Source of the DNA: Bacilli bacterium
GTDB lineage: Bacteria > Bacillota_I > Bacilli_A > RFN20 > CAG-826
DNA length: 64,000 nucleotides
Assembly: GCA_022482735.1 (NCBI GenBank)
Contig: JAKVOO010000001.1
Coordinates: 1,399,004 to 1,463,003, forward strand
Direction: 5' to 3'
Of the stretch, positions 1 through 64,000 are shown piece by piece (position 1 is the first letter of the stretch; each line of letters opens with the position of its first letter). A program made the translations under genes and the position numbers. Under the pieces are notes generated by a model that saw only the letters and a list, made by a program, of their open reading frames with translations, did no database searches and was not told where the DNA came from.

Positions 1-1
1 T

Positions 2-142
2 ACTGATAGTAGTGGTAATCTACTTTCGGTAAGAGATGGACGTGAGCCATTAGCCACTTCCAATCCCTGGATGATGCTCATACTTGGAATTGGCTTTTGC
101 GGGAATAATATCCCTTCTCTATTTTGTAAATCGTTCAAGTAA
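2..142 (+). CDS. 3' end of an upstream gene truncated by the window edge. It encodes a C-terminal ~46 aa fragment (…SNPWMMLILGIGFCGNNIPSLFCKSFK) that looks like a hydrophobic C-terminal membrane anchor of a surface protein.
   Basis: Open frame from the window start to TAA at 140-142, with a hydrophobic tail. The N-terminus lies outside the window. Confidence 0.3.
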   Translation, partial: TDSSGNLLSVRDGREPLATSNPWMMLILGIGFCGNNIPSLFCKSFK

Positions 143-171
143 AAAAAGTAACTAATAAAGAAAGTAACTAA

Positions 172-226
172 TAAAAAAAGATCTTAGCAAGATTGGTATA
201 TTATCAAAACTAAGATCTTTTTATTT
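172..226. terminator. Bidirectional rho-independent terminator-like hairpin (aagatcttag…ctaagatctt) flanked by A/T runs. It sits at the end of the speB-speD operon on the minus strand.
   Basis: A 10-bp perfect inverted repeat at 178-187 and 210-219, followed by T-runs on both strands. Confidence 0.4.
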
Positions 227-230
227 TAAA

Positions 231-1034
231 TTACCGACGAATAATTTTTTGCCATTTCATTGAGGCCAAATGCTCATCATGAGCAATATTTGCCTTAATC
301 TTATCAATGTGCATCGCTCCTCTAGCAACTAAAGACAGTGATTTTACTTCGCCTAATTTTTCAATATGGCTACGGACAACTGTATAATCAAAAGGACGGC
401 AAGAGAAAACATCGGCATAAATCTTTTTAGTTTTATATTCATAGTGAAGAGCAATATGGCTTTGCGCAATAACGATAATTCCAGATAAAAACTTAGGGTT
501 CTTCATTGTTGATTTCAAAACAAAAGCCCGGGTTATTGGGTCCATATTTATATCAAAGACAATATTTTCAAGAAAATCAGCCATGTGCTCCATATCAACG
601 ACGGTGCTACTTTTTACTTCACCCATTAGGTGGGGGCCAAAATCATCTTTTGGACTGTATGGTGCCATTTCAAAACTGGGCTTACTGCGATCGGTAGAAA
701 TAAAAACCGATGACTTGAGTTCAAATGAGAGCCGAGTCTGCAAAAATGGAACTACTTGATCTTCATCAAAGCTTTTAGTGGTAAAAATGTCTAAGAAGTA
801 GCATTCCCGAAGAGGAAAGGTGTGAATAGTAATATGACCACCCTCTAAAAGGACAAAGGATGACACCCCGATATCTTTCTTTACCTTGCCATAATAGTAA
901 GGAATAATTTGCGGTGGGCAAATTGGTGCCAGTTTTAGTTTATAGGCTAAGGTAATAAGCGTTTCATTAATTAATTTGATGTCATCAAGTTGGCGAGGAT
1001 TCCCACCATAGGCGTCAAGCGTAATGTGTTTCAT
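231..1034 (-). CDS. Tandem-duplicated class-1b S-adenosylmethionine decarboxylase (SpeH)-like pyruvoyl enzyme proenzyme, 267 aa with two halves. The N-terminal half has 'LLEGGHITIHTFP' and the C-terminal half has 'IAQSHIALHYEY…ADVFSC'. It may be a neofunctionalised decarboxylase; see findings.
   Basis: Both halves match the SpeH motif (V)ISESH(L)TIHTxPE…VDVYTCG. Only the C-terminal half keeps the Ser at the self-cleavage position. The next gene downstream is agmatinase. Confidence 0.7.
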   Translation of the reverse strand: MKHITLDAYGGNPRQLDDIKLINETLITLAYKLKLAPICPPQIIPYYYGKVKKDIGVSSFVLLEGGHITIHTFPLRECYFLDIFTTKSFDEDQVVPFLQTRLSFELKSSVFISTDRSKPSFEMAPYSPKDDFGPHLMGEVKSSTVVDMEHMADFLENIVFDINMDPITRAFVLKSTMKNPKFLSGIIVIAQSHIALHYEYKTKKIYADVFSCRPFDYTVVRSHIEKLGEVKSLSLVARGAMHIDKIKANIAHDEHLASMKWQKIIRR

Positions 1035-1057
1035 TTCTTTATCTTTTTGGTTCTTTC

Positions 1058-1939
1058 TTATAAGGTTTCTTTCTTTTGTTGCAAGACATAGAATATTTCA
1101 TAAAGCGTCTTTAATCCAAGCCACGAAGTTATGTCGTTATTATCGAGAGGTGGACTAATTTCGACCAAATCCATCATCTTTATAGGGAGATGTTTAAAGG
1201 CCGATAGAATAATGGCTAGTAGATCGGTTGACTTCGGTCCAAAGGCTTCCGGAGTTCCCGTGCCTGGAGCGAATGCAGGGTCATTAGCGTCGATATCATA
1301 ACTCAAATAAACAAGATAGTCATCATTAAATTTTTCATTTAGATAGTCAATTACTTTTTGCGGTCCATTTTCTAGAATAAAAGAGGCATTGAATATCTTT
1401 ATTTCGGGATGCGAAGCAAAGTAAATGACTTCCTGCTCTTCGTAGCCACGAATACCAATTAAGCAGATATCTTCTGTCGCGATACCATTATCGATAGCGC
1501 GCCGTACGGGAGTCGCATGAGAGAAATGACTGCCTTCATATTCATCGCAAATATCAGGATGGGCATCAATATGGATTAAACCGGGTTTTTTATTAACTTT
1601 TTGGCAGTAGCTAATAAATCCATCAATGGTTCCAATGTTGACACTATGATCCCCGCCAATAAAAAGCACAAATTTCTTTTTCTCAAGTAAAGAAAGAGAC
1701 TTCGCCCGCAAAACCGAGTAATCTAGTTTATCGGCATTTCCTTCATCAAATAGACGAACGTGGTTAAGTAGATATCCATCCTTTGTTAAGGCAGGCAGGA
1801 AGCCACTTAAAAACCGAAGACGATCGGGGGCTTTTGAAGCACCCTTGCCAACCGAGGCATTTTGATCAAAAGGTAGCCCGTATAATAGTATATCGGCCAT
1901 ATCTTCTGTTTCGACTAATAGATCACGAAATGATTCCAT
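1058..1939 (-). CDS. speB: Agmatinase / ureohydrolase (arginase family).
   Basis: Mn-binding motifs GGDHS, DAHPD and SYDIDANDPAFAPGTGTPE. The likely start is ATG MESFRD at 1939 with an AAGAAAGGG RBS. The ORF-track start at 1963 is a TTG. Confidence 0.8.
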   Translation of the reverse strand: MESFRDLLVETEDMADILLYGLPFDQNASVGKGASKAPDRLRFLSGFLPALTKDGYLLNHVRLFDEGNADKLDYSVLRAKSLSLLEKKKFVLFIGGDHSVNIGTIDGFISYCQKVNKKPGLIHIDAHPDICDEYEGSHFSHATPVRRAIDNGIATEDICLIGIRGYEEQEVIYFASHPEIKIFNASFILENGPQKVIDYLNEKFNDDYLVYLSYDIDANDPAFAPGTGTPEAFGPKSTDLLAIILSAFKHLPIKMMDLVEISPPLDNNDITSWLGLKTLYEIFYVLQQKKETL

Positions 1940-2107
1940 TTCCCGGCCCTTTCTTGCTAGCAAAATTTGCTCACTTAAAATATAGAGATTTTATCTATTA
2001 CTTGCAATTATTTTGTTTGTTTTTAATGAATTTCTTTAGCCAGGTGTTTTTTTACTAGGAAAAGTAGTAATTATTGTCTATTATTTAGGTGCTATCTTTA
2101 GGTAATT

Positions 2108-3694
2108 ATGGAAAAGAAAGATTTAACTATTCGCAAGCGGAAAAAGACCAATATCTTTATACGGCTTTTTCTCAATCAAATGACGCCTACCATACTGTTA
2201 GTGCTCATTCAAATAGCAGTATTCGTTCTTTTCTTAATCAATATTTTTGAAAATTTCTATTCCTATTATTTATTAAATTTAGCAATTTCAATTATTCTGA
2301 TTGCTACGATTTTAAAACGCGATACCGATCAAAGCTATAAAATAGCGTGGATTGTGATTGTCAGCATATTACCAATTTTTGGTTCGTTGCTTTATTTATG
2401 GGTACGCATCATGCCAGCCGCGCATTCGATAAGTAAGAAACTTGTTCGGCGTATGCAAGAAACCTCGTCCTATATGAAGCAAGATGAAACCGTGCAAGAG
2501 GAAATTCGTCAGAATTATTTTGAATATGCGGGTGTTGTAAATTATCTTCATAATTATGGTCCTTTTCCTACCTACCGTAACCAAGCCGCAACCTACTATC
2601 CATTAGGGGACGATGTCTATCCGGACATGATCAAAGCCCTTGAAGGAGCTAAGAAGTTTATTTTCTTGGAATATTTCATCATTGCGCCCGGCATAATGTG
2701 GAATAGCATTGTTACAATTTTAAAGCAGAAAGTTCAAGAAGGGGTGGAAGTTCGTTTGCTATATGATGGCTTAAACTCACTTACGACCATTCCCCGCAAT
2801 TACTATAAAAAAATTCGGGCAACCGGGATTCAGTGTCGAGTTTTTTCTCCCTTGTCTTCAACTTTGTCTCCCTATCAAAATAGTCGCGACCACCGCAAAA
2901 TGATGATTATCGATGGCCAGATTGGCTTTATTGGGGGGATTAATTTGGCAGATGAATATATCAATCAATTAAATCGTTTCGGGCATTGGAAAGATACCGC
3001 TCTGCGGTTTCGAGGGGAAGCGGTCAATTCTTTGACGATAAGTTTCTTGTCAATGTGGCATATATACGATAAAGTTCCGATGATAGTTGAGCCTTATTTA
3101 CATAACCCCAATGATTTTCAGATTGCGGCCAAAAATGAAAGTGCAACCGGATTTATTACTCCCTATGCCGATGCTCCAGAAGATGGCGAAGAACGGGGCG
3201 AACGGCTTTTTCTCGACCAAATTAGCGATGCCAAGCATTATGTTCACATCTATACACCATACTTGGTGATGAATGAGGCACTGAAAAAAGCCATTACCGC
3301 AGCCCAAAAAAGAGGGGTAGAAGTGGTGATTATCATGCCTCATCATCCCGACAAAAAAATTCCTTTTTGGGTTGCGAGGACCTACTATGCCGCCCTTATT
3401 AAGATTGGTATTAAAATCTATGAATACACTCCTGGGTTTATGCATGGAAAACTAGTAATTAGCGATGACAAGATTATTAATATTGGATCAATTAACTTTG
3501 ATTTTCGTTCCTTATATTTGAATTATGAAAATGGAGCCCTGATTTTTGATGCTGAAATTGCTAAAAAAGCCGAGCAAGACTATCAGCAAACGATGGCCAA
3601 GAGCGAATTAATAACCTTAAAACGCTGCCGTAAATTTCCTTGGTTTGAGCGACTTATTGGTTTTATTATGAGCTTTTTTGACCCGTTATTTTAA
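2108..3694 (+). CDS. cls: Cardiolipin synthase (two PLD/HKD domains, N-terminal TM helices).
   Basis: HRKMMIIDGQIGFIGGINL and HGKLVISDDKIINIGSINFD HKD motifs. 528 aa. Confidence 0.85.
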   Translation: MEKKDLTIRKRKKTNIFIRLFLNQMTPTILLVLIQIAVFVLFLINIFENFYSYYLLNLAISIILIATILKRDTDQSYKIAWIVIVSILPIFGSLLYLWVRIMPAAHSISKKLVRRMQETSSYMKQDETVQEEIRQNYFEYAGVVNYLHNYGPFPTYRNQAATYYPLGDDVYPDMIKALEGAKKFIFLEYFIIAPGIMWNSIVTILKQKVQEGVEVRLLYDGLNSLTTIPRNYYKKIRATGIQCRVFSPLSSTLSPYQNSRDHRKMMIIDGQIGFIGGINLADEYINQLNRFGHWKDTALRFRGEAVNSLTISFLSMWHIYDKVPMIVEPYLHNPNDFQIAAKNESATGFITPYADAPEDGEERGERLFLDQISDAKHYVHIYTPYLVMNEALKKAITAAQKRGVEVVIIMPHHPDKKIPFWVARTYYAALIKIGIKIYEYTPGFMHGKLVISDDKIINIGSINFDFRSLYLNYENGALIFDAEIAKKAEQDYQQTMAKSELITLKRCRKFPWFERLIGFIMSFFDPLF

Positions 3695-4870
3695 TGGGGA
3701 AGCGATGTGTCTTCCGCCTTCAGGTGAAATAAAAATTTCTTCAATGGGATAATTTGGAAACGCGGCCTTAACTCCATCAATAAAGGCCTCTTTAATTTCA
3801 GGCTTAATAAACGCTAATATCGATCCTTTAAAACCGCCACCATGAATTCGAATTGCTCCGTTATGGTTGATAAGTGGACTTAAAACATCAATCGCTTCCT
3901 GGGGGCTACCATGATATTCACCTTCAAGAAAAGTGTTGTGAAGATTATGGTGCGATGAACTTTGGGAGGCGCGAATTTGGTCGAGGAATAAATCAACATC
4001 ATTTTCTAATAGAGCGGTCTTAGCTTTAAGCACGCGATCATTTTCAGTAAAGAAGTGCCGAGCAATGGCTATTTCGTCTTCAGGTAATTGGATATCATGA
4101 AGCATGTCAGCTTCTAGAAAATAACGCGGATTAATATCCCGGAGAAACTCTTGATTAAAGTAATGAGCGACGTGAAACATGCTATTTGGAATTTTTGCAT
4201 AAGCATCAACAAGATCGGCATGGGTTCCCGGTGGGGTAATCAAAAATAAAGATAGTGGTAAATTAAAGGGAAGCCCAATGATCGCTGGCTGATTGATATC
4301 CGCAAAATCAAGAAAATTAGCTTTTCCAAAAGCGACACCGATTTGGTCAAGCAGACCACACGGTTTGCCAAAATACTTATTTTCGGCATACTGGCCAGTT
4401 TGAGCAAGAAAAAGTTCACTGAATTGCGAGCCATTAAAAAAGTAATTAAATATCTGACCGATTAAAACTTCAAAAGCAGCGGAAGAAGAGACTCCTGCTC
4501 CCGCGGGAATGTTACTGCTCATATAGGCATTAAAACCATTTACATGGCCATTTTTTTGGACGATGGCATTTGCTACACCCCGAATAATTCCTTGACTAGT
4601 CCCTTTTTCTTTTTCGACGATGCTTAGTTCGCTTAAATCGACTTCAATCAGTCCCATGCCTTCAGAATAAATACTTACCTTAGAAGAATTATTTACTTTA
4701 GCGCTGGCATCGATGGCCAATGAACAATTACCAACCAAACATAAGCCATGGTTATGATCGGTATGATTACCGATAATTTCGATTCGCCCTCCACAGGAAA
4801 AATGATCGGTGGGGTCTTCGTTAAAGATTTCTTTAAACATTTTATCTAGCCGCGTAAAGTTTTTTTCCAT
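3686..4870 (-). CDS. galK: Galactokinase (GHMP kinase).
   Basis: GGRIEIIGNHTDHNHG galactokinase signature. PAGAGVSSSAAF GHMP ATP-binding motif. AAAGAGG RBS. Confidence 0.9.
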   Translation of the reverse strand: MEKNFTRLDKMFKEIFNEDPTDHFSCGGRIEIIGNHTDHNHGLCLVGNCSLAIDASAKVNNSSKVSIYSEGMGLIEVDLSELSIVEKEKGTSQGIIRGVANAIVQKNGHVNGFNAYMSSNIPAGAGVSSSAAFEVLIGQIFNYFFNGSQFSELFLAQTGQYAENKYFGKPCGLLDQIGVAFGKANFLDFADINQPAIIGLPFNLPLSLFLITPPGTHADLVDAYAKIPNSMFHVAHYFNQEFLRDINPRYFLEADMLHDIQLPEDEIAIARHFFTENDRVLKAKTALLENDVDLFLDQIRASQSSSHHNLHNTFLEGEYHGSPQEAIDVLSPLINHNGAIRIHGGGFKGSILAFIKPEIKEAFIDGVKAAFPNYPIEEIFISPEGGRHIASPLK

Positions 4871-5101
4871 AAATACCTCTTTGCTTTTCGTTGTTCATTA
4901 AGTCTTTATTCACTATATATTATCTTCGTTAAAGAATAAAAAATCTAGTGCTAATGAGAATAAAACACAACTATGTTTTTAATAAGCAAAGCTATTTTTT
5001 TAAAAAAGCATAAAATAATTTAAGTGAAAAATTAATAAAACCTTTAAATTGAGTTTCGAAAAGAGAAAAATCAAGATAGAATAATAAAAAAGAGGGAAGA
5101 T

Positions 5102-5839
5102 ATGAAACTTTTTTATTCCACCACTTACAAACTTACAACCAACTTCTTTGATGCCTATGACCGACTTACAGCGGAAGGAATCTTGGACTTATGTCAAGAC
5201 ATCGCCGGCCGTCATGCAACGATGTTGGGACTGGGCTTTGCTCCTTTAAACGAGCGCCATCTTCATTGGGTGGTATTACGAAATCGGTTTGTAGTTAAAA
5301 GTGATATTACTAATCTTGATGAAGTAATTGTTGAAACTTGGCCTTTACCGGCGGGAAGAGCGGATTTTTTAAGATGCTATCGTTTACGGAGGCCAGATGG
5401 AACTTTGCTGATTGAGGCGATTAGCCAATGGGTAATTATTGATAGTCGAAATAATATGATTCAAAGAGGGTCATGTGTTTCCTATGGCGAAGACAAGGAA
5501 TTCTATGATGATGTGGTTTTGGATGGAAAGATAAATAAGCTCGATGATTTTGCTTTATCGGATAAAGGTGAAGTGTATACTTATGCTGTGGAATATGGAG
5601 ATATTGATCATAATCTTCATATGAATAACACCAAGTATTGCTTAGCTATTAGCAATTTTCTTAAACCGAGCCCCGATGTCATCCTTAAAGAATATCAAAT
5701 CGACTATTTACACGAAACAAGATATCAAGGAAAACTATTCTTTTTCAAGTCTGTTGGGGAAGAAGTCGCCTTGGTTGAAGGTTATCATGATGGCAAGATA
5801 TCTACGCGGGCCGAAATTCATTATCAGAAAGTGAAGTAA
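5102..5839 (+). CDS. Acyl-ACP thioesterase (FatA/B-like hotdog family).
   Basis: About 245 aa. Two hotdog halves with an acyl-ACP thioesterase-like N-terminus (DRLTAEGILDLCQDIAGRHA…LHWVVLRNRFVV). AAAAGAGGG RBS. Confidence 0.75.
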   Translation: MKLFYSTTYKLTTNFFDAYDRLTAEGILDLCQDIAGRHATMLGLGFAPLNERHLHWVVLRNRFVVKSDITNLDEVIVETWPLPAGRADFLRCYRLRRPDGTLLIEAISQWVIIDSRNNMIQRGSCVSYGEDKEFYDDVVLDGKINKLDDFALSDKGEVYTYAVEYGDIDHNLHMNNTKYCLAISNFLKPSPDVILKEYQIDYLHETRYQGKLFFFKSVGEEVALVEGYHDGKISTRAEIHYQKVK

Positions 5840-5844
5840 CTATT

Positions 5845-6648
5845 ATGAATGATTACACGATTACAATTATAGGCATTGTCGTTTTAGCCTTGTCCACTCC
5901 TCTAGGAGCGGCGATGATATTCTTCTTTAAAAACCGGATTCCTCCTAAACTCGATACTATCTTTCTTGGTTTTGCCGCGGGAGTTATGATTGCGGCTTCA
6001 ATTTGGTCGCTTCTTAATCCAGCCATCGAGCAAAGCAGTGCTTGGGGACAATGGTCTTTTGTTCCAGCGGCCGGTGGATTTATTCTTGGTGGTTTATTTC
6101 TTCTTTTAATGGATCGAGTGATTCCGCATTTTCATAGCGCCACCAATGAAGAGGAAGGAATTTCTACAAAGAATTTAAAGCGTTCATGGAAACTTTTCTT
6201 GGCGATGACCATCCACAATATTCCTGAAGGATTGTCGGTTGGTTTTGCTTTCGGTGTGGCTTTAGCAATGAAGGATAATCCCAACCCATCAGTAACTGTT
6301 TTAGGAGCGCTCGCACTTTCAATCGGTATTTCCATTCAAAATTTCCCAGAGGGAGCCTCAGTATCTTTACCAATGGCGGATGTAGTCAAAAGTCGTAAAA
6401 AAGCATTTTTGATGGGGGCGCTCAGTGGGATAGTAGAACCAATTTTTGCTATCATTGGCGTTTTGCTAGCATCATCGATTACGGCATTGATGCCGTGGTT
6501 ACTTTCCTTTGCGGCCGGGGCGATGATGTTTGTGGTGGCGGAAGAATTAATTCCTGGAGCACATATCGAAAAATATGAACATCTCGGGACATTTGGCGTA
6601 ATGGCTGGCTTCGTTATCATGATGATTTTAGATGTTGCCCTTGGATAA
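5845..6648 (+). CDS. zupT: ZIP-family divalent metal (Zn) transporter, ZupT-like.
   Basis: HNIPEGLSVGFAFG and NFPEGASV ZIP motifs. 8 TM helices. Confidence 0.8.
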   Translation: MNDYTITIIGIVVLALSTPLGAAMIFFFKNRIPPKLDTIFLGFAAGVMIAASIWSLLNPAIEQSSAWGQWSFVPAAGGFILGGLFLLLMDRVIPHFHSATNEEEGISTKNLKRSWKLFLAMTIHNIPEGLSVGFAFGVALAMKDNPNPSVTVLGALALSIGISIQNFPEGASVSLPMADVVKSRKKAFLMGALSGIVEPIFAIIGVLLASSITALMPWLLSFAAGAMMFVVAEELIPGAHIEKYEHLGTFGVMAGFVIMMILDVALG

Positions 6649-6707
6649 TTAATCACAATATTTCATCTTTACCTTTACTCTAGTTGTGTTATTATTATCT
6701 AGCGCAT

Positions 6708-6784
6708 GCGCCCGTAGCTCAGTTGGATAGAGTACAACCCTCCGAAGGTTGGGGTCACACGTTCGAATCGTGCCGGGCGCACCA
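6708..6784 (+). tRNA. tRNA-Arg (anticodon CCG), ending in CCA.
   Basis: Manual cloverleaf with acceptor gcgcccg/cgggcgc, anticodon loop cuCCGaa and T-loop GTTCGAATC. Confidence 0.8.
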
Positions 6785-6955
6785 TGTAGATATTAAAGTA
6801 TGCTATCAACTGGCATACTTTTTTTATTTAATTCATAAATTCATAAAATAGAAGTTAATAAAATGTATTTTATAATGCGTATATTTTTTGAATTTAGGTA
6901 TATTTGTCCTAAAATATTGCTAATATGGCTTAAATCAACTAACCTTACAAAGGGA

Positions 6956-7297
6956 ATGGAAAATAAAATGATCGATAAAATTGAAGATAAACTTAAAAAG
7001 TTTGAATTGGATACACAAAAACTTTTTTTGAAACTTCGCGAACTCATATTTAAGTGTGAGCCTCAGGTGGAAGAACAGATGTGGGCGGGACTTCCATCAT
7101 ATTATTTTGGTGATTGTTTTATTCGGTTAATTCCTTTTGCAAAGTACATTAATATCGAAGCAAGTGGTATTAAAAACCATCTTGAAGAATTAAATGACCA
7201 TAAATTAACGCCCAAGAAAATGCTTAAATTAAGCACCAGTGAGAATATTCCTTGGGAATTAATGATTAGAATTTTCGATGAAACTTTACATAAATAA
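6956..7297 (+). CDS. Hypothetical small protein, DUF1801 (YdhG/YdeI)-like.
   Basis: The ORF with an ATG at MENKMIDK has a weak resemblance to the DUF1801 fold family. The ORF-track N-terminal extension is unlikely to be translated. Confidence 0.4.
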   Translation: MENKMIDKIEDKLKKFELDTQKLFLKLRELIFKCEPQVEEQMWAGLPSYYFGDCFIRLIPFAKYINIEASGIKNHLEELNDHKLTPKKMLKLSTSENIPWELMIRIFDETLHK

Positions 7298-7397
7298 ATG
7301 CAAAATCACAAAAAAATCTGTAGATAAGCGCTCAAATAAGCAATTGCGTATTTTTTCAATTGTCTATTTGATTAAATTTATATATAATAATTCCGCT

Positions 7398-7483
7398 GCC
7401 TCCGTGGTGAAATTGGTAGACGCAATGGACTCAAAATCCATCGGTTAACAGCCATGCCGGTTCGACTCCGGCCGGAGGCACCA
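7398..7483 (+). tRNA. tRNA-Leu (anticodon CAA), type II with a long variable arm, ending in CCA.
   Basis: Acceptor gcctccg/cggaggc, anticodon loop cuCAAaa, 86 nt. Confidence 0.8.
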
Positions 7484-7492
7484 TATCTTATT

Positions 7493-7568
7493 GCCGACTT
7501 AGCTCAATTGGTAGAGCAACTGAATCGTAATCAGTAGGTTGGGGGTTCAATTCCTCTAGTCGGCACCA
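7493..7568 (+). tRNA. tRNA-Thr (anticodon CGT), ending in CCA.
   Basis: Acceptor gccgact/agtcggc, anticodon loop auCGUaa, T-loop GTTCAATTC. Confidence 0.8.
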
Positions 7569-7580
7569 TTAGTCTTGTTA

Positions 7581-7603
7581 ACCGCCAAAAGGGCGGTTTT
7601 TTA
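7581..7603 (+). terminator. Rho-independent terminator after the tRNA-Leu/Thr pair.
   Basis: accgcc-aaaag-ggcggt hairpin followed by TTTTTT. Confidence 0.6.
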
Positions 7604-7704
7604 TATTAGTCAATATATTTGGCATAAGCACATTGTTAGTCATATTTAACTATCGCATTTATAATGACAATGTATTCATTATTCATAATGAATAAGGAGG
7701 AAAT

Positions 7705-8634
7705 ATGCGAAAAGGAAATAAGGTAAGTATCATTGGGGCGGGATTTGTTGGCAGTGCCATCACCTTTGCCATTATGGATTCAGGGCTAGCCAGTGATATT
7801 GTTCTTGTTGATATGAATAAGGAAAAGGCCGAAGGGGAAATAATGGATATTTCTCATGGAGCGGCCTTTGTCAAATCAGTTGATATGAAAGCAGGAGACT
7901 ATCCGGATCTTACTAACAGCGATATTGTCATTATAACGGCTGGTGCTGCTCAAAAACCAGGTGAAACCAGATTGGACTTAATCAATAAAAATGCGGCAAT
8001 ATTTAAATCTATTGTTCCTCAGGTCGTTAAATATGCTCCTGAGGCGATTATACTAGTTGTTTCTAATCCAGTTGATGTCTTATCATTTGTTGCCTACAAA
8101 TTAAGCGGACTTCCGGCTAATCGCGTACTCGGAAGTGGAACGGTTCTTGATTCATCGCGTTTGCGTTTCGCTCTAGCTAAGGAATTTGATCTCGATGCTC
8201 GCAATGTCCATGCTCATATTGTTGGAGAGCATGGTGACAGTGAATTCCCTAATTGGTCGGCAGCACTGATTGGCAGCATGAAGTTGGCTGATTATTGCCA
8301 AGAGCATGATATTGATCTTGGGAGTCTTGAGAAACGCATTTCGAAACAGGTTAGGGAATATGCCTATCGAATTATTGAGAAAAAAGGGTATACAAATTAT
8401 GCGATTGCTCTAGCCGTAAGAAGAATTGTCGAAGCTATCTTGCGCGATGAAAATTCAGTATTGTCAGTTTCTACCCTTGATGAAACAGGATCAGCATATT
8501 ACTCGGTTCCAACTGTTGTTGGCAAAAATGGGAAAATTATGAGTCTAGTTCCAAAGATGAATGATGAGGAAGGATTAAAACTTGCTGAAAGTCGGCAAAT
8601 ACTTAAGGAAACGATAGCCAAAATTAATCTTTAA
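7705..8634 (+). CDS. ldh: L-lactate dehydrogenase.
   Basis: KVSIIGAGFVGSA NAD-binding fold. GEHGDSEFPNWS active-site region. AAGGAGG RBS. Confidence 0.9.
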   Translation: MRKGNKVSIIGAGFVGSAITFAIMDSGLASDIVLVDMNKEKAEGEIMDISHGAAFVKSVDMKAGDYPDLTNSDIVIITAGAAQKPGETRLDLINKNAAIFKSIVPQVVKYAPEAIILVVSNPVDVLSFVAYKLSGLPANRVLGSGTVLDSSRLRFALAKEFDLDARNVHAHIVGEHGDSEFPNWSAALIGSMKLADYCQEHDIDLGSLEKRISKQVREYAYRIIEKKGYTNYAIALAVRRIVEAILRDENSVLSVSTLDETGSAYYSVPTVVGKNGKIMSLVPKMNDEEGLKLAESRQILKETIAKINL

Positions 8635-8791
8635 AACAGTTGGTTTCTAAAATTCATTGATTAATATTACTGTAATTTTTATTCTATCATTTTTTTAAAC
8701 AGCCTAGATTTACTTTTTATCCCTTTGGCAAAAATATCCTTGCAATGCGTTATATTAATATATATAATTACTAACGCAAGCCAGTTGCAAT

Positions 8792-8867
8792 GGGTATTTA
8801 GCTCAGCTGGGAGAGCATCTGTTTGACGTACAGAAGGTCGGGGGTTCGATCCCCTCAGTACCCACCA
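8792..8867 (+). tRNA. tRNA-Val (anticodon GAC), ending in CCA.
   Basis: Acceptor gggtatt/agtaccc, anticodon loop uuGACgu, T-loop GTTCGATCC. Confidence 0.8.
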
Positions 8868-8927
8868 TTGAAGCCTTGTTCACTAATTTAACGGTTGATA
8901 ATCGATTTCTTAGTGATTAAATAATTG

Positions 8928-8954
8928 GGAAGGTCATTTGACCTTCCTTTTTTA
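8928..8954 (+). terminator. Rho-independent terminator after tRNA-Val.
   Basis: ggaaggtca-ttt-tgaccttcc hairpin followed by TTTTTT. Confidence 0.6.
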
Positions 8955-9052
8955 GTTGATAATGCAATCTTTTGTCAAAGAAATGTAATTATTCACTAAT
9001 GGCAATGCAAGCCAATTTGTTTTTTGCTAAAATCATCATGTGAGGTTATTGT

Positions 9053-9742
9053 ATGCCAGAACGTTATTTATTAGAATCAGTCTATAATTTTCGAGATGTC
9101 GGAGGATATCCTTTACTAAATGGAAAACGCACAAAATACGGAGTTTTCTTTCGTTCAGGATCACTTAGTTATGCGACAAAAGAAGATATTAAAAAGATTG
9201 AAGATATTGGGATTAAAACTATTATCGATTTACGGGGGGATAAAGAACATAATGAATTACCAGATTTAACTCAAGCCAGCAAAAAAATCACCGCTTATCA
9301 TTTGCCGGTTAATGGTGGCGGGCGGGTGCCAGTCGATGAGGATGACATGCTTGCTAGTTATATTGAGATGATTGAAGAGCCAGTATCAGCCCGCGCAATT
9401 TTTTCTACGATTGCTCACGCCGAAAAGCCTATTCTCATTCATTGTACGGCGGGTAAAGATCGAACAGGGGTTTTTACTGCCATTTTACTTGCTTTAGCCG
9501 GGGTTACCCATGATGATATAAATGCCGACTACCTCTTATCAATTCCTTATCTGCGGGCCATGATGAGCCTAACGCTAGACCGGCATCCAGATTTTCCGCG
9601 CGCTTGTCTTTTCCCCAAAGCGGACTTTCTTAGTAAATTTTGGAATTTGTTTAGGGGAAGATACGGGCTGGTTAGCGAGTATTTAGATTACATTGGTCTT
9701 AGTGGGGAAGAAATTGACACTTTATCTCATCTATTAAAGTAA
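9053..9742 (+). CDS. Protein tyrosine/serine phosphatase (CX5R PTP-like, Y_phosphatase3 family).
   Basis: HCTAGKDRTG P-loop. GTGAGGT RBS. Confidence 0.7.
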   Translation: MPERYLLESVYNFRDVGGYPLLNGKRTKYGVFFRSGSLSYATKEDIKKIEDIGIKTIIDLRGDKEHNELPDLTQASKKITAYHLPVNGGGRVPVDEDDMLASYIEMIEEPVSARAIFSTIAHAEKPILIHCTAGKDRTGVFTAILLALAGVTHDDINADYLLSIPYLRAMMSLTLDRHPDFPRACLFPKADFLSKFWNLFRGRYGLVSEYLDYIGLSGEEIDTLSHLLK

Positions 9743-9845
9743 AAAGTATAGTTAACGTTAAGCGCTTACTTAAATTGTTAATCTTTGCTTTTCCTCGATT
9801 ATTTTTGTGATATAATTTTGATGAAAACAAATCGTGGAGGATTAT

Positions 9846-10868
9846 ATGAACAAAAAATGGCCGAAAATATTCGGTATTACTTTGGCTACTTTAGCTCTTA
9901 CGGGATGTACTTTATTTACGAATGCCAACAACTATGCTAATTCATTTAACGAAACAGCTTTTAAATATGTTACAGCGACAGGATCATTATCTTTTTCTAT
10001 GGAGGGCGAAAATATAATCGTCTCTTTTACCGATGAAGATACCGGTTTAACTGTGCAACTTGATGACGAAGATAAGGTGGCCTCATTTGGTATTGCCAAA
10101 GTCGCTTTTGATGATATGCGATTCGATGGTAATGATTTAGTGGCTACGGGTGACTACTCGCGATTCTCTATCGTTGATAATGAGCTCTTCTATAAGGATA
10201 TTACCAGTGTTGCTAAGACAAGCACGATTCCTTACACCCAATATAAATACTCCTCTAAGGAGGTAACTATTTCCGATGCTCGCGCTTTACGGGTAACCTG
10301 GGTAAATGATGATTTAAAGAGTTCCCTTCCCAATGGTTTCGGCGATTATGCCGATGTTTCGGTTGGCGATTATTTGAATATTTATATTGAGACCTCAGAA
10401 ACAGGAACAATTGGCGAAGAAGTTAAACCTTTTATTTCCGATGATATTGCTGGAGCGCTTTTTGCCGAAACAGTGACAACGGGGGACGAAAATGATGCTA
10501 CTGTGGTTACCAATGTCTATTTTGCCGATGAAACAGACACGGCAAATAAATTTTTGCTCGAAGATCAAAGTTCAACAACCACGGTAATTGAATATCGCTA
10601 TTTTGATTTAATTGATGCAGAAGGTAACGTTTTGCTTGCTAGTCCATCTAGTGCTAACTTTGAGATGGTAGAAGACAATCTATATTACATTGTCAGCGAT
10701 GGCATAACGGAAACAGCTCGTTATTCAATTTCCTTAACTGGAGCGGTTTTAGAAAAGATTGTTACCATCGATCCAATTGTTAATGGTTACCTAGTTGCTC
10801 CGGATACAACGCTAGTTGTGGGAGCGTTTAATGGGATTCATATTCTAGCAAGTTTGGTTGAGGCTTAA
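9846..10868 (+). CDS. Surface lipoprotein of unknown function.
   Basis: Signal peptide with the lipobox LALTGC. GGAGG RBS before the ATG at 9846. The track's 9834 start is a GTG. Confidence 0.55.
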   Translation: MNKKWPKIFGITLATLALTGCTLFTNANNYANSFNETAFKYVTATGSLSFSMEGENIIVSFTDEDTGLTVQLDDEDKVASFGIAKVAFDDMRFDGNDLVATGDYSRFSIVDNELFYKDITSVAKTSTIPYTQYKYSSKEVTISDARALRVTWVNDDLKSSLPNGFGDYADVSVGDYLNIYIETSETGTIGEEVKPFISDDIAGALFAETVTTGDENDATVVTNVYFADETDTANKFLLEDQSSTTTVIEYRYFDLIDAEGNVLLASPSSANFEMVEDNLYYIVSDGITETARYSISLTGAVLEKIVTIDPIVNGYLVAPDTTLVVGAFNGIHILASLVEA

Positions 10869-10886
10869 TCCAATAATAAAATATTG

Positions 10887-10914
10887 AAAGGCCACTTTTG
10901 GTGGCCTTTTCTTG
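10887..10914 (+). terminator. Rho-independent terminator.
   Basis: aaaggccac-tttt-ggtggccttt hairpin plus a T-run. Confidence 0.55.
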
Positions 10915-10952
10915 TTGCGCATATTTTTATCAACATATATAATGGCTTTGCT

Positions 10953-11026
10953 GCAGTCGTAGTTCAGTGGTAGAACTTCAGCTTCCCAAGCTGACTATGC
11001 GGGTTCGATTCCCGTCGACTGCTCCA
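10953..11026 (+). tRNA. tRNA-Gly (anticodon CCC), ending in CCA.
   Basis: Acceptor gcagtcg/cgactgc, anticodon loop uuCCCaa, T-loop GTTCGATTC. Confidence 0.8.
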
Positions 11027-11427
11027 TATCAAAACAACAGTGTTGATACAATAGTATCGACTTTATAGATTAGAAAATAGGGACATAATTTTTTTTCTTT
11101 ATTTATTACAATCCTGAATTTTAAAGGTTCGAGTTGAATAGATTAAATTTATTTTTGAAAATGTTAGTGTAAAAAAAACACAAAGGGTCAATAAAAAACA
11201 CGAAAGCTTAATAAGATAAAAACGATTGAACTTAATAAGTTATAATGTGTCGATAACGGCATAATAGGAAGTAGACCTGAACTTGGTTAATTCCAGAAGA
11301 TTCAAATAAACCTATTGATAAAAGATATAGACATGTTAATGGCTTGTTCTTTGATTGAATAGATTTAATCTATTGATGAAATAAAGAATATGATTGAAGC
11401 CTATCGATCATTCTCTAAAGATGATAA

Positions 11428-11857
11428 CTCTTGTATTGCTCCCACTGATTACGTTCAGTAATTATCTTTGTTTCTAATGTGTTTTATTTGCTCTCGATTA
11501 ATAAGGTAAGACACACATTTTTAAGCCAAGCAATCCATAAGCAATCTACGGTTAACTACTTTAATGAGCGGTTTTACGTTTTGTGTTAATATAATGTCAA
11601 ATATTGATAAAAAACTTATCGAATAACGAAAACATTATTATAGCTCCAATTGGTTACATTGATGGTAATTCATTGATTATCTTTGCTACTAATGTGTTTT
11701 ATTTGCTCTCTATTAATAAGGTAAGACATATATTTTCAAACCAAGCAATCTATAAACAATCTATGGTTAGCTACTTTAATGAGTGGTTTTATGTTTTGTG
11801 TTAATATAATGTCAAATATTGATAAAAAACTTATCGAATAACGAAAACATTATTATA
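11428..11857 (+). repeat. Two tandem copies of a 215-bp direct repeat (about 90% identical), immediately upstream of a methyltransferase-like gene. Each copy ends with ttaatataatgtcaaatattgataaaaaacttatcgaataacgaaaacattattata and carries a TATAAT-like box.
   Basis: Direct read. Copy 1 spans about 11428-11642 and copy 2 about 11643-11857. ORFs 11604 and 11819 share the identical N-terminus MIKNLSNNENIII because of the duplication. Confidence 0.85.
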
Positions 11858-11869
11858 AATTTTGAGAAA

Positions 11870-12790
11870 ATGCTTCATATGGGATTACAATTTAGTAGCG
11901 ATGAAATAGGAACAAAAATGAACTTAGCCAATATTGAACAACTAATTGATAAGCAAATAGATACAAATTACAGAACAAACATTTTTGAGCATGAATTAGC
12001 AAGCATTGATTCCAAATTAATAACGGGTTTAAAAAAATCTTTCTTATCGGAAGAAAGTAAGAAGATCATTCTCGAATATTGCACTGCATATTTTATGCAA
12101 AAGCTTATTAAATACGATCAATATATCAGTTTCACTGATGATGATGTTGTCGCCTTAAGAAATGTATATAAAGAAACACTAGAAGAAATAATTCATAGAA
12201 AGCGCCTATCTAAAAAAACAATCGAGAACAATCATTTTTTGAGAATAAAAGCTTTTTTATTACGCACCAATCCATTCTTAAAAGAAATAAGCAAAGATGG
12301 AATTAAGACTTTTGCTAACGAAGAATACTCCGCTAGTTTTCAAATGGAGATACTAGGGTTAGACAAGCACCATATAGTGGGCCCGATTTTAGATATCGGG
12401 TGTGGGCAAAACTTTAACTTAGTTAAGCACCTAAAAGAATTGGAAGTAGAAGTGTATGGCTTAGATCGATATGCTTCTAAGCAAGACAATATTTTAAAAG
12501 CCAACTTCTTATCGTTTGATTATGGCGTAAATAAATGGCAGTTTATTCTCTCAAATATGGCATTTTCAAATCATTTTAACCGCCATTTGGCTTTTAATGA
12601 TGAAAAGGTTGAAAAATACGCCACAGTATACTTCAAAATTCTAAATTCCTTGAAAGTTGGGGGAAAGTTTATTTATGCGCCAAGTATAATAGAAATCGAA
12701 AAATTATTAGATAAGAAAAAATTTTCGATTATTAATGAAGAGATTGGCTATGGTCTCTTTAGAACGATAATTGAAAAATTAACAAATTGA
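11870..12790 (+). CDS. Class I SAM-dependent methyltransferase-like protein with an approximately 190-aa N-terminal helical domain. Function unknown. The alternative start at 11915 (MNLANIEQ) has the better RBS.
   Basis: Motif I LDIGCGQN. Very AT-rich coding sequence. The ORF-track start at 11819 is a TTG inside the repeat. Confidence 0.5.
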   Translation: MLHMGLQFSSDEIGTKMNLANIEQLIDKQIDTNYRTNIFEHELASIDSKLITGLKKSFLSEESKKIILEYCTAYFMQKLIKYDQYISFTDDDVVALRNVYKETLEEIIHRKRLSKKTIENNHFLRIKAFLLRTNPFLKEISKDGIKTFANEEYSASFQMEILGLDKHHIVGPILDIGCGQNFNLVKHLKELEVEVYGLDRYASKQDNILKANFLSFDYGVNKWQFILSNMAFSNHFNRHLAFNDEKVEKYATVYFKILNSLKVGGKFIYAPSIIEIEKLLDKKKFSIINEEIGYGLFRTIIEKLTN

Positions 12791-12804
12791 TGTTGGAGGT
12801 TACT

Positions 12805-13431
12805 ATGGGCACAAAGAACAGCATAAATATCGAATCATATAATGCAATTGTCGATGATTGGGCTTCGATAAGAAATGGCAAGGAAGTAAACCAGTGTATT
12901 AAAGATTTTTGTAAACTTTTACCATCAAAGGCAAGCATATTGGATGTCGGCTGTGGGACAGGAAAGCCCATAGATGTCTATCTTTCGGACAACAAATTCA
13001 AGGTAGTGGGAATTGACATATCCAATAAGATGATAGATTTTGCTAAGGAATTGAACCTAGAGAACACCATATTTATTAATACGGATTTTTTAGACTATAA
13101 AAGTGATGATAAATTTGACGCGATTATTGCTTTTGATAGTTTTTGGCACATAGATCTTGATGATCAACTATCAATATACAAAAAGTGTGCTTCCCTATTA
13201 GTTGATGATGGCTATTTACTTTTTACTCATGGAATTAGACATGAAACTATTTTAGGGAAAATGTTTTCGCATAGTTTTTCCTATAGTGCCTTAGCAAAAG
13301 ATGAACTCAAAAAAGCCCTGACGGACAATAATTTTACTATCATATCTTGGTATGAGAATTATGAAGAGAAAACAACCGGGACTAGAGATCTTTTAGTTAT
13401 AGCTCAAAAAAGAACAAGTCATTCAAAATAA
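12805..13431 (+). CDS. Class I SAM-dependent methyltransferase, small-molecule MTase-like.
   Basis: Motif I ILDVGCGTGKP with the post-I acidic residue VGIDIS. GGAGG RBS. Overlaps the upstream gene end. Confidence 0.65.
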   Translation: MGTKNSINIESYNAIVDDWASIRNGKEVNQCIKDFCKLLPSKASILDVGCGTGKPIDVYLSDNKFKVVGIDISNKMIDFAKELNLENTIFINTDFLDYKSDDKFDAIIAFDSFWHIDLDDQLSIYKKCASLLVDDGYLLFTHGIRHETILGKMFSHSFSYSALAKDELKKALTDNNFTIISWYENYEEKTTGTRDLLVIAQKRTSHSK

Positions 13432-13626
13432 CTAATTGAAGTCCGTAAAATAGACCATAAATTCCCGATACAATAATTATTGCATAGCTTTAAACAACTC
13501 AATTGTGCAAATTGACGAAAAAGTTCATTTATTTACGTAGAAAACATTTAATCATTTTTACTAATTTGCTAAACTTAAAATATAAACGTGAATAACTTGT
13601 TTAGTTACTCCGAATTGGAGGATGTT

Positions 13627-14127
13627 ATGGAAAATTTTCGCGATCAATGTATCGATTTATTAGAGACCCGTGGGGTTACTTTAGAAGATATTGCTGAATG
13701 TGCCCGCTACTTACAGCAAGATTATCATATTGACTTAAAAAAAGAAGAATTGATGGATTCGGTTCTGAGTGTTATTGATAAACGAGAAGTTCAATTTGCG
13801 ATTATGACCGCAATCGAACTCGATATGCTGGCTGAACAAAGAAAAATGAATAATCCGAAATTACAAGAGTTACTCTTGCGTGACGAAGGATTATATGGGG
13901 TAGATGAAGTAATAGCCTATGGAATATGTAACTTATATGGCTCCATCGCTCTGACCAATTTTGGTTTTATAGATAAAAATAAATACGGAGTAATTGATAA
14001 GTTAAATCGAGCTGGTAAAAACGGAGATCGTTGCAATACTTTTATCGATGATATTGTTGGAGCGATTGCCGCTTCCGCTGCTTCTCGCTTTGCCCATCGG
14101 TGGACAAAGAAAGGAGAAAGCAAATGA
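13627..14127 (+). CDS. Phosphatidylglycerophosphatase A family protein (PgpA/YutG-like).
   Basis: C-terminal DDIVGAIAASAASRFAH motif typical of PgpA. GGAGG RBS at 13627. Confidence 0.55.
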   Translation: MENFRDQCIDLLETRGVTLEDIAECARYLQQDYHIDLKKEELMDSVLSVIDKREVQFAIMTAIELDMLAEQRKMNNPKLQELLLRDEGLYGVDEVIAYGICNLYGSIALTNFGFIDKNKYGVIDKLNRAGKNGDRCNTFIDDIVGAIAASAASRFAHRWTKKGESK

Positions 14128-14927
14128 TCAATATCCTTTATTTGGCCATACCAAACACTCAATCATTAGATTTTTGGCTTGAATTTGGACTTTCTACGCT
14201 TCTTGTGGCGGCGTTGGTGGTTTTTGTTTGGCTTTTGGTGCGGCGTTGGTTTGCTCGCATCTTTTTTACCTTGGGAGCGGCGATTTTTGAATTTGCCATT
14301 TTCTTCTCCTTTTCAAAATTAGCAATGGCGTCAATCTTATTTTTAGTGTTCTTAGCCACATTAATTACCATCGCTAATGTTGGCGATTTTCGGGTTTTTG
14401 CTGCTAACGCTCTTAAAGGGAAAAAATTATCTTTTTTTAGAGTAAAGGGGAAAAGTCGAAACTTTAAAGTCTTTGATAAGGAAGCTTTTTACCACGATAT
14501 TTTTGCCGCTACTACCAGTCTTTCAAAATCAAAAACCGGAGCAATAATGACTTTTGAAAAAAAGAATCCACTCAATGATTTTATTAAAAACGGAACGATG
14601 GTTAATGCTCCAGTATCAAGTGAACTCCTAGTGACAATTTTTTATCCAGGGACGCGTCTTCATGATGGAGCCGTGGTCATTCGCGATAATGTTATTTTGG
14701 CTGCTAGTGTCTATTATACAGCGACGACTAAACCGCTATCGGGTAAGTTTGGAAGCCGACATCGGGCGGCGATTGGCATCAGTGAAATCACCGATTCAGT
14801 TACCATTGTTGTCAGTGAGGAAACTGGGCGGATTTCAATTGCTTGCGCCGGGGAACTCGAATCGGTTAGCCTTGATAATTTTCCAAGGATATTCCGTGAA
14901 TATATGGAAGACGATGGAGAGAAGTAA
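14124..14927 (+). CDS. cdaA: Diadenylate cyclase CdaA (c-di-AMP synthase): 3 N-terminal TM helices plus a DAC domain.
   Basis: DGAVVIRDNVILAASVYY and GSRHRAAIGISEITDSVTIVVSEETGRISI DAC motifs. AAAGGAG RBS. Confidence 0.85.
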   Translation: MINILYLAIPNTQSLDFWLEFGLSTLLVAALVVFVWLLVRRWFARIFFTLGAAIFEFAIFFSFSKLAMASILFLVFLATLITIANVGDFRVFAANALKGKKLSFFRVKGKSRNFKVFDKEAFYHDIFAATTSLSKSKTGAIMTFEKKNPLNDFIKNGTMVNAPVSSELLVTIFYPGTRLHDGAVVIRDNVILAASVYYTATTKPLSGKFGSRHRAAIGISEITDSVTIVVSEETGRISIACAGELESVSLDNFPRIFREYMEDDGEK

Positions 14928-14937
14928 TTAAGTTATC

Positions 14938-16272
14938 ATGCAGAGCAAATATTTTGGAACAGATGGAGTACGGGGCCTAGTCAACGAACAGTTGACGGTC
15001 AATATGGCTTATCGCATCGGCCGCTATATTGGTTATTCATCTAAAAGCCAACCGCATCGTATTGTAATTGGGCGCGACACTCGAGTCAGTGGTCAATTAC
15101 TTTTTAACGCTTTGGTAACAGGAATTCTGGCCAGTGGATCTCGAGTCTATGATATGGGGATTACTACAACTCCCAGTGTTTCCTACATTACGCGCCAGCA
15201 CCATTTTGATTTTGGCATTATGATAAGCGCCTCACATAATCCATATTATGACAATGGAATAAAGATATTCAGCCACGAGGGCGAAAAAATATCTTCCACT
15301 TTGGAATGTCAACTTGATGATTATATCGACCGTTGCGATGATGACTTGCCCTTTGCCCGCAATGAAAAGATAGGGACAGTCGTTGATGGCCTTTATTTGG
15401 TGAATGAGTATCTAGATTTTTTAGTCGATAAGACGCATAATTTTGACAAATTTCGAATTCTAGTTGATTGCGCAAATGGATCAGCCAGCAAATTGGCCCC
15501 GATTCTTTTCGCACGAATTGGCATCCAAGCCGATTTCATAAATAACATTCCTAATGGTCAAAATATCAATGACTATTGTGGATCAACACACATCAGTGCA
15601 CTTCAAGGGGCTATGAATGCTAAGAAATATGATATCGGCTTTAGCTTTGATGGTGATGCCGATCGTCTTTTAGCGGTAGCACCTAACGGACAAGTGGTCG
15701 ATGGTGATGCTTTGATGTACATCGCTGCCCGTAGTCTTCGTTCCCGCGATAAGTTGAATAAAAATACAATTGTCATGACAGTAATGAGCAATTATGGAAT
15801 TAAAAAATCGTTAATTGATCAAGGCTTTATGATTGAAGAAACGGATGTTGGCGATAAGTATGTTCAATCGCTTCTTAAACAAAAGCATCTTTCGCTTGGC
15901 GGCGAGCAAAGTGGGCATATTATTTTTATGGATGATTTAAATACGGGAGATGGTTTACTGACCGCAATTAAAATTTTGAAAGTAATGTGTTTTGAAGATA
16001 AAAGTCTATTGGAACTATTGGCTGGCCTTGAGTATTATCCCCAAAAGTTAATTAATGTTAAAGTCTTTAATAAAAATGCGGTGATGGCTAATGACGGCCT
16101 TCAAAATATTATCGAGGAAGAAAATGATAAGTTAAAAGGCAGAGGCCGGGTCCTAGTAAGGCCAAGCGGAACAGAGCAGTTAATACGAGTAATGGCCGAG
16201 ACGCCTTCTACTGAAGAGACAGAGCGCGTGGTCGATCGGATTGCAAATTATATAAATGGACTGGATTATTAA
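14938..16272 (+). CDS. glmM: Phosphoglucosamine mutase.
   Basis: N-terminus MQSKYFGTDGVRG. Active-site SASHNPYYDNGIK. Canonical cdaA-glmM synteny. Confidence 0.9.
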   Translation: MQSKYFGTDGVRGLVNEQLTVNMAYRIGRYIGYSSKSQPHRIVIGRDTRVSGQLLFNALVTGILASGSRVYDMGITTTPSVSYITRQHHFDFGIMISASHNPYYDNGIKIFSHEGEKISSTLECQLDDYIDRCDDDLPFARNEKIGTVVDGLYLVNEYLDFLVDKTHNFDKFRILVDCANGSASKLAPILFARIGIQADFINNIPNGQNINDYCGSTHISALQGAMNAKKYDIGFSFDGDADRLLAVAPNGQVVDGDALMYIAARSLRSRDKLNKNTIVMTVMSNYGIKKSLIDQGFMIEETDVGDKYVQSLLKQKHLSLGGEQSGHIIFMDDLNTGDGLLTAIKILKVMCFEDKSLLELLAGLEYYPQKLINVKVFNKNAVMANDGLQNIIEEENDKLKGRGRVLVRPSGTEQLIRVMAETPSTEETERVVDRIANYINGLDY

Positions 16273-16878
16273 ATGGAAAGCAAAAATTACTATGATTTTT
16301 TATTAAAAATCAACTCGATTGCAAGAATCGGGCTTACTTTTTCGACTGATCCTTACGCTTTGACTAATTATCAGACAATTCTTGATGAATCAAATCGAAT
16401 GATTGAAAATTTTGAGCATATCAACCTCACACCGAACACCATTTTTGAACGTAGAATCTACCCGACTCCCAATATTAGTGTCCGAACCATTTGTCTTAAT
16501 GAACAAGGCAAGGTTTTAATGGTGCAAGAAGCGAAGGACCAAGGCTATTCGCTTCCAGGTGGCTGGTGTGATTTATACGATTCTCCAAGTGAAGCTGCTC
16601 GTAATGAGTGCCGGCAGGAAGCGGGAGCGGATGTAATTATTGAACGCTTAGTCGGAGTAATTAATCGAACACCATTTGTGAGTCCGGTGAGCATTCCCGA
16701 ATATACGCTTGTTTTTAAGGGTAAAGTTCAAGGCCCACTTCATGAGCACGAATATGAAACATTGAATGTTGATTATTTCGATCCCTATGCGCTGCCCCCT
16801 CTTTCTAGAAAGATGACAGAAAAAGAAATAAAAAGAATCATTTTCGCGTCGATAAACGGTGAAAGCGTTTTTGATTGA
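16273..16878 (+). CDS. NUDIX hydrolase.
   Basis: Nudix box GGWCDLYDSPSEAARNECRQEAGADV. TAA/ATG coupling with glmM. Confidence 0.8.
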   Translation: MESKNYYDFLLKINSIARIGLTFSTDPYALTNYQTILDESNRMIENFEHINLTPNTIFERRIYPTPNISVRTICLNEQGKVLMVQEAKDQGYSLPGGWCDLYDSPSEAARNECRQEAGADVIIERLVGVINRTPFVSPVSIPEYTLVFKGKVQGPLHEHEYETLNVDYFDPYALPPLSRKMTEKEIKRIIFASINGESVFD

Positions 16879-16885
16879 GGTAGAT

Positions 16886-18610
16886 ATGGAAAAAAGAATT
16901 TGGTGGAAACAAGCCGTTGGTTACGAAATATATCCACAGACATTTGCCGATAGTAATAATGATGGCATTGGCGATTTACCAGGGATAACGAGCAAACTAA
17001 ATTATTTAAAAATGCTTGGAATTGATTTAATTTGGATTTGTCCATTTTTAAAATCACCGATGGATGATAATGGATACGATATCGCGGATTATTACTGTGT
17101 TAATCCCTTATTTGGCACCAACGATGATTTAAAAGAATTAATTAAACAGGCTCATGCCCTTGGCATTCATATTATTATGGACTTTGTTCTTAATCACACT
17201 TCAGACGAGAATGCTTGGTTTATTGAAGCTCGTAAAAACAAGCAAGCGGAAGAACATGATTACTATATTTGGCAACCACCCCGATATGATGAAAAGGGTA
17301 ATCGACAACCGCCGAATAATTGGCGGGGCTTTTTTAGCGACTCGGCTTGGGCGTATGACGAAGTGGCGGACGAGTATTACATGCGTATTTTCTCCAAAAA
17401 AATGCCGGATTTAAATTGGGAAAATCCTTTGTTAAGAAAGAAAATCTATGCTATTGCTCGTCACTATTTAGATTTAGGCATTGATGGCTTTCGCCTGGAT
17501 GCGATTGCCCACTTAGCTCGCGATCTTTCATTTGCCAATTCGACTCAAAATCCGGATTATGATGGATTGACTTTGGATGTAAGTAAGTTTTCTAATCGCG
17601 AGCGCCTATTTGATTACCTTCACGAATTTAAGAAAGCGGTATTGGAAGACTATCCCTTGGCTATGACGGTAGGCGAGGTCGGAGGAAGCTCCACTACGCT
17701 GACGGCTCTGAAGTATTCCCATAAGGATTATGGATCAATTAATATGGTTTTTAATTTTGATACCTGCTGGGAAAATGGAGCATATGGAAGTGAGACATTA
17801 CGCGATGATCAAATCATTACTAATGTTTGGAATTTAAAACATAATTTTGCTCGTTGGTATAATGACTGCCATCGCGATGCTTGGCTCCCTTTATATTGGG
17901 TAAATCACGATCATCCGCGAGTTCTTAGTCAGTATGGTAATGTGGCTTTTCGAAAAGAATCAGGAAAGATGCTCGCATTAGTTCTCCTATTTATGTATGG
18001 GACACCCTTTCTTTATCAAGGTGAAGAACTTGGAATGAGCAATGTTGACTATCAGTCTTTGGATGACTTTACAAGCGATGTCAGTGCACGAAATTACATT
18101 CTTGATGCGCGTAAACGGGGACTTAATGATGAGCTAATATTACGGTTTTTGAGACGAACATCTCGTATTAACTCTCGCACCCCTATGCAATGGAAAAACG
18201 CCCCATATGCCGGATTTAGTCTAGTTCCTCCTCGTATTAAGCCCGTGAATAACTATCAGGAAGTAAATGCGGAAGATGAGATAAAAGATCCGGATTCGAT
18301 TTTTAATTTCTATCGCCAAGCAATCGCCTTACGTAAAGATATGGCAATTCTTGATTCGGTGACGATGAGTGATTTTGTTTTGGAAAATGAAGATGACCCT
18401 AATGTCTTTGCCTATCGCCATCCAGGCAAAAAGCATCTTTTTGTTGTTGCTAATTTTCGACCCTATCAAGTTAACTTTTCTTCCGACTTCTTGGGACGGA
18501 AACATCACACTTTGCTACAAAATTATCTTGAACCTAGTGCGATAAGAGATGGTAATCAAGTAAGTTTAAGACCTTTCGAATGCTTCCTTTGGGAGATTGA
18601 GGATAATTAA
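16886..18610 (+). CDS. malL: GH13 oligo-1,6-glucosidase / alpha-glucosidase (cytoplasmic).
   Basis: GH13 regions DFVLNHTSDE, GFRLDAIAH and GEVGG. NHDHPR region. No signal peptide. GAGGTAG RBS. Confidence 0.8.
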   Translation: MEKRIWWKQAVGYEIYPQTFADSNNDGIGDLPGITSKLNYLKMLGIDLIWICPFLKSPMDDNGYDIADYYCVNPLFGTNDDLKELIKQAHALGIHIIMDFVLNHTSDENAWFIEARKNKQAEEHDYYIWQPPRYDEKGNRQPPNNWRGFFSDSAWAYDEVADEYYMRIFSKKMPDLNWENPLLRKKIYAIARHYLDLGIDGFRLDAIAHLARDLSFANSTQNPDYDGLTLDVSKFSNRERLFDYLHEFKKAVLEDYPLAMTVGEVGGSSTTLTALKYSHKDYGSINMVFNFDTCWENGAYGSETLRDDQIITNVWNLKHNFARWYNDCHRDAWLPLYWVNHDHPRVLSQYGNVAFRKESGKMLALVLLFMYGTPFLYQGEELGMSNVDYQSLDDFTSDVSARNYILDARKRGLNDELILRFLRRTSRINSRTPMQWKNAPYAGFSLVPPRIKPVNNYQEVNAEDEIKDPDSIFNFYRQAIALRKDMAILDSVTMSDFVLENEDDPNVFAYRHPGKKHLFVVANFRPYQVNFSSDFLGRKHHTLLQNYLEPSAIRDGNQVSLRPFECFLWEIEDN

Positions 18611-19179
18611 TGCGCTATTTTTATCACTTTTGGCTTCAAAAAACTATCGATAGCAATTTGCTATATGATTTTTTCTATGATAATTTTCAAAATAGTGATT
18701 TTCGTTTTCGCATGACGACTAAACGCAATGGTTGCCTTGATACTGAAAGGAATATTGCTGTTGAACTAGAGGGAGTAATCCCCATTTTATCTAATGATTT
18801 AGGCACCGGTATTGTGTTTGTTGCCTCCCCCATTGATAACGATGTTGCTCATCGGGCGATAATGAAAGCACGGTCGCTGGGAAACGGACTTTACTTTTTA
18901 GCCGAGGTTCTAATTTTAATGCTTGCCGAACGTGATTATGCTTTGGTGCCCGTTCTTCGCAGTCAATTGGATGAGGTACCACATGAATTAGTTAAAACGG
19001 CCGATATGTTCTTAAAATGCGGTCTTAATGCTAGTGATGCGGCCGATAAACTATATATTCACCGCAACACATTCAATTACCGTCTTTCTAAGTTTATTTC
19101 GCTTACTGGGCTGGATATTCGCGATTATTGGACATCGCAGTACTATATGATTTTGAGCCGTATTTCCTCGTCAAAGTAA
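18610..19179 (+). CDS. Short PucR/CdaR-family transcriptional regulator. Only the C-terminal HTH domain (PucR_C) is present, with no N-terminal sensor domain.
   Basis: HTH LYIHRNTFNYRLSKFISLTGLDIRDY. Its start ATG overlaps the GH13 stop codon (taATGcgc). Confidence 0.5.
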   Translation: MRYFYHFWLQKTIDSNLLYDFFYDNFQNSDFRFRMTTKRNGCLDTERNIAVELEGVIPILSNDLGTGIVFVASPIDNDVAHRAIMKARSLGNGLYFLAEVLILMLAERDYALVPVLRSQLDEVPHELVKTADMFLKCGLNASDAADKLYIHRNTFNYRLSKFISLTGLDIRDYWTSQYYMILSRISSSK

Positions 19180-19181
19180 AT

Positions 19182-19198
19182 TTGTGCACACTGCACTA
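19182..19198. promoter_or_regulatory. 17-bp palindrome TTGTGCA-CAC-TGCACTA between the regulator gene and malK. It is a candidate operator and is followed by an extended -10 TGcTAAACT.
   Basis: Direct read. Near-identical to the palindrome at 47106-47122 upstream of nrdD. Confidence 0.35.
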
Positions 19199-19257
19199 AT
19201 CATTTTAAAACGATTGTGCTAAACTAGAATTAAAGAATTAAGTAAAGGAGTCATAAT

Positions 19258-20725
19258 ATGGCAGAAGTAATTCTTAAGGATGTTTGTAAGCGCTACGAGG
19301 GCAACCCCAAAAATTCTGTGACCGATTTCAATATCACAATTTCGGACAAAGAGTTTATCGTCTTCGTTGGCCCATCAGGTTGTGGAAAGTCTACTACCCT
19401 CCGGATGATTGCCGGTCTAGAAGATATCACAAGTGGCGAATTATATATTGATGGACGGCTCTGTAACGATGTTACACCGAAAGATCGGGGAATCGCGATG
19501 GTTTTCCAATCTTATGCCCTATATCCTCATATGACGGTTTACGATAATATGGCGTTTGGTTTAAAAATTCAACATTTACCAAAGGCAGAAATTGATAGCC
19601 GAGTTAAAGAAGCGGCGCGGATTCTTGAGATTACCGAATACCTTCAACGGAAACCAAAAGCTCTATCTGGTGGTCAAAGACAACGGGTGGCTTTAGGGAA
19701 GAGCGATTGTTCGTCATGCTAGTGTCGTTTTAATGGATGAACCATTATCCAACCTTGATGCTAAATTACGGGTGCAAATGCGTTCGGAAATCATTCGTCT
19801 ACACGAACAAATGAATGCAACAACAATCTATGTTACCCACGATCAAACGGAAGCTATGACAATGGCTACGCGGATCGTAGTTATGAAAGATGGCTACATC
19901 CAACAAATTGGTTCACCAATTGAGATTTACCATAAACCTCGTAATTTGTTTGTTGCCTCCTTTATTGGTAGCCCGGCAATGAATTTCTTTACTGGCATTG
20001 TCAAAGGGAGCAAGATTGAACTTGTTCGCCGGTATAAAGAAGATGTCGATGCTAAATTGATTAAATTTGTTAAGATTGATGGCAATACCATTTATCGCCC
20101 AATCGCCAAAATTAATGTCACTTTAACTGACGATGAGCATAATGTGGTTAAAGGAGCTGCGGATGCCGTAGCCTCATTACCAGCATCAGTTAAGGAAAGA
20201 TTGCCCGAAAAAGAAAAAGGTGCTGAAGGGGTGTGGACGGTTGAAGGCAAGGTTGCTTCCTTTATTAAGTATGAAGTAATCAGTGTCAAAAAGACTGATG
20301 CAAAATACATCAGTGTGATTGAAAATACGATCTTCGTTCCTTCTACCGATAACCGAATTGTGTTAGACGTTCCATCTCAATTCCTTGATGCGCTTAAACC
20401 TTATGAAGGCAATATGGTAATATTCGGTATTCGCCCGGAAGATGTGCATTATAAAGAAAGCCAAGTGGCGCTAGACTATCCATCAAGTAATTTGGAACTT
20501 GACGTAAGCGTCGCGGAATTACTTGGCCACGAATATATCCTTCATGGTGATTTTGCCGGTCAAAAATTAGTGGCTAAAATTCCCGTTGTAAGTGACAAGA
20601 CAATCCATATCGGAGACAAGATTGACTTAGCGCTTGATTTAGGGAAGGCTCATTTCTTTAAGATTGATGCCCCTGAAGAAGCCGAGTCTTTACCAGAATC
20701 AGAAAAAGGACTTTGCATTATTTAA
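19258..20725 (+). CDS. msmK: Sugar ABC transporter ATPase (MalK/MsmK-like) with an unusually long C-terminal regulatory domain. The reading frame is broken by a 1-nt insertion near 19699 (ORFs 19258-19722 and 19733-20725).
   Basis: Walker [11 protein letters not shown]-loop, signature [12 protein letters not shown], then the frame shifts. Reading +1 restores [20 protein letters not shown], the Walker B region. AAAGGAG RBS. Confidence 0.8.
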
Positions 20726-20759
20726 CTAAGCCACTTTTCAAAACTCGATTACTTAACAC

Positions 20760-20796
20760 AACGCCTAGCTTTCATTGGGAAGCAGGCGTTTTTTTG
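20760..20796 (+). terminator. Rho-independent terminator after the ATPase gene.
   Basis: aacgcct…aggcgtt hairpin plus TTTTTTT. Confidence 0.55.
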
Positions 20797-21066
20797 CATT
20801 ATTTTTGACCTTTTTATTTACTTGCCATTTTTGGCTACTTAACAAAATAAGTAAAAGTCGAAAATTTAGCACTGAAATTGAAAAAAACGACCTTTTTTCC
20901 ATTTGAAACCGCTATCAAAAAAACTTTACAAGATTAACCTATTAAGTATAATGTAATTGTCATTAAACAAAATTACCGCGAAAAGGACCATTCGTTTAGC
21001 GTTATTCGTAAGAAATTGTTTTTTACTAGCGGTCCTTCTCAAGCAAAAAAGGAAAGGAGGGTAATT

Positions 21067-22471
21067 ATGTTTAAAAAGTCAAAAGTTGCTGTTGTTGCTT
21101 TGACTTCGCTGCTATTAGCAGCATGTGGCGGAACTCAAGGATCGACCACTAGTTCGACTACTAGTGATTCGACGAGTATAGCTAATCCCGTTACAGTTAC
21201 GGTTACCGATGACACGGTTAGGTCCACAATCGATAGCTCATTCTTACCAGGCGTTACGGCGCAGAGAATTCGTCTAACAGTTTGGTCAGAAACGGAATCT
21301 CATCCGTTATTTAAAGAACTGATCAGTGAATTTGCTAAAAAATATTATTATGATGAATCTTCAAATGCAAAGTATGAATTTATTGTCACCATCGGTGATG
21401 AATTCTCCGATGCAGCTACCAAGATTACTCAAGATTTAGATGTTGCCCCTGATGTCTTTGGTTTCCCCGATGATCAACTCGGAAAATTGGTTGATGCGGG
21501 AGCCATCCAAGAGATAACCGGTTCTACCAAAACTTGGGTGAACGAAAACAATGTTCAAGCCTCGGTTTCTTCGGCTACATATAACAATAAACTATATGCA
21601 TTCCCACAAACGGCTGATAATGGTTACTTCTTGTACTATAATAAGAATTATCTAACGGCCGATGATGTTAAAACCGTTCGATGGAATTCTCGCCAAACTG
21701 GAATCCACCAATCAACAAATTGTCTTCCCATTTGAAGATGCTTGGTACATTCCATCTTTCTTCTTCAACCAAGGGAACATTTCTTATGATCCTGCTACCA
21801 AGACGATGACTTGTGATTTTGATAACACAGTCGGTCTTGAGGGTGCAAGAGGATTTGCCAACATTGTTCAAGAACACACGGCAGCCCTAAAGATTGCTGA
21901 CGTTAACTCTAACGATGCGCTATTTGCCACAAAAGATAGTGAAGGGCAACCAATTACTCCAGTCGCGGTTGCCGGTGTTACCGGAACTTGGAATGCTGGA
22001 CCATTGAGAGCCGCTATGGGCGATGGCTATGCGGCGACTAAGTTACCGACATTTACTCCTTACGATGAAAATGGCACCGCGCTTGCTCAACGTCAAATGG
22101 GATCATTTGCCGGTTCAAAATTAATTGGTACCAAGGCTCAAGACGATCCGGATAAGTTATACTTCTCAAGTTTACTTGCCAAGTATTTAACCAGTGAAGA
22201 TGCCCAAGTCCGTCGTTTCCAATCTCAAGGATTTGGACCATCCAACGTTACGGCGCAAAATAACCCGGCGGTTCTTGCAGATGTGGCCATCTCCGCGCTT
22301 AATGCTCAAGCTCCATATGCGGTTAGCCAATCGCGTTCAGTCGGCAATACCTTCTGGGATCCAACTGCGGCTTTTGGAAAATCGGTGGTTGCTAATGATT
22401 ATGGCGAAGGATTGACTCTAGCCGATGCTTTAGCGGCTTGGGTAGCCGCCCTCACAACCCCAGCGGCTTAA
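21067..22471 (+). CDS. Maltodextrin/oligosaccharide-binding lipoprotein of the ABC transporter (MalE-like SBP). The frame is broken by a 1-nt insertion in an A4 run at 21670-21673 (ORFs 21016-21735 and 21662-22471).
   Basis: Lipobox LLAACGG and a Ser/Thr linker. SBP family-1-like sequence that continues in the +1 frame (…DDVK|PFDGILAKLEST…). AAAGGAGGG RBS. Confidence 0.75.
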
Positions 22472-22492
22472 TTCGATTATTTTATGAAATGT

Positions 22493-22535
22493 ATTTAGGG
22501 CGAATGTCGGATTAACATTCGCCCTAAATTTCTAT
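22493..22535 (+). terminator. Very stable hairpin (14-15 bp perfect stem) between the SBP gene and the permease genes. It is a partial terminator/attenuator candidate.
   Basis: atttagggcgaatgt-cggattaa-cattcgccctaaat followed by a T-rich tract (ttctatt). Confidence 0.5.
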
Positions 22536-22552
22536 TATTAAGGGAGTTAATT

Positions 22553-24142
22553 ATGAAAGAGCAAAATGTAAAAAAACTTGGCTTCTTTCCTTGGATCGGT
22601 CAATCAATTCTTGATTCAATAATCAAATTTGGAAAATGGTTGCTTGATTTCCTTTGGACAATTATTAAAGCTTTCATCAACATCTTTGTCTTTGCGTATA
22701 AAATCATTGTCAAAGTAGGTAAGGCGATTGGACTATGGTTTTATAATTATGTAAATAGGTTTATTAAAGGAAACTTTAAAACCCGATTATCCTATCTCTT
22801 TGTCGGATTTGGACACATTACCAACGGCCAAGTTGTCAAAGGCGTGGTTCTACTAATTTTAGAGGCACTATTTATCGTATTTATGGTTCTTCCTCAAGGA
22901 GGGGCATACTGGTTAAGCCAAATAAACATATTTGGTCAGACTGGTGGCGATGGAATGCGCTGGATTGGCGACATTGGAACAACATATAATTATGTCGTGA
23001 TATCCAAATTCGGCGAGGTACTCATCACGAAGACCACCGGATTTGCTTCCAACTCTATGTTAGTAATGCTTTACTCGATAGCCACTCTATTAATTATTGC
23101 GGCCTTTTTTGCCCTTTATACTTATGGAATCAGTGCCGCCTATTCGCTTCAAAAGAAAAAAGAAGAGGGAGGGCACATTGCTTCCTTTAAGGAGGAGACG
23201 CACGCCTTATTAGATCGCCGCTTCCATGCTACAGTTTTAAGCCTCCCAACGTTAACGATATTGACGTTTACTATTCTTCCTTTGATATTTATGATCTTAC
23301 TGGCTTTCACGAATGCTAGTTTATTTTATTTCCCCCCATCAAGAAGATTTGCTTGGACCGGGCTTGATACTTTCGGTCAACTTTTCGGTGGAAATGCCGG
23401 CTATTCGTTTGCTATTGGCGAGATTTTTAAATGGACAATTTTGTGGGCGGTTCTGGCCACTTTCACCAACTATATTGGGGGAATGATTTTGGCACTACTC
23501 ATCAATAAAAAAGGAATTAAATTTAAAAAGATTTGGCGAACGTTATTTATTATATCAATCGCCATTCCGCAGTTTATCTCCCTTTCAATGATGGCAAAAT
23601 TTCTTGCTAAGGATGGGCCGATTTTTAATGCCCTAGATGCCTTGGGTTGGATGAAACCAATCAATATTTTTAATGATACGCGTTCCGCACGGACGAGCGT
23701 CGTTTTAATTAACATGTGGATTGGTATGCCTTATACAATGCTAATCACGTCAGGGATATTGATGAATATTCCGGCGGATTTATACGAATCCGCGCGTATT
23801 GATGGCGCGGGGCCAGTTACTCAATTCTTTAAGATTACGCTTCCTTATATGTTGTTTGTCACCGGTCCGTATTTAATTACTCAATTTATCGGTAATATAA
23901 ATAACTTTAATGTTATCTTCTTTTTGACTGGTGGTGGACCGGATATTACCACGCGCGGTATCACATATGGCCGAACAGATTTATTGATTACTTGGTTATA
24001 TGATTTAACCCTCGGCGGTTCTAAGCAAGAATACGCGATAGGTTCAGCCATCGGTATTATCGTTTTCTTAATTTCGGCTTTTATCTCGCTGGTGATGTAT
24101 AGCAAATCTTCAGCTAATGTTAACGAAGATGAGTTTCAATGA
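22553..24142 (+). CDS. ABC transporter permease, MalF-like (long N-terminal extension).
   Basis: Multiple TM helices and the EAA-type motif region ARIDGAGPVTQFFKITLP. AAGGGAG RBS. Confidence 0.8.
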   Translation: MKEQNVKKLGFFPWIGQSILDSIIKFGKWLLDFLWTIIKAFINIFVFAYKIIVKVGKAIGLWFYNYVNRFIKGNFKTRLSYLFVGFGHITNGQVVKGVVLLILEALFIVFMVLPQGGAYWLSQINIFGQTGGDGMRWIGDIGTTYNYVVISKFGEVLITKTTGFASNSMLVMLYSIATLLIIAAFFALYTYGISAAYSLQKKKEEGGHIASFKEETHALLDRRFHATVLSLPTLTILTFTILPLIFMILLAFTNASLFYFPPSRRFAWTGLDTFGQLFGGNAGYSFAIGEIFKWTILWAVLATFTNYIGGMILALLINKKGIKFKKIWRTLFIISIAIPQFISLSMMAKFLAKDGPIFNALDALGWMKPINIFNDTRSARTSVVLINMWIGMPYTMLITSGILMNIPADLYESARIDGAGPVTQFFKITLPYMLFVTGPYLITQFIGNINNFNVIFFLTGGGPDITTRGITYGRTDLLITWLYDLTLGGSKQEYAIGSAIGIIVFLISAFISLVMYSKSSANVNEDEFQ

Positions 24143-25177
24143 TTGAAAGGAAGAACAAGAACATGGAATTACAAAATACTAATGTAGTCGCTAAACACAA
24201 AAAACCACTTTTCTTCCAAAGCATGCATTTTCGGCGCGGACTCGGAAATACACTTATTTATATTTTGCTTGGAGTTATGGCGGTCGTATGGATGTTTCCG
24301 ATTATTTGGCTGATGGCTCAATCTTTTAGAGCCCCGGTTTATTCCTATACGATTAATCCTTCCGGACAGATGGTTATAACGGCGAGCAATCTTGGATTTA
24401 CTCCGATCAGACCAAATCATTGGTGGGGATATATATTCCCGGAAAAATGGAGTTTAGATAACTATTACCTGCTTTTTACCTGATACGGCTAACTATGATT
24501 ATCTTCACTACTTTCTCAATACTTTAGTTGTGGCCATCTTTACCTGTATTATTGCGACGATTATCGTCTTGCTTACTTCTTATGCTTTTTCACGGCTCCG
24601 GTTTAAAGCCCGCAAGCCGATGATGAAGTTATTGATGATTCTTGGAATGTTTCCTGGATTTATGTCGATGATTGCTATTTACTTTATTCTTAAAGGAATC
24701 GGTTTACTACCAGGAGGTGGAAGAACAAGCGTTCCAACAGCCAATTATTTGATTGCAATTGTTTTGGTTAACATTTCTGGCGCAGCGATGGGATATTATG
24801 TTTCCAAGGGATATTTTGACACTATTTCCCGTTCAATTGATGAAGCTGCAGAAATTGATGGGGCAAATAAAGCACAGATTTTTTGGAACATTACTCTTCC
24901 ACTTTCTAAACCGATTGTTATTTATCAAGCCTTAACGGCATTTATGGGGCCATGGGGCGATTATATTTTCAGTAGCACGATTACCCGGACAGAAAAACGG
25001 GCCTGGTTGGTTGCGCAGGGGCTATTTTCAATGATCGATGGATTAGGTGACTTAAATATATACTTCACTCGTTATGCGGCTGGATCAATTCTCCTATCGG
25101 TGCCGATTGTTATTCTCTTCATTTTCATGCAGAGATACTACGTCTCCGGTGTAACGGGTGGCGCAGTGAAAGGATAA
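24139..25177 (+). CDS. ABC transporter permease, MalG-like. The frame is broken by a 1-nt indel in a T5 run at 24473-24477 (ORFs 24139-24483 and 24530-25177).
   Basis: The N-terminal TM segment and the C-terminal EAA motif AAEIDGANKAQIFWNITLP lie in two frames. The start overlaps the malF-like stop codon. Confidence 0.75.
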
Positions 25178-25181
25178 TGCC

Positions 25182-26825
25182 ATGGCGAATAAGAAAAGTC
25201 GTTTAGCCTTCGGTTTTATTGCCTTTACTTTGCTTCTCACTGGCTGTGGAAATAATCAAAATTCGTCATCCTCTTCTTCAGAAGATACGACGAGCAATAT
25301 TACGCCCCCTAGTGATTATGAGATTGGTGATTACGCTAATGACGGAGGAACATTTTACGAAATATTTGTCCGGGCATTTGCGGATAGCAATCAGGATGGT
25401 ATTGGCGATTTAAATGGAGTTAAAAATAAAATCTCCTATCTAAAAACGCTGGGCATATCTGGATTATGGTTAATGCCAATAAATCCTTCGCCCAGTTATC
25501 ATGGATATAATGTATCTAATTATTATGGGATTGAGTCAGACTATGGGACACTTAATGATTTTGAAAACCTTGTTAGTGTAGCAAATGATAATGATATCTC
25601 GATAATTATCGATTTAGTCATTAATCATAGTGGAAGCGATAACCCTTATTTTCAAAAGTCGGCGGCTTATGTTACCGGAATTAATCGGAGTGCGGAAAAT
25701 GAACCATATGCTGATTGGTATACATGGCATGAAGGCGAAGTAACCCCATCAGAAAATTTAAAGGGGACATATCGTCGTTATCAAAGCACTAATTGGTACT
25801 ATTTGGCTAATTTTGATTCATCAATGCCTGACTTCAATTTGGACAGTGAAGGCGTTCGAAGCGAAATAACTAATATTGCCTACTATTGGCTAGACAAAGG
25901 GGTAAGAGGGTTTAGACTTGATGCCACCACTTGGTTTTACGAGAACGATCATCAAAAGAATATCCAATTCCTCTCTTGGTTCAATACAATGGTCAAAAGT
26001 CACAAAAGTGATGCCTATATTGTCGGTGAAGCGTGGCTTGATAGTGCCGACTATAACAAACTGCCGGACTATTATGCCAGTGGGGTTGATAGTTTCTTCT
26101 ACTTTGCTGGATCGCAAAGCACGGGGGCTTTTGCAACCGGAATTCAAAACACCAATGGCGAATGGTTGGCCTCAACTCTTGAGAGTTATTACAATCAACT
26201 GTTTGCTAGCAACTCTACAGCCTTAAATGCTTCTTTTCTTAGCAATCATGATCAAGATCGCTCTAGTGGATACGCGGCATTCTATCAAATGCTAAAACGG
26301 AAGTTAGGCGCGAGTGTCTACCTTCTCACTCCGGGTATTCCCTACCTTTATTATGGCGAAGAAATCGGTCTAAAAGGAAGCGGCGCCGATGAGAATAAGC
26401 GGTTGCCGATGATTTGGAGTGAACTTGACAAAAGTGAAGAATGCACTCCCGTTTCGGGATATACATATGACTTGTCGCGACAAGTAACCGCGGGAGCAAC
26501 CGATTTATTAGCCGAAAACTTTTCGCTTTTAAATCATTATCGAAAAGTAATTTCGATTCGTAATCGCTATCCAGGCATCCAAAGAGCACATATTGAAGCG
26601 TTGGATTTAGGACGAGTTCCGTTGATGGGAATAAAGTTGACTGAAGCTTCACTTCCTGACGGGGAGATAGTAATCGTTCATAACTTTAATAGTGAGAGTC
26701 AGACATTTTCTACTAATTTAACAATTGCGGATGAGATTGACACCTCAGAAATCCGGCCTCTAGTCGATAAGGATAGCATCACCTTAGCACCTTATTCTTC
26801 GGTTGTTCTTGTGAAAGGAATTTAA
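25182..26825 (+). CDS. Extracellular GH13 alpha-amylase/neopullulanase-like lipoprotein.
   Basis: Lipobox LLLTGCGNN with a Ser-rich linker. GH13 regions DLVINHSG, GFRLDATTW, GEAW and FLSNHDQDR. Confidence 0.8.
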   Translation: MANKKSRLAFGFIAFTLLLTGCGNNQNSSSSSSEDTTSNITPPSDYEIGDYANDGGTFYEIFVRAFADSNQDGIGDLNGVKNKISYLKTLGISGLWLMPINPSPSYHGYNVSNYYGIESDYGTLNDFENLVSVANDNDISIIIDLVINHSGSDNPYFQKSAAYVTGINRSAENEPYADWYTWHEGEVTPSENLKGTYRRYQSTNWYYLANFDSSMPDFNLDSEGVRSEITNIAYYWLDKGVRGFRLDATTWFYENDHQKNIQFLSWFNTMVKSHKSDAYIVGEAWLDSADYNKLPDYYASGVDSFFYFAGSQSTGAFATGIQNTNGEWLASTLESYYNQLFASNSTALNASFLSNHDQDRSSGYAAFYQMLKRKLGASVYLLTPGIPYLYYGEEIGLKGSGADENKRLPMIWSELDKSEECTPVSGYTYDLSRQVTAGATDLLAENFSLLNHYRKVISIRNRYPGIQRAHIEALDLGRVPLMGIKLTEASLPDGEIVIVHNFNSESQTFSTNLTIADEIDTSEIRPLVDKDSITLAPYSSVVLVKGI

Positions 26826-26830
26826 TTTAT

Positions 26831-28303
26831 ATGCGTTTAGCAGGTATTCTTCAACCAGTTTCATCGCTACCCGCCAAGCACGGGATGGGAGATTTTGGGC
26901 CGACGGCCTATAAATTTGTCGATTTAATTAAAGCGAGTAAAATCAAGATTTGGCAGATTTTGCCCCTCAATCCTTTGGGATACGGCAATTCACCATATCA
27001 ACCATATTCGAGTAAAGCCTTAGATGAGGCTTATATTTCCCTAGAACTACTGCAGAAGGAGGGTCTATTGCCTAAGCGCGTACCCACCTTTAATCGCCGA
27101 AAAGAAGTTGTCGACTTTGATGGAGTGCATAAATTTAAAGATTTTTGGTTGAGGAAAGCCTACGCCAATTTTATCAAGCTTCATAAACGGGGATTATCCG
27201 CATTTAAAAAGAGCAATTCATGGGTTTACTACTATGCTGTATTTCGTCTTTTAAAGTCGCAAAATGAAGAAAAATTATGGACGGAATGGCGTCAAGAGGA
27301 CAAGAATTGGATTATCGATCATAAGAAGAATCTTGCCCCGTTTGAAGATGAAATCAACTATCTTATTTGGCTCCAATACATTGCTTGGAGACAGTGGAAT
27401 GGTTTACATTTGTACACTAATGCCCAAGGCATAAAAATAATGGGTGACATTCCAATGTACGTTGGAATAGATAGCGATGATGTTTGGACCAATCAAGAGG
27501 CGTTTCTTCTCGATAAAGATGGAAATCCATCGTTTATTGCCGGCGTTCCACCCGATTATTTTTCAAAGACCGGGCAAAGATGGGGTAATCCAATTTATAA
27601 CTGGGATTATTTGAAATCCCACGGATATTCTTTTTGGAATGAAAGACTAAGTTACAATTCGCAGTTATTCGATATTATTCGTATTGACCACTTTCGCGCC
27701 TTTGATACATATTGGAAAATCCCGGCATCGTGCCTGACAGCCGTAGAGGGAGAGTGGGTTTTGGGCCCAAGATATGATTTCTTTGACGCTTTGTTCAAAT
27801 TAATGCCGGACATTCAAATTGTGGCTGAAGATTTGGGGGATTTGCGACCGGAAGTATTGGAATTACGCGATCATTATCATTTTATGGGTATGAAGATTAT
27901 TGAGTTTTCTTTTAATCCATATGATTTGAATGAAACAAGAAAAAATGATCGTCCCCATTTAATTGTCTACACTGGTACGCACGACAACGAGACGATTTTA
28001 GGCTGGTGGATGAACCGTGAGCCAGAGTATCAAAATCGCACGCTCGGCTATTTTTATGATTTAGGATATCGGGAAAATTTGCCTTCAATCACAGATAAAT
28101 TTGTTGCTTTTACGCTTGATAATGTTGCCGACTGGGCTATTTTGCCAACGCAGGATATTCTTGGACTCGACAATTCGGCTCGCATAAATACTCCTGGAAC
28201 GATTGGCTCACCAAATTGGGAATGGAAGTTGGCGGACTATCGTCTTTTAGAAGAAAGATTAAAACTATTCAAGGTGCTTGTATCAAATAGCAATCGTGGA
28301 TGA
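26831..28303 (+). CDS. malQ: 4-alpha-glucanotransferase (amylomaltase, GH77).
   Basis: N-terminus GILQPVSSLP…GDFGP. RIDHFRAF and the GTHDNETILGW region. Confidence 0.85.
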   Translation: MRLAGILQPVSSLPAKHGMGDFGPTAYKFVDLIKASKIKIWQILPLNPLGYGNSPYQPYSSKALDEAYISLELLQKEGLLPKRVPTFNRRKEVVDFDGVHKFKDFWLRKAYANFIKLHKRGLSAFKKSNSWVYYYAVFRLLKSQNEEKLWTEWRQEDKNWIIDHKKNLAPFEDEINYLIWLQYIAWRQWNGLHLYTNAQGIKIMGDIPMYVGIDSDDVWTNQEAFLLDKDGNPSFIAGVPPDYFSKTGQRWGNPIYNWDYLKSHGYSFWNERLSYNSQLFDIIRIDHFRAFDTYWKIPASCLTAVEGEWVLGPRYDFFDALFKLMPDIQIVAEDLGDLRPEVLELRDHYHFMGMKIIEFSFNPYDLNETRKNDRPHLIVYTGTHDNETILGWWMNREPEYQNRTLGYFYDLGYRENLPSITDKFVAFTLDNVADWAILPTQDILGLDNSARINTPGTIGSPNWEWKLADYRLLEERLKLFKVLVSNSNRG

Positions 28304-28323
28304 TCTTTAAGGAGGAACACCAT

Positions 28324-31152
28324 ATGAAACTTTGGAAAAAGATTAAGACTGTAGGCGCTTTAATTGGCGCGGCTTTAATCTTAATTGTGGCGTCTAATTC
28401 GACTATTGTGTCTTCAAGATTGGAAGCCCCGACTAGAAGAAATGTCGCTTATCTAGAGCCGACAATCGTATTTCACTATCACCGGGCGGATAATGATTAT
28501 ACCAATTGGGATCTTTGGCTTTGGGAGTATGGCAAGGACGGGGTTGCGACCGCATTTACCGATGAGGATAGCTATGGTAAATATGTAGCTCTTCCCCTAT
28601 CTACTTGGTCAAATACGGAATCGGTCTATGTTATCGCTCGTAAAACGGATTGGTCGGCGCAAACTTCGGATTTGGAGGTTGTGTATAGCAATTTTACCTT
28701 ATCGACCGATAATGCCTATGATATATACATGGTTGACTTAGAGAACACCCTCTATGTTAGCGCCGAAGAAGCTTTAGCGGATAAAATTCTTAGTTCGCGC
28801 TTCGTTGAAGTAAATCAAGTCGAAGTAGTGACAAACTATTTCCCTTCCGCTTTTATCGTTAAGGAAAATGATAATCCCTTAACGAGTTCCAGCGGAACTC
28901 CCGTCTATAACGCAACTTCCTACTCGTACAAGACAAGCGTGACGGTTGGAGACAGTGGCTTTGCTATGGATTTTAACAATAACTATGCGGTTTTTGTTAC
29001 TTTCCACGACAGTGGAGAAACCAAATCAGCTCCCGTATCAATTTCGGGTCTATTTGATACTTCTTACTTTAAGGAAAATTCGACTTACAGTGGCAGCGAT
29101 CTAGGCGTAACTTATTCTTCAACATCATCAATATTTAAAGTATGGGCGCCGACAAGCAGCCAAGTTATATTAAGAATATACGAAAATGGAACCCCAACGT
29201 CAGTTGATGCCGTTTTAGGCGACAACAACTTTACCCCTTATTCAATGAGTAAGGGAAACTATGGAGTTTGGTCAGTCACGGTCAATGGCGATTTGAATGG
29301 AAAATATTACACTTTCTTTGTAACTAATGCGATGTTTCCTTCAGGCGTAGAAGCAGTTGATCCATATGCTAAAGCGGCGGGAGTGAACGGGGAAAGAGGA
29401 ATGATTTTAGATTTTTCCACCACTGACCCGACGGGCTGGGAAGATGTGAACTTACCAGACATTGAACCAACGCAAGCGGCGGTATATGAAATGCATGTTG
29501 CCGATTTAACAAGTGATTCAACCTGGAATGGTCATGAGAGTTCAAGAAAAAAGTATCTTGGCCTTATTGAAGAAGGAACAACCTATACGCAAGATGGAAT
29601 GACAGTAACCACGGGCTTCGACCATATTAAGGAACTAGGTGTTAATGTCGTGCAAATTCTTCCTTTCTTCGATCAGAGCAATGATGAAGTTAATGTTTCA
29701 TTTAACTGGGGATACAATCCCAAAAACTACGATGTCCTAGAAGGTGCCTATAGCAGTGATCCCTACGATGGTGCCGTTCGCGTTAATGAATTCAAGCAAG
29801 TTGTTCAAGCCTATTCACAAGCCGGTATTCGTATCGTAATGGATGTTGTTTATAACCATGTTGCTAGTGTCAGTTCATCATCATTTAACAAAATAGTTCC
29901 AGAGTATTATTTCCGTTATAAGGAAGATGGTTCTCTTTCTAATGGTTCAGGAGTGGGTAATGATACGGCTTCGGAACGCATTATGATGCAGCGCTTCATG
30001 GTCGACAGCACCGCTTGGTGGACGGAAGAATACAAAATTGGTGGCTTCCGATTTGATCTTATGGGACTCCATGATGTGGATACTATGAATGCGATTTCTG
30101 CGCGCGTCCACACAATTGATCATCATTCGCTGATTTATGGCGAACCTTGGAAACTATCAACCGTTACTGCGGTTAACACCACTCTAGCTACCTATGATAA
30201 TATTCCACAAATTAACAATGTCGGCGGATTTAACGATGCTTTCCGGGACGGAGTTAAAGGAAGCGTTTTTGATAAGACCGGTGTTGGATGGGTGCAAAAT
30301 GGCAACCCCAGTGCCACCCAAATAACAAATGTTAAGAATGGATTACTGGGGGTTGAAACAGGTGGAAGTGATGATCCATCGCAAGTGGTTAATTACGTTG
30401 ATTGCCATGACAATAACACATTATTTGATAAAATGTCGCTAACGACAGATTTAAATATTTATGATGAAAACACAATTTTGAAACGGGTAACGCAAGCAGC
30501 GGCTATGACTTTGACCGCTGAAGGCATCAGTTTCTTTCAAGGAGGGACGGAGTTTTTAAGGACAAAGCCAAAGGATGGGGGAAATTTTGATGATAACTCC
30601 TATCAATCCAGCTATGAAGTTAATGACTTTGACTGGGACCGAAAGATAACCTATCACCAGCAATACGAAATTTTTAGAGAATTAGTCGCCCTTAAGACCG
30701 GAAACAGTCTTTTCCAATATGGAACGAGAGAAGCCATTGATTCGCATGTCACCTACACGAGTGCAAGTGAACTAGGAATTGATGCTCCAATTATGAAACT
30801 ATCCTATGTTGATGATAATAATCAAATGGCAATTTATCATATTGGGACAACCACACGGGTTACGATAGACCTTACTGGCTATGAAGTGGTGGTTGATACG
30901 AGCGGAACTTTTGCTGTTGGAGAGCGTCTTGGCAGCGAGCGGTTGTTAGGAAATACCACTTTGATTTTGAAGCCAATCTCTGGTAGTTCAACATCAAGCG
31001 ATTCAACTAGCGGTGGCAGTTCATCCAACGGTGATGGTGATAACGGTGGGCTTTCCGCTTTAGACATCTCTTTAGCAATTGGTGGAGGATTGATTATTCT
31101 TGGCGGAGGGACGGCGTTGATACTTCTTCTTAAGAAAAAGAAAGAATTTTAA
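28324..31152 (+). CDS. pulA: Cell-surface type I pullulanase (GH13_14) with N-terminal CBM-like modules and a C-terminal TM anchor plus KKKK tail. No LPXTG motif.
   Basis: Signal peptide. YNHV, GFRFDLMG, YVDCHDN and GEPW regions. Ser-rich stalk, then LAIGGGLIILGGGTALILLLKKKKEF. AAGGAGG RBS at 28324. Confidence 0.85.
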   Translation: MKLWKKIKTVGALIGAALILIVASNSTIVSSRLEAPTRRNVAYLEPTIVFHYHRADNDYTNWDLWLWEYGKDGVATAFTDEDSYGKYVALPLSTWSNTESVYVIARKTDWSAQTSDLEVVYSNFTLSTDNAYDIYMVDLENTLYVSAEEALADKILSSRFVEVNQVEVVTNYFPSAFIVKENDNPLTSSSGTPVYNATSYSYKTSVTVGDSGFAMDFNNNYAVFVTFHDSGETKSAPVSISGLFDTSYFKENSTYSGSDLGVTYSSTSSIFKVWAPTSSQVILRIYENGTPTSVDAVLGDNNFTPYSMSKGNYGVWSVTVNGDLNGKYYTFFVTNAMFPSGVEAVDPYAKAAGVNGERGMILDFSTTDPTGWEDVNLPDIEPTQAAVYEMHVADLTSDSTWNGHESSRKKYLGLIEEGTTYTQDGMTVTTGFDHIKELGVNVVQILPFFDQSNDEVNVSFNWGYNPKNYDVLEGAYSSDPYDGAVRVNEFKQVVQAYSQAGIRIVMDVVYNHVASVSSSSFNKIVPEYYFRYKEDGSLSNGSGVGNDTASERIMMQRFMVDSTAWWTEEYKIGGFRFDLMGLHDVDTMNAISARVHTIDHHSLIYGEPWKLSTVTAVNTTLATYDNIPQINNVGGFNDAFRDGVKGSVFDKTGVGWVQNGNPSATQITNVKNGLLGVETGGSDDPSQVVNYVDCHDNNTLFDKMSLTTDLNIYDENTILKRVTQAAAMTLTAEGISFFQGGTEFLRTKPKDGGNFDDNSYQSSYEVNDFDWDRKITYHQQYEIFRELVALKTGNSLFQYGTREAIDSHVTYTSASELGIDAPIMKLSYVDDNNQMAIYHIGTTTRVTIDLTGYEVVVDTSGTFAVGERLGSERLLGNTTLILKPISGSSTSSDSTSGGSSSNGDGDNGGLSALDISLAIGGGLIILGGGTALILLLKKKKEF

Positions 31153-31162
31153 GCAAAAAGTT

Positions 31163-31192
31163 AAGGCCTTGAAAGAAGGCCTTTTCTTTTTT
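31163..31192 (+). terminator. Rho-independent terminator after pulA.
   Basis: Palindrome aaggcctt-gaaag-aaggcctt followed by a T-run. Confidence 0.6.
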
Positions 31193-31357
31193 GGCTAAAA
31201 AAGCGTATTTATTGCAAATGTGGATTAAAAACAAACTTAAATTAAACTTAAAATAAATTAGTCTAAAGTAAATATGTGTTGACGAAAGCGCTACCATATA
31301 ATAGAATTAAGTAGGTTATAAACCAACTTTTCAATTGATAAGGAGGAATGAACGTCA

Positions 31358-32824
31358 ATGAAAAAGTTTGCGAGAACGTTGTTTGTCGCAGGTTTGTTGT
31401 TTGGAGTTGCCGGCTGTGGTGGCGGCACGAGTACATCTAGTGAACCATCATCAGAGCCATCGTCGGAAGTAGCCACTTACTTGGTTTCGTTTTGGAAGAA
31501 CACGGATGGTGGCTTTCTAAGCGAAGTTGAAGTTAATGCTGGAGAAACAGTTGCTCGGCCAACCGATCCAACTTGGGAAGGCTACGATTTTGTCGGATGG
31601 TATACAGATAAAGCCTATACCGCCGAATACGATTTCGATACGCCGGTGAATGGCGATTTAGATCTCTATGCGAAATGGAATATTCAATTCGTTCAAGATC
31701 CAACCGTTTATCACTTAATTGGTAGTTTTAAAAACACTGCCTATCCTGCCAATTGGGATGTCACCGATGAAACGACAAAATTGGTTGATGAGGACTTAGA
31801 AGATGGCAAAAACATCTTTAGTATTGACATTGAATTTGGTCAATACGCGACATTTAAGATTAAGGATATGTCGACGGGTACCGCCTGGGACGACGGTGTT
31901 TATTGGGGTGTCGAATATGTTGATATGGAGTCCGGTAATGCGGCTGAGAATGTTCAGGCCGACGATCCGACTTCCGATAAAGAAAACATTACAATGCTCC
32001 ATGCAGGTGCATATCATATCGAACTTGAAACTCAATATGTAAACAGTGCTCCAGTTTTATCAACGGCAGTCATTCGGATTAATCGTACTGGCGATGCTGT
32101 TGGTGAAGGTGTTACTCAAGATGCTGATCCAGGTGCGGTTGATACGTGGGGTATTATCGGCGGCTTTAATAGTTGGACCGAAGATGCAGTAAGCTTTGTA
32201 GCTACGAGTGTGGCCGGAACTGAACTCTGGGTTCGCAATATGTTTATTCCAGCCGGAACCGAATTCAAAGTTCGGGCCAACGCTGACTGGATTAAGCAAT
32301 TCGCTTTTGGCGGATTAAATGTTGATGCTAGTGCGGAAGGCATGCTTATTGGTGCTACAGCTATAGCCGATGATCCAGAAACAGAAGAAGTTGAATCTGG
32401 ATATGATCCAAATTCTAATATCAAAGCAGCGGTCGATGGCGTCTATAGTTTCCACATTTTGGTTACTGATGGCGTTGCGGTTTTAACTGGCTTTGGACAC
32501 AGCTTAACCGCTGATACATTCTATCTTGCCGGATCATTTGCAGTTGGCGATGCTTGGAGTAACCAAGTGGCCTTAACTGCCGGTGAACCTGTGGTTGATG
32601 AGACGACCACAACTTATACTTATACAGCTACCGGATTAGCGCTTGTTACGAATAATGAGCTTAAAGCTAAGTCGGAAAACACTTGGGAAATTTCATTTGG
32701 TACGGAAACAGGAAACTTAATAGTGACCGAAGACGGAACCTATGATGTTACCTTGACGATTGTTGTTACGGAAGGTTCGGTTGTACTCAGTTCGACTCTT
32801 GCCCTTTCGCCAACAGCTCTCTAA
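31358..32824 (+). CDS. Non-catalytic surface lipoprotein. It has one Listeria-Bacteroides (Flg_new) repeat followed by three starch/glycogen-binding-like beta-sandwich modules (GSFNNW-type, CBM20/25/26/48-like).
   Basis: Lipobox VAGCGGG. YLVSFWKNTDGGF…GYDFVGWYTD…LYAKW. Repeated motifs LIGSFKNTAYPANW, IIGGFNSWTED…IPAGTEFKVRANADW and LAGSFAVGDAWSN. AAGGAGG RBS. Confidence 0.55.
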   Translation: MKKFARTLFVAGLLFGVAGCGGGTSTSSEPSSEPSSEVATYLVSFWKNTDGGFLSEVEVNAGETVARPTDPTWEGYDFVGWYTDKAYTAEYDFDTPVNGDLDLYAKWNIQFVQDPTVYHLIGSFKNTAYPANWDVTDETTKLVDEDLEDGKNIFSIDIEFGQYATFKIKDMSTGTAWDDGVYWGVEYVDMESGNAAENVQADDPTSDKENITMLHAGAYHIELETQYVNSAPVLSTAVIRINRTGDAVGEGVTQDADPGAVDTWGIIGGFNSWTEDAVSFVATSVAGTELWVRNMFIPAGTEFKVRANADWIKQFAFGGLNVDASAEGMLIGATAIADDPETEEVESGYDPNSNIKAAVDGVYSFHILVTDGVAVLTGFGHSLTADTFYLAGSFAVGDAWSNQVALTAGEPVVDETTTTYTYTATGLALVTNNELKAKSENTWEISFGTETGNLIVTEDGTYDVTLTIVVTEGSVVLSSTLALSPTAL

Positions 32825-32850
32825 TTTATACGTATTCTAGCGAAAGAAAA

Positions 32851-32877
32851 GCTCACCTTTGCGGGTGAGTTTTTCAT
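32851..32877 (+). terminator. Rho-independent terminator.
   Basis: ctcacc-tttgcg-ggtgag hairpin plus TTTTT. Confidence 0.5.
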
Positions 32878-32939
32878 TTTATTATTCTTTTAACTATGTT
32901 AAAATAATAATAATAAATATATCGACACTGGTACAAATT

Positions 32940-35767
32940 ATGAAAAAAAGAAACCCAATATATTTTTTAGGATTAATTACTATGCTTTTTGTTTCTTCAT
33001 GTGGCAAGAATGACAATTCGTCGACCCATAGTGACACTAGTGAATTAATCACCAGCGAAAACACATCCGATAGTTCTTCACTGAAAGACACATCAACAAC
33101 GACAAGTGAAACGCCGATTACGGGAACACCCGATTCGGTTTCATTATTTTATCATCGCGATGATAACGGCTATAGCGATTATGGAATTTGGTATTGGACG
33201 GATAAGGTCGCAGGAAATTTGCTTCCCTTTGAAACATATGACGATAATTTTGCGGTAATCAATATTCCGAGCACCATGTATGAGGGCGAGAACGGATTTT
33301 ATTTAATTGTTCGAAAAAAATCGACATGGGATGGTCAAAGCCCGGATTTTTATCTTGATTTTTCGCAGTATACTTTAAACTCGGATTTAACGATGGATGT
33401 CTACATTATTTCGACGGAAACCCTCGATGTTGAAGCATATTCAACACCTAAAGAGGCGCTGGGCAATCGAATTGTAAGCGCCACACTTACCTCTTTTTCC
33501 ACCATTAAAGCAACGGGAACGGCTCCCGCCAATCAATGGTCACTTTATTTGAATGATGAGAAAATTGACGAACAAGCTGGCTCGGATTCAAATGAGGTAA
33601 TTTTTAACTTATCAACCGATGTCGATCTTACGGATAAATATACAATAAAAGCTGTATTTCCAGATGCTATGGACAAAATTCGTTCCAAAGTAGTTTCGGC
33701 CGCTCCCCTATTTAACACCAGCGAATTTGATTCGCGTTACGCTTATGATGAGGATGATTTAGGAGCGGTTTATTCTTTAGAGTCAACGGTTTTTAAACTT
33801 TGGGCTCCGACTAGCTACGAAGTGACGCTCTTTCTCTATAAAGTTGGCTATACCTCTAAAGAAACGGGAAATATACTTCACGATGTCCCTCAAAAGCGAA
33901 TACCAATGGAGTACGCCGGTCAAGGCGTATATAGGGCTGAGGTTGCAGGTGATTTAGATCGGATGTATTACACTTATCTTGTTAATAATAGCAATGGAAA
34001 AAATGAAGTTATTGATCCATATGCGAAAAGTGCAGGACCTAATGGTCGTCGCGGGCAAATATTAGATTTTGCTAAATATGAGCCTGAAAATTTTGATAAT
34101 ACAACATTTTCCGATATTGCCTCCCCGAATGATTTAATCGTTTATGAAATGCATGTTCAAGATTTGACTAGCGATTCATCTTGGAATGGCGATGAGGCTA
34201 ATCGCGGCCATTTCCTTGGATTAATCGAATCAGGAACCACATATTCTATGGACCAAACTACGGTTACTACCGGGTTTGATCATATCAAGGAATTGGGTAT
34301 TAATGCCGTTCAAATCATGCCTTTCTACGACCAAAGTAATGATGAACTTAACCCCGCTTATAACTGGGGATATAATCCAGCAAATTATAATGTTCTTGAA
34401 GGTGGATATTCATCTAATCCCAAATTAGGCGAGGTCCGAGTTCAAGAATTTAAGCAAGTAGTTTCCGCTTATGCCAATGCGGGCATTCGAATTATCATGG
34501 ATTTGGTCTATAATCACGTGGCAAGTTTTTCTAGTTCTCAATTCCAAAAAATAGTTCCAGATTACTATTTCCGGCGAAACGCCGATGGAACTTTAAAAAA
34601 TGAATCGGGAGTTGGCAACGATATTAAAACGGAAGCCACAATGATGAGCAAGTACATTGTCGATTCAGTGAAGTTTTGGGCAAGCGAATACCACATTATG
34701 GGATTTCGATTTGATTTAATGAGTTTAATTGATGATGCGACTTTACAAAAAGTTGATGCTGCACTCAAAGCGATTAATCCCGATATAGTTGTTTGGGGTG
34801 AACCATGGAGTGGTGGTGGCTATATGGGACCAGCCAAAGTTTATTCAGCAGCCCTTAAAGATACGAGTGTTGCTGCGTTTAATGATGTTGGTCGGAACGC
34901 CATAAAAGGTGATAATAATCTAAATGGAAATGGTTCGCAATATGGATGGCTTCAAAAAGAGCCAGCCCATAATCAGAGCAATGTCAGCTATTTAAACCGC
35001 GTAAAGGGAATGTTAGCCGGGTATATGGGCGATTACTATGAGGCAACAAATTACACCGATCCAAGCAAAACGGTCAATTATGTTGATTGCCATGATAACT
35101 TTACAATTTTTGATCACTTGCTAGCAACAATGGGAAATAATCCCGATGTTTCGGCGCGTGCAAGTCTAGTTGCCAATTCCTTGGTTTTAACCTCATTTGG
35201 AACACTTTTTTTCAGGGCGGTGACGAAATAATGCGCTCAAAGGAATATGATCCGACTACAGAAATAGGAGCTATCTTTCTATCTACTCATGGCGGCGAGT
35301 CCGTTAAGATTGGTGACAAATACTATTCGGGAAACTCATATAATTTAGAAAGCACTGTCAATTCTTATAAGTGGGCAGATAAAATCAAATACGCGAGTTA
35401 TTTCGAAAGTTACAAGAATTTAATTGCGTTAAGAAGAAACAATCCCGCCTACAAAATGTATGATAGCGATGATATTTCTGCTCATTTTGGTTACTGGAAT
35501 AATGTTCAAGACTTATCCTATAGCGCAATTGCTAGTTACAACACTAAGGCGGCAGAATCATCTGGAGCGATATATTCATTTTATACCGGCATGCTCTACG
35601 GAAGTAGTACAGCAAACACAAATATTAATACCAAGCAAACAATTTCTTGGGGTGCGGGTGATTGTATTGTCCTATTTGATTCAACGGGTGAGCTCACGGG
35701 CCAAACGCTTTCTTCGTCTATTTCGCTTAGTTCTTTGCAAACCGTTATTGTTCAGAGGTTGTCCTAA
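32940..35767 (+). CDS. Second type I pullulanase (GH13), lipoprotein-anchored. The frame is broken in a T7 run at 35206-35212 (ORFs 32859-35231 and 35231-35767).
   Basis: Lipobox FVSSCGKN. YNHV, GFRFDLMS, YVDCHDN and GEPW. Continues in the +1 frame (…GTLFF|QGGDEIM…) and aligns with the pulA C-terminal region. Confidence 0.8.
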
Positions 35768-35769
35768 TC

Positions 35770-36792
35770 ATGCTTGATGAAGGAAAAACTACAGCGATAA
35801 AGGCAACATCAAAAGTAGCCGGCGGATCATTATGGAAACGGCTGATTGCCACCATCATCGATTTTGGCATTGCCTTCTTTATCGGCCTTTTACTCTATCA
35901 AGTGGCGGTTCATCCGCTTTGGTTTGATTACCTTGGCGGTTATCAAGATAATATGGTTCTAAACGGGGTAAAAATTGATAGCGGTCTTTATGCCGGCTAT
36001 GCCGAAGATCCCCTTCAGTATGTTGATAATGATGATATTGACCAAGCCATGCGTTCATTTTATCTAGCATGGGATGACTTCGACTTTACCGAGTCAAGTT
36101 TTTACGAGGATCATCCCGAAGGTTTTAATTATGATCGCGACGTGCTCCAAATGGATAGCGAAAATGCGATTATTCTTGCTTATACAGTTGAAAACGGTCA
36201 CTATACCTATATTTACCGGACAAATCTAGAAGCGGGGGCTATCGATTCGTTTTGGTCGGCTTCTTACGCCGAAGCAATTAATAACTTAGAAGACATGCCA
36301 ACGTATTTCAATGCCCAAAAACCAGTTCGCAACTTTGTTTTTATCGGAGGGGCTGTTTCTTACTTTTTATCCGGTTTAATTTTCCATTTGTTCATACCGC
36401 TATTTATCGACGATGGTCGAACAATTGGCAAAATGGCAATGGGACTGGCAGTCACTGATATCACTGGCTATCGTATAAGTCATAAGCAGATGGTTATTCG
36501 CTATTTAGTCACCGACATTTTTGAAACTATCGGTTCAATTCTATATTTACTGCCCCTTTTTATATCGGTTGCAGTGATGACGTTATCAAAACGGCAGCGC
36601 CCGATTCACGATTGGGTGGCTTCAACAATGGTTGTTGATTGGAACAACTCCCAAATTTTTGCTTCGCAAGAGGAAGAAGCTAAATATGATCTTGCATGTA
36701 AAACACACGAACCGATTGATATCTATCCCAGTGGAGGACAAAGTGAGGCGGAAAACCGTAGAAAAAAAGAGGCGTTCATCCGTGATGAGTAG
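35770..36792 (+). CDS. RDD-family membrane protein with a large extracytoplasmic loop.
   Basis: N-terminal RLIATIIDFGIAF and C-terminal GKMAMGLAVTD…RYLV RDD-like segments. TM helices. Confidence 0.5.
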   Translation: MLDEGKTTAIKATSKVAGGSLWKRLIATIIDFGIAFFIGLLLYQVAVHPLWFDYLGGYQDNMVLNGVKIDSGLYAGYAEDPLQYVDNDDIDQAMRSFYLAWDDFDFTESSFYEDHPEGFNYDRDVLQMDSENAIILAYTVENGHYTYIYRTNLEAGAIDSFWSASYAEAINNLEDMPTYFNAQKPVRNFVFIGGAVSYFLSGLIFHLFIPLFIDDGRTIGKMAMGLAVTDITGYRISHKQMVIRYLVTDIFETIGSILYLLPLFISVAVMTLSKRQRPIHDWVASTMVVDWNNSQIFASQEEEAKYDLACKTHEPIDIYPSGGQSEAENRRKKEAFIRDE

Positions 36793-36870
36793 GCGTTTAG
36801 ACTATTTTACTAAGTTTGAATATGCTAAAATCATTTTAGCGAATCTATATATTTTGCTAGGAGGCAATTT

Positions 36871-37392
36871 ATGAAAAAGCAATTCTTAAGCTTCGCATTT
36901 ATCGCAGTTTCCGTTTTTGGACTAGCGAGCTGTGGCGCAGGTGCTAACAGCAGCAGTGGCTATCCGACTGTCTTTCGCACGGAGGCAACAACCGGCAAAC
37001 TTCAATATGAAGTAATTGCTGAGCAAGTCGTTGTTTATTACATCAATGATTCGGAAATGAATGTTCGTTATGATGTATCGAATGCGGCCCGGTTTAATGT
37101 CGGCGAGAACACAGGTATTGCCAGCAAGTTTAAAGTAATTGATGATCGCGTATATTATCCCAATCCTGAAGTTAACCCTGATGATAAGACCGAGACCATT
37201 CTTGTTTATCGGGCTCTTAAGATGGATAAAGCAGCGGGAGAAAAGGTCATATTTATCGACGAAACTTTATTTGAAGAATATAAAGACGCTCTAGCAGAAG
37301 ATAACTTTGATAATCTAACTGTTGGCGATTACGCCGATATCGGTATTGATCTTGATTTTACCGTTCCAAGCGGTGGCTTAGCCACTGAGTGA
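36871..37392 (+). CDS. Small lipoprotein of unknown function.
   Basis: Lipobox GLASCGAG. TAGGAGG RBS. Confidence 0.55.
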   Translation: MKKQFLSFAFIAVSVFGLASCGAGANSSSGYPTVFRTEATTGKLQYEVIAEQVVVYYINDSEMNVRYDVSNAARFNVGENTGIASKFKVIDDRVYYPNPEVNPDDKTETILVYRALKMDKAAGEKVIFIDETLFEEYKDALAEDNFDNLTVGDYADIGIDLDFTVPSGGLATE

Positions 37393-37513
37393 TTTTCCGG
37401 TTTCCCTAAGCAAATTTTGCTTTTTAGGTCCGGGGAGTTTGCGTTTTGAAGGCTTTTTGCCTTCCCCCACAATTATTTAGCGATTTTCGCATTTGGTATT
37501 AGGAGGAAAAAAT

Positions 37514-38224
37514 ATGCCAACACCCCACATCAATGCAAAAGACGGTGCTTTTGCAAAAACAGTATTAATGCCTGGCGATCCTTTACGGGCAAAATGGATT
37601 GCTGATAACTATCTTGTCGATGCTCAACAAGTTACTAATGTAAGAAATATTTTCGGCTACACCGGCCATACTCGGGAAGGAAAATTGGTATCGGTTATGG
37701 CTAGCGGGATGGGTCAACCATCAATTGGAATTTATTCTCACGAGCTTTACACTCATTATGGAGTGGAAACGATTATTCGCGTTGGAACATGCGGAACTTA
37801 TCAAGAGGATATTCACCTTTTTGATATTATCGTTGCCAGTGGCTCATGCACAGATGGAAACTGGTCAGGACAGTTCAATCTTTTAGGCGGGACTTATTCT
37901 GCTATCAGTGATTTTGAGTTAACCTTATCCGCTTATCAAGCAATTAAGAATCATCGATTGATTCCCCATGTGGGAAATGTTTTAAGCAGCGATGTTTTCT
38001 ATGATGTTGATCCCAATTCTTGGATGAAGTGGAAGAAACTTGGCGTCTTGGGCGTTGAAATGGAAAGTTATGCTCTTTACACAACGGCCGCCCGTCTCAA
38101 TAAGAAGGCTCTTTGCTTACTTACGGTTACGGATTCTTTCGTTGATCATAGTCGGCGAGCCACGGCCGAAGAAAGACAAAATGGTTTAGCCAAGATGATT
38201 GAAGTTGCTCTTGAGATTGCCTAA
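37514..38224 (+). CDS. deoD: Purine nucleoside phosphorylase, DeoD-type.
   Basis: MPTPHINAKDGAFAKTVLMPGDPLRAKWIA N-terminus and the GVEMESYALY region. AGGAGGAAAAAATATG. Confidence 0.85.
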   Translation: MPTPHINAKDGAFAKTVLMPGDPLRAKWIADNYLVDAQQVTNVRNIFGYTGHTREGKLVSVMASGMGQPSIGIYSHELYTHYGVETIIRVGTCGTYQEDIHLFDIIVASGSCTDGNWSGQFNLLGGTYSAISDFELTLSAYQAIKNHRLIPHVGNVLSSDVFYDVDPNSWMKWKKLGVLGVEMESYALYTTAARLNKKALCLLTVTDSFVDHSRRATAEERQNGLAKMIEVALEIA

Positions 38225-38262
38225 CGGGCAAAATAAAAATATATTTAAAGGGAGGTGATAAC

Positions 38263-38904
38263 ATGGATTTTTGGCAATGGCTTTTATTGGTCGTAGGAGT
38301 TATTTCGCTTGTTTTGCTTGCCATCTTTCTTTATCACCCTCTCCGCAAGTATTACTATCAAAAAAATACGGTCCGTATTTTCTATCGTACGGTAAGAAAA
38401 GTCACCCTTTACTTTGATTTTTATCTCATTAATCAAATGATTCTAAAGTTGGACGCTAATTCGACAGTGAATATTGATCACATCGTTTTTGGTGATAAAT
38501 ATATCTATGTAATTAAAGATAGATACTATTCTTTCTCACTCAAAGGTAGTGCCGCTGATCAAATGCTAATTAGTTACCAAAATAAAAAAGGCCACGCGAA
38601 AAAAGAAGTTCCGATTGAAAATCCCCTGATGTGGAATCGACTTCGGATTGATAAATTGGCTTTAATAACGGGCATTGACCATGATTTATTTATTTCGGTT
38701 GTTCTCGTCAATGACGATGTTAACGTGGACAACGTTACTACGACATCAAAAACGGAGTATATTATTAATCGTCATGATTTATATCGTTTAGTTCAGGCAA
38801 TTGAATCTCGTCCGGTTGAACCCTTAAATTCTGAACAATTGCATGCTGCGGTTCACGATATCGACCGCATCAATAAGCGGCATGACCGGGAGAAGAAGAA
38901 ATGA
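38263..38904 (+). CDS. Membrane-anchored NERD (nuclease-related domain)-like protein.
   Basis: N-terminal TM helix, then IDHIVFGDKYIYVIKDRYYSFSLKG. GGGAGGTG RBS. Confidence 0.45.
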   Translation: MDFWQWLLLVVGVISLVLLAIFLYHPLRKYYYQKNTVRIFYRTVRKVTLYFDFYLINQMILKLDANSTVNIDHIVFGDKYIYVIKDRYYSFSLKGSAADQMLISYQNKKGHAKKEVPIENPLMWNRLRIDKLALITGIDHDLFISVVLVNDDVNVDNVTTTSKTEYIINRHDLYRLVQAIESRPVEPLNSEQLHAAVHDIDRINKRHDREKKK

Positions 38905-39929
38905 AGTATAGTGAATTCGCTCAGTATTATAAAAAGAACATCAGTCGTCCAAATGGACGACATTTTGCTTTAAGTTTTGCTCTTTATTCGGTAATAGCAA
39001 TTTCATTTATAATTGATTATTTTGTCCCAGGAATTATTATTCTTTTATTTCCATTTATAATCGTGCCTTTTCTTTTCACAATTCATCTTGCCAACGTTCG
39101 GGCGATGATGGATAGCAACTTTAAAAGAGGACTTTATCGCAATTTTTTAGCAGGCTATCAAGAAAAAATTTTCCATACTTATCAGCCGATAGGAACACTA
39201 CTTCGGGGAATTTTGGTTTTCTTTGTCTCTCTTTTTGTCGAATCAATTATTCTTTCGCTTATCAGTCCCTTATTTCCGGCCGTCCAATCGTTTATGACTG
39301 ATCTTGAAAGCATAATTCAAACCAGCGGTTTTGCCAGTGCATCCGCCTATTTAAATACTAATTGGAATGTAATTCGCCCTTTGGCGATGGTTTTATATCT
39401 GATTGCTTTTCTTGTGACGACCATTTACATTATTATTCGAACGCTCATACGGGGATTTTTTATTAATTACGCATTGGGTTTGACGGTGCTATCATCTAGT
39501 CAAGTCAAAATGGAAATAGCTTCGCCCTATGCTACGTTTAAAAAAATTCATTATGCGATTTTGTTTCGTGAATTGTTACTCCCATTTTTAACATTTATTA
39601 TCTTTTTTGCGGGCGGAGCCCTTTTGTCTTATTTCCGTTTTCCGGATGATTTGAAGTTGGCCTTTACGTTAGGAATGATTTTTGGCTTGCTACCATCAGT
39701 ATTCTTTATTTATCGTCTCTACACGGTCAGCGATGTGCTATATGATATTTTCTTTCGCAATAATGCCAATTACTTTTTAAATGTTATTACCCGTGATGCC
39801 AACAGCCTTTTGTCGCGTCCGGACATTGATGGCGAAATGAAAAAAAGGATTGAAATCTATCTAATTACTTTAAAAACGCAAGTTGGATTATCCTTAAAAA
39901 AGGAAGATTCAAATACGTCTAAAGAATAA
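38901..39929 (+). CDS. Polytopic membrane protein of unknown function (about 8 TM helices), translationally coupled to the NERD-like gene.
   Basis: ATGA overlap with the upstream gene. Hydrophobicity pattern only. Confidence 0.45.
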   Translation: MKYSEFAQYYKKNISRPNGRHFALSFALYSVIAISFIIDYFVPGIIILLFPFIIVPFLFTIHLANVRAMMDSNFKRGLYRNFLAGYQEKIFHTYQPIGTLLRGILVFFVSLFVESIILSLISPLFPAVQSFMTDLESIIQTSGFASASAYLNTNWNVIRPLAMVLYLIAFLVTTIYIIIRTLIRGFFINYALGLTVLSSSQVKMEIASPYATFKKIHYAILFRELLLPFLTFIIFFAGGALLSYFRFPDDLKLAFTLGMIFGLLPSVFFIYRLYTVSDVLYDIFFRNNANYFLNVITRDANSLLSRPDIDGEMKKRIEIYLITLKTQVGLSLKKEDSNTSKE

Positions 39930-40213
39930 ATAATCAGTATATAAAACTATAGAAGAAATCATTAGCAACTAAACTGTCTTTCTCGACGACAGTAATTTTT
40001 AAAGTATAGCGACTACCGCTGATGGGAAAAGATGATAATTTGAAAATACGCTCGGTTATACCCGCTTCGTTTTCATTTTCATTTAATAAAATTGGCGTTT
40101 CTCCGTCCGCTATAAAAAGTTGGGTTTTCTCTACTATATATTTAGCATCACTAGCTAGAAAGTACGCATTGTCTTTCAGTAGGGAGAAAGAGCAATAGTA
40201 ATCAGTGGTTAAA

Positions 40214-41026
40214 TCAGAGGCAGGGGTTTATTTCTTCATTCGGCAAGTTTTCGTTTTGCAAAATAAAGAAAGATACGTTATTAATTAATGATGTCTCGGG
40301 CGCACTTATGGGGGCCTCATTGAAGTAATAGTAAAGAGTTCTAGCATCAATTTCTTCCGTTTCATTATCGCTGAAACTAAAGGCTAAAGAACGGATAGTG
40401 TTATCCACAACGCGAATACGAAAACTAGTTAAAGTACGATTGACGGTATCTATCGAGTAGAAAAAACGTTCGCTAACTGAGTCAAAGTAATCCGGCAATA
40501 AATTATAGTAGCCACTGGCGTTTTCATCATAAACAAACATCGCTTCATCCAAAGTGGAAATATTATAAACGCCGAAATGACTTAAGGTGGATTCCGTAAT
40601 CGGTAAATCGGATAATTCATGTCCGGTGGTTATTTGTTGCTGAAAAGAATAGCCTAAGCCAAAAGTGCCATTATTTTTTTGATTGCTGTAGTAGTAGTAA
40701 TCAAAACCAGTATCCTCATAAGCGTAATAAAATCGTTCCAAATATTCTACGTCGCTTAAGCCGATAAGTGGGTTATGGTAGATGTCCAAGCGAATGTCGC
40801 CTTTTTTGGTTATAAAAGCATCGGTCTCATGGGCTCCATAAGTAGCATCCTTGTCGTGTTTTTCATTGATGCGATAAAAATTAAAAAGCGCACTATCAAG
40901 AGCTTGATCAAGCATCTGTTCATCATTGGGGCCGGAACTGATCGGCTCAATAATTCCCTGGCATGCCGCTAGTAGAGTTATTGTAGTGAGTGACAAAACT
41001 AGGCTCTTAATTCTCTTACTTTTCAT
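40214..41026 (-). CDS. Lipoprotein of unknown function.
   Basis: Lipobox LLAACQG after MKSKRIKSLVL. The real start is the internal ATG of ORF 40214-41107. Confidence 0.5.
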   Translation of the reverse strand: MKSKRIKSLVLSLTTITLLAACQGIIEPISSGPNDEQMLDQALDSALFNFYRINEKHDKDATYGAHETDAFITKKGDIRLDIYHNPLIGLSDVEYLERFYYAYEDTGFDYYYYSNQKNNGTFGLGYSFQQQITTGHELSDLPITESTLSHFGVYNISTLDEAMFVYDENASGYYNLLPDYFDSVSERFFYSIDTVNRTLTSFRIRVVDNTIRSLAFSFSDNETEEIDARTLYYYFNEAPISAPETSLINNVSFFILQNENLPNEEINPCL

Positions 41027-41028
41027 TT

Positions 41029-41511
41029 TTATCCTAGTCTCCTCATTTGATTTATAGCAATACCGGATGAGAATAAAATACCGATAGATGAAAAAATAAT
41101 TGCACAAACACTGCCATACCCAAGGCGATAACTATCGTATAAATAAACCTTTTCGCCATCGATAACGCTATATACATAGGTGTTTCCCGAGGCAAATATA
41201 ACAATTGAGTAGGCAAAAGCAAAAACCAATCCGATAGCTAGAAGGGCTTTCCAAAATGTTTTCTTGTTCACGAGAACATAAAATAGAAAAATTACTTGGA
41301 CCACAACAAACGGAAGAATAAAGGCAGATATTATTACCCAATTGGCAGTTATATGTCCATTGTTGTTATAGATTTGGACAGCATTTATTCCAATTAAAGA
41401 CGATTGAGTCGTCGTCTCATATAAATAATCACCATACATAAAAAGCCCGATACCAATCGTTAATAGATAGGTTATAACAAGGAGAATGCGATCAAGAGAT
41501 ATTTTTTTCAT
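41029..41511 (-). CDS. Small polytopic membrane protein of unknown function, immediately upstream of and coupled to the lipoprotein gene.
   Basis: 4 predicted TM helices. GGAG RBS before MKKISLD. Confidence 0.45.
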   Translation of the reverse strand: MKKISLDRILLVITYLLTIGIGLFMYGDYLYETTTQSSLIGINAVQIYNNNGHITANWVIISAFILPFVVVQVIFLFYVLVNKKTFWKALLAIGLVFAFAYSIVIFASGNTYVYSVIDGEKVYLYDSYRLGYGSVCAIIFSSIGILFSSGIAINQMRRLG

Positions 41512-41764
41512 AACAAAACTCCAGTGCATACATTTTAGAAAAAAAAGTTTGTTTTATCAATTGCTAATCGGTTATAAAAGGAAAGATTATGTGTTTTTTT
41601 GATTCATGTGTATGTGTTTTGGCTAAAATGCCAGTTCTAAAAATAATTAAGTTAGTAAGAATAATTGTTAGTAGCGGTATATAGAAAAAATATTATTGAT
41701 TTATTGGGATCAAGAAGCAATGTTAGCCATGTGGCAACATTAGAGAATCTATAGATCTGATAAA

Positions 41765-42055
41765 ATGATAAAGAATTTCATCATTTCAAAGAGAAAGCCA
41801 AATCTATATTTTCACGGCTTTAATAATCTTTATATAAGAGCATGGTTAGTTAGGCAATTAAAACTGATGGAAGGGTACATTAATATGCTTCCAATTGCAG
41901 GTTTGTTTTTGAATTTTTGCGCCGAGCATGATCGGCATAAATATGAATTGATTAAGTCCAAATTTGAAGAAGCCAAAAAAAGTTCAAAGTTCAAAGGAAT
42001 TCAGCTGGAAAGGAAAACTGAAGAATATATGCAGGATTGTTATCATAAAAGATGA
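41765..42055 (+). CDS. Hypothetical small protein. Weak call.
   Basis: ORF only. No recognisable motif or RBS. Confidence 0.2.
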   Translation: MIKNFIISKRKPNLYFHGFNNLYIRAWLVRQLKLMEGYINMLPIAGLFLNFCAEHDRHKYELIKSKFEEAKKSSKFKGIQLERKTEEYMQDCYHKR

Positions 42056-42243
42056 AAACAAAGACAAGATAATAGATTAAGTAATAAGTAAATCAGTGTA
42101 GATATTTATCTTCGTATTTGATTGAGAAGATGACTGGCAGAAATTGAGCTTCAATATGTTTACTCATAAAAATAGAAAAAATCACCCAATTTTGAGTGAT
42201 TTTAAACTATTCTTGTTCGTTTTCAAATAATCAAATCTAGAAA

Positions 42244-42318
42244 CTGGAGCAGGTGACGGGAATCGAACCCGCGTATCTACCTTGGCAAGGTAGTGTTCTA
42301 CCATTGAACTACACCTGC
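42244..42318 (-). tRNA. tRNA-Gly (anticodon GCC), ending in CCA.
   Basis: Reverse complement reads tgcaggtgtagttcaatggtagaacactaccttGCCaaggtag…ttcgattcccgtcacctgctcca. Confidence 0.85.
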
Positions 42319-42431
42319 ATTGATTGCGTTTTTTATTATATGAGAGCGGAAGATATAATGCAAGAACTTTTCGCTTAATATAATTACTTTATTTCTTGGC
42401 TATGGTATTATTATTAGGATTTGGAGGCATT

Positions 42432-44094
42432 ATGGCAACGGCACACGAATTAGCAAATATTATTTTTCCAGACATAACAGATACGATTGACGATTTAGAA
42501 AAGCAATTTCCTCCCCGCAAGTTGAAAACAGGAGCTATGGTTACTAGATTTGCTCCTTCCCCAACTGGGATTTTTGCATACAGGATCACTTTTTACTTCA
42601 CTTATCGCCCGCAAGGTCGCATCCGATTCTCAAGGTGTGTTTTTTACGCGTCTCGAGGACACCGATAGTAAACGCGAAATTGTTGGCGCGGGCAATCTCT
42701 TGCTCAAAGAATTGAAAGCTTTCGGAATTGAACCGGATGAAGGTTATTTAGGCGATCAGCAATGTGGAGATTACGGACCTTATGTTCAAAGTCAACGGGC
42801 CAATATTTATAAGATTGTTATCAAAAGCATGATTGAAAGAGATTTGGCTTATCCTTGTTTTTGTACCCCGGAAGAGCTAAGCGAAATGCGTAACCGGCAA
42901 GAACAAAGCAAAGTTATACCTGGCTACTATGGTCCTTATGCTCATTGTCGTTTTATTCCGCAAGAAGAGGCGTTAGAGCGCATTAAGAACAATGAACCGT
43001 ATGTCATTCGTTTTAAGTCACCAGGTAACCATAATCATAAAATTAAGGTCATTGACCTGATTCGAGGAAAAATGGAATTAACTGAAAATGACCAGGATAT
43101 TATTATTATGAAAAGTGATGGACTTCCAACCTATCACTTTGCCCACATTGTGGATGATCATTTTATGCGGACAAATTGCGTAACGCGAGGTGAGGAATGG
43201 TTATCGTCACTTCCGATTCATATTCAATTATTTGAATCACTTGGTTGGGAAGCGCCAGGATATGCGCATCTGCCGGTTATTAACAAGTTGGATAATGGAA
43301 ACAAACGGAAGCTTAGTAAACGCAAAGATCCAGAAGCGGCAGTTAGCTTCTTTATTGAAAAAGGTTATCCTTTAGAAGCAGTAAACACCTACCTATTAAG
43401 CATTGCAAATAGCAATTTTGAAGAGTGGTGGGCTCAGAATAAGAGCCAAAGTTTAGACCAGTTTAAATTTAGTTTTTCCAAAATGTCATTAGATGGGGCA
43501 TTGTTTGACCTCGATAAAGTTAATTATTTTGCCAAGGAAATATTGGGACTCTTGGATGCGGAAACAATATCAAATCGGGCATTGATTTGGGCTAAATCTT
43601 ACGATGCGGATTTTGCTTCCCTTATTGAAAGCAACTTTGTGTATTTTGTCAGTATTATGGGTATTGAAAGAGGAATTGCTAAACCAAGAAAAGATTATTC
43701 AACCTTCAGCGACATTTATCCAGCGATTAAGTTTTTTTATCGCCCATTTTATATTGAACTAACAAATAGTGAGCTACCATTTAATCCTAATATTGAAAGT
43801 TTAGTTATTAAGGAATCCTTAAATGATGTTTTAAAGGCAACGGACTTTAACCTTGATGAGCACGATTGGTTTGAAAGCCTTAAGCAAATAGCCTCTCGCC
43901 ACCAATTTGCTCCAAGTGGAAAATTATATAAGGCCAATCCTGCCGACTATGTTGGCAATATTGGCGATTTTGCAGAAATTTTACGGGTAGCTTTGACTGG
44001 TTCAAGACAATCTCCGAACCTTTATTATATTATTCAGGTCTTAGGGCCGGAAGAATTTGCATTTCGTATTAAATACGTTATTGAAAAACTTTAA
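42432..44094 (+). CDS. gltX: Glutamyl-tRNA synthetase. The frame is broken by a 1-nt insertion at about 42570, inside the HIGH motif (ORFs 42396-42668 and 42550-44094).
   Basis: MVTRFAPSPTG then a frame switch into (F)LHTGSLFTSLIARK. KMSKR-like LSKRK. GGAGG RBS at 42432. Confidence 0.85.
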
Positions 44095-44120
44095 TAATTA
44101 TGGTTTAATTTAATGCGCTT

Positions 44121-44197
44121 GGTCCGTTGGAGAAGCGGCTTAACTCATATCCCTCTCAAGGATACATTCATGGGTTCGAATCCCATACGGATCACCA
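44121..44197 (+). tRNA. tRNA-Glu with anticodon CTC, ending in CCA.
   Basis: ggtccgttggagaagcggcttaactcatatccctCTCaaggata…ggttcgaatcccatacggatcacca. Same scaffold as the tRNA-Glu(TTC) at 62383 but with a different anticodon stem-loop. Confidence 0.75.
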
Positions 44198-44208
44198 TTA
44201 TGAACTTT

Positions 44209-44241
44209 AAACCATGCTACATAAAAAAGCATGGTTTTTTC
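44209..44241 (+). terminator. Rho-independent terminator after tRNA-Glu(CTC).
   Basis: aaaccatgct-acataaaaa-agcatggttt hairpin plus TTTTTT. Confidence 0.6.
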
Positions 44242-44443
44242 ATTTATAGGGCATTTTTGGCGATTTTTATATAATAAAACTCGATTCACAATTTTTCCTG
44301 TTAGAGTGCAAGGAAGTCGAGTTGTATGAGAAGGAAATCAAAACGCTAAATAATAATGATTTTCCATTTACATATAAATAAAGTCTTGTTTATTTGAACG
44401 GGGCGTAAAAATGTGCAAAACAATCTTATAGAGGTGATTTGAC

Positions 44444-44671
44444 GTGTACTTAAAGAGAAAAATCGATATTTTTTTAATTAAACGGAAAGAAAATAAAGGG
44501 AAAAGCCCCCTTGTGATTAATGGTTCCAGGCAAGTTGGTAAAACCAAATCAATTCTAGAATTTGCAAATAATAATTACGATAACTTTTCTAATAGTTATA
44601 TATCACGATTAACTTTCTACCATTCAAACCGTAAATTAAGATTTCCGATCAATTTAATTTTAGTTCTTTAA
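44444..44671 (+). pseudogene. Remnant of an AAA_14/DUF4143-family ATPase gene. About 40 N-terminal residues are conserved, followed by unrelated sequence and a stop.
   Basis: Degenerate Walker A PLVINGSRQVGKTKSIL (compare GPRQVGKTTLL). GTG start. 75 codons only. Confidence 0.4.
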
Positions 44672-44681
44672 TATATTCGAT

Positions 44682-45659
44682 TTATCGTTTGTGTCTTTTT
44701 TCAAAAACAATAAGGGCAACGCCTCCAATTAAGGCAAAGAAGGCACTAATGGCAATGATAATCCAAAATGAGTTGGGAGTATCTTGAAGTGGCATCCCCG
44801 AATTAATATTCATTCCGTAGAATGAAGCAATAAGTGTTGGAATTGAAAGAACAATAGTAAGAATGGCTAAAACTTTCATTACAATATTCAAATTGTTTGA
44901 AATAATCGAGGCAAAAGCATCCATCATACCTGCCAAGATATCACGGTAAATCGAACACATTTCAATAGCTTGGTTTAGTTCGACCTGGACATCTTCCATT
45001 AAATCGTAGTCATCTTCGTATTTTTTGTAATCAGCAGTTTTCTTTAGTCTTTCCGATACGGCTTTATCGGCATTGAGAGCAGTTGAAAAGTAAACAAGCA
45101 TCTTATTTAATTCCATAAGATCAAACAGTTCCTTGTTTTTCATCGAAGAATGCAGCCGGCTCTCAATCGCTCGTGAGCGAGCATCAATTCTTTTTAAACT
45201 GGCAATGAAATTTTGAGCTAAAGTAAAAAGAAGATGAAGGGTCATTCGAACATGCTTATGGGGCTCAAGTAATTTGCTCTTGGCCACCAGTTGGTTGATG
45301 AGATTGCTTTCTTCTTGATGCAGAGTGACATAATAAGATTGATTGTAAATAATTACAAACGGAATAGTTTCAAATAATGGTTTAGTTTCTTTTTTTTCGC
45401 TTTGGATTCGCTCAACAGGAGTATCCAAAACAATCAAGGTATTTCCTTCATCGTAGTCAGCCCGCGCAGATTCTTCACTATCGAGGGCGCTAACTAAAAA
45501 ATCCAAGGGTAAAGAGGTCAGTTTACTCAACTCTTTGAGGGTATCAAGCGTAGGACTTGAAATATCAATCCAGACATTTTCGGCGACGGCCGAAAAGTCG
45601 TTATTCTCATGCGTTGACGAGACAAGGTGACCATTATCTTCTCTAAATACTTTTATCAT
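44682..45659 (-). CDS. corA: CorA-family Mg2+/Co2+ transporter.
   Basis: C-terminal 2 TM helices with the FYGMN motif (SFYGMNINS). GGAGG RBS. Confidence 0.85.
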   Translation of the reverse strand: MIKVFREDNGHLVSSTHENNDFSAVAENVWIDISSPTLDTLKELSKLTSLPLDFLVSALDSEESARADYDEGNTLIVLDTPVERIQSEKKETKPLFETIPFVIIYNQSYYVTLHQEESNLINQLVAKSKLLEPHKHVRMTLHLLFTLAQNFIASLKRIDARSRAIESRLHSSMKNKELFDLMELNKMLVYFSTALNADKAVSERLKKTADYKKYEDDYDLMEDVQVELNQAIEMCSIYRDILAGMMDAFASIISNNLNIVMKVLAILTIVLSIPTLIASFYGMNINSGMPLQDTPNSFWIIIAISAFFALIGGVALIVFEKRHKR

Positions 45660-45793
45660 AATGATTCCTCCGTTATTTAGTTCATTACTTCACAATACGC
45701 CAAGAGCAGGAAAAAGACAAACACAAAACGAAAGGCGTTTTTTTTGCTTTTTCTATCGTTAATATTGTAAAATATAAAAAAGGAGATAGCAAA

Positions 45794-47032
45794 ATGAAAA
45801 GAGCGCAAATTGTTTTTATTACTAGTTTTATTTTGTCTTTTATTGCCTATAGTTTATTTTCAACTTTGATTATATCGACTGGAAGCATCTTTTCCCTTAT
45901 CCCCCATGCTTTTGTGGAAATGTACAGTGCATTTTTAACTTTTGAATTTTCAAGTTTTCTTTATGATTTAATGATGTTTGTTGCCGTTTTTACCCTAGTA
46001 TTCGTCATAGCTTGGTTGGTAAAACTGATTAGGCGACGGGGTAATTGGACGGATATAGTGGGAATAGTTATTTTTCTAATCACAATGGCTAACTTAGGGG
46101 CGGTTTTACTTTATCGAAACCAATGGGCGAGCTCTTTAGCATCAACTGATGAGCAGACACGTTTGATTACTATATACGCTATAAGTATGATGGCAATCAT
46201 GTCGGTAGCGGGCCTTTTAGTTGGATTTAACGGAATTACTATTGTACGAGTCAAAAAAACCAAGGAACCTAAAATAGAAGCTAAAGAATCTACCGCTCCA
46301 TTAAAGGAAGATAAGATGGGTTCTACAGCGAATGAAACAGTCATCGCCGGTAAAACAGTTGAAAAAGAAACTTTGCCGACAACCAACGAACTTACGCCAT
46401 CGGTTGTTCACTCAATTGTGCGTGAGGAGTTGGATATATATTTTAGAAGTCATGAACCTTTAACTTTAAATCGGGCGATTCTAGAAGAGCCAGTTGCGAA
46501 TGAAAAAGTGACCGAGGAAAAAGTGGATAAACCGGCTGAAGAGCCAATTGAAGAAGAACCCGTAGTTGTAGAGGAAAAAGTAACTCCAACCTTGGATTCA
46601 ACAGAAGACAAAATTGAAGAGCCAGATGAGTTAAATGAAGCAGAAGAAGGCAAATTTCCTAAAATTGTATCGATTCCTTTTGCAGATAAACTGAAAATGA
46701 TATCCGAGGAAGATATGGCTAGTTATACTCAAATTCGGGATTATCTTTTGGCCTACGGATTTCATAGTCGAATTTCGCATACCGCGGAAACATTTAGACT
46801 CCATCGACAAGAAATTGCCAAGATTGCCATTGGAGGAAAAACAATTAAATTATTCTTGGCATTAAACCCGAAGGAATATGCCAATAGCACGATCCCCGTT
46901 CGCGATTCATCTTCGACCAAGGCCTATAAAGAAGTGCCAACGATGATAAAGATTAAATCCGCCTTGTCAGTCAAGCGGGCCTTTATGCTTATTGATGATG
47001 TGGCTAAGGCAAACGGCCAAGCAAAAAAATAG
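45794..47032 (+). CDS. Membrane protein with 4 N-terminal TM helices, an acidic E/P/K-rich linker and an approximately 120-aa C-terminal globular domain. Function unknown.
   Basis: AAAAAGGAG RBS. Composition and hydropathy only. Confidence 0.45.
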   Translation: MKRAQIVFITSFILSFIAYSLFSTLIISTGSIFSLIPHAFVEMYSAFLTFEFSSFLYDLMMFVAVFTLVFVIAWLVKLIRRRGNWTDIVGIVIFLITMANLGAVLLYRNQWASSLASTDEQTRLITIYAISMMAIMSVAGLLVGFNGITIVRVKKTKEPKIEAKESTAPLKEDKMGSTANETVIAGKTVEKETLPTTNELTPSVVHSIVREELDIYFRSHEPLTLNRAILEEPVANEKVTEEKVDKPAEEPIEEEPVVVEEKVTPTLDSTEDKIEEPDELNEAEEGKFPKIVSIPFADKLKMISEEDMASYTQIRDYLLAYGFHSRISHTAETFRLHRQEIAKIAIGGKTIKLFLALNPKEYANSTIPVRDSSSTKAYKEVPTMIKIKSALSVKRAFMLIDDVAKANGQAKK

Positions 47033-47056
47033 TATCATCTTATTTATAAAATTTTA

Positions 47057-47082
47057 GGGTCGCATTTTGCGGCCTTTTTTTA
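47057..47082 (+). terminator. Rho-independent terminator.
   Basis: ggtcgc-atttt-gcggcc hairpin (one G·U pair) plus TTTTTTT. Confidence 0.5.
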
Positions 47083-47105
47083 TTAAATTAGACAAATATA
47101 ATTTT

Positions 47106-47122
47106 TTGTGCAAAGTGCACAA
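47106..47122. promoter_or_regulatory. 17-bp palindrome TTGTGCA-AAG-TGCACAA in the long leader upstream of nrdD. It is a candidate binding site for a Crp/Fnr- or Rex-like regulator.
   Basis: Direct read. Perfect 7-3-7 inverted repeat. Matches 15 of 17 positions of the site at 19182-19198. Confidence 0.35.
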
Positions 47123-47384
47123 GAAAATGTTTGAAAATTATTTTCAATTCATGTTAGTTGTTTTCTAGTAAAGAATAAAAAAGCCTTATAAAAACGGAAT
47201 AAAATAACAGATATTATTTTCATAACGATTTTCAGAAAGCGCTATATTTTTGAATTAATAAAAATCGGTTGTTAAAAATAAATCGCTTGCATATAATTGA
47301 ATTACCAATTTACGGAACAAATGCGTTTCAAAATTGAAGGCAGGGAAAAGCCTATTATTTTCTTATGCCAAAAGGAAGGAATTA

Positions 47385-49726
47385 TGCGAAAAATTATTAA
47401 ACGAGACGGTCGAAAAGAAGTATTTGATGAGCGGAAAATTTTCGTTGCTATCGATAAGGCTTTTAGTGCTGCTGATATCGACGATGATGCCAAGGTTGAG
47501 TCGGTTGTCGATGATGTATTGGCTAAAATTGATGTTATTTACAAAGACAACAAATTGCCAAAAGTTGAAGACATCCAGGATTTAATTGAGGACACCCTTA
47601 TCGAGCATGGGGAAAGTGCTGTTGCTAAGCGCTTTATTCTTTATCGGGCTGAACGGACACGGATTCGGGAAGCTAATACAAGTTTAATGCATACTTTGCA
47701 TGATTTGACTTTCAAAGATGCCTCTGAAAATGATAATAAGCGGGAAAATGCCAACATCGATGGTGATACGGCAATGGGAACCATGCTTAAATACGGCAGT
47801 GAGTCGGCAAAAGAATTTTATGTGAGTCAGGTAATTGGTAAACCATTCGCCGACGCGCACAAAAATGGTGACATTCACATTCATGATATGGATTTTTATA
47901 CGCTGACGATGACGTGTTGCCAAATTGATTTAACAAAGTTATTTGAAGATGGCTTTTCAACCGGGCATGGTTTTTTACGCGAGCCGAATTCCATACGGGC
48001 TTATGCTTCTTTAGCTGCAATCGCCATTCAAGCTAATCAGAATGATCAGCATGGTGGTCAGAGTATTCCAAACTTTGATTATGCGATGGCTCCAGGAGTT
48101 AAAAAAAGTTATCGTAAAGCCCTAGTGAGTAATGTCTTGAAAATGTATGGCATTTTTGATGAAGAATTAACGAAAGATGATGCTAAAAGCATTATTAAAG
48201 CGGCCGAAGAGCAATCATCTTGCCCGGCATCTTTAGCTTCCATAGCCTTTAATAATAAATTACTCGAAGTCCTAAAAAAACGTTTTCCCGATGCGCCAAA
48301 CGAAAAACTTCACGCTCATGTGCTGATGGTTTCTAAACAGGAAGTAGCAGATGAAACCTATCAAGCGATGGAAGCTTTGGTGCATAATCTTAATACGATG
48401 CATTCTCGGGCTGGTGCGCAAGTTCCCTTCTCCTCATTAAACTATGGAACAGACACCTCACCAGAAGGTCGTTTAGTTATGGATAAGATGCTCGATGCCA
48501 CCTTGGCGGGCTTGGGAAATGGCGAGACACCCATTTTCCCTATTCAAATCTTTAAAGTTAAAGAAGGAATAAATTATAATCCCGATGACCCCAACTATGA
48601 TCTTTTCAAAAAAGCAATCGTCGTCAGTGGACACCGATTATTTCCAAACTTTAGTTTTCTTGATTCCCCTTTTAATCTTCAATATTATAAACCAAACGAT
48701 TGGCGGACTGAGGCTACCTATATGGGGTGCCGGACGCGAGTTGTAAGCAATGTTGATAAGGATAAAGAAGTTGTTAATGGTCGAGGCAACCTTTCATTTA
48801 CCTCAATCAATTTACCGCGGATTGCAATTGAGCATCCGAATGAAAAAGACTTTTTTGCCCGCCTTGATGAATTGATGGCCTTAGTTCGAGATCAACTTTT
48901 AGAACGGTATGAAATACAGTGTCGGAAACGGGTTTACAATTTCCCTTTCCTTATGGGGGAACATGTTTGGCTTGATAGCGACACGTTAGGGCCAAATGAT
49001 GAAGTGAGAAACGTATTACGTCACGGAACATTGACGATTGGTTTTATCGGCCTTGCTGAGGCGCTAGTAGCACTTACGGGTCATCATCATGGTGAAGATC
49101 CAAAATCACAGGAGTTGGGCTTACGAATCATCAAGCATATGCGCACCCTTTGCGATAACTATACCAAGGACTATCAATTAAACTTCTCCTTAATTGGTAC
49201 ACCAGCCGAAGGTTTAAGTGGCCGTTTCGTGCGCTTAGATAAGCAAAAATATGGAGTTATTAAGGGCGTTACTGATCAGGACTTCTATACTAATTCTTTC
49301 CATGTGCCAGTCTACTACCCCATCAAGATTAAGGATAAGATTCAAATTGAAGCCCCCTATCACGCTTTAACAAATGGTGGCCATATAACCTATGTGGAAG
49401 TAGATGGTGATGTGGCCAAAAATCCAGAGGCTTTTGAAACCATTATTCGATGCATGCACGATTCTGGAATCGGCTATGGGGCAGTTAATCATCCTGTCGA
49501 TCGGGATCCAGTATGTGGCTATAACGGAATCATTGACAATGTTTGCCCGCGCTGCGGTCGAACAGAAGATGGAATCAAGTTTGAGCGTATCCGGAGAATA
49601 ACTGGCTATTTAGTAGGAACAGTTGATCGCTTTAATAATGGTAAACGTGCGGAGTTGGAACATCGCGTCAAGCATATGACTAAAGCTGATTTGACGCCTG
49701 CTTGTTCTTGCACGGATGAAAAATAA
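47385..49726 (+). CDS. nrdD: Anaerobic ribonucleoside-triphosphate reductase (class III RNR) with an N-terminal ATP-cone.
   Basis: ATP-cone [20 protein letters not shown]-terminal glycyl-radical region …RITGYLVG plus a Zn ribbon CPRCG. AAGGAAGGA RBS. The track's 47297 start is an upstream extension. Confidence 0.9.
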
Positions 49727-49728
49727 TT

Positions 49729-50226
49729 ATGCGACTAGCTGGTATTGAAACTGAATCAATTGTCGATGGTCCTGGTATTCGATTTGCGGTTTTTTTTCAA
49801 GGCTGTAATCACCAATGTAAAGGTTGTCATAACCCCACTACTTGGGATATGTCAGGCGGTCAAGAAGTAACGCTTAAGCGCGTGCTGGAGTTACTTGATG
49901 AAGCGGATTTAGTCTCAGGAGTCACTTTAACTGGTGGCGATCCTCTATATCAAATTGAATCGGCACTAGAATTAGCGCGCGAAGTAAAAAATCGCCAATT
50001 GCATCTTATTATATATACGGGATATCTATATGAGGACCTTTTATCGATGGCTCACATGGATAAGCAACTTGATGCACTGCTGGATCTTACTGATGTTTTA
50101 ATAGATGGACCTTTTGTCCTTCAAAAAAGAGATTTATCCTTACGCTTTAGAGGTTCATCTAATCAACGATGTATCAATGTTCCTCAAAGCCGAAAAACAG
50201 GAAAAATAGTTGTTGAACAATACTAA
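49729..50226 (+). CDS. nrdG: Anaerobic RNR activating protein (radical SAM).
   Basis: [12 protein letters not shown] cluster motif. Immediately follows nrdD. Confidence 0.85.
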
Positions 50227-50389
50227 AAAGAGGTTTAATCTGTTAGATGACATTTCAAAAGCAACATAATTTTTTTTAATGATATTATGTTGTCGTTTGA
50301 TTAATCTTGTTGCGTTTGTTTAGTCAAAGTTTGACAAAATATCATTGTTATATACATAATAATGGTGCAAGAAAAGATAGGCATGCATG

Positions 50390-51725
50390 AATGTGGCTAA
50401 CTCAATGCAACACCTTGATTATTCGGTTATAAGTCTTCTTTGCTTGCGGGTTGATTGATGGTTAGATTATTTGCTGTAGTCTAACCTTTTTGTTTGGAAT
50501 TCTATGAATGTTTATGACATCTAGGAATTCCTTTCCAAACTTATTTTTAACTAAGTCATAGGGAGTTTTGTCTCCTTTTGACTTTCTTACGTATGAGTTG
50601 ATGTTTGAAAACATCTCATCAACTTGTTCTTGAGTGAGGAAATCCAGACTCTTTCCTTTAGGAATCATGTAACGGATGAATTCGTGATTTCTCTCACATT
50701 CTGATTTATCGGTTGATCGATATGGATTGGTGAAGTAGGTGCGGCATATCTTTTCACCGTTTTGATCAGTCTCAATCTGGTTGAAATAGGAGAACTCGAC
50801 TCCATTGTCGGCCAAGTTGATGGGAAGTATCTTCTTAACCATCTCATTACCTAACTTATTAAATAAACGGATAACTTTTGTTCGCACATCAACAGGCGAG
50901 CTCTTTTTGATGAGGATGCCAAATTGAAAATTATATTTTGGAAATGTAATAGTGAGTATTGCTTGTTCATCACTTATTTTTCCAATGACTGAATCATATT
51001 GAACTATGTTCTCCCTTTTGTGGTGTTTAACATAGTTAGTAAAGTCTTTATACATTCTTCCTATCAAAACTCTAATGGCACGAATCTTCAATTCTTCAAG
51101 TGACTTTATGTCGCTGTGCTTATATGTCACATAGCGTCGAAGTTCATGAGGTCGAATACTCAGATTTCCTCGATAACATAATTTTCTGATGGTTCTTTCG
51201 TGACATAACATGGACAAAACCTTATTTGAAATATAAATATGATGAAGTGATTGTCCTAGATGAACTCCTTCACTAACAATCTCGTTTATTATTTTGATTT
51301 TCTCCGGAGAAATCTTTGGTTTACTTCTTGAAGACTGCCTCAAGTTTTTGGAGCGGGCCTCTGCTTCATTAAAATTATAGTAATATTTGTCCTTAGAACA
51401 AGTTTTGTATGGGCAGGCATTGCAAAGTCCATTTAGTTTATTTCTTCTCTCACAATCTGGATAAGAGCAAGTTTTAACAACTGTAAACTTATGTATTTCT
51501 CGAGAGATTGTTGATTTGTTGACACCCAAGCGAGTACCTATTTGTGTGATACTTTTACCATCATGGATACAAGCTTGGATTATCATCCTATCCTCAATGG
51601 TTAAATGCTTTCTCTTTGCTTTCATTTGCTATATCTCTCCTTTCTAAAAAGCAAAGCAAAGAAGACAACATAATTCTAAAACAAGAGTAAACTCGTCAGG
51701 TTGCATTAAGATTGTCACTTAACCA
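50390..51725 (-). mobile_element. IS30-family insertion sequence of about 1.34 kb with a single transposase gene and imperfect terminal inverted repeats. The ends contain a CAATGCAAC motif that resembles the CAACGCAAC in the IS30 IR. Boundaries are accurate to about ±25 bp.
   Basis: Left end …ggctaactcAATGCAACacc (about 50392-50415). Right end …ggtTGCATTaagattgtcac (about 51700-51722). The two are mutually reverse-complementary with mismatches. Confidence 0.7.
50462..51625 (-). CDS. IS30-family transposase (N-terminal HTH plus DDE integrase core).
   Basis: HTH_38-like DRMIIQACIHDGKSITQIGTRLGVNKSTISREI. 387 aa, which is within the IS30 size class. Confidence 0.85.
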   Translation of the reverse strand: MKAKRKHLTIEDRMIIQACIHDGKSITQIGTRLGVNKSTISREIHKFTVVKTCSYPDCERRNKLNGLCNACPYKTCSKDKYYYNFNEAEARSKNLRQSSRSKPKISPEKIKIINEIVSEGVHLGQSLHHIYISNKVLSMLCHERTIRKLCYRGNLSIRPHELRRYVTYKHSDIKSLEELKIRAIRVLIGRMYKDFTNYVKHHKRENIVQYDSVIGKISDEQAILTITFPKYNFQFGILIKKSSPVDVRTKVIRLFNKLGNEMVKKILPINLADNGVEFSYFNQIETDQNGEKICRTYFTNPYRSTDKSECERNHEFIRYMIPKGKSLDFLTQEQVDEMFSNINSYVRKSKGDKTPYDLVKNKFGKEFLDVINIHRIPNKKVRLQQII

Positions 51726-51756
51726 AAGAGGGTTAATCCTCTTTTTTTATATCAAT
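51726..51756 (+). terminator. Plus-strand rho-independent terminator immediately outside the right end of the IS.
   Basis: aaagaggg-ttaa-tcctcttt hairpin plus TTTTTTT. It has no T-run on the minus strand. Confidence 0.5.
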
Positions 51757-51825
51757 CAATGCTTTTCGTATGTTATAATACCTACACGTAATCTTTTATG
51801 TTTATGAATGGAGTGTGGTTGCTTA

Positions 51826-52842
51826 ATGCCGTCTGATGATCCTCTGCGATGGTTGATTATAGTTTGCTTGATTTTGATTGGTGCTTTTTTTGGCGCTAGC
51901 GAAACTGCATATACATCTTGTAACCGCATTAAATTAAAGGTCAAAGCGGATAATGGCAATCGTGCTGCCCGCTTAGCAGTAAAAATAACCGACCGTATTG
52001 ATCAAACCCTGGTCACGGTTTTAATATTAAATAATTTATTACAGGTTGCCATGTCAACTTTGGCAACTATTCTTTTTGTTGGCTATTTGAAGGATGAAGG
52101 ACTAGGCTCGTTAGTATCTACGATAGTTATATCATTAATTATCTTTTTAATATGCGATTCCATTCCGAAGAACATCGCTCGCGCCATCCCTGATAAAGTG
52201 GCGATGATAAATAGTTATCTAATCATGGGCTTGGTTTTTTTACTATGGCCAATATCGATTGTTTTCTATGGATTAAATAAATTACTAAGTCATATTTTTA
52301 AGATGAAAGAAGAAGACAAGGTCACTGAAGAAGATTTATCAAATGCGGTTGAAAGCATTGAAGAAGAAGGAAAACTCGATGCTGATGAAAGTGAAATTAT
52401 TCATTCAGCCATTGATTTTGATTCGACTTTTGTTAACGAGGTTTTAACTCCAAGAGAGCGGATTTATGGAATTGACATCGCTTCGCTCACACATGAAAAA
52501 TTGCACGAGATTATTCTTCATTCTTCCTACTCGCGCATTCCAGTTTATATCAATAATATCGACAATATAATCGGTGTGCTTTTTGTTCGCTCCTATTTAA
52601 AAAAGTATTTGGAAAATCCGGATATTTCCATTCAAGAAACACTGACTCCCCCTTATTTTGTTTCACCCAAAGTTAAGCTTGATGATATTCTTGAAGGATT
52701 CAAAAAGCATTCAACCCACATGGCTTTTGTTCGGGATGCTTCTAAACATCTTATTGGAATGGTGACGATGGAAGATGTTCTCGAAGAGTTGGTTGGCGAA
52801 ACAGACGAAAAAACAATAAATGCTTTAGGAGGACGCGATTAA
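51826..52842 (+). CDS. CNNM/HlyC-CorC family membrane protein (DUF21 plus a CBS pair). It lacks the C-terminal CorC_HlyC domain.
   Basis: DUF21 TM region, then CBS pair motifs. GGAGTG upstream of the ATG at 51826. Confidence 0.7.
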   Translation: MPSDDPLRWLIIVCLILIGAFFGASETAYTSCNRIKLKVKADNGNRAARLAVKITDRIDQTLVTVLILNNLLQVAMSTLATILFVGYLKDEGLGSLVSTIVISLIIFLICDSIPKNIARAIPDKVAMINSYLIMGLVFLLWPISIVFYGLNKLLSHIFKMKEEDKVTEEDLSNAVESIEEEGKLDADESEIIHSAIDFDSTFVNEVLTPRERIYGIDIASLTHEKLHEIILHSSYSRIPVYINNIDNIIGVLFVRSYLKKYLENPDISIQETLTPPYFVSPKVKLDDILEGFKKHSTHMAFVRDASKHLIGMVTMEDVLEELVGETDEKTINALGGRD

Positions 52843-52843
52843 T

Positions 52844-54112
52844 ATGATTTTTAAGTACGTTCTCATTGGTATTCTTCTTCTGTTGAGCTTCTTTTTTAGT
52901 AGTGCCGAAGTGGTTTATGGTTCAGTTAATCATTTGCGATTAAAAAAGGAAATTGAGCGAAAACCGACGCCAATAAATAAATTAGCGCTTGGGTTCGCAG
53001 AAAATTTTGGTGACACGGTCTCAATTGTTCTTTTAGGCAATGCCTTAACTAATGTGGCGGTTTCATCACTAGTAGCCATGATTACTTTATCGATGGGCGA
53101 AGTTGCTTCAAGCATCGGCGTGGCGGTTGTTTTCTTGGTGTTACTAATCTTCTGTGAAATTACTCCTAAAACGATTTCACTACGCTATTCATTTACTTTA
53201 GCCCACTTTTATGCCCCGTTAATGAAAGTTTTTTATTACTTATTTTTCCCCATTGTCAAAGTGGTGACCATACCACTTGATAAAATGAGAAATCGTTTAT
53301 CAGAAAAGCGTAAGGCCAAGGAAGAAGCGGACGATACAACCGACGAAGAATTAAACGTCATGGTGGATGAAATCGAAAAAAGTGGGGCGATTGATGAAAA
53401 GAAAGGTGAATTGCTTCATTCGGCCATTGATTTTGCCGATACGGAGGCATTTGAATGCATGACTCCACGGGTTGACGTTTTTGCTTTAGATATTGAAGAT
53501 AATATCAATCAGGTCCTTTCGGATAGCGATATTTTCACCTATTCCCGAATTCCGGTTTACGAGGGAACTGTCGATAATGTAATTGGTATAATCCCGACTA
53601 AAAAACTATTGAAAGCAATTCTTGTAAAAGAGAACATTACCCCCGATATGATAAGAAAGATTATGGTCAAGCCGATGTTTGTTCATCGTTCAAAACTTAT
53701 CAGTGATGTTTTAGAGGATTTTAAAACCAATAAACGACATATGGCTATTGTGGTCGATGAATTTGGAGGAACCGAAGGCATCATTACCCTTGAAGACATC
53801 ATCGAAGAAATTGTCGGCGACATTTGGGACGAAACCGATGAGATTGAAGAACAAGTGACAAAAATAGGTGAGGATATGTACCTCATTGATGGCATGATGA
53901 ATATTGAAGATTTTTTTGATTTGATTGATTGTTCACAAGAAGTCGATACTGATTACACCACGGTTGGTGGATTTTGCCAGGATATGCTTGATCGCTTCGC
54001 GCAAGTCGGTGATAGCTTTCAATTTGGCGGATATCTTTTTACGATTACGGAAGCGGATCAATTTACGGTCAACAAAGTAAAGGTCGAAAAAATTTCCGCA
54101 TCGGAAGAGTAA
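52844..54112 (+). CDS. CNNM/TlyC-CorC family protein (DUF21 + CBS pair + CorC_HlyC transporter-associated domain).
   Basis: Full three-domain architecture. C-terminal …LIDGMMNIEDFFDL…GGYLFTI. TAGGAGG RBS. Confidence 0.75.
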   Translation: MIFKYVLIGILLLLSFFFSSAEVVYGSVNHLRLKKEIERKPTPINKLALGFAENFGDTVSIVLLGNALTNVAVSSLVAMITLSMGEVASSIGVAVVFLVLLIFCEITPKTISLRYSFTLAHFYAPLMKVFYYLFFPIVKVVTIPLDKMRNRLSEKRKAKEEADDTTDEELNVMVDEIEKSGAIDEKKGELLHSAIDFADTEAFECMTPRVDVFALDIEDNINQVLSDSDIFTYSRIPVYEGTVDNVIGIIPTKKLLKAILVKENITPDMIRKIMVKPMFVHRSKLISDVLEDFKTNKRHMAIVVDEFGGTEGIITLEDIIEEIVGDIWDETDEIEEQVTKIGEDMYLIDGMMNIEDFFDLIDCSQEVDTDYTTVGGFCQDMLDRFAQVGDSFQFGGYLFTITEADQFTVNKVKVEKISASEE

Positions 54113-54178
54113 ATGGTTTTTTATAGATAAATCGTTCAGTCAAGAGTATAATTTTTCTTGTTTCTTTTCGAGGTATCT

Positions 54179-55669
54179 ATGAATTTTATAAAGAAGTTTA
54201 TTGGCAATAAGTCTTTCTATCATGAGCTTTTTGTCGTTGCCCTGCCGATAGCCATTCATCAGCTATTAAACGCTTTCGTTAATTTCCTTGATTCGGCGAT
54301 GATTGGTCGCTGGTCGCTAGCCAATCTTGGAAGCGCAGAAATAGGTACTAGTTCAATTATGATTGCTAATCGCTACTTTAACAGTGCTTTTAACATAGTC
54401 ACTATGTTTGCCGTTTCGGCCTCGATTTATATTGCCCAATATATGGGAGCCAGACACTATCATAAAGTAAAGCAAGTTTTTGGTTTTAGTTTTGTGATGG
54501 TCGCTTTTTTTGTTCTTATTTTAGGTATCTTTGGCTTCGTATATGCGGAAGATATTATTCGTTTTTTTGCCACCACGGAAAATGATGGAGCGGTCATGGT
54601 CAACTATGGAACGCAATATCTTCGCATTATTATCTTAACCTTTATACCATTGCTTTTTACAACCCCGATTGCTTTTGCCTTGCGGGCATCAAAGCATACC
54701 ACGATTCCTTTATTTGCCACTATCGGCAGTGCCACCACCAATTTTGGTCTTAACTTTTTATTAATCTATGGTTTCAATTGGGGAATTAGAGGTGCGGCGA
54801 TTGCTACATTTATCAGTCGCTTAGTAGAACTAAGTATTTTGCTTTTTTACTATTTCCACTATAAACCCGAGTTTTATGGTTCATTTAAAGAACTGTTTTC
54901 ATTTCCTCTATCCTTGGCGAAAAAAGTTTTTGTCTATTCGATACCGATTGGCCTTAGTCAAATTATTACTGAAGGCATCGCCATCTATATGTTTTTCAGT
55001 TATGCACGAATAGATTATGGCAATGCGATGTATATCACCTCAGTCAACCTTTCGCAACGGATTGTGGATATGGTTACCGCTTTTGTCGGGGGTATGGGAA
55101 CAGCAGCCTCGATTCTTGTCGGTTCGCGCTTGGGGGCAGGCAAAACAGAGGAAGCAGTTCAAAATGCCCATTGGCAATTAGGCTATGTTATGATTTTTTC
55201 ATTGGTTGCTACTATTTTTATGATTGCAGCGATACCATTAGTTAATTACATATATGGTTTCGAAGCTGACACCCAAAAATTACTAACCCAGATAATGGTT
55301 ATTCATGCGCTGAGTCTTCCGTTTATGTTCTTTTCAGTGAATATAATATTTATTACACGCGCGGGTGGATATTCCCGTAGTCCATTACTAATTACTAATT
55401 TGCCCTACATCTTAATCAAAATTCCTTTAGTTTTGTTTTTTGTTTTTATCGACCGCAATGCTTTTTTTCAGGCAACGGGAATCCATCAGTTTATGCAGGC
55501 GCTAGGCATTGAAGACAACCTTATCGTCTTTATTTTTGTCATTGATCGATTGGTTGAAGTTGTTCGGGCGATAATCGGTATTTTTGTCTTCCATTTCGCT
55601 CCCTGGAAAAAGTCCTTTGTCAGTCAAAAAGAAATTGAAGAAGTGGAAAGAATTGAGGCCCAGGCATAG
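54179..55669 (+). CDS. MATE/MOP-superfamily efflux transporter.
   Basis: 12 predicted TM helices. N-terminal LPIAIHQLLNAFVNFLDSAMIGRWS region typical of MATE. GAGGTAT RBS at 54179. Confidence 0.6.
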   Translation: MNFIKKFIGNKSFYHELFVVALPIAIHQLLNAFVNFLDSAMIGRWSLANLGSAEIGTSSIMIANRYFNSAFNIVTMFAVSASIYIAQYMGARHYHKVKQVFGFSFVMVAFFVLILGIFGFVYAEDIIRFFATTENDGAVMVNYGTQYLRIIILTFIPLLFTTPIAFALRASKHTTIPLFATIGSATTNFGLNFLLIYGFNWGIRGAAIATFISRLVELSILLFYYFHYKPEFYGSFKELFSFPLSLAKKVFVYSIPIGLSQIITEGIAIYMFFSYARIDYGNAMYITSVNLSQRIVDMVTAFVGGMGTAASILVGSRLGAGKTEEAVQNAHWQLGYVMIFSLVATIFMIAAIPLVNYIYGFEADTQKLLTQIMVIHALSLPFMFFSVNIIFITRAGGYSRSPLLITNLPYILIKIPLVLFFVFIDRNAFFQATGIHQFMQALGIEDNLIVFIFVIDRLVEVVRAIIGIFVFHFAPWKKSFVSQKEIEEVERIEAQA

Positions 55670-55670
55670 A

Positions 55671-56606
55671 ATGAAAATCGAAAAGTATATTCTTAATCAT
55701 CAAAGGGATCTTCAGGGTAAAAAGTATCTTGTTACCGGGGCCAACAGTGGTATTGGCTACGAAGCCACACGGATATTGACGGAGTACGGCGCTCAAGTAA
55801 CTATGGCTTGCCGGAGCAAGGAACGAGCCCAAAAAGCGCGTGAAGAAATTATTTCTTTGAATCCTCAAGCTAACCTTGAAGTGGTTGAATATGATCAAGC
55901 TTCAAGGCAGAAAATAGATGCTTTAGTTTTAAAATTAAAGCAGAATAAGGCATTCTTTGATGGCATTGTGTTTAATGCGGGTATTTATCACCCTTCAGCA
56001 AATTTAAAGACGGCGGAGGGATATCCGTTGACTATGGGTGTGAACTTTATCGGCTTATTTTACTTTATAAGCAAATTGAATGAAAGTGGAATTCTCAAGA
56101 GTGAAAAAAGCGTTCGTCTTGTTTTTGTCGGTTCATTAATTTGGTGGAACACAAAAGTTCCAACTCAATTAGATAAGGAATCGCTTAATCGACTTTCTCT
56201 TCAAAAGCAATATAATATCTCAAAAACCATGATTGGTCGGCTAACCTATCAGTTAATGAAAAACCGAAAATTAAATGATGGTAGTGCGCTACCAAATAAT
56301 TGTCAGGTTTTTCTAATGCATCCAGGAGTTTCCGCAACTGGAATAGTTAATAGCAAGTCTAAGGGCTTCTCGGAATCCTTTTCACGAGCGGCACATCGTT
56401 TCTTATATATTTTTGTTCATCATCCGCGTAAAGCGTGCCTTGGCATTATCGAAAGCTTGATATCGGAGGAAAATGACTCAAACTATATTTTCGTTCCTCG
56501 CGGGCCATTTCATATTTCGGGTTTTCCCAAAAAGATAAAATATCCCCATAACTTAAAAAAAGATGATCAACACCTTTTAAACTGGGCGCAAACCATCATA
56601 AGATAA
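55671..56606 (+). CDS. Short-chain dehydrogenase/reductase (SDR) family oxidoreductase.
   Basis: TGANSGIGYEA Rossmann motif. Y-x3-K region YNISKTM. Confidence 0.7.
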   Translation: MKIEKYILNHQRDLQGKKYLVTGANSGIGYEATRILTEYGAQVTMACRSKERAQKAREEIISLNPQANLEVVEYDQASRQKIDALVLKLKQNKAFFDGIVFNAGIYHPSANLKTAEGYPLTMGVNFIGLFYFISKLNESGILKSEKSVRLVFVGSLIWWNTKVPTQLDKESLNRLSLQKQYNISKTMIGRLTYQLMKNRKLNDGSALPNNCQVFLMHPGVSATGIVNSKSKGFSESFSRAAHRFLYIFVHHPRKACLGIIESLISEENDSNYIFVPRGPFHISGFPKKIKYPHNLKKDDQHLLNWAQTIIR

Positions 56607-56614
56607 AAATGCTT

Positions 56615-57166
56615 TTATTTGTTATTTTCTAAATGAACTAAATGTTTTTGATAAAGGCTATATATGCAATCCGCCACCTCTTCCACATTTTGATTTTCAC
56701 TATCAATCACATAATTGGTGGGACCGACATTTTCAGGCGCAAACTTAATCAAATCATTAGTGAGCCGTTCCTCAATAATCTTCGGATCATCTCCGCGTTC
56801 CAACATTCTTCTTCTGCGCGTTGGACTTTCTGCAAACAAAAAGAAAGTAACAATTCGGGGATTATTTAATTTCTTAAAAGCATTGAGGCCATTAGGATCA
56901 ACTAGCAATACCTTGTTATCGCCGATTTCTTTCTTACTTGTGCCATAAAAATTACCATTATATAGGGTCGTTTCAGCAAAAGCATTTTGCTCTTTTAAGG
57001 TTAAAAAATCCGGTTTGGATACAAAATAATAGTCGACTCCATTTTGTTCCCCTTTACGCATATCTCTTGTCGTATGGGTGATAATCTTGCGAATACCATA
57101 TTTTTTAGCTAGCGTTTTTGCCACTTCTGTTTTTCCCGAGGCGCTAGCACCGACAAGTATAATCAT
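56615..57166 (-). CDS. gmk: Guanylate kinase family protein (possible paralogue).
   Basis: P-loop GASASGKTE. THTTRDMRKGEQNGVDYYFVS. GNFYGT. GGAGAT RBS. Confidence 0.65.
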   Translation of the reverse strand: MIILVGASASGKTEVAKTLAKKYGIRKIITHTTRDMRKGEQNGVDYYFVSKPDFLTLKEQNAFAETTLYNGNFYGTSKKEIGDNKVLLVDPNGLNAFKKLNNPRIVTFFLFAESPTRRRRMLERGDDPKIIEERLTNDLIKFAPENVGPTNYVIDSENQNVEEVADCIYSLYQKHLVHLENNK

Positions 57167-57285
57167 AAGTTATCTCCAATTAATTTATATTATATATTAA
57201 CTTGCTGGCAAATGGCATAACTTAGATTAAAAACTGAAAAAAAAGATTTTTTTTGCTACTTACATATTAGAAGAAGGAGTTTTAT

Positions 57286-57624
57286 ATGAAAGTAGATACG
57301 GCCAATTTTCGTGAACTAAGTAAAGAATTCAAACGTCTAGGAGCTATATATCGTATTTATAAAGCGCGTAAAAAAATTGCTGACAAAGGCATCGAAAGAT
57401 TGAATTTATACTTGGCGGAAGAAAAAAAAGATAATAATGAAGAAAACTTTGTTGCCCTAATTAATAACTTACTCGATGAAATACCAGCGAAATATGCGCT
57501 AATTTTAAAAAGTGATTATTTCTTTTTAGAAGAAAAAAATTGGTGGCAAAAGTATTATAGTCGGGCAACATACTATCGATTGAAGTTAATATCAATGAAA
57601 GAGTTTTTATCATATATATACTAG
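57286..57624 (+). CDS. Hypothetical cytoplasmic protein and the first gene of the type IV filament-like operon.
   Basis: GAAGGAG RBS. No recognisable domain. Confidence 0.4.
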   Translation: MKVDTANFRELSKEFKRLGAIYRIYKARKKIADKGIERLNLYLAEEKKDNNEENFVALINNLLDEIPAKYALILKSDYFFLEEKNWWQKYYSRATYYRLKLISMKEFLSYIY

Positions 57625-57627
57625 AGT

Positions 57628-58635
57628 ATGAGAATATCATTACTATTTAGTATTTTGTCTATAGTTGGAACAAATTTGCTCGTATTTGAAACCAATCCAG
57701 CTTTAGTTATTAAAAACATTAATATTTTTCCTTTAGACAGGGAAATAAGCAATAATTTAGTTTTTACCGTTGAGCCATTTTTTACTGGATTAGGCGGAAT
57801 AACCGTATGTATTAGTGATTCAAGTCGTGATTTTGAATCAGTATTCGCCCAAGATACGACTTTTGTAAACGGACAAAATAAGACTTTTGTTGCAACAATT
57901 GCAAAACATACAATCGTAGAAAAAACCCGACTGACAATTGCCGTTTGGAAAAATAATGAAATCCGGAAATTCCGCAGTAAAACAATAACCATATTTCCTC
58001 GTGAAAATAAGCATATAAGTATAAATTTTGTAAGGCATTATGTACCCGAAGGAATGGTTTGCAATGTTTCATCGCTAGGTAATGTTCAGTATCAAAATGA
58101 GAACATTTGGTTTACAAATTTTAATGATAAAAAGGAGGAACCTATATATCATCACTTTGATTTTTCGCCTTTTCAAATGATGGTTACAAGTTCTTCACAT
58201 CATAGTGAAGAAATGTGGGCCCAATTAAATATTGAAGACGAAAACAACCTTTTTCCGGCATTTAGTAAGGAAGGAAAAGCTGTATTTCCTATGAAAATTA
58301 GACTTATTAACAATGTTTATATTTTCTCGTTAGTGCCCATCTATTTTAACACTCAAACCTATCAGTTATCGCAAGAGAGAATTCATCAGGGATATGAGGA
58401 AACTGAACTTGTATATTTTCCCAAGAATTCCTTTATGGAAGGAAGTAAACTGAAATTTTCCATCGAAATATATAAAATCGGATTTAATCGAACAACGGCC
58501 TCTTTTAATGGTGAAATAAGATATGCTCATCCTTTAATCGGCGATATGGATCAAGCAATGGCTTATATTTCTACTGGCGCAAGTTCGTATCAAGGGGTAG
58601 TTGGAGCAGAAAGGACGATATACACTCATGCTTAA
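57628..58635 (+). CDS. Hypothetical exported or membrane-anchored protein (N-terminal hydrophobic segment).
   Basis: N-terminus MRISLLFSILSIVGTNLLVF. Coupled to its neighbours (4-nt gap upstream, ATG…TAA overlap downstream). Confidence 0.4.
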   Translation: MRISLLFSILSIVGTNLLVFETNPALVIKNINIFPLDREISNNLVFTVEPFFTGLGGITVCISDSSRDFESVFAQDTTFVNGQNKTFVATIAKHTIVEKTRLTIAVWKNNEIRKFRSKTITIFPRENKHISINFVRHYVPEGMVCNVSSLGNVQYQNENIWFTNFNDKKEEPIYHHFDFSPFQMMVTSSSHHSEEMWAQLNIEDENNLFPAFSKEGKAVFPMKIRLINNVYIFSLVPIYFNTQTYQLSQERIHQGYEETELVYFPKNSFMEGSKLKFSIEIYKIGFNRTTASFNGEIRYAHPLIGDMDQAMAYISTGASSYQGVVGAERTIYTHA

Positions 58636-59014
58636 TATGCTAATTGCTTTTACATTATTAGTAAATTTTGTCGTTATTTATGATTTCTCATACCGGGTTA
58701 ATTACATCAATCGAACATTCTATTTACTTGCCAGTGGGGTTGTGGAAAATGCAATTGATGTCACTAATGAAAATCCCGAATTGCTATATTTTATTCCGTT
58801 GGAGTTAGAAGCCTCAGTGACATCCTACTTAATAAAAGAACTCTATCCCGTTACAAAGGTTTTTTATATATCATTCACTTATCTTAATGAACAACAAAAT
58901 GGGCTTTGCTTTGATCGATGTCGATTAGTAGATATTCATTTACGAGTTCCGTTTTCCAAATTATTTGATTATAAAAAAAAGCTGACATTTAGCATTATTA
59001 ATCAATATGAATGA
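58628..59014 (+). CDS. Small protein with an N-terminal TM helix. Possible pseudopilin-like component.
   Basis: MLNMLIAFTLLVNFVVIY hydrophobic N-terminus. The start overlaps the upstream stop codon. Confidence 0.35.
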   Translation: MLNMLIAFTLLVNFVVIYDFSYRVNYINRTFYLLASGVVENAIDVTNENPELLYFIPLELEASVTSYLIKELYPVTKVFYISFTYLNEQQNGLCFDRCRLVDIHLRVPFSKLFDYKKKLTFSIINQYE

Positions 59015-60056
59015 AAATGAGAAAAAAGTATGTGAGTTTATTTTTTCTTCTCCCTTAAGAACGTTACTAGACGACGAGGATGTTACCGACATTAGTTATA
59101 ATGGGGCTTCTATATTTTTCTTCACCCATAGACATGGGCGTCAAAAAAGTGATATTAAACTTTCTCACGGCGAAGCCAACGATTTTATTCGACAAATAGC
59201 CAATCTAAACAATGTTCTATTTTCGACTGCCAAGCCGATTATGGATACCTCAGTTGCTAATTTAAGAATTAGCGCAATCCACGACAGCCTTGCTCGAAAA
59301 AACGGAGAAAAAGTGACTCATTTTTCAATTCGAAAACACAGCCAAAATATAATCGATTTCCGGCAAAAAGAAGCGGGAAATAGTTTGCTCTTTGACTTAT
59401 TATCCGCTTATGTTCAATGTAAATTATCCATCGCCATCTCGGGTAAGGCTGGTAGTGGAAAGACCGAGATGCAAAAATACATTTTAACCCTCTTGCCGAA
59501 GAATGAACGAGTTGTTCTCATTGATTCAGTTGATGAAATTGAAGAGAGCAATCAATATGATCTAGATCTTTCGATTTGGCGAGTGAGCGATAATGATGAA
59601 CTTAGAACACAAGAATTGATTAGGGCTAGTTTAAGGCAAAATCCCGACTGGATTATTCTGGCTGAAGCGCGGGGCAAAGAAATGAAAGATATTCTATCCT
59701 CAATAAGAAGCGGACACCCGAGTATTTTTACTTGCCACAGCCTTAGAGCTGAATTAACTCCATATCGCATCTTAGAATTAATTGGTAATCCTAACCTAAT
59801 TGACTATTCAAAGGTGCGAATTGATGACATAACCAATCATATCCCGCTTTATGTTCATATGGAAAAGAAAATAACCAGTAAGGGAATTGTTCATCAGGTT
59901 AGTCAAGTGGTGATTTATGAACAGTCAAAACCGCATCTTATATATCAAAAAAAGGAAAAGCCTTTTTACTATCCTTTGCCCTTAGTCTTTGGCCAAATGA
60001 TAGGGGAAATTGATCTTAATTTACTTAAGGCTTGGAAAAATAAACAACATGATTAA
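59007..60056 (+). CDS. Secretion/pilus-assembly ATPase of the CpaF/TadA/VirB11 clade (T2SSE superfamily).
   Basis: Walker A ISGKAGSGKTEM. Asp box VVLIDSVDEIEE. Walker B DWIILAEARGKE. His box SGHPSIFTCHSLRA. Confidence 0.75.
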   Translation: MNENEKKVCEFIFSSPLRTLLDDEDVTDISYNGASIFFFTHRHGRQKSDIKLSHGEANDFIRQIANLNNVLFSTAKPIMDTSVANLRISAIHDSLARKNGEKVTHFSIRKHSQNIIDFRQKEAGNSLLFDLLSAYVQCKLSIAISGKAGSGKTEMQKYILTLLPKNERVVLIDSVDEIEESNQYDLDLSIWRVSDNDELRTQELIRASLRQNPDWIILAEARGKEMKDILSSIRSGHPSIFTCHSLRAELTPYRILELIGNPNLIDYSKVRIDDITNHIPLYVHMEKKITSKGIVHQVSQVVIYEQSKPHLIYQKKEKPFYYPLPLVFGQMIGEIDLNLLKAWKNKQHD

Positions 60057-60744
60057 GAGAATTTATATAGTCGCAATTTTTGCCATTATGTTTGAGATTA
60101 TTGCCGCTCTTATGTTTTGGCCTTTTCCCACTTTCTATTTGGCTTCGGCTTTTATTTTGCTGGGATTAATTGGCATTATTTATGAAAGTAATAGTATTTT
60201 TTCTTTGATAAAAAAACAACGATTGTGTTTCTCATTTATCAGCAATATGGTTGTAGCCATAAATGTTAAGAAGACAATTGAAGATGCCTTTATCTTTTAT
60301 CTTGAGCGAGAAAATAATCATTCGCTTATTAAATCTTTAGTCCATGGCTTATCAGCGCTTGAAGCAATTAGTGCTCTAAACGAGTACTTTTCTTACCCAA
60401 TTTACCAGAATTTTCAAGATATTATTACTATCTATATTAATGAAGGTGGTGACATTTTGACTCTAACAACCTACTTATTAGATGATATCCACCGAGCGAA
60501 GAGTCATCTTCAAAAAGTCATTAAATTATCACTAAGAAAATCTATCGAAGTTTTAATACTATGGATTTTATGTTTTTTGGCTGCGATTATGATGCGTTTT
60601 AGTATTAAAGATATTTATGAAGCAATCATCAGTAATTATTACATTTCTTTAGGCCTAGTTACTTTGTATGGGCTTCTAATAATGACCTTTTATTTTGGCT
60701 GTCGCCTTTTTAAAAGTGAAATCACTATTAAGGAGCAAGTATGA
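60049..60744 (+). CDS. GspF/TadB-like inner-membrane platform protein (half-size).
   Basis: 1 N-terminal and 2 C-terminal TM helices flanking a helical cytoplasmic domain (…LVHGLSALEAISALNEYF…INEGGDILTLTTYL). The ATG at 60049 overlaps the ATPase stop codon. The track's 60010 start is a TTG. Confidence 0.5.
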   Translation: MIKRIYIVAIFAIMFEIIAALMFWPFPTFYLASAFILLGLIGIIYESNSIFSLIKKQRLCFSFISNMVVAINVKKTIEDAFIFYLERENNHSLIKSLVHGLSALEAISALNEYFSYPIYQNFQDIITIYINEGGDILTLTTYLLDDIHRAKSHLQKVIKLSLRKSIEVLILWILCFLAAIMMRFSIKDIYEAIISNYYISLGLVTLYGLLIMTFYFGCRLFKSEITIKEQV

Positions 60745-61379
60745 ATAAAAGAAATCAATCACGAACTAAATTAATAATTACCATCGCAGTCGTTATCCTT
60801 CTTTTTCTCCTTCTTGTTATGGTTATAACTAAAAATCGTCTAATTATGAATATCGCCTTCATGAGCATTATTTTTTTTGTTTTTATGGTGGTTAGTTATC
60901 AGCATCGTTTAAGATCATTAAGAAATAAAGATAGATTGTCAAGCTTAGTTTATTTCTTGAGCAGAGTTCGCCATTTTCTAAATAATGATTCAACAATTTA
61001 TTATGCACTGACCGAAGCAAATAAATTGTCATCGCCGATTATTCAAGAAGATATTAAAGAGTTAATAGATGGAATTAGCCAAGATAAGTCGGTAATGCCA
61101 TTTATAAAATTCGCTCAGGCATTTAATTCTAATCTTATAGAAGAGATTATTATTCAACTATACCAATATGAAAACAACTCAAGTCAGAAAAATACATTTA
61201 ATAATTTCTTTCATCTTTTTTCGCAATTTCAGGAAATAGAAACAAATGAGCGTTTTGAACATTTGGAACAGTCTTACGTGACAGTATCTTTTTTGCCCAT
61301 GCTCGGCGGCGGTTTATTGATTCTTACATTGGCCTTAGGTGTTATGGCGTCGATAGGAGAAATTATTAATGGGTTCTAA
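60741..61379 (+). CDS. Second GspF/TadC-like platform protein (half-size).
   Basis: Same topology. AAGGAG RBS. Overlaps the upstream stop codon. Confidence 0.5.
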   Translation: MNKRNQSRTKLIITIAVVILLFLLLVMVITKNRLIMNIAFMSIIFFVFMVVSYQHRLRSLRNKDRLSSLVYFLSRVRHFLNNDSTIYYALTEANKLSSPIIQEDIKELIDGISQDKSVMPFIKFAQAFNSNLIEEIIIQLYQYENNSSQKNTFNNFFHLFSQFQEIETNERFEHLEQSYVTVSFLPMLGGGLLILTLALGVMASIGEIINGF

Positions 61380-61707
61380 AATTGGCTTTATTCTTTCACT
61401 AGTATTTGTCTTTCAAACATTTCTTTTTGGTGGGGATATTCTTAGCATTCAAATTATTAGAAGCGATTTAGATTCTCTTTCTCAACTCATTGCGCAAAAA
61501 ATTAGCAAAAGTGGAAAATTAGATGATGACATCAAAGCAATAGCATCCAGTAATAAGGCAGAAGTAAAGTGCATAAATAACTGCTTTCCACAGTTTGGCG
61601 ATCAATTAACTTTTACTCTCACTCGCCCTTATTATCCATTAATTATCAGTAGTGAAGAAATGATGGTATCAATCACTAGATCAGTCTTAATTGGCTACTA
61701 TAACTGA
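61369..61707 (+). CDS. TadE-like/pseudopilin-like small protein (N-terminal hydrophobic helix, then an amphipathic region).
   Basis: MGSKIGFILSLVFVFQTFLFGGDILSIQIIRSDL. Overlaps the upstream gene by 11 nt. Confidence 0.35.
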   Translation: MGSKIGFILSLVFVFQTFLFGGDILSIQIIRSDLDSLSQLIAQKISKSGKLDDDIKAIASSNKAEVKCINNCFPQFGDQLTFTLTRPYYPLIISSEEMMVSITRSVLIGYYN

Positions 61708-61722
61708 AGGGAGGTGATTAAT

Positions 61723-61908
61723 ATGGGAGAATTAAAAGGACAGCTTTTAACGATACTGTTGGTATTGATGATATTTGGCATTATGGCCACAGCATTTAAG
61801 GCAATGTTTCAAAGTGCCACAAACGAGATATCCAATCGATTGAGCGAAGAAATAAACGCAGCTAAAAAGCCTGCATTTGGATCCTTTGAAATAATATTTA
61901 TCGATTGA
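61723..61908 (+). CDS. 61-aa pilin-like protein with a short N-terminal leader ending in KG, then a hydrophobic helix.
   Basis: MGELKG|QLLTILLVLMIFGIMATAF. Strong GGGAGGTG RBS. It does not have the canonical E+5. Confidence 0.3.
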   Translation: MGELKGQLLTILLVLMIFGIMATAFKAMFQSATNEISNRLSEEINAAKKPAFGSFEIIFID

Positions 61909-61940
61909 AATAAGGGGTAATTGTTACCCCTTATTCTTGA
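61909..61940 (+). terminator. Terminator-like hairpin ending the operon.
   Basis: aaggggtaa-ttg-ttacccctt perfect 9-bp stem. Weak T tract. Confidence 0.4.
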
Positions 61941-62001
61941 CTTTAATGGATTTATCGGTAATATATGATAATGCATAGCACAAAGAACCGAGGTATATCA
62001 T

Positions 62002-62232
62002 ATGGATGACACGCTTGCTAAAATTGAGAAAGCTTTTGCTAAAACACTTAAGGTTGATGAAGTCAAACCGGAAGCCGAACTTCGTGAATTAGGTCTTGAT
62101 TCGCTCGATTTAGTTGAACTAATGATGGAACTTGAAGAAGAGTTTGGTATTGAATTCAGCAATGATGAAATGATTGAATTTAAGACCGTTTCTGACGTCT
62201 ATAAATCAATCGAGAAGAAATTAAATAAATAA
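62002..62232 (+). CDS. acpP: Acyl carrier protein.
   Basis: LGLDSLDLVELMMELEEEFGIEF phosphopantetheine-site motif (DSL). GAGGT RBS. Confidence 0.85.
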   Translation: MDDTLAKIEKAFAKTLKVDEVKPEAELRELGLDSLDLVELMMELEEEFGIEFSNDEMIEFKTVSDVYKSIEKKLNK

Positions 62233-62300
62233 GTGAAAAATATTGCATAGAGCCAATCTATGTGATATATTTCTACATGCGCCCAAGTGACGCAAAAGGT

Positions 62301-62375
62301 GCCTAGCTAGCTCAACGGTAGAGCAATCGGCTGTTAACCGATCGGTTATAGGTTCGAATCCTACGCTAGGCGCCA
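62301..62375 (+). tRNA. tRNA-Asn (anticodon GTT), ending in CCA.
   Basis: Acceptor gcctagc/gctaggc, anticodon loop cuGUUaa, GTTCGAATCC T-arm. Confidence 0.75.
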
Positions 62376-62382
62376 TTTCTTT

Positions 62383-62459
62383 GGCCCGTTGGAGAAGCGG
62401 CTTAACTCACATGCCTTTCACGCATGCATTCATGGGTTCGAATCCCGTACGGGTCACCA
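62383..62459 (+). tRNA. tRNA-Glu (anticodon TTC), ending in CCA.
   Basis: ggcccgttgg…cctTTCacg…ggttcgaatcccgtacgggtcacca. The scaffold is near-identical to the Bacillus tRNA-Glu. Confidence 0.85.
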
Positions 62460-62707
62460 AAGCGGAAACTGCGACATTCTGTCAAATGGATGTCGTTTTT
62501 TTGTAAAAAAGCAAGTATATATCGATATAAAAAGATGATTTTTTTTGTATATTGATGCCACAGTTTTTACTCAAAAGCGTGGCATCTTGCCCACAATTGC
62601 GATTAACTAATTTGCATTAATAAGGAACTTGTTTGTAGTTGGATCATAGCCACAAAAACTTACGAGCGTTTTTGGTTACATGAAGACATATTAAAAAAAT
62701 AAATGTG

Positions 62708-62872
62708 ATGCAAATAAATGTCGAATGTTTGTTTAGCTTTTTGGTCTTAACTAGCTGTGGAAATTATTGTGAAAATCAAACAAGCAGCTCAAGTAATGAG
62801 CAACCAGCCGTAATGAAAGTTATATCTTTTGATAAAAATTACGTTCAAACAAACATTATCTACATGATTTAA
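62708..62872 (+). CDS. 54-codon ORF encoding a lipoprotein-type signal peptide (…FLVLTSCGN) and little else. Possible gene remnant. Weak call.
   Basis: Read directly. Lipobox LTSCG. Sits in a 680-bp AT-rich non-coding tract. Confidence 0.2.
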   Translation: MQINVECLFSFLVLTSCGNYCENQTSSSSNEQPAVMKVISFDKNYVQTNIIYMI

Positions 62873-63203
62873 ATGGTTTTATTTACTCAAATTTTGATAA
62901 CGCAAGTTGGAATCTTTTATATATTGATGGTAATAATTGTTGCTTTTTCTTTGAATAGAAACATATCTTCATTAATTGAAAAAAATCTCTAGGAGAATTG
63001 GCAGTCGGTGGCTTTTTTAATGTACTTCATAATTTTAATTAAGAATCAATAATGATAAGTTTATTATGTTTGACTTCGTCATAGGAATGTTTGAGCAGTA
63101 GGAACTAATCAGGAATGCTTTGTAACTCAAATTTTATTTATAAAACATTACATTGACGAACATCAATATATGGTTTATAAATAGTATGACAAGGAGATTA
63201 ACT

Positions 63204-63512
63204 ATGAGCAATGAGGAATTTCTAAAAATAACAAAAGCCTTAGGCGACAGCACTAGACTTAAAATACTTCAAATTATTTCTCGTCGTAATTCAATATGTG
63301 CATGCAATATATTAGAAGAATTACATATTACACAGGGTACTTTATCGCATCATATGAAAGTTTTAGCTGATCTGAAGTTAGTTGAAGTAGAAAGAGATGG
63401 TCGCTGGTGCCATTATACTTTAAAACGCGAAAACATATGTGCAGTAGTTGCTTTTATCAAAGACATTTGTCTTGAGAAGAAAGATGATATTAAGGCCTGT
63501 TCTTGCAAGTGA
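63204..63512 (+). CDS. arsR: ArsR/SmtB-family metalloregulator (arsenical-type).
   Basis: Winged HTH LKILQIISRRNSICACNILEEL…GTLSHHMKVLADLKLV with the metal-site Cys pair (CAC). AAGGAG RBS at 63204. Confidence 0.7.
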   Translation: MSNEEFLKITKALGDSTRLKILQIISRRNSICACNILEELHITQGTLSHHMKVLADLKLVEVERDGRWCHYTLKRENICAVVAFIKDICLEKKDDIKACSCK

Positions 63513-63566
63513 TTTTTTTATCTAAAATATTGATGAATATCAATATATTATTAATTGGAAGTTTCT

Positions 63567-64000
63567 ATGGTTTTAAAAAAGAAAATAAATAAATGGCTAT
63601 TGCTAGGGTTATTAATTGTTTTAATTGCTATTATCATCAACTTACTAGTCGGTTTTTTAATTGATTGGAATATTGCAAAAGCGCCCTGGTCTTTTATCAG
63701 CAATCAAATTTTAGGAATGAAGTGGCTGAGCGATTTAATTTGGAAGTTAATTCTTTTTTGGGGCGGCAGTTATGATTCTATAAGTTGGCAATATCAAGTT
63801 GAATCATCAATTCATTTCTTTGTTTTTGACTTTATTAAGATTGGAATTCTTTTATGTGTTTTGATATTTATTATATCTTACATTCAATCCTACTATCCTC
63901 CGGAGAGAACAAAAAAAATATTAGGAAAGTATCATGGAATTGGCGCAAATATTATCGGGGCGTTACTTGGTACAGTAACTCCTTTCTGTAGCTGTTCCTC
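63567..64000 (+). CDS. arsP: ArsP-type putative arsenical permease, 5' portion only. The gene runs off the window end.
   Basis: TM helices and the diagnostic TPFCSCS motif at the very end of the window. It directly follows arsR. Confidence 0.55.
   Translation, partial: MVLKKKINKWLLLGLLIVLIAIIINLLVGFLIDWNIAKAPWSFISNQILGMKWLSDLIWKLILFWGGSYDSISWQYQVESSIHFFVFDFIKIGILLCVLIFIISYIQSYYPPERTKKILGKYHGIGANIIGALLGTVTPFCSCS

Follow-up and report, generated by a model that had tools for sequence, protein, structure and literature searches.

Locus organization and conservation

The initial annotation of the window, by which we mean the whole 64,000-nt stretch of DNA analysed, proposed a Tad/Com-like type IV filament operon of eight co-directional, translationally coupled genes. 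A check against the window sequence bears out the gene arrangement: all eight ORFs (p1 to p8) are present on the + strand, in one direction, between 57286 and 61908. Start codons were taken from gene calls on identical public contigs, which agree with the ribosome-binding sites, and the coordinates given below for each gene begin at these likely starts. The junctions consist of a 3 nt spacing between p1 and p2, overlaps of 8, 8, 8, 4 and 11 nt at the five that follow, and a 15 nt gap before p8, a pattern consistent with translational coupling.

A divergent intergenic region (57167..57285) lies between p1 and a guanylate-kinase-like gene on the − strand and presumably contains the operon promoter, although promoter-like matches within it show no excess over shuffle expectation. 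The ribosome-binding site GAAGGAG can be read upstream of the p1 ATG. Directly 3′ of the p8 stop, a terminator scan revealed a hairpin with a 12-bp stem, AATAAGGGGTAA-TTG-TTACCCCTTATT (61909..61935, + strand), which by its position is the likely operon terminator; terminator-like sites in the region are no more numerous than expected from shuffled sequence.

Relatives of the ATPase are encoded in approximately 352 species. The 86 loci collected include six near-identical contigs (L001-L006), whereas L007-L086 derive from different species of uncultured Bacilli, and in the latter the full set of eight genes recurs around the ATPase relatives with order and strand unchanged. The synteny search recommended earlier shows this gene order to be kept across about 80 sampled species. 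Two iterations of HMM searching recovered p1 in 69 of the 86 loci and each of p2 to p8 in 80-86. Because the eight-gene collinearity recurs across different species, the operon is not a chance assemblage. The guanylate-kinase-like gene adjoins it at a kept chromosomal position in 65 loci. The hosts are all uncultured “Bacilli / Erysipelotrichaceae / Bacillales” metagenome-assembled genomes from gut and rumen, which is consistent with the RFN20/RF39/ML615J-28 group; for some families of that group, an absence of sortases and of peptidoglycan has been predicted (PMC10868615). The organism of the window is itself an uncultured gut member of the Bacilli with a small genome.

The ATPase

The p4 product (59007..60056, + strand; 349 aa) is a hexameric secretion-type ATPase, presumably the motor of the system, and matches Pfam T2SSE (E 4e-21). 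It is the only one of the eight proteins to match a sequence model of type IV filament machinery; the recommended searches with the T2SSF, TadE, Flp_Fap and N_methyl pilin models returned no match to any of them. Its translation contains the three motifs originally reported, Walker A (GKAGSGKT), Walker B (WIILAEARG, here read as a Walker B/Asp box, DWIILAEARG) and the His box (GHPSIFTCHS). Placement on the CpaF/VirB11/FlaI side, rather than with PilB, GspE or ComGA, is upheld by the best NCBIfam matches (VirB11, TadA-type, TrbB and FlaI, all far under their own cut-offs), by a score of only 38.9 bits against the ComGA model, and by PDB matches to archaeal GspE (2OAP, 1e-19), VirB11 (2e-14), CpaF and FlaI (4e-13) and PilT (~1e-4). 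VirB11 is the top-scoring NCBIfam family at 116.6 bits, far under its cut-off of 249.95 and over residues 131-291 only.

In a rough neighbor-joining tree, p4 and ATPases of Firmicutes plasmids, including the “putative VirB11” of pLS20, form a separate clade with 100% bootstrap support, apart from genuine VirB11 and TrbB. By tblastn, p4 scores 107-135 bits against the Firmicutes plasmid clade and 57-86 bits against Gram-negative VirB11/TrbB. Judged by its sequence, p4 belongs to none of the VirB11, TrbB, CpaF or FlaI families, and the description of the system as Tad/Com-like does not hold in the sense of membership of either group.

The platform proteins

The ATPase gene is followed by p5 (60049..60744, + strand; 231 aa, the longest ORF opening at TTG 60010) and p6 (60741..61379, + strand; 212 aa). 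The former, which has no Pfam match, possesses transmembrane helices at both termini with a helical cytoplasmic core between them. Sequence comparison indicates that the two are paralogues: hhalign of their two families gives 93%, and the p6 HMM picks up 19 members of the p5 family, with E-values as low as 4e-14. A natural p5-p6 fusion (P0336), with a p5-like N-terminal half (99.7%), is 387 aa long and so equals in size a PilC/GspF protein with two domains. The predicted structure of p6 (pLDDT 74) shows a GspF/PilC/SpoIIIAB fold with SpoIIIAB as the top structural match, although the Foldseek E-values are not significant and helical-bundle folds can match by chance. An exhaustive p6 profile search reached 357 representatives that form a closed family, with no recognisable T2SSF protein among the matches shown; the platform assignment therefore rests on this helical-bundle model, from which p6 most likely has the GspF/PilC fold and is a platform protein. 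The claim that two half-size platform proteins follow the ATPase, the same split as in TadB+TadC, is upheld by fold, paralogy and natural fusion rather than by a T2SSF model.

The pilin candidates

The last two genes encode a candidate minor pilin or pseudopilin, p7 (61369..61707, + strand; 112 aa), and a candidate major pilin, p8 (61723..61908, + strand; 61 aa, as originally given). Both begin with a leader of six residues, the last of which is Gly; the hydrophobic helix that comes next lacks Glu+5. Alignment of 66 unique p7 sequences reveals the leader M-[SGA]-[YS]-K-[ILVM]-[GS], the hydrophobic helix, an invariant Asp at +17 and a domain of about 85 aa. Having neither a TadE Pfam match nor a PDB sequence match, p7 is “TadE-like”, as it had been called, in architecture only.

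In p8 the leader M-[SG]-E-[ILV]-K-G precedes Q-L-L-G, a hydrophobic helix of about 23 residues and a short polar tail. Each of the 74 unique orthologues keeps F+12 and the leader residues M, E, K and G, Q occupies +1 in 66 of these, and none has Asp or Glu within +1 to +20; the description of a small pilin-like last gene product without Glu+5 is thereby upheld. If the cut is assumed to follow the leader Gly, the median mature length is 49 aa, which is Flp-like. There is no match to a Pfam pilin model, and only weak PDB matches were obtained, to TcpA (E 1.3), where the alignment is in register with the mature N-terminus, and to an archaeal pilin (E 6.6). The invariant Glu of the p8 leader is atypical of prepilins.

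The expected processing of both p7 and p8 is a cut behind the Gly, made by a prepilin peptidase whose gene would lie elsewhere. That the window holds no prepilin peptidase, TadZ or secretin, as first reported, was borne out by a crude scan for the A24 prepilin peptidase motif and by Pfam annotation of ORFs of at least 100 aa (47.3-57.2 kb from gene calls on the identical public contigs). Genes for a prepilin peptidase, TadZ or a T4SS were likewise missing from every sampled locus of the Bacilli, and no prepilin peptidase was seen at the 80 related loci or six plasmid loci.

The first three genes

The initial annotation regarded the 112-aa product of p1 (57286..57624, + strand) as uncharacterised. 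The ORF stands, but the label does not, since the protein belongs to the MG284/MPN403 family (NCBIfam NF045770 MPN403_MG284_C; E 9e-18, 64 bits, cut-off 37.3), probably with an HTH-like fold in its C-terminal domain. The same domain in five of five other family members matches phrog_248, “transcriptional activator” (best E 4e-5); an alignment of p1 to sigma-28 region 4 is not significant (E 0.68). The protein is related to phage transcriptional activators and is probably a dedicated activator itself.

The exported p2 (57628..58635, + strand; 335 aa) evolves rapidly, sharing 13-22% identity with its orthologues, and carries an N-terminal Sec-type signal, which in some orthologues includes a lipobox. 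Its conserved C-terminal motifs are YVNPxTLxMS, FYLPxN and LIGDCxNSxYCV, both Cys of the last being absent from the window copy. There is no Pfam, NCBIfam or PHROG match; the protein is probably beta-rich, and its AF2 model reaches a pLDDT of only 37. By its position, p2 is a candidate adhesin or displayed cargo. The N-terminally membrane-anchored p3 (58628..59014, + strand) is likely 128 aa long, the 137 aa first reported being the longest ORF, from TTG 58601. Its two conserved Cys, C94 and C98, are nearly invariant.

Relatives on plasmids

The closest annotated relatives adjoin VirD4-like genes within the conjugation operons carried by pLS20-like plasmids and by plasmids of Paraclostridium and Enterococcus. 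Genes 37-40 of the pLS20 family are homologous to, and collinear with, the ATPase, p5, p6 and p7, and profile-profile comparison gives 91.9% for p5 against the gene-38 type and 88% for p7 against the gene-40 type. The p7 HMM scores 27.6 bits against a 115-aa Peribacillus protein (MSEKMG...) and 20.0 bits against a pLS20-like 120-aa protein. The match of p3 to the gene-36 type is weak (51.6%, E 1.5e-4; HMM score of 17.0 bits against a Paraclostridium 129-aa protein), making it a possible counterpart. For p8, profile-profile comparison detected no homologue among the pLS20-type 47-aa proteins. A Peribacillus plasmid encodes three tandem 64-aa p8 homologues starting MGEKSG; this leader and the MSEKMG of the p7 homologue are of the type seen in p8 and p7. 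The plasmid modules are missing p1, and immediately upstream of them, in the p2 slot, are genes for adhesins of the thioester-domain or SpaA type; on Listeria plasmids, the 15 kb examined contain the module and no T4SS gene.

Proposed function and alternatives

We interpret the operon as a self-contained system that belongs to the type IV filament (T4F) superfamily and has diverged very far, a reading to which we assign a probability of roughly 60%. Cytoplasmic p4 would drive a membrane platform of p5 and p6, which would raise small subunits embedded in the membrane and assemble them into a helical filament. The major subunit would be p8, about 49 aa after leader removal; its polymerization as a major pilin is suggested by the triplicated Peribacillus genes, since major pilin genes are often multiplied in this way. 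The filament may be primed or capped by p7, perhaps also by p3, and would present or push out the variable p2, mediating adhesion to host or partner cells, with p1 activating transcription of the operon. The probable use of the system is thus to adhere, or to display an adhesin.

The plasmid relatives could instead mean that the operon is part or remnant of a conjugative T4SS, in which p4 would serve as a VirB11 powering a DNA-transfer channel and p5 to p8 would be channel or accessory membrane proteins, the picture now given for pLS20 gene 37. VirB11 being the top NCBIfam match, the VirD4-like neighbors of the plasmid relatives, and the naming of pLS20 gene 37 as a putative VirB11 by Val-Calvo et al. 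2021 (PMC8557374) all favor this view. We nevertheless consider it improbable: the VirB11 match is partial and sub-threshold, the clade of p4 stands apart from genuine VirB11 and TrbB, and the tblastn scores favor the Firmicutes plasmid clade. Furthermore, no VirB4, VirD4, VirB6, VirB8 or relaxase gene occurs in the window or the conserved flanks of 80 loci, the chromosomal site is kept, the Listeria module has no T4SS gene within the 15 kb covered, and the GspF/PilC fold of the membrane partners is that of T4F machines, not of T4SSs. The SpoIIIAB match of p6 could also point to a sporulation-related channel or analogous feeding tube, with p4 as SpoIIIAA. SpoIIIAB itself has the GspF fold, so this match does not discriminate, and no SpoIIIAA model is found among the best 25 NCBIfam families for the ATPase or among its Pfam matches. 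With no ring-building (AG/AH/AF-like) or AE-like proteins, a different gene order and two GspF-like paralogues instead of one, this is the most remote of the readings.

Tad-type pili support DNA uptake in Micrococcus luteus. They do so too in other bacteria such as Liberibacter (PMC8513845), and the reduced genomes and many auxotrophies of these lineages (PMC12306168, PMC10868615) would suit a competence pseudopilus that stands in for ComG or adds to it, taking up DNA for nucleotides or recombination; its own small activator as first gene, common in competence regulons, would be p1. Such a role is unlikely, since comEA, comEC, comF and dprA are absent from the window and conserved flanks, the plasmid relatives are linked to adhesins rather than DNA-uptake genes, and p2, p3, p7 and p8 offer no hint of DNA binding. 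We give a similarly low weight to a T2SS-like piston, whose short, non-protruding pseudopilus would release or expose p2 (the adhesin on plasmids) and form no adhesive filament. Its core parts are identical to those of a filament, so that by sequence alone the two look the same; the Sec-type signal of p2, encoded within the operon, and the adhesin genes directly upstream on plasmids are in keeping with it. However, no T2SS-type piston is known in a monoderm that would set a precedent, and the triplicated Peribacillus genes and Flp-like size of p8 suggest an abundant polymer.

The nearest relatives of this operon are thus genes of unexplained role that Gram-positive plasmids such as pLS20 carry within their transfer operons. 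It counts against the preferred reading of a divergent type IV filament that, according to the literature on pLS20, pili are not formed by the conjugative elements of Gram-positive bacteria (PMC8557374).

Operon organization and conservation

Eight co-directional genes occupy the + strand between window positions 57286 and 61908, an arrangement proposed in the initial annotation and confirmed by the ORFs, by public gene calls on identical contigs and by ribosome-binding sites. With start sites taken from those gene calls together with the ribosome-binding sites, the products are p1 (57286-57624; 112 aa), p2 (57628-58635; 335 aa), p3 (58628-59014; 128 aa), the ATPase p4 (59007-60056; 349 aa), p5 (60049-60744; 231 aa), p6 (60741-61379; 212 aa), p7 (61369-61707; 112 aa) and p8 (61723-61908; 61 aa). 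Five of the junctions are overlaps of 4-11 nt, at the remaining two the genes are separated by 3 and 15 nt, and a hairpin with a 12-bp stem lies directly 3′ of the p8 stop codon. The G+C content of the operon region (57286-62000) is 0.32-0.35, versus 0.37-0.42 in most of the window, which would fit either an old horizontal origin or a high content of membrane proteins. A few other stretches of the window are equally low.

A 1.48-Mb JGI metagenome contig and several shorter assemblies also encode an identical ATPase. When one genome per GTDB species was scanned by pattern, 352 species proved to encode an ATPase relative; the best 80 of these exhibit 37-45% identity and are without exception MAGs of uncultured "Bacilli / Erysipelotrichaceae / Bacillales" that were recovered from gut, rumen and digesters, Candidatus Onthovivens among them. 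Related genomes display the expected synteny, with all eight families in identical order and on the same strand across the sampled loci. Following a second HMM iteration, 69 loci had yielded p1, and 80-86 of the 86 loci had yielded p2-p8 (a count that includes six near-identical contigs, L001-L006), and the full gene set is present in approximately 80 sampled species. The operon is a real, conserved unit and not a chance run of ORFs. In the database records examined seven of the eight proteins are labelled "hypothetical"; the ATPase alone is annotated.

A gene for a 183-aa guanylate-kinase-family protein (56615-57166, - strand) is divergent from the operon and is kept as its neighbor in 65 loci, which may reflect plain synteny or a functional link via a common intergenic control region. 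The remaining flanking genes are housekeeping genes, including an acyl carrier protein gene downstream in several loci. Clustering of the flanking genes of the related loci returned housekeeping families only, with no peptidase, TadZ or T4SS genes.

Host and genomic context

The window otherwise carries a starch/maltodextrin locus and housekeeping genes, and no informative cell-wall genes were found in it. The link of the p1 family to mycoplasmas, taken with the taxonomy of the relatives, fits the RFN20/RF39/ML615J-28 group. The large starch/glycogen cluster (16859-18610 and 25182-35231) suggests a starch-degrading lifestyle. It comprises genes for a pair of alpha-amylase-family enzymes and a 4-alpha-glucanotransferase, for two proteins of pullulanase type (950 and 790 aa) in which PUD and CBM48 domains occur, and for a protein of 488 aa that contains a Listeria-Bacteroides repeat. 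Three genes of a maltodextrin-type ABC transporter are apparently split (19258-20725, 21016-22471 and 24139-25177) into a MalK-like ATPase of 154 + 330 aa, a solute-binding protein of 239 + 269 aa, whose parts overlap, and a short ORF plus permease of 114 + 215 aa. Either pseudogenes or assembly frameshift errors could account for the splits. Between the NrdDG and CNNM transporter genes (50462-51625, - strand) lies a gene for a 387-aa protein to which precomputed Pfam annotation assigns HTH_38 and HTH_23, a domain pair typical of IS30-type transposases. Approximately 5.8 kb past the end of the window, the contig (L001:17677-21050) encodes a giant protein of 2190 aa that has no Pfam match and may be a surface protein.

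The ATPase

P4 matches Pfam PF00437 (T2SSE) with an E-value of 4e-21 (75.5 bits; cut-off 24.9) and possesses Walker A, Walker B and His box motifs, and is thus a hexameric T2SSE-family ATPase. It is the only operon protein with a T2SSE match; when all eight proteins were run against Pfam, NCBIfam and PHROGs, p4 and p1 alone gave informative results. The NCBIfam models ranked first for p4 are VirB11, TadA-type, TrbB and FlaI, all far under their cut-offs. The highest score, against VirB11 (TIGR02788), is 116.6 bits with a cut-off of 249.95, followed by 100.8 bits for TadA-type TIGR03819 (cut-off 373); ComGA (NF041000) scores 38.9 bits (cut-off 300). The nearest solved relatives are an archaeal GspE-like protein (2OAP; the best match), VirB11, CpaF and FlaI, with PilT-type ATPases much farther away. 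Among annotated proteins the nearest are Firmicutes plasmid ATPases (107-135 bits), while Gram-negative VirB11, TrbB and CpaF score 57-86 bits.

In a neighbor-joining tree, a midpoint-rooted sketch of 29 taxa in which some reference sequences are partial, the window ATPase groups with its MAG family and six plasmid ATPases in a single clade with 100% bootstrap support, which excludes VirB11, TrbB, CpaF (pSymA and Caulobacter), FlaI and 2OAP. The proposed assignment to a CpaF/VirB11 clade therefore holds for the side of the superfamily, that of CpaF, VirB11 and FlaI, and fails for the clade itself. A grouping with VirB11 or TrbB, flanked by T4SS genes, did not occur.

The first three gene products

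The initial annotation had left p1 uncharacterized, a description that no longer applies: it matches the C-terminal domain of MG284/MPN403 (NF045770, MPN403_MG284_C) over profile positions 1-57 of 57, with an E-value of 9.1e-18 and 64 bits against a curated cut-off of 37.3. All five other family members tested match phrog_248, "transcriptional activator". These profile matches make p1 the probable regulator of the operon. No relevant paper on MG284/MPN403 was found in the literature.

P2 carries a Sec-type signal, with a lipobox in some orthologues, and is fast-evolving with conserved C-terminal motifs; structure prediction from four usable homologues reached a pLDDT of 37. The window copy lacks both Cys residues of the LIGDCxNSxYCV motif, which most orthologues keep, and has a longer tail, a variant shared by the related loci L007 and L028. 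P3 possesses an N-terminal anchor and two conserved Cys residues.

Candidate platform proteins

P5 and p6 are two half-size paralogues, and in this respect the TadB+TadC-type split proposed initially is sustained; a sequence relationship to TadB/TadC or T2SSF could not be detected. The T2SSF model did not match p5 or p6, and a bridge between p6 and T2SSF was sought twice. A word-indexed profile search listed 120 matches, all within the same family and without a Pfam domain, and an exhaustive search found 357 representatives, of which the 150 listed are again all family members, with no bridge. The top structural match of p6 is SpoIIIAB. The exhaustive search also revealed P0336 (387 aa), in which a p5-like half and a p6-like half are naturally fused, and P0296 (337 aa), in which an unrelated N-terminal extension of approximately 125 aa precedes a p6-like domain. 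P0296 is the only protein with a full-length alignment to Pfam T2SSF, at a non-significant E-value of 7.5.

Candidate pilins and prepilin peptidase

The leader and hydrophobic helix, without Glu+5, that the initial description gave to p8 (61 aa) are borne out. The N-terminus is M-[SG]-E-[ILV]-K-G in 74 of 74 unique orthologues, its M, E, K and G being invariant. Positions +1 to +6 read Q-L-L-G-I-I, with neither Glu nor Tyr; the hydrophobic helix comes after the Q-L-L-G, F+12 is invariant, and no acidic residue occurs from +1 to +20. The predicted mature protein has a median length of 49 aa. In p7 the N-terminal M-[SGA]-[YS]-K-[ILVM]-[GS] leads into a hydrophobic helix; Asp is invariant at +17, and a domain of approximately 85 aa comes next. 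Both leaders comprise six residues, end in Gly and are strictly conserved; they are class-III-like and of type IVa length, without Glu+5.

The TadE-like and GspF-like assignments made initially found no support in HMM checks: the TadE, Flp_Fap, T2SSF and N_methyl models gave no match, even at E<=10, among the window, MAG and plasmid homologues, the N-methyl, Flp and TadE models failing with p7 and p8 in particular. The only sub-threshold Pfam matches were DUF5411 and DUF4320, to the plasmid equivalents of pLS20 genes 36 and 40, respectively. Sequence-profile searches of the PDB with p1, p5, p6, p7 and p8 returned nothing significant. Among the three weak matches of p8, two are type IV pilins, one of them archaeal, and the weak alignment with TcpA starts at the predicted mature N-terminus.

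As previously noted, the window contains no prepilin peptidase and no TadZ, according to motif scans and domain annotation. No A24 peptidase was found in the 64-kb window, in 80 related loci (approximately +/-8 kb each) or in six plasmid loci, and neither the motif G.[GAS]D[VIALFM][KR]x nor a relaxed GxGD pattern in hydrophobic ORFs gave a credible candidate in the window or in L001-L086.

Relatives on plasmids

The operon core resembles genes 36-41 of the pLS20 conjugation operon, the products of which are 126 aa, 402 aa (the "putative VirB11"), 268 aa, 243 aa, 120 aa and 47 aa in length. Plasmids of Listeria, Paraclostridium, Enterococcus, B. thuringiensis and Peribacillus carry equivalents. 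The HMM of the window ATPase family scores the plasmid ATPases at 207-217 bits. In profile-profile comparisons p5 matches the gene-38 type with 91.9% probability, and p7 the gene-40 type with 88%; p6 matches its B. thuringiensis/Peribacillus homologue with 98.0%, which in turn matches the gene-39 type with 96.5%. The match of p3 to the gene-36 type is weak (51.6%, E 1.5e-4), and p8 gave no profile-profile match to the 47-aa proteins of gene-41 type. A common ATPase clade and collinear homologues of genes 38, 39 and 40 thus place the operon core, at the level of sequence comparison, with the pLS20-type module, an uncharacterized family that is defined here by homology.

Gene order and sizes are collinear, with an exported-protein or adhesin gene just upstream in each case. 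In B. subtilis pLS20-like, Paraclostridium and E. faecalis plasmids a thioester-domain or SpaA-type adhesin gene is succeeded by one or two short ORFs and then by genes for a 126-140 aa protein, the ATPase, and proteins of approximately 270, 240-265, approximately 120 and 47-48 aa. The modules lie directly downstream of the adhesin genes, both on the pLS20-like B. subtilis plasmid NRS6190_2 (L088:6434-10491) and on further plasmids (L090:5356-9605, L095:4243-8261 and L087:6419-10045). On Listeria plasmids the neighbors of the module are genes for a thioester adhesin and for a DUF916 protein, and the 15 kb examined contain no T4SS gene. Unlike these modules, the window operon is chromosomal, inherited with its genomic neighborhood, and unlinked to VirD4, VirB4 or relaxase. 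It encodes an ATPase smaller by 50-120 aa than those of the plasmids, carries the p1 activator, and has p2 in place of the thioester adhesin.

A homologue of p8, not detected among the 47-aa gene-41-type proteins, is present on a Peribacillus plasmid, where p8 matches three 64-aa proteins (12.5 bits). In Peribacillus asahii (L091:3699-4451) these are encoded by three tandem near-identical genes, the products starting with MGEKSG, after which comes a hydrophobic helix; a p7-like gene, with MSEKMG at the start of its product, follows the trio, and in this rearranged order a p6-like gene precedes, and a p5-like gene follows, the ATPase. The p8-like MGEKSG and p7-like MSEKMG indicate that the leader type is common to the lineages and to both small-protein families. 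Just downstream of the module of the conjugative E. faecalis plasmid pJH-T4 is a gene annotated as TrbC/VirB2 (L095:8513-8788), and at the equivalent place the pLS20-like plasmid encodes a 78-aa protein with two TM helices (L088:11008-11244). Gram-positive systems are usually said to have no VirB2.

Gene 37 has been described as "putative VirB11", and genes 36 and 38-41 as "unknown" (PMC8557374); the pLS20 comparison therefore transfers no function. No paper that we found interprets either the operon or genes 36-41 of pLS20 as encoding a pilus, and the module is absent from the lactococcal conjugation papers. Two other origins were considered and rejected. A phage origin would have only 18 weak matches to phage records in its favor, the best two of which apparently come from Listeria plasmid-like sequences deposited under phage. 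An integrated conjugative element was dismissed because the chromosomal context is conserved and T4SS and relaxase genes are missing.

Comparison with known systems

The operon shares with Tad/Flp systems an ATPase on the CpaF/VirB11/FlaI side, a putative platform of two paralogous half-size proteins, a very small, Flp-sized pilin candidate without a globular head (p8), and the larger p7, in which an N-terminal helix recalls the TadE architecture. A prepilin peptidase outside the locus has precedent among monoderm Tad systems, in Bifidobacterium breve. Unlike Tad ATPases, p4 falls outside the TadA/CpaF clade and lacks a long N-terminal extension; the G/xxxxEY Flp motif is missing; the operon and its conserved flanks lack TadZ/CpaE, CpaB/RcpC and TadV; and p1, p2 and p3 have no Tad counterpart. 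Tad loci are known in reduced or uncultured gut Firmicutes, namely Bulleidia (PMC12786226) and TANB77 (PMC11680825), but those, unlike the window operon, are canonical, with TadZ and CpaB and also, in Bulleidia at least, TadV.

The Com pilus is a monoderm type IV filament (T4F) in which ATPase, platform and several small pilins are encoded in one operon, with no secretin and with ComC elsewhere, and the window operon shares the one-operon plan and the missing secretin. The two differ in that ComGB is a single two-domain platform whereas p5 and p6 are split, Com pilins have an N-methylation motif and Glu+5 that p7 and p8 lack, and the ComGA score stands far below its cut-off. We regard a competence pseudopilus as improbable. 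Archaeal type IV pili and the archaellum offer the nearest solved relative of p4, and archaeal class III signals commonly have Gln at +1 and do not require Glu+5 (FlaFind-type motifs); the predicted K-G|Q-L-L junction of p8 resembles these signals. By contrast, p4 does not group with FlaI or 2OAP, the FlaJ/PilC platforms are single two-domain proteins, and all carriers found are Firmicutes.

A role for p4 as the VirB11 of a conjugative T4SS has in its favor a similar size (approximately 330-350 aa) and the top NCBIfam score. We consider it very improbable, since the score is less than half the cut-off, the tree sets p4 apart, its neighbors probably have a T4F platform fold, the chromosomal context is conserved, and T4SS partners are missing from the window and from the flanks of 80 loci. 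SpoIIIAA-SpoIIIAB likewise pairs a secretion-type ATPase with a small GspF-fold membrane protein, and SpoIIIAB heads the p6 matches. With two paralogous putative GspF-fold proteins, pilin-like genes following them and no other SpoIIIA components, a SpoIIIA-like channel is extremely unlikely. We judge the operon to be probably of the T4F kind and to lie outside Tad, Com and T4SS.

Proposed function

The reading that we favor, with a probability of approximately 0.6 for its full statement including filament, display and activation by p1, is a T4F-type machine; an ATPase with a split GspF-fold platform, taken alone, deserves greater confidence. The p4 hexamer would drive the p5/p6 platform, which would polymerize p8, with p7 and perhaps p3 priming the filament. 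P7 and p8 are assumed to be cleaved by a peptidase encoded elsewhere, p1 would activate transcription, and p2 would be displayed or pushed out by the filament. An export piston that does not protrude is as improbable as the competence pseudopilus. An adhesive role is suggested because p2 occupies the position of the plasmid adhesin gene and adhesin genes accompany the module even without a nearby T4SS.

A bolder proposal, which we offer tentatively and regard as unlikely, is that the chromosomal operons of several hundred species of Bacilli with reduced genomes and the genes of pLS20 type (36-41) on Firmicutes plasmids together represent a distinct, unrecognized T4F branch with tiny pilins that need no peptidase, serving as a conjugative pilus on plasmids. 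Under that proposal the invariant M-[SG]-E-x-K-G N-terminus would be kept, save for Met excision, which the small second residue permits, and the N-proximal Glu would take over the role of Glu+5. Gram-positive conjugative elements have been stated to make no pili (PMC8557374), and the view in the field is of Gram-positive conjugation without VirB11 and without pili (PMC12857230, PMC8557374). If the proposal is true, the plasmid machine would be the missing Gram-positive "conjugative pilus", presenting a thioester adhesin for mating-pair formation in liquid.

The most interesting aspect of the operon is its homology to the unexplained pLS20-type module, as it gives a testable reading of genes 36-41, which are conserved yet unexplained. 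If a T4F module works with the adjacent adhesin, mating-pair formation in liquid could be tested directly in the tractable B. subtilis. The favored reading, if true, would add to the T4F superfamily a branch missed by current models, an annotation blind spot, and the non-canonical pilins, with an invariant acidic residue in the leader and no Glu+5, would test the generality of the rules of pilin processing and assembly. For the organisms themselves, the surface biology bears on the dependence of reduced-genome organisms on hosts or partners.
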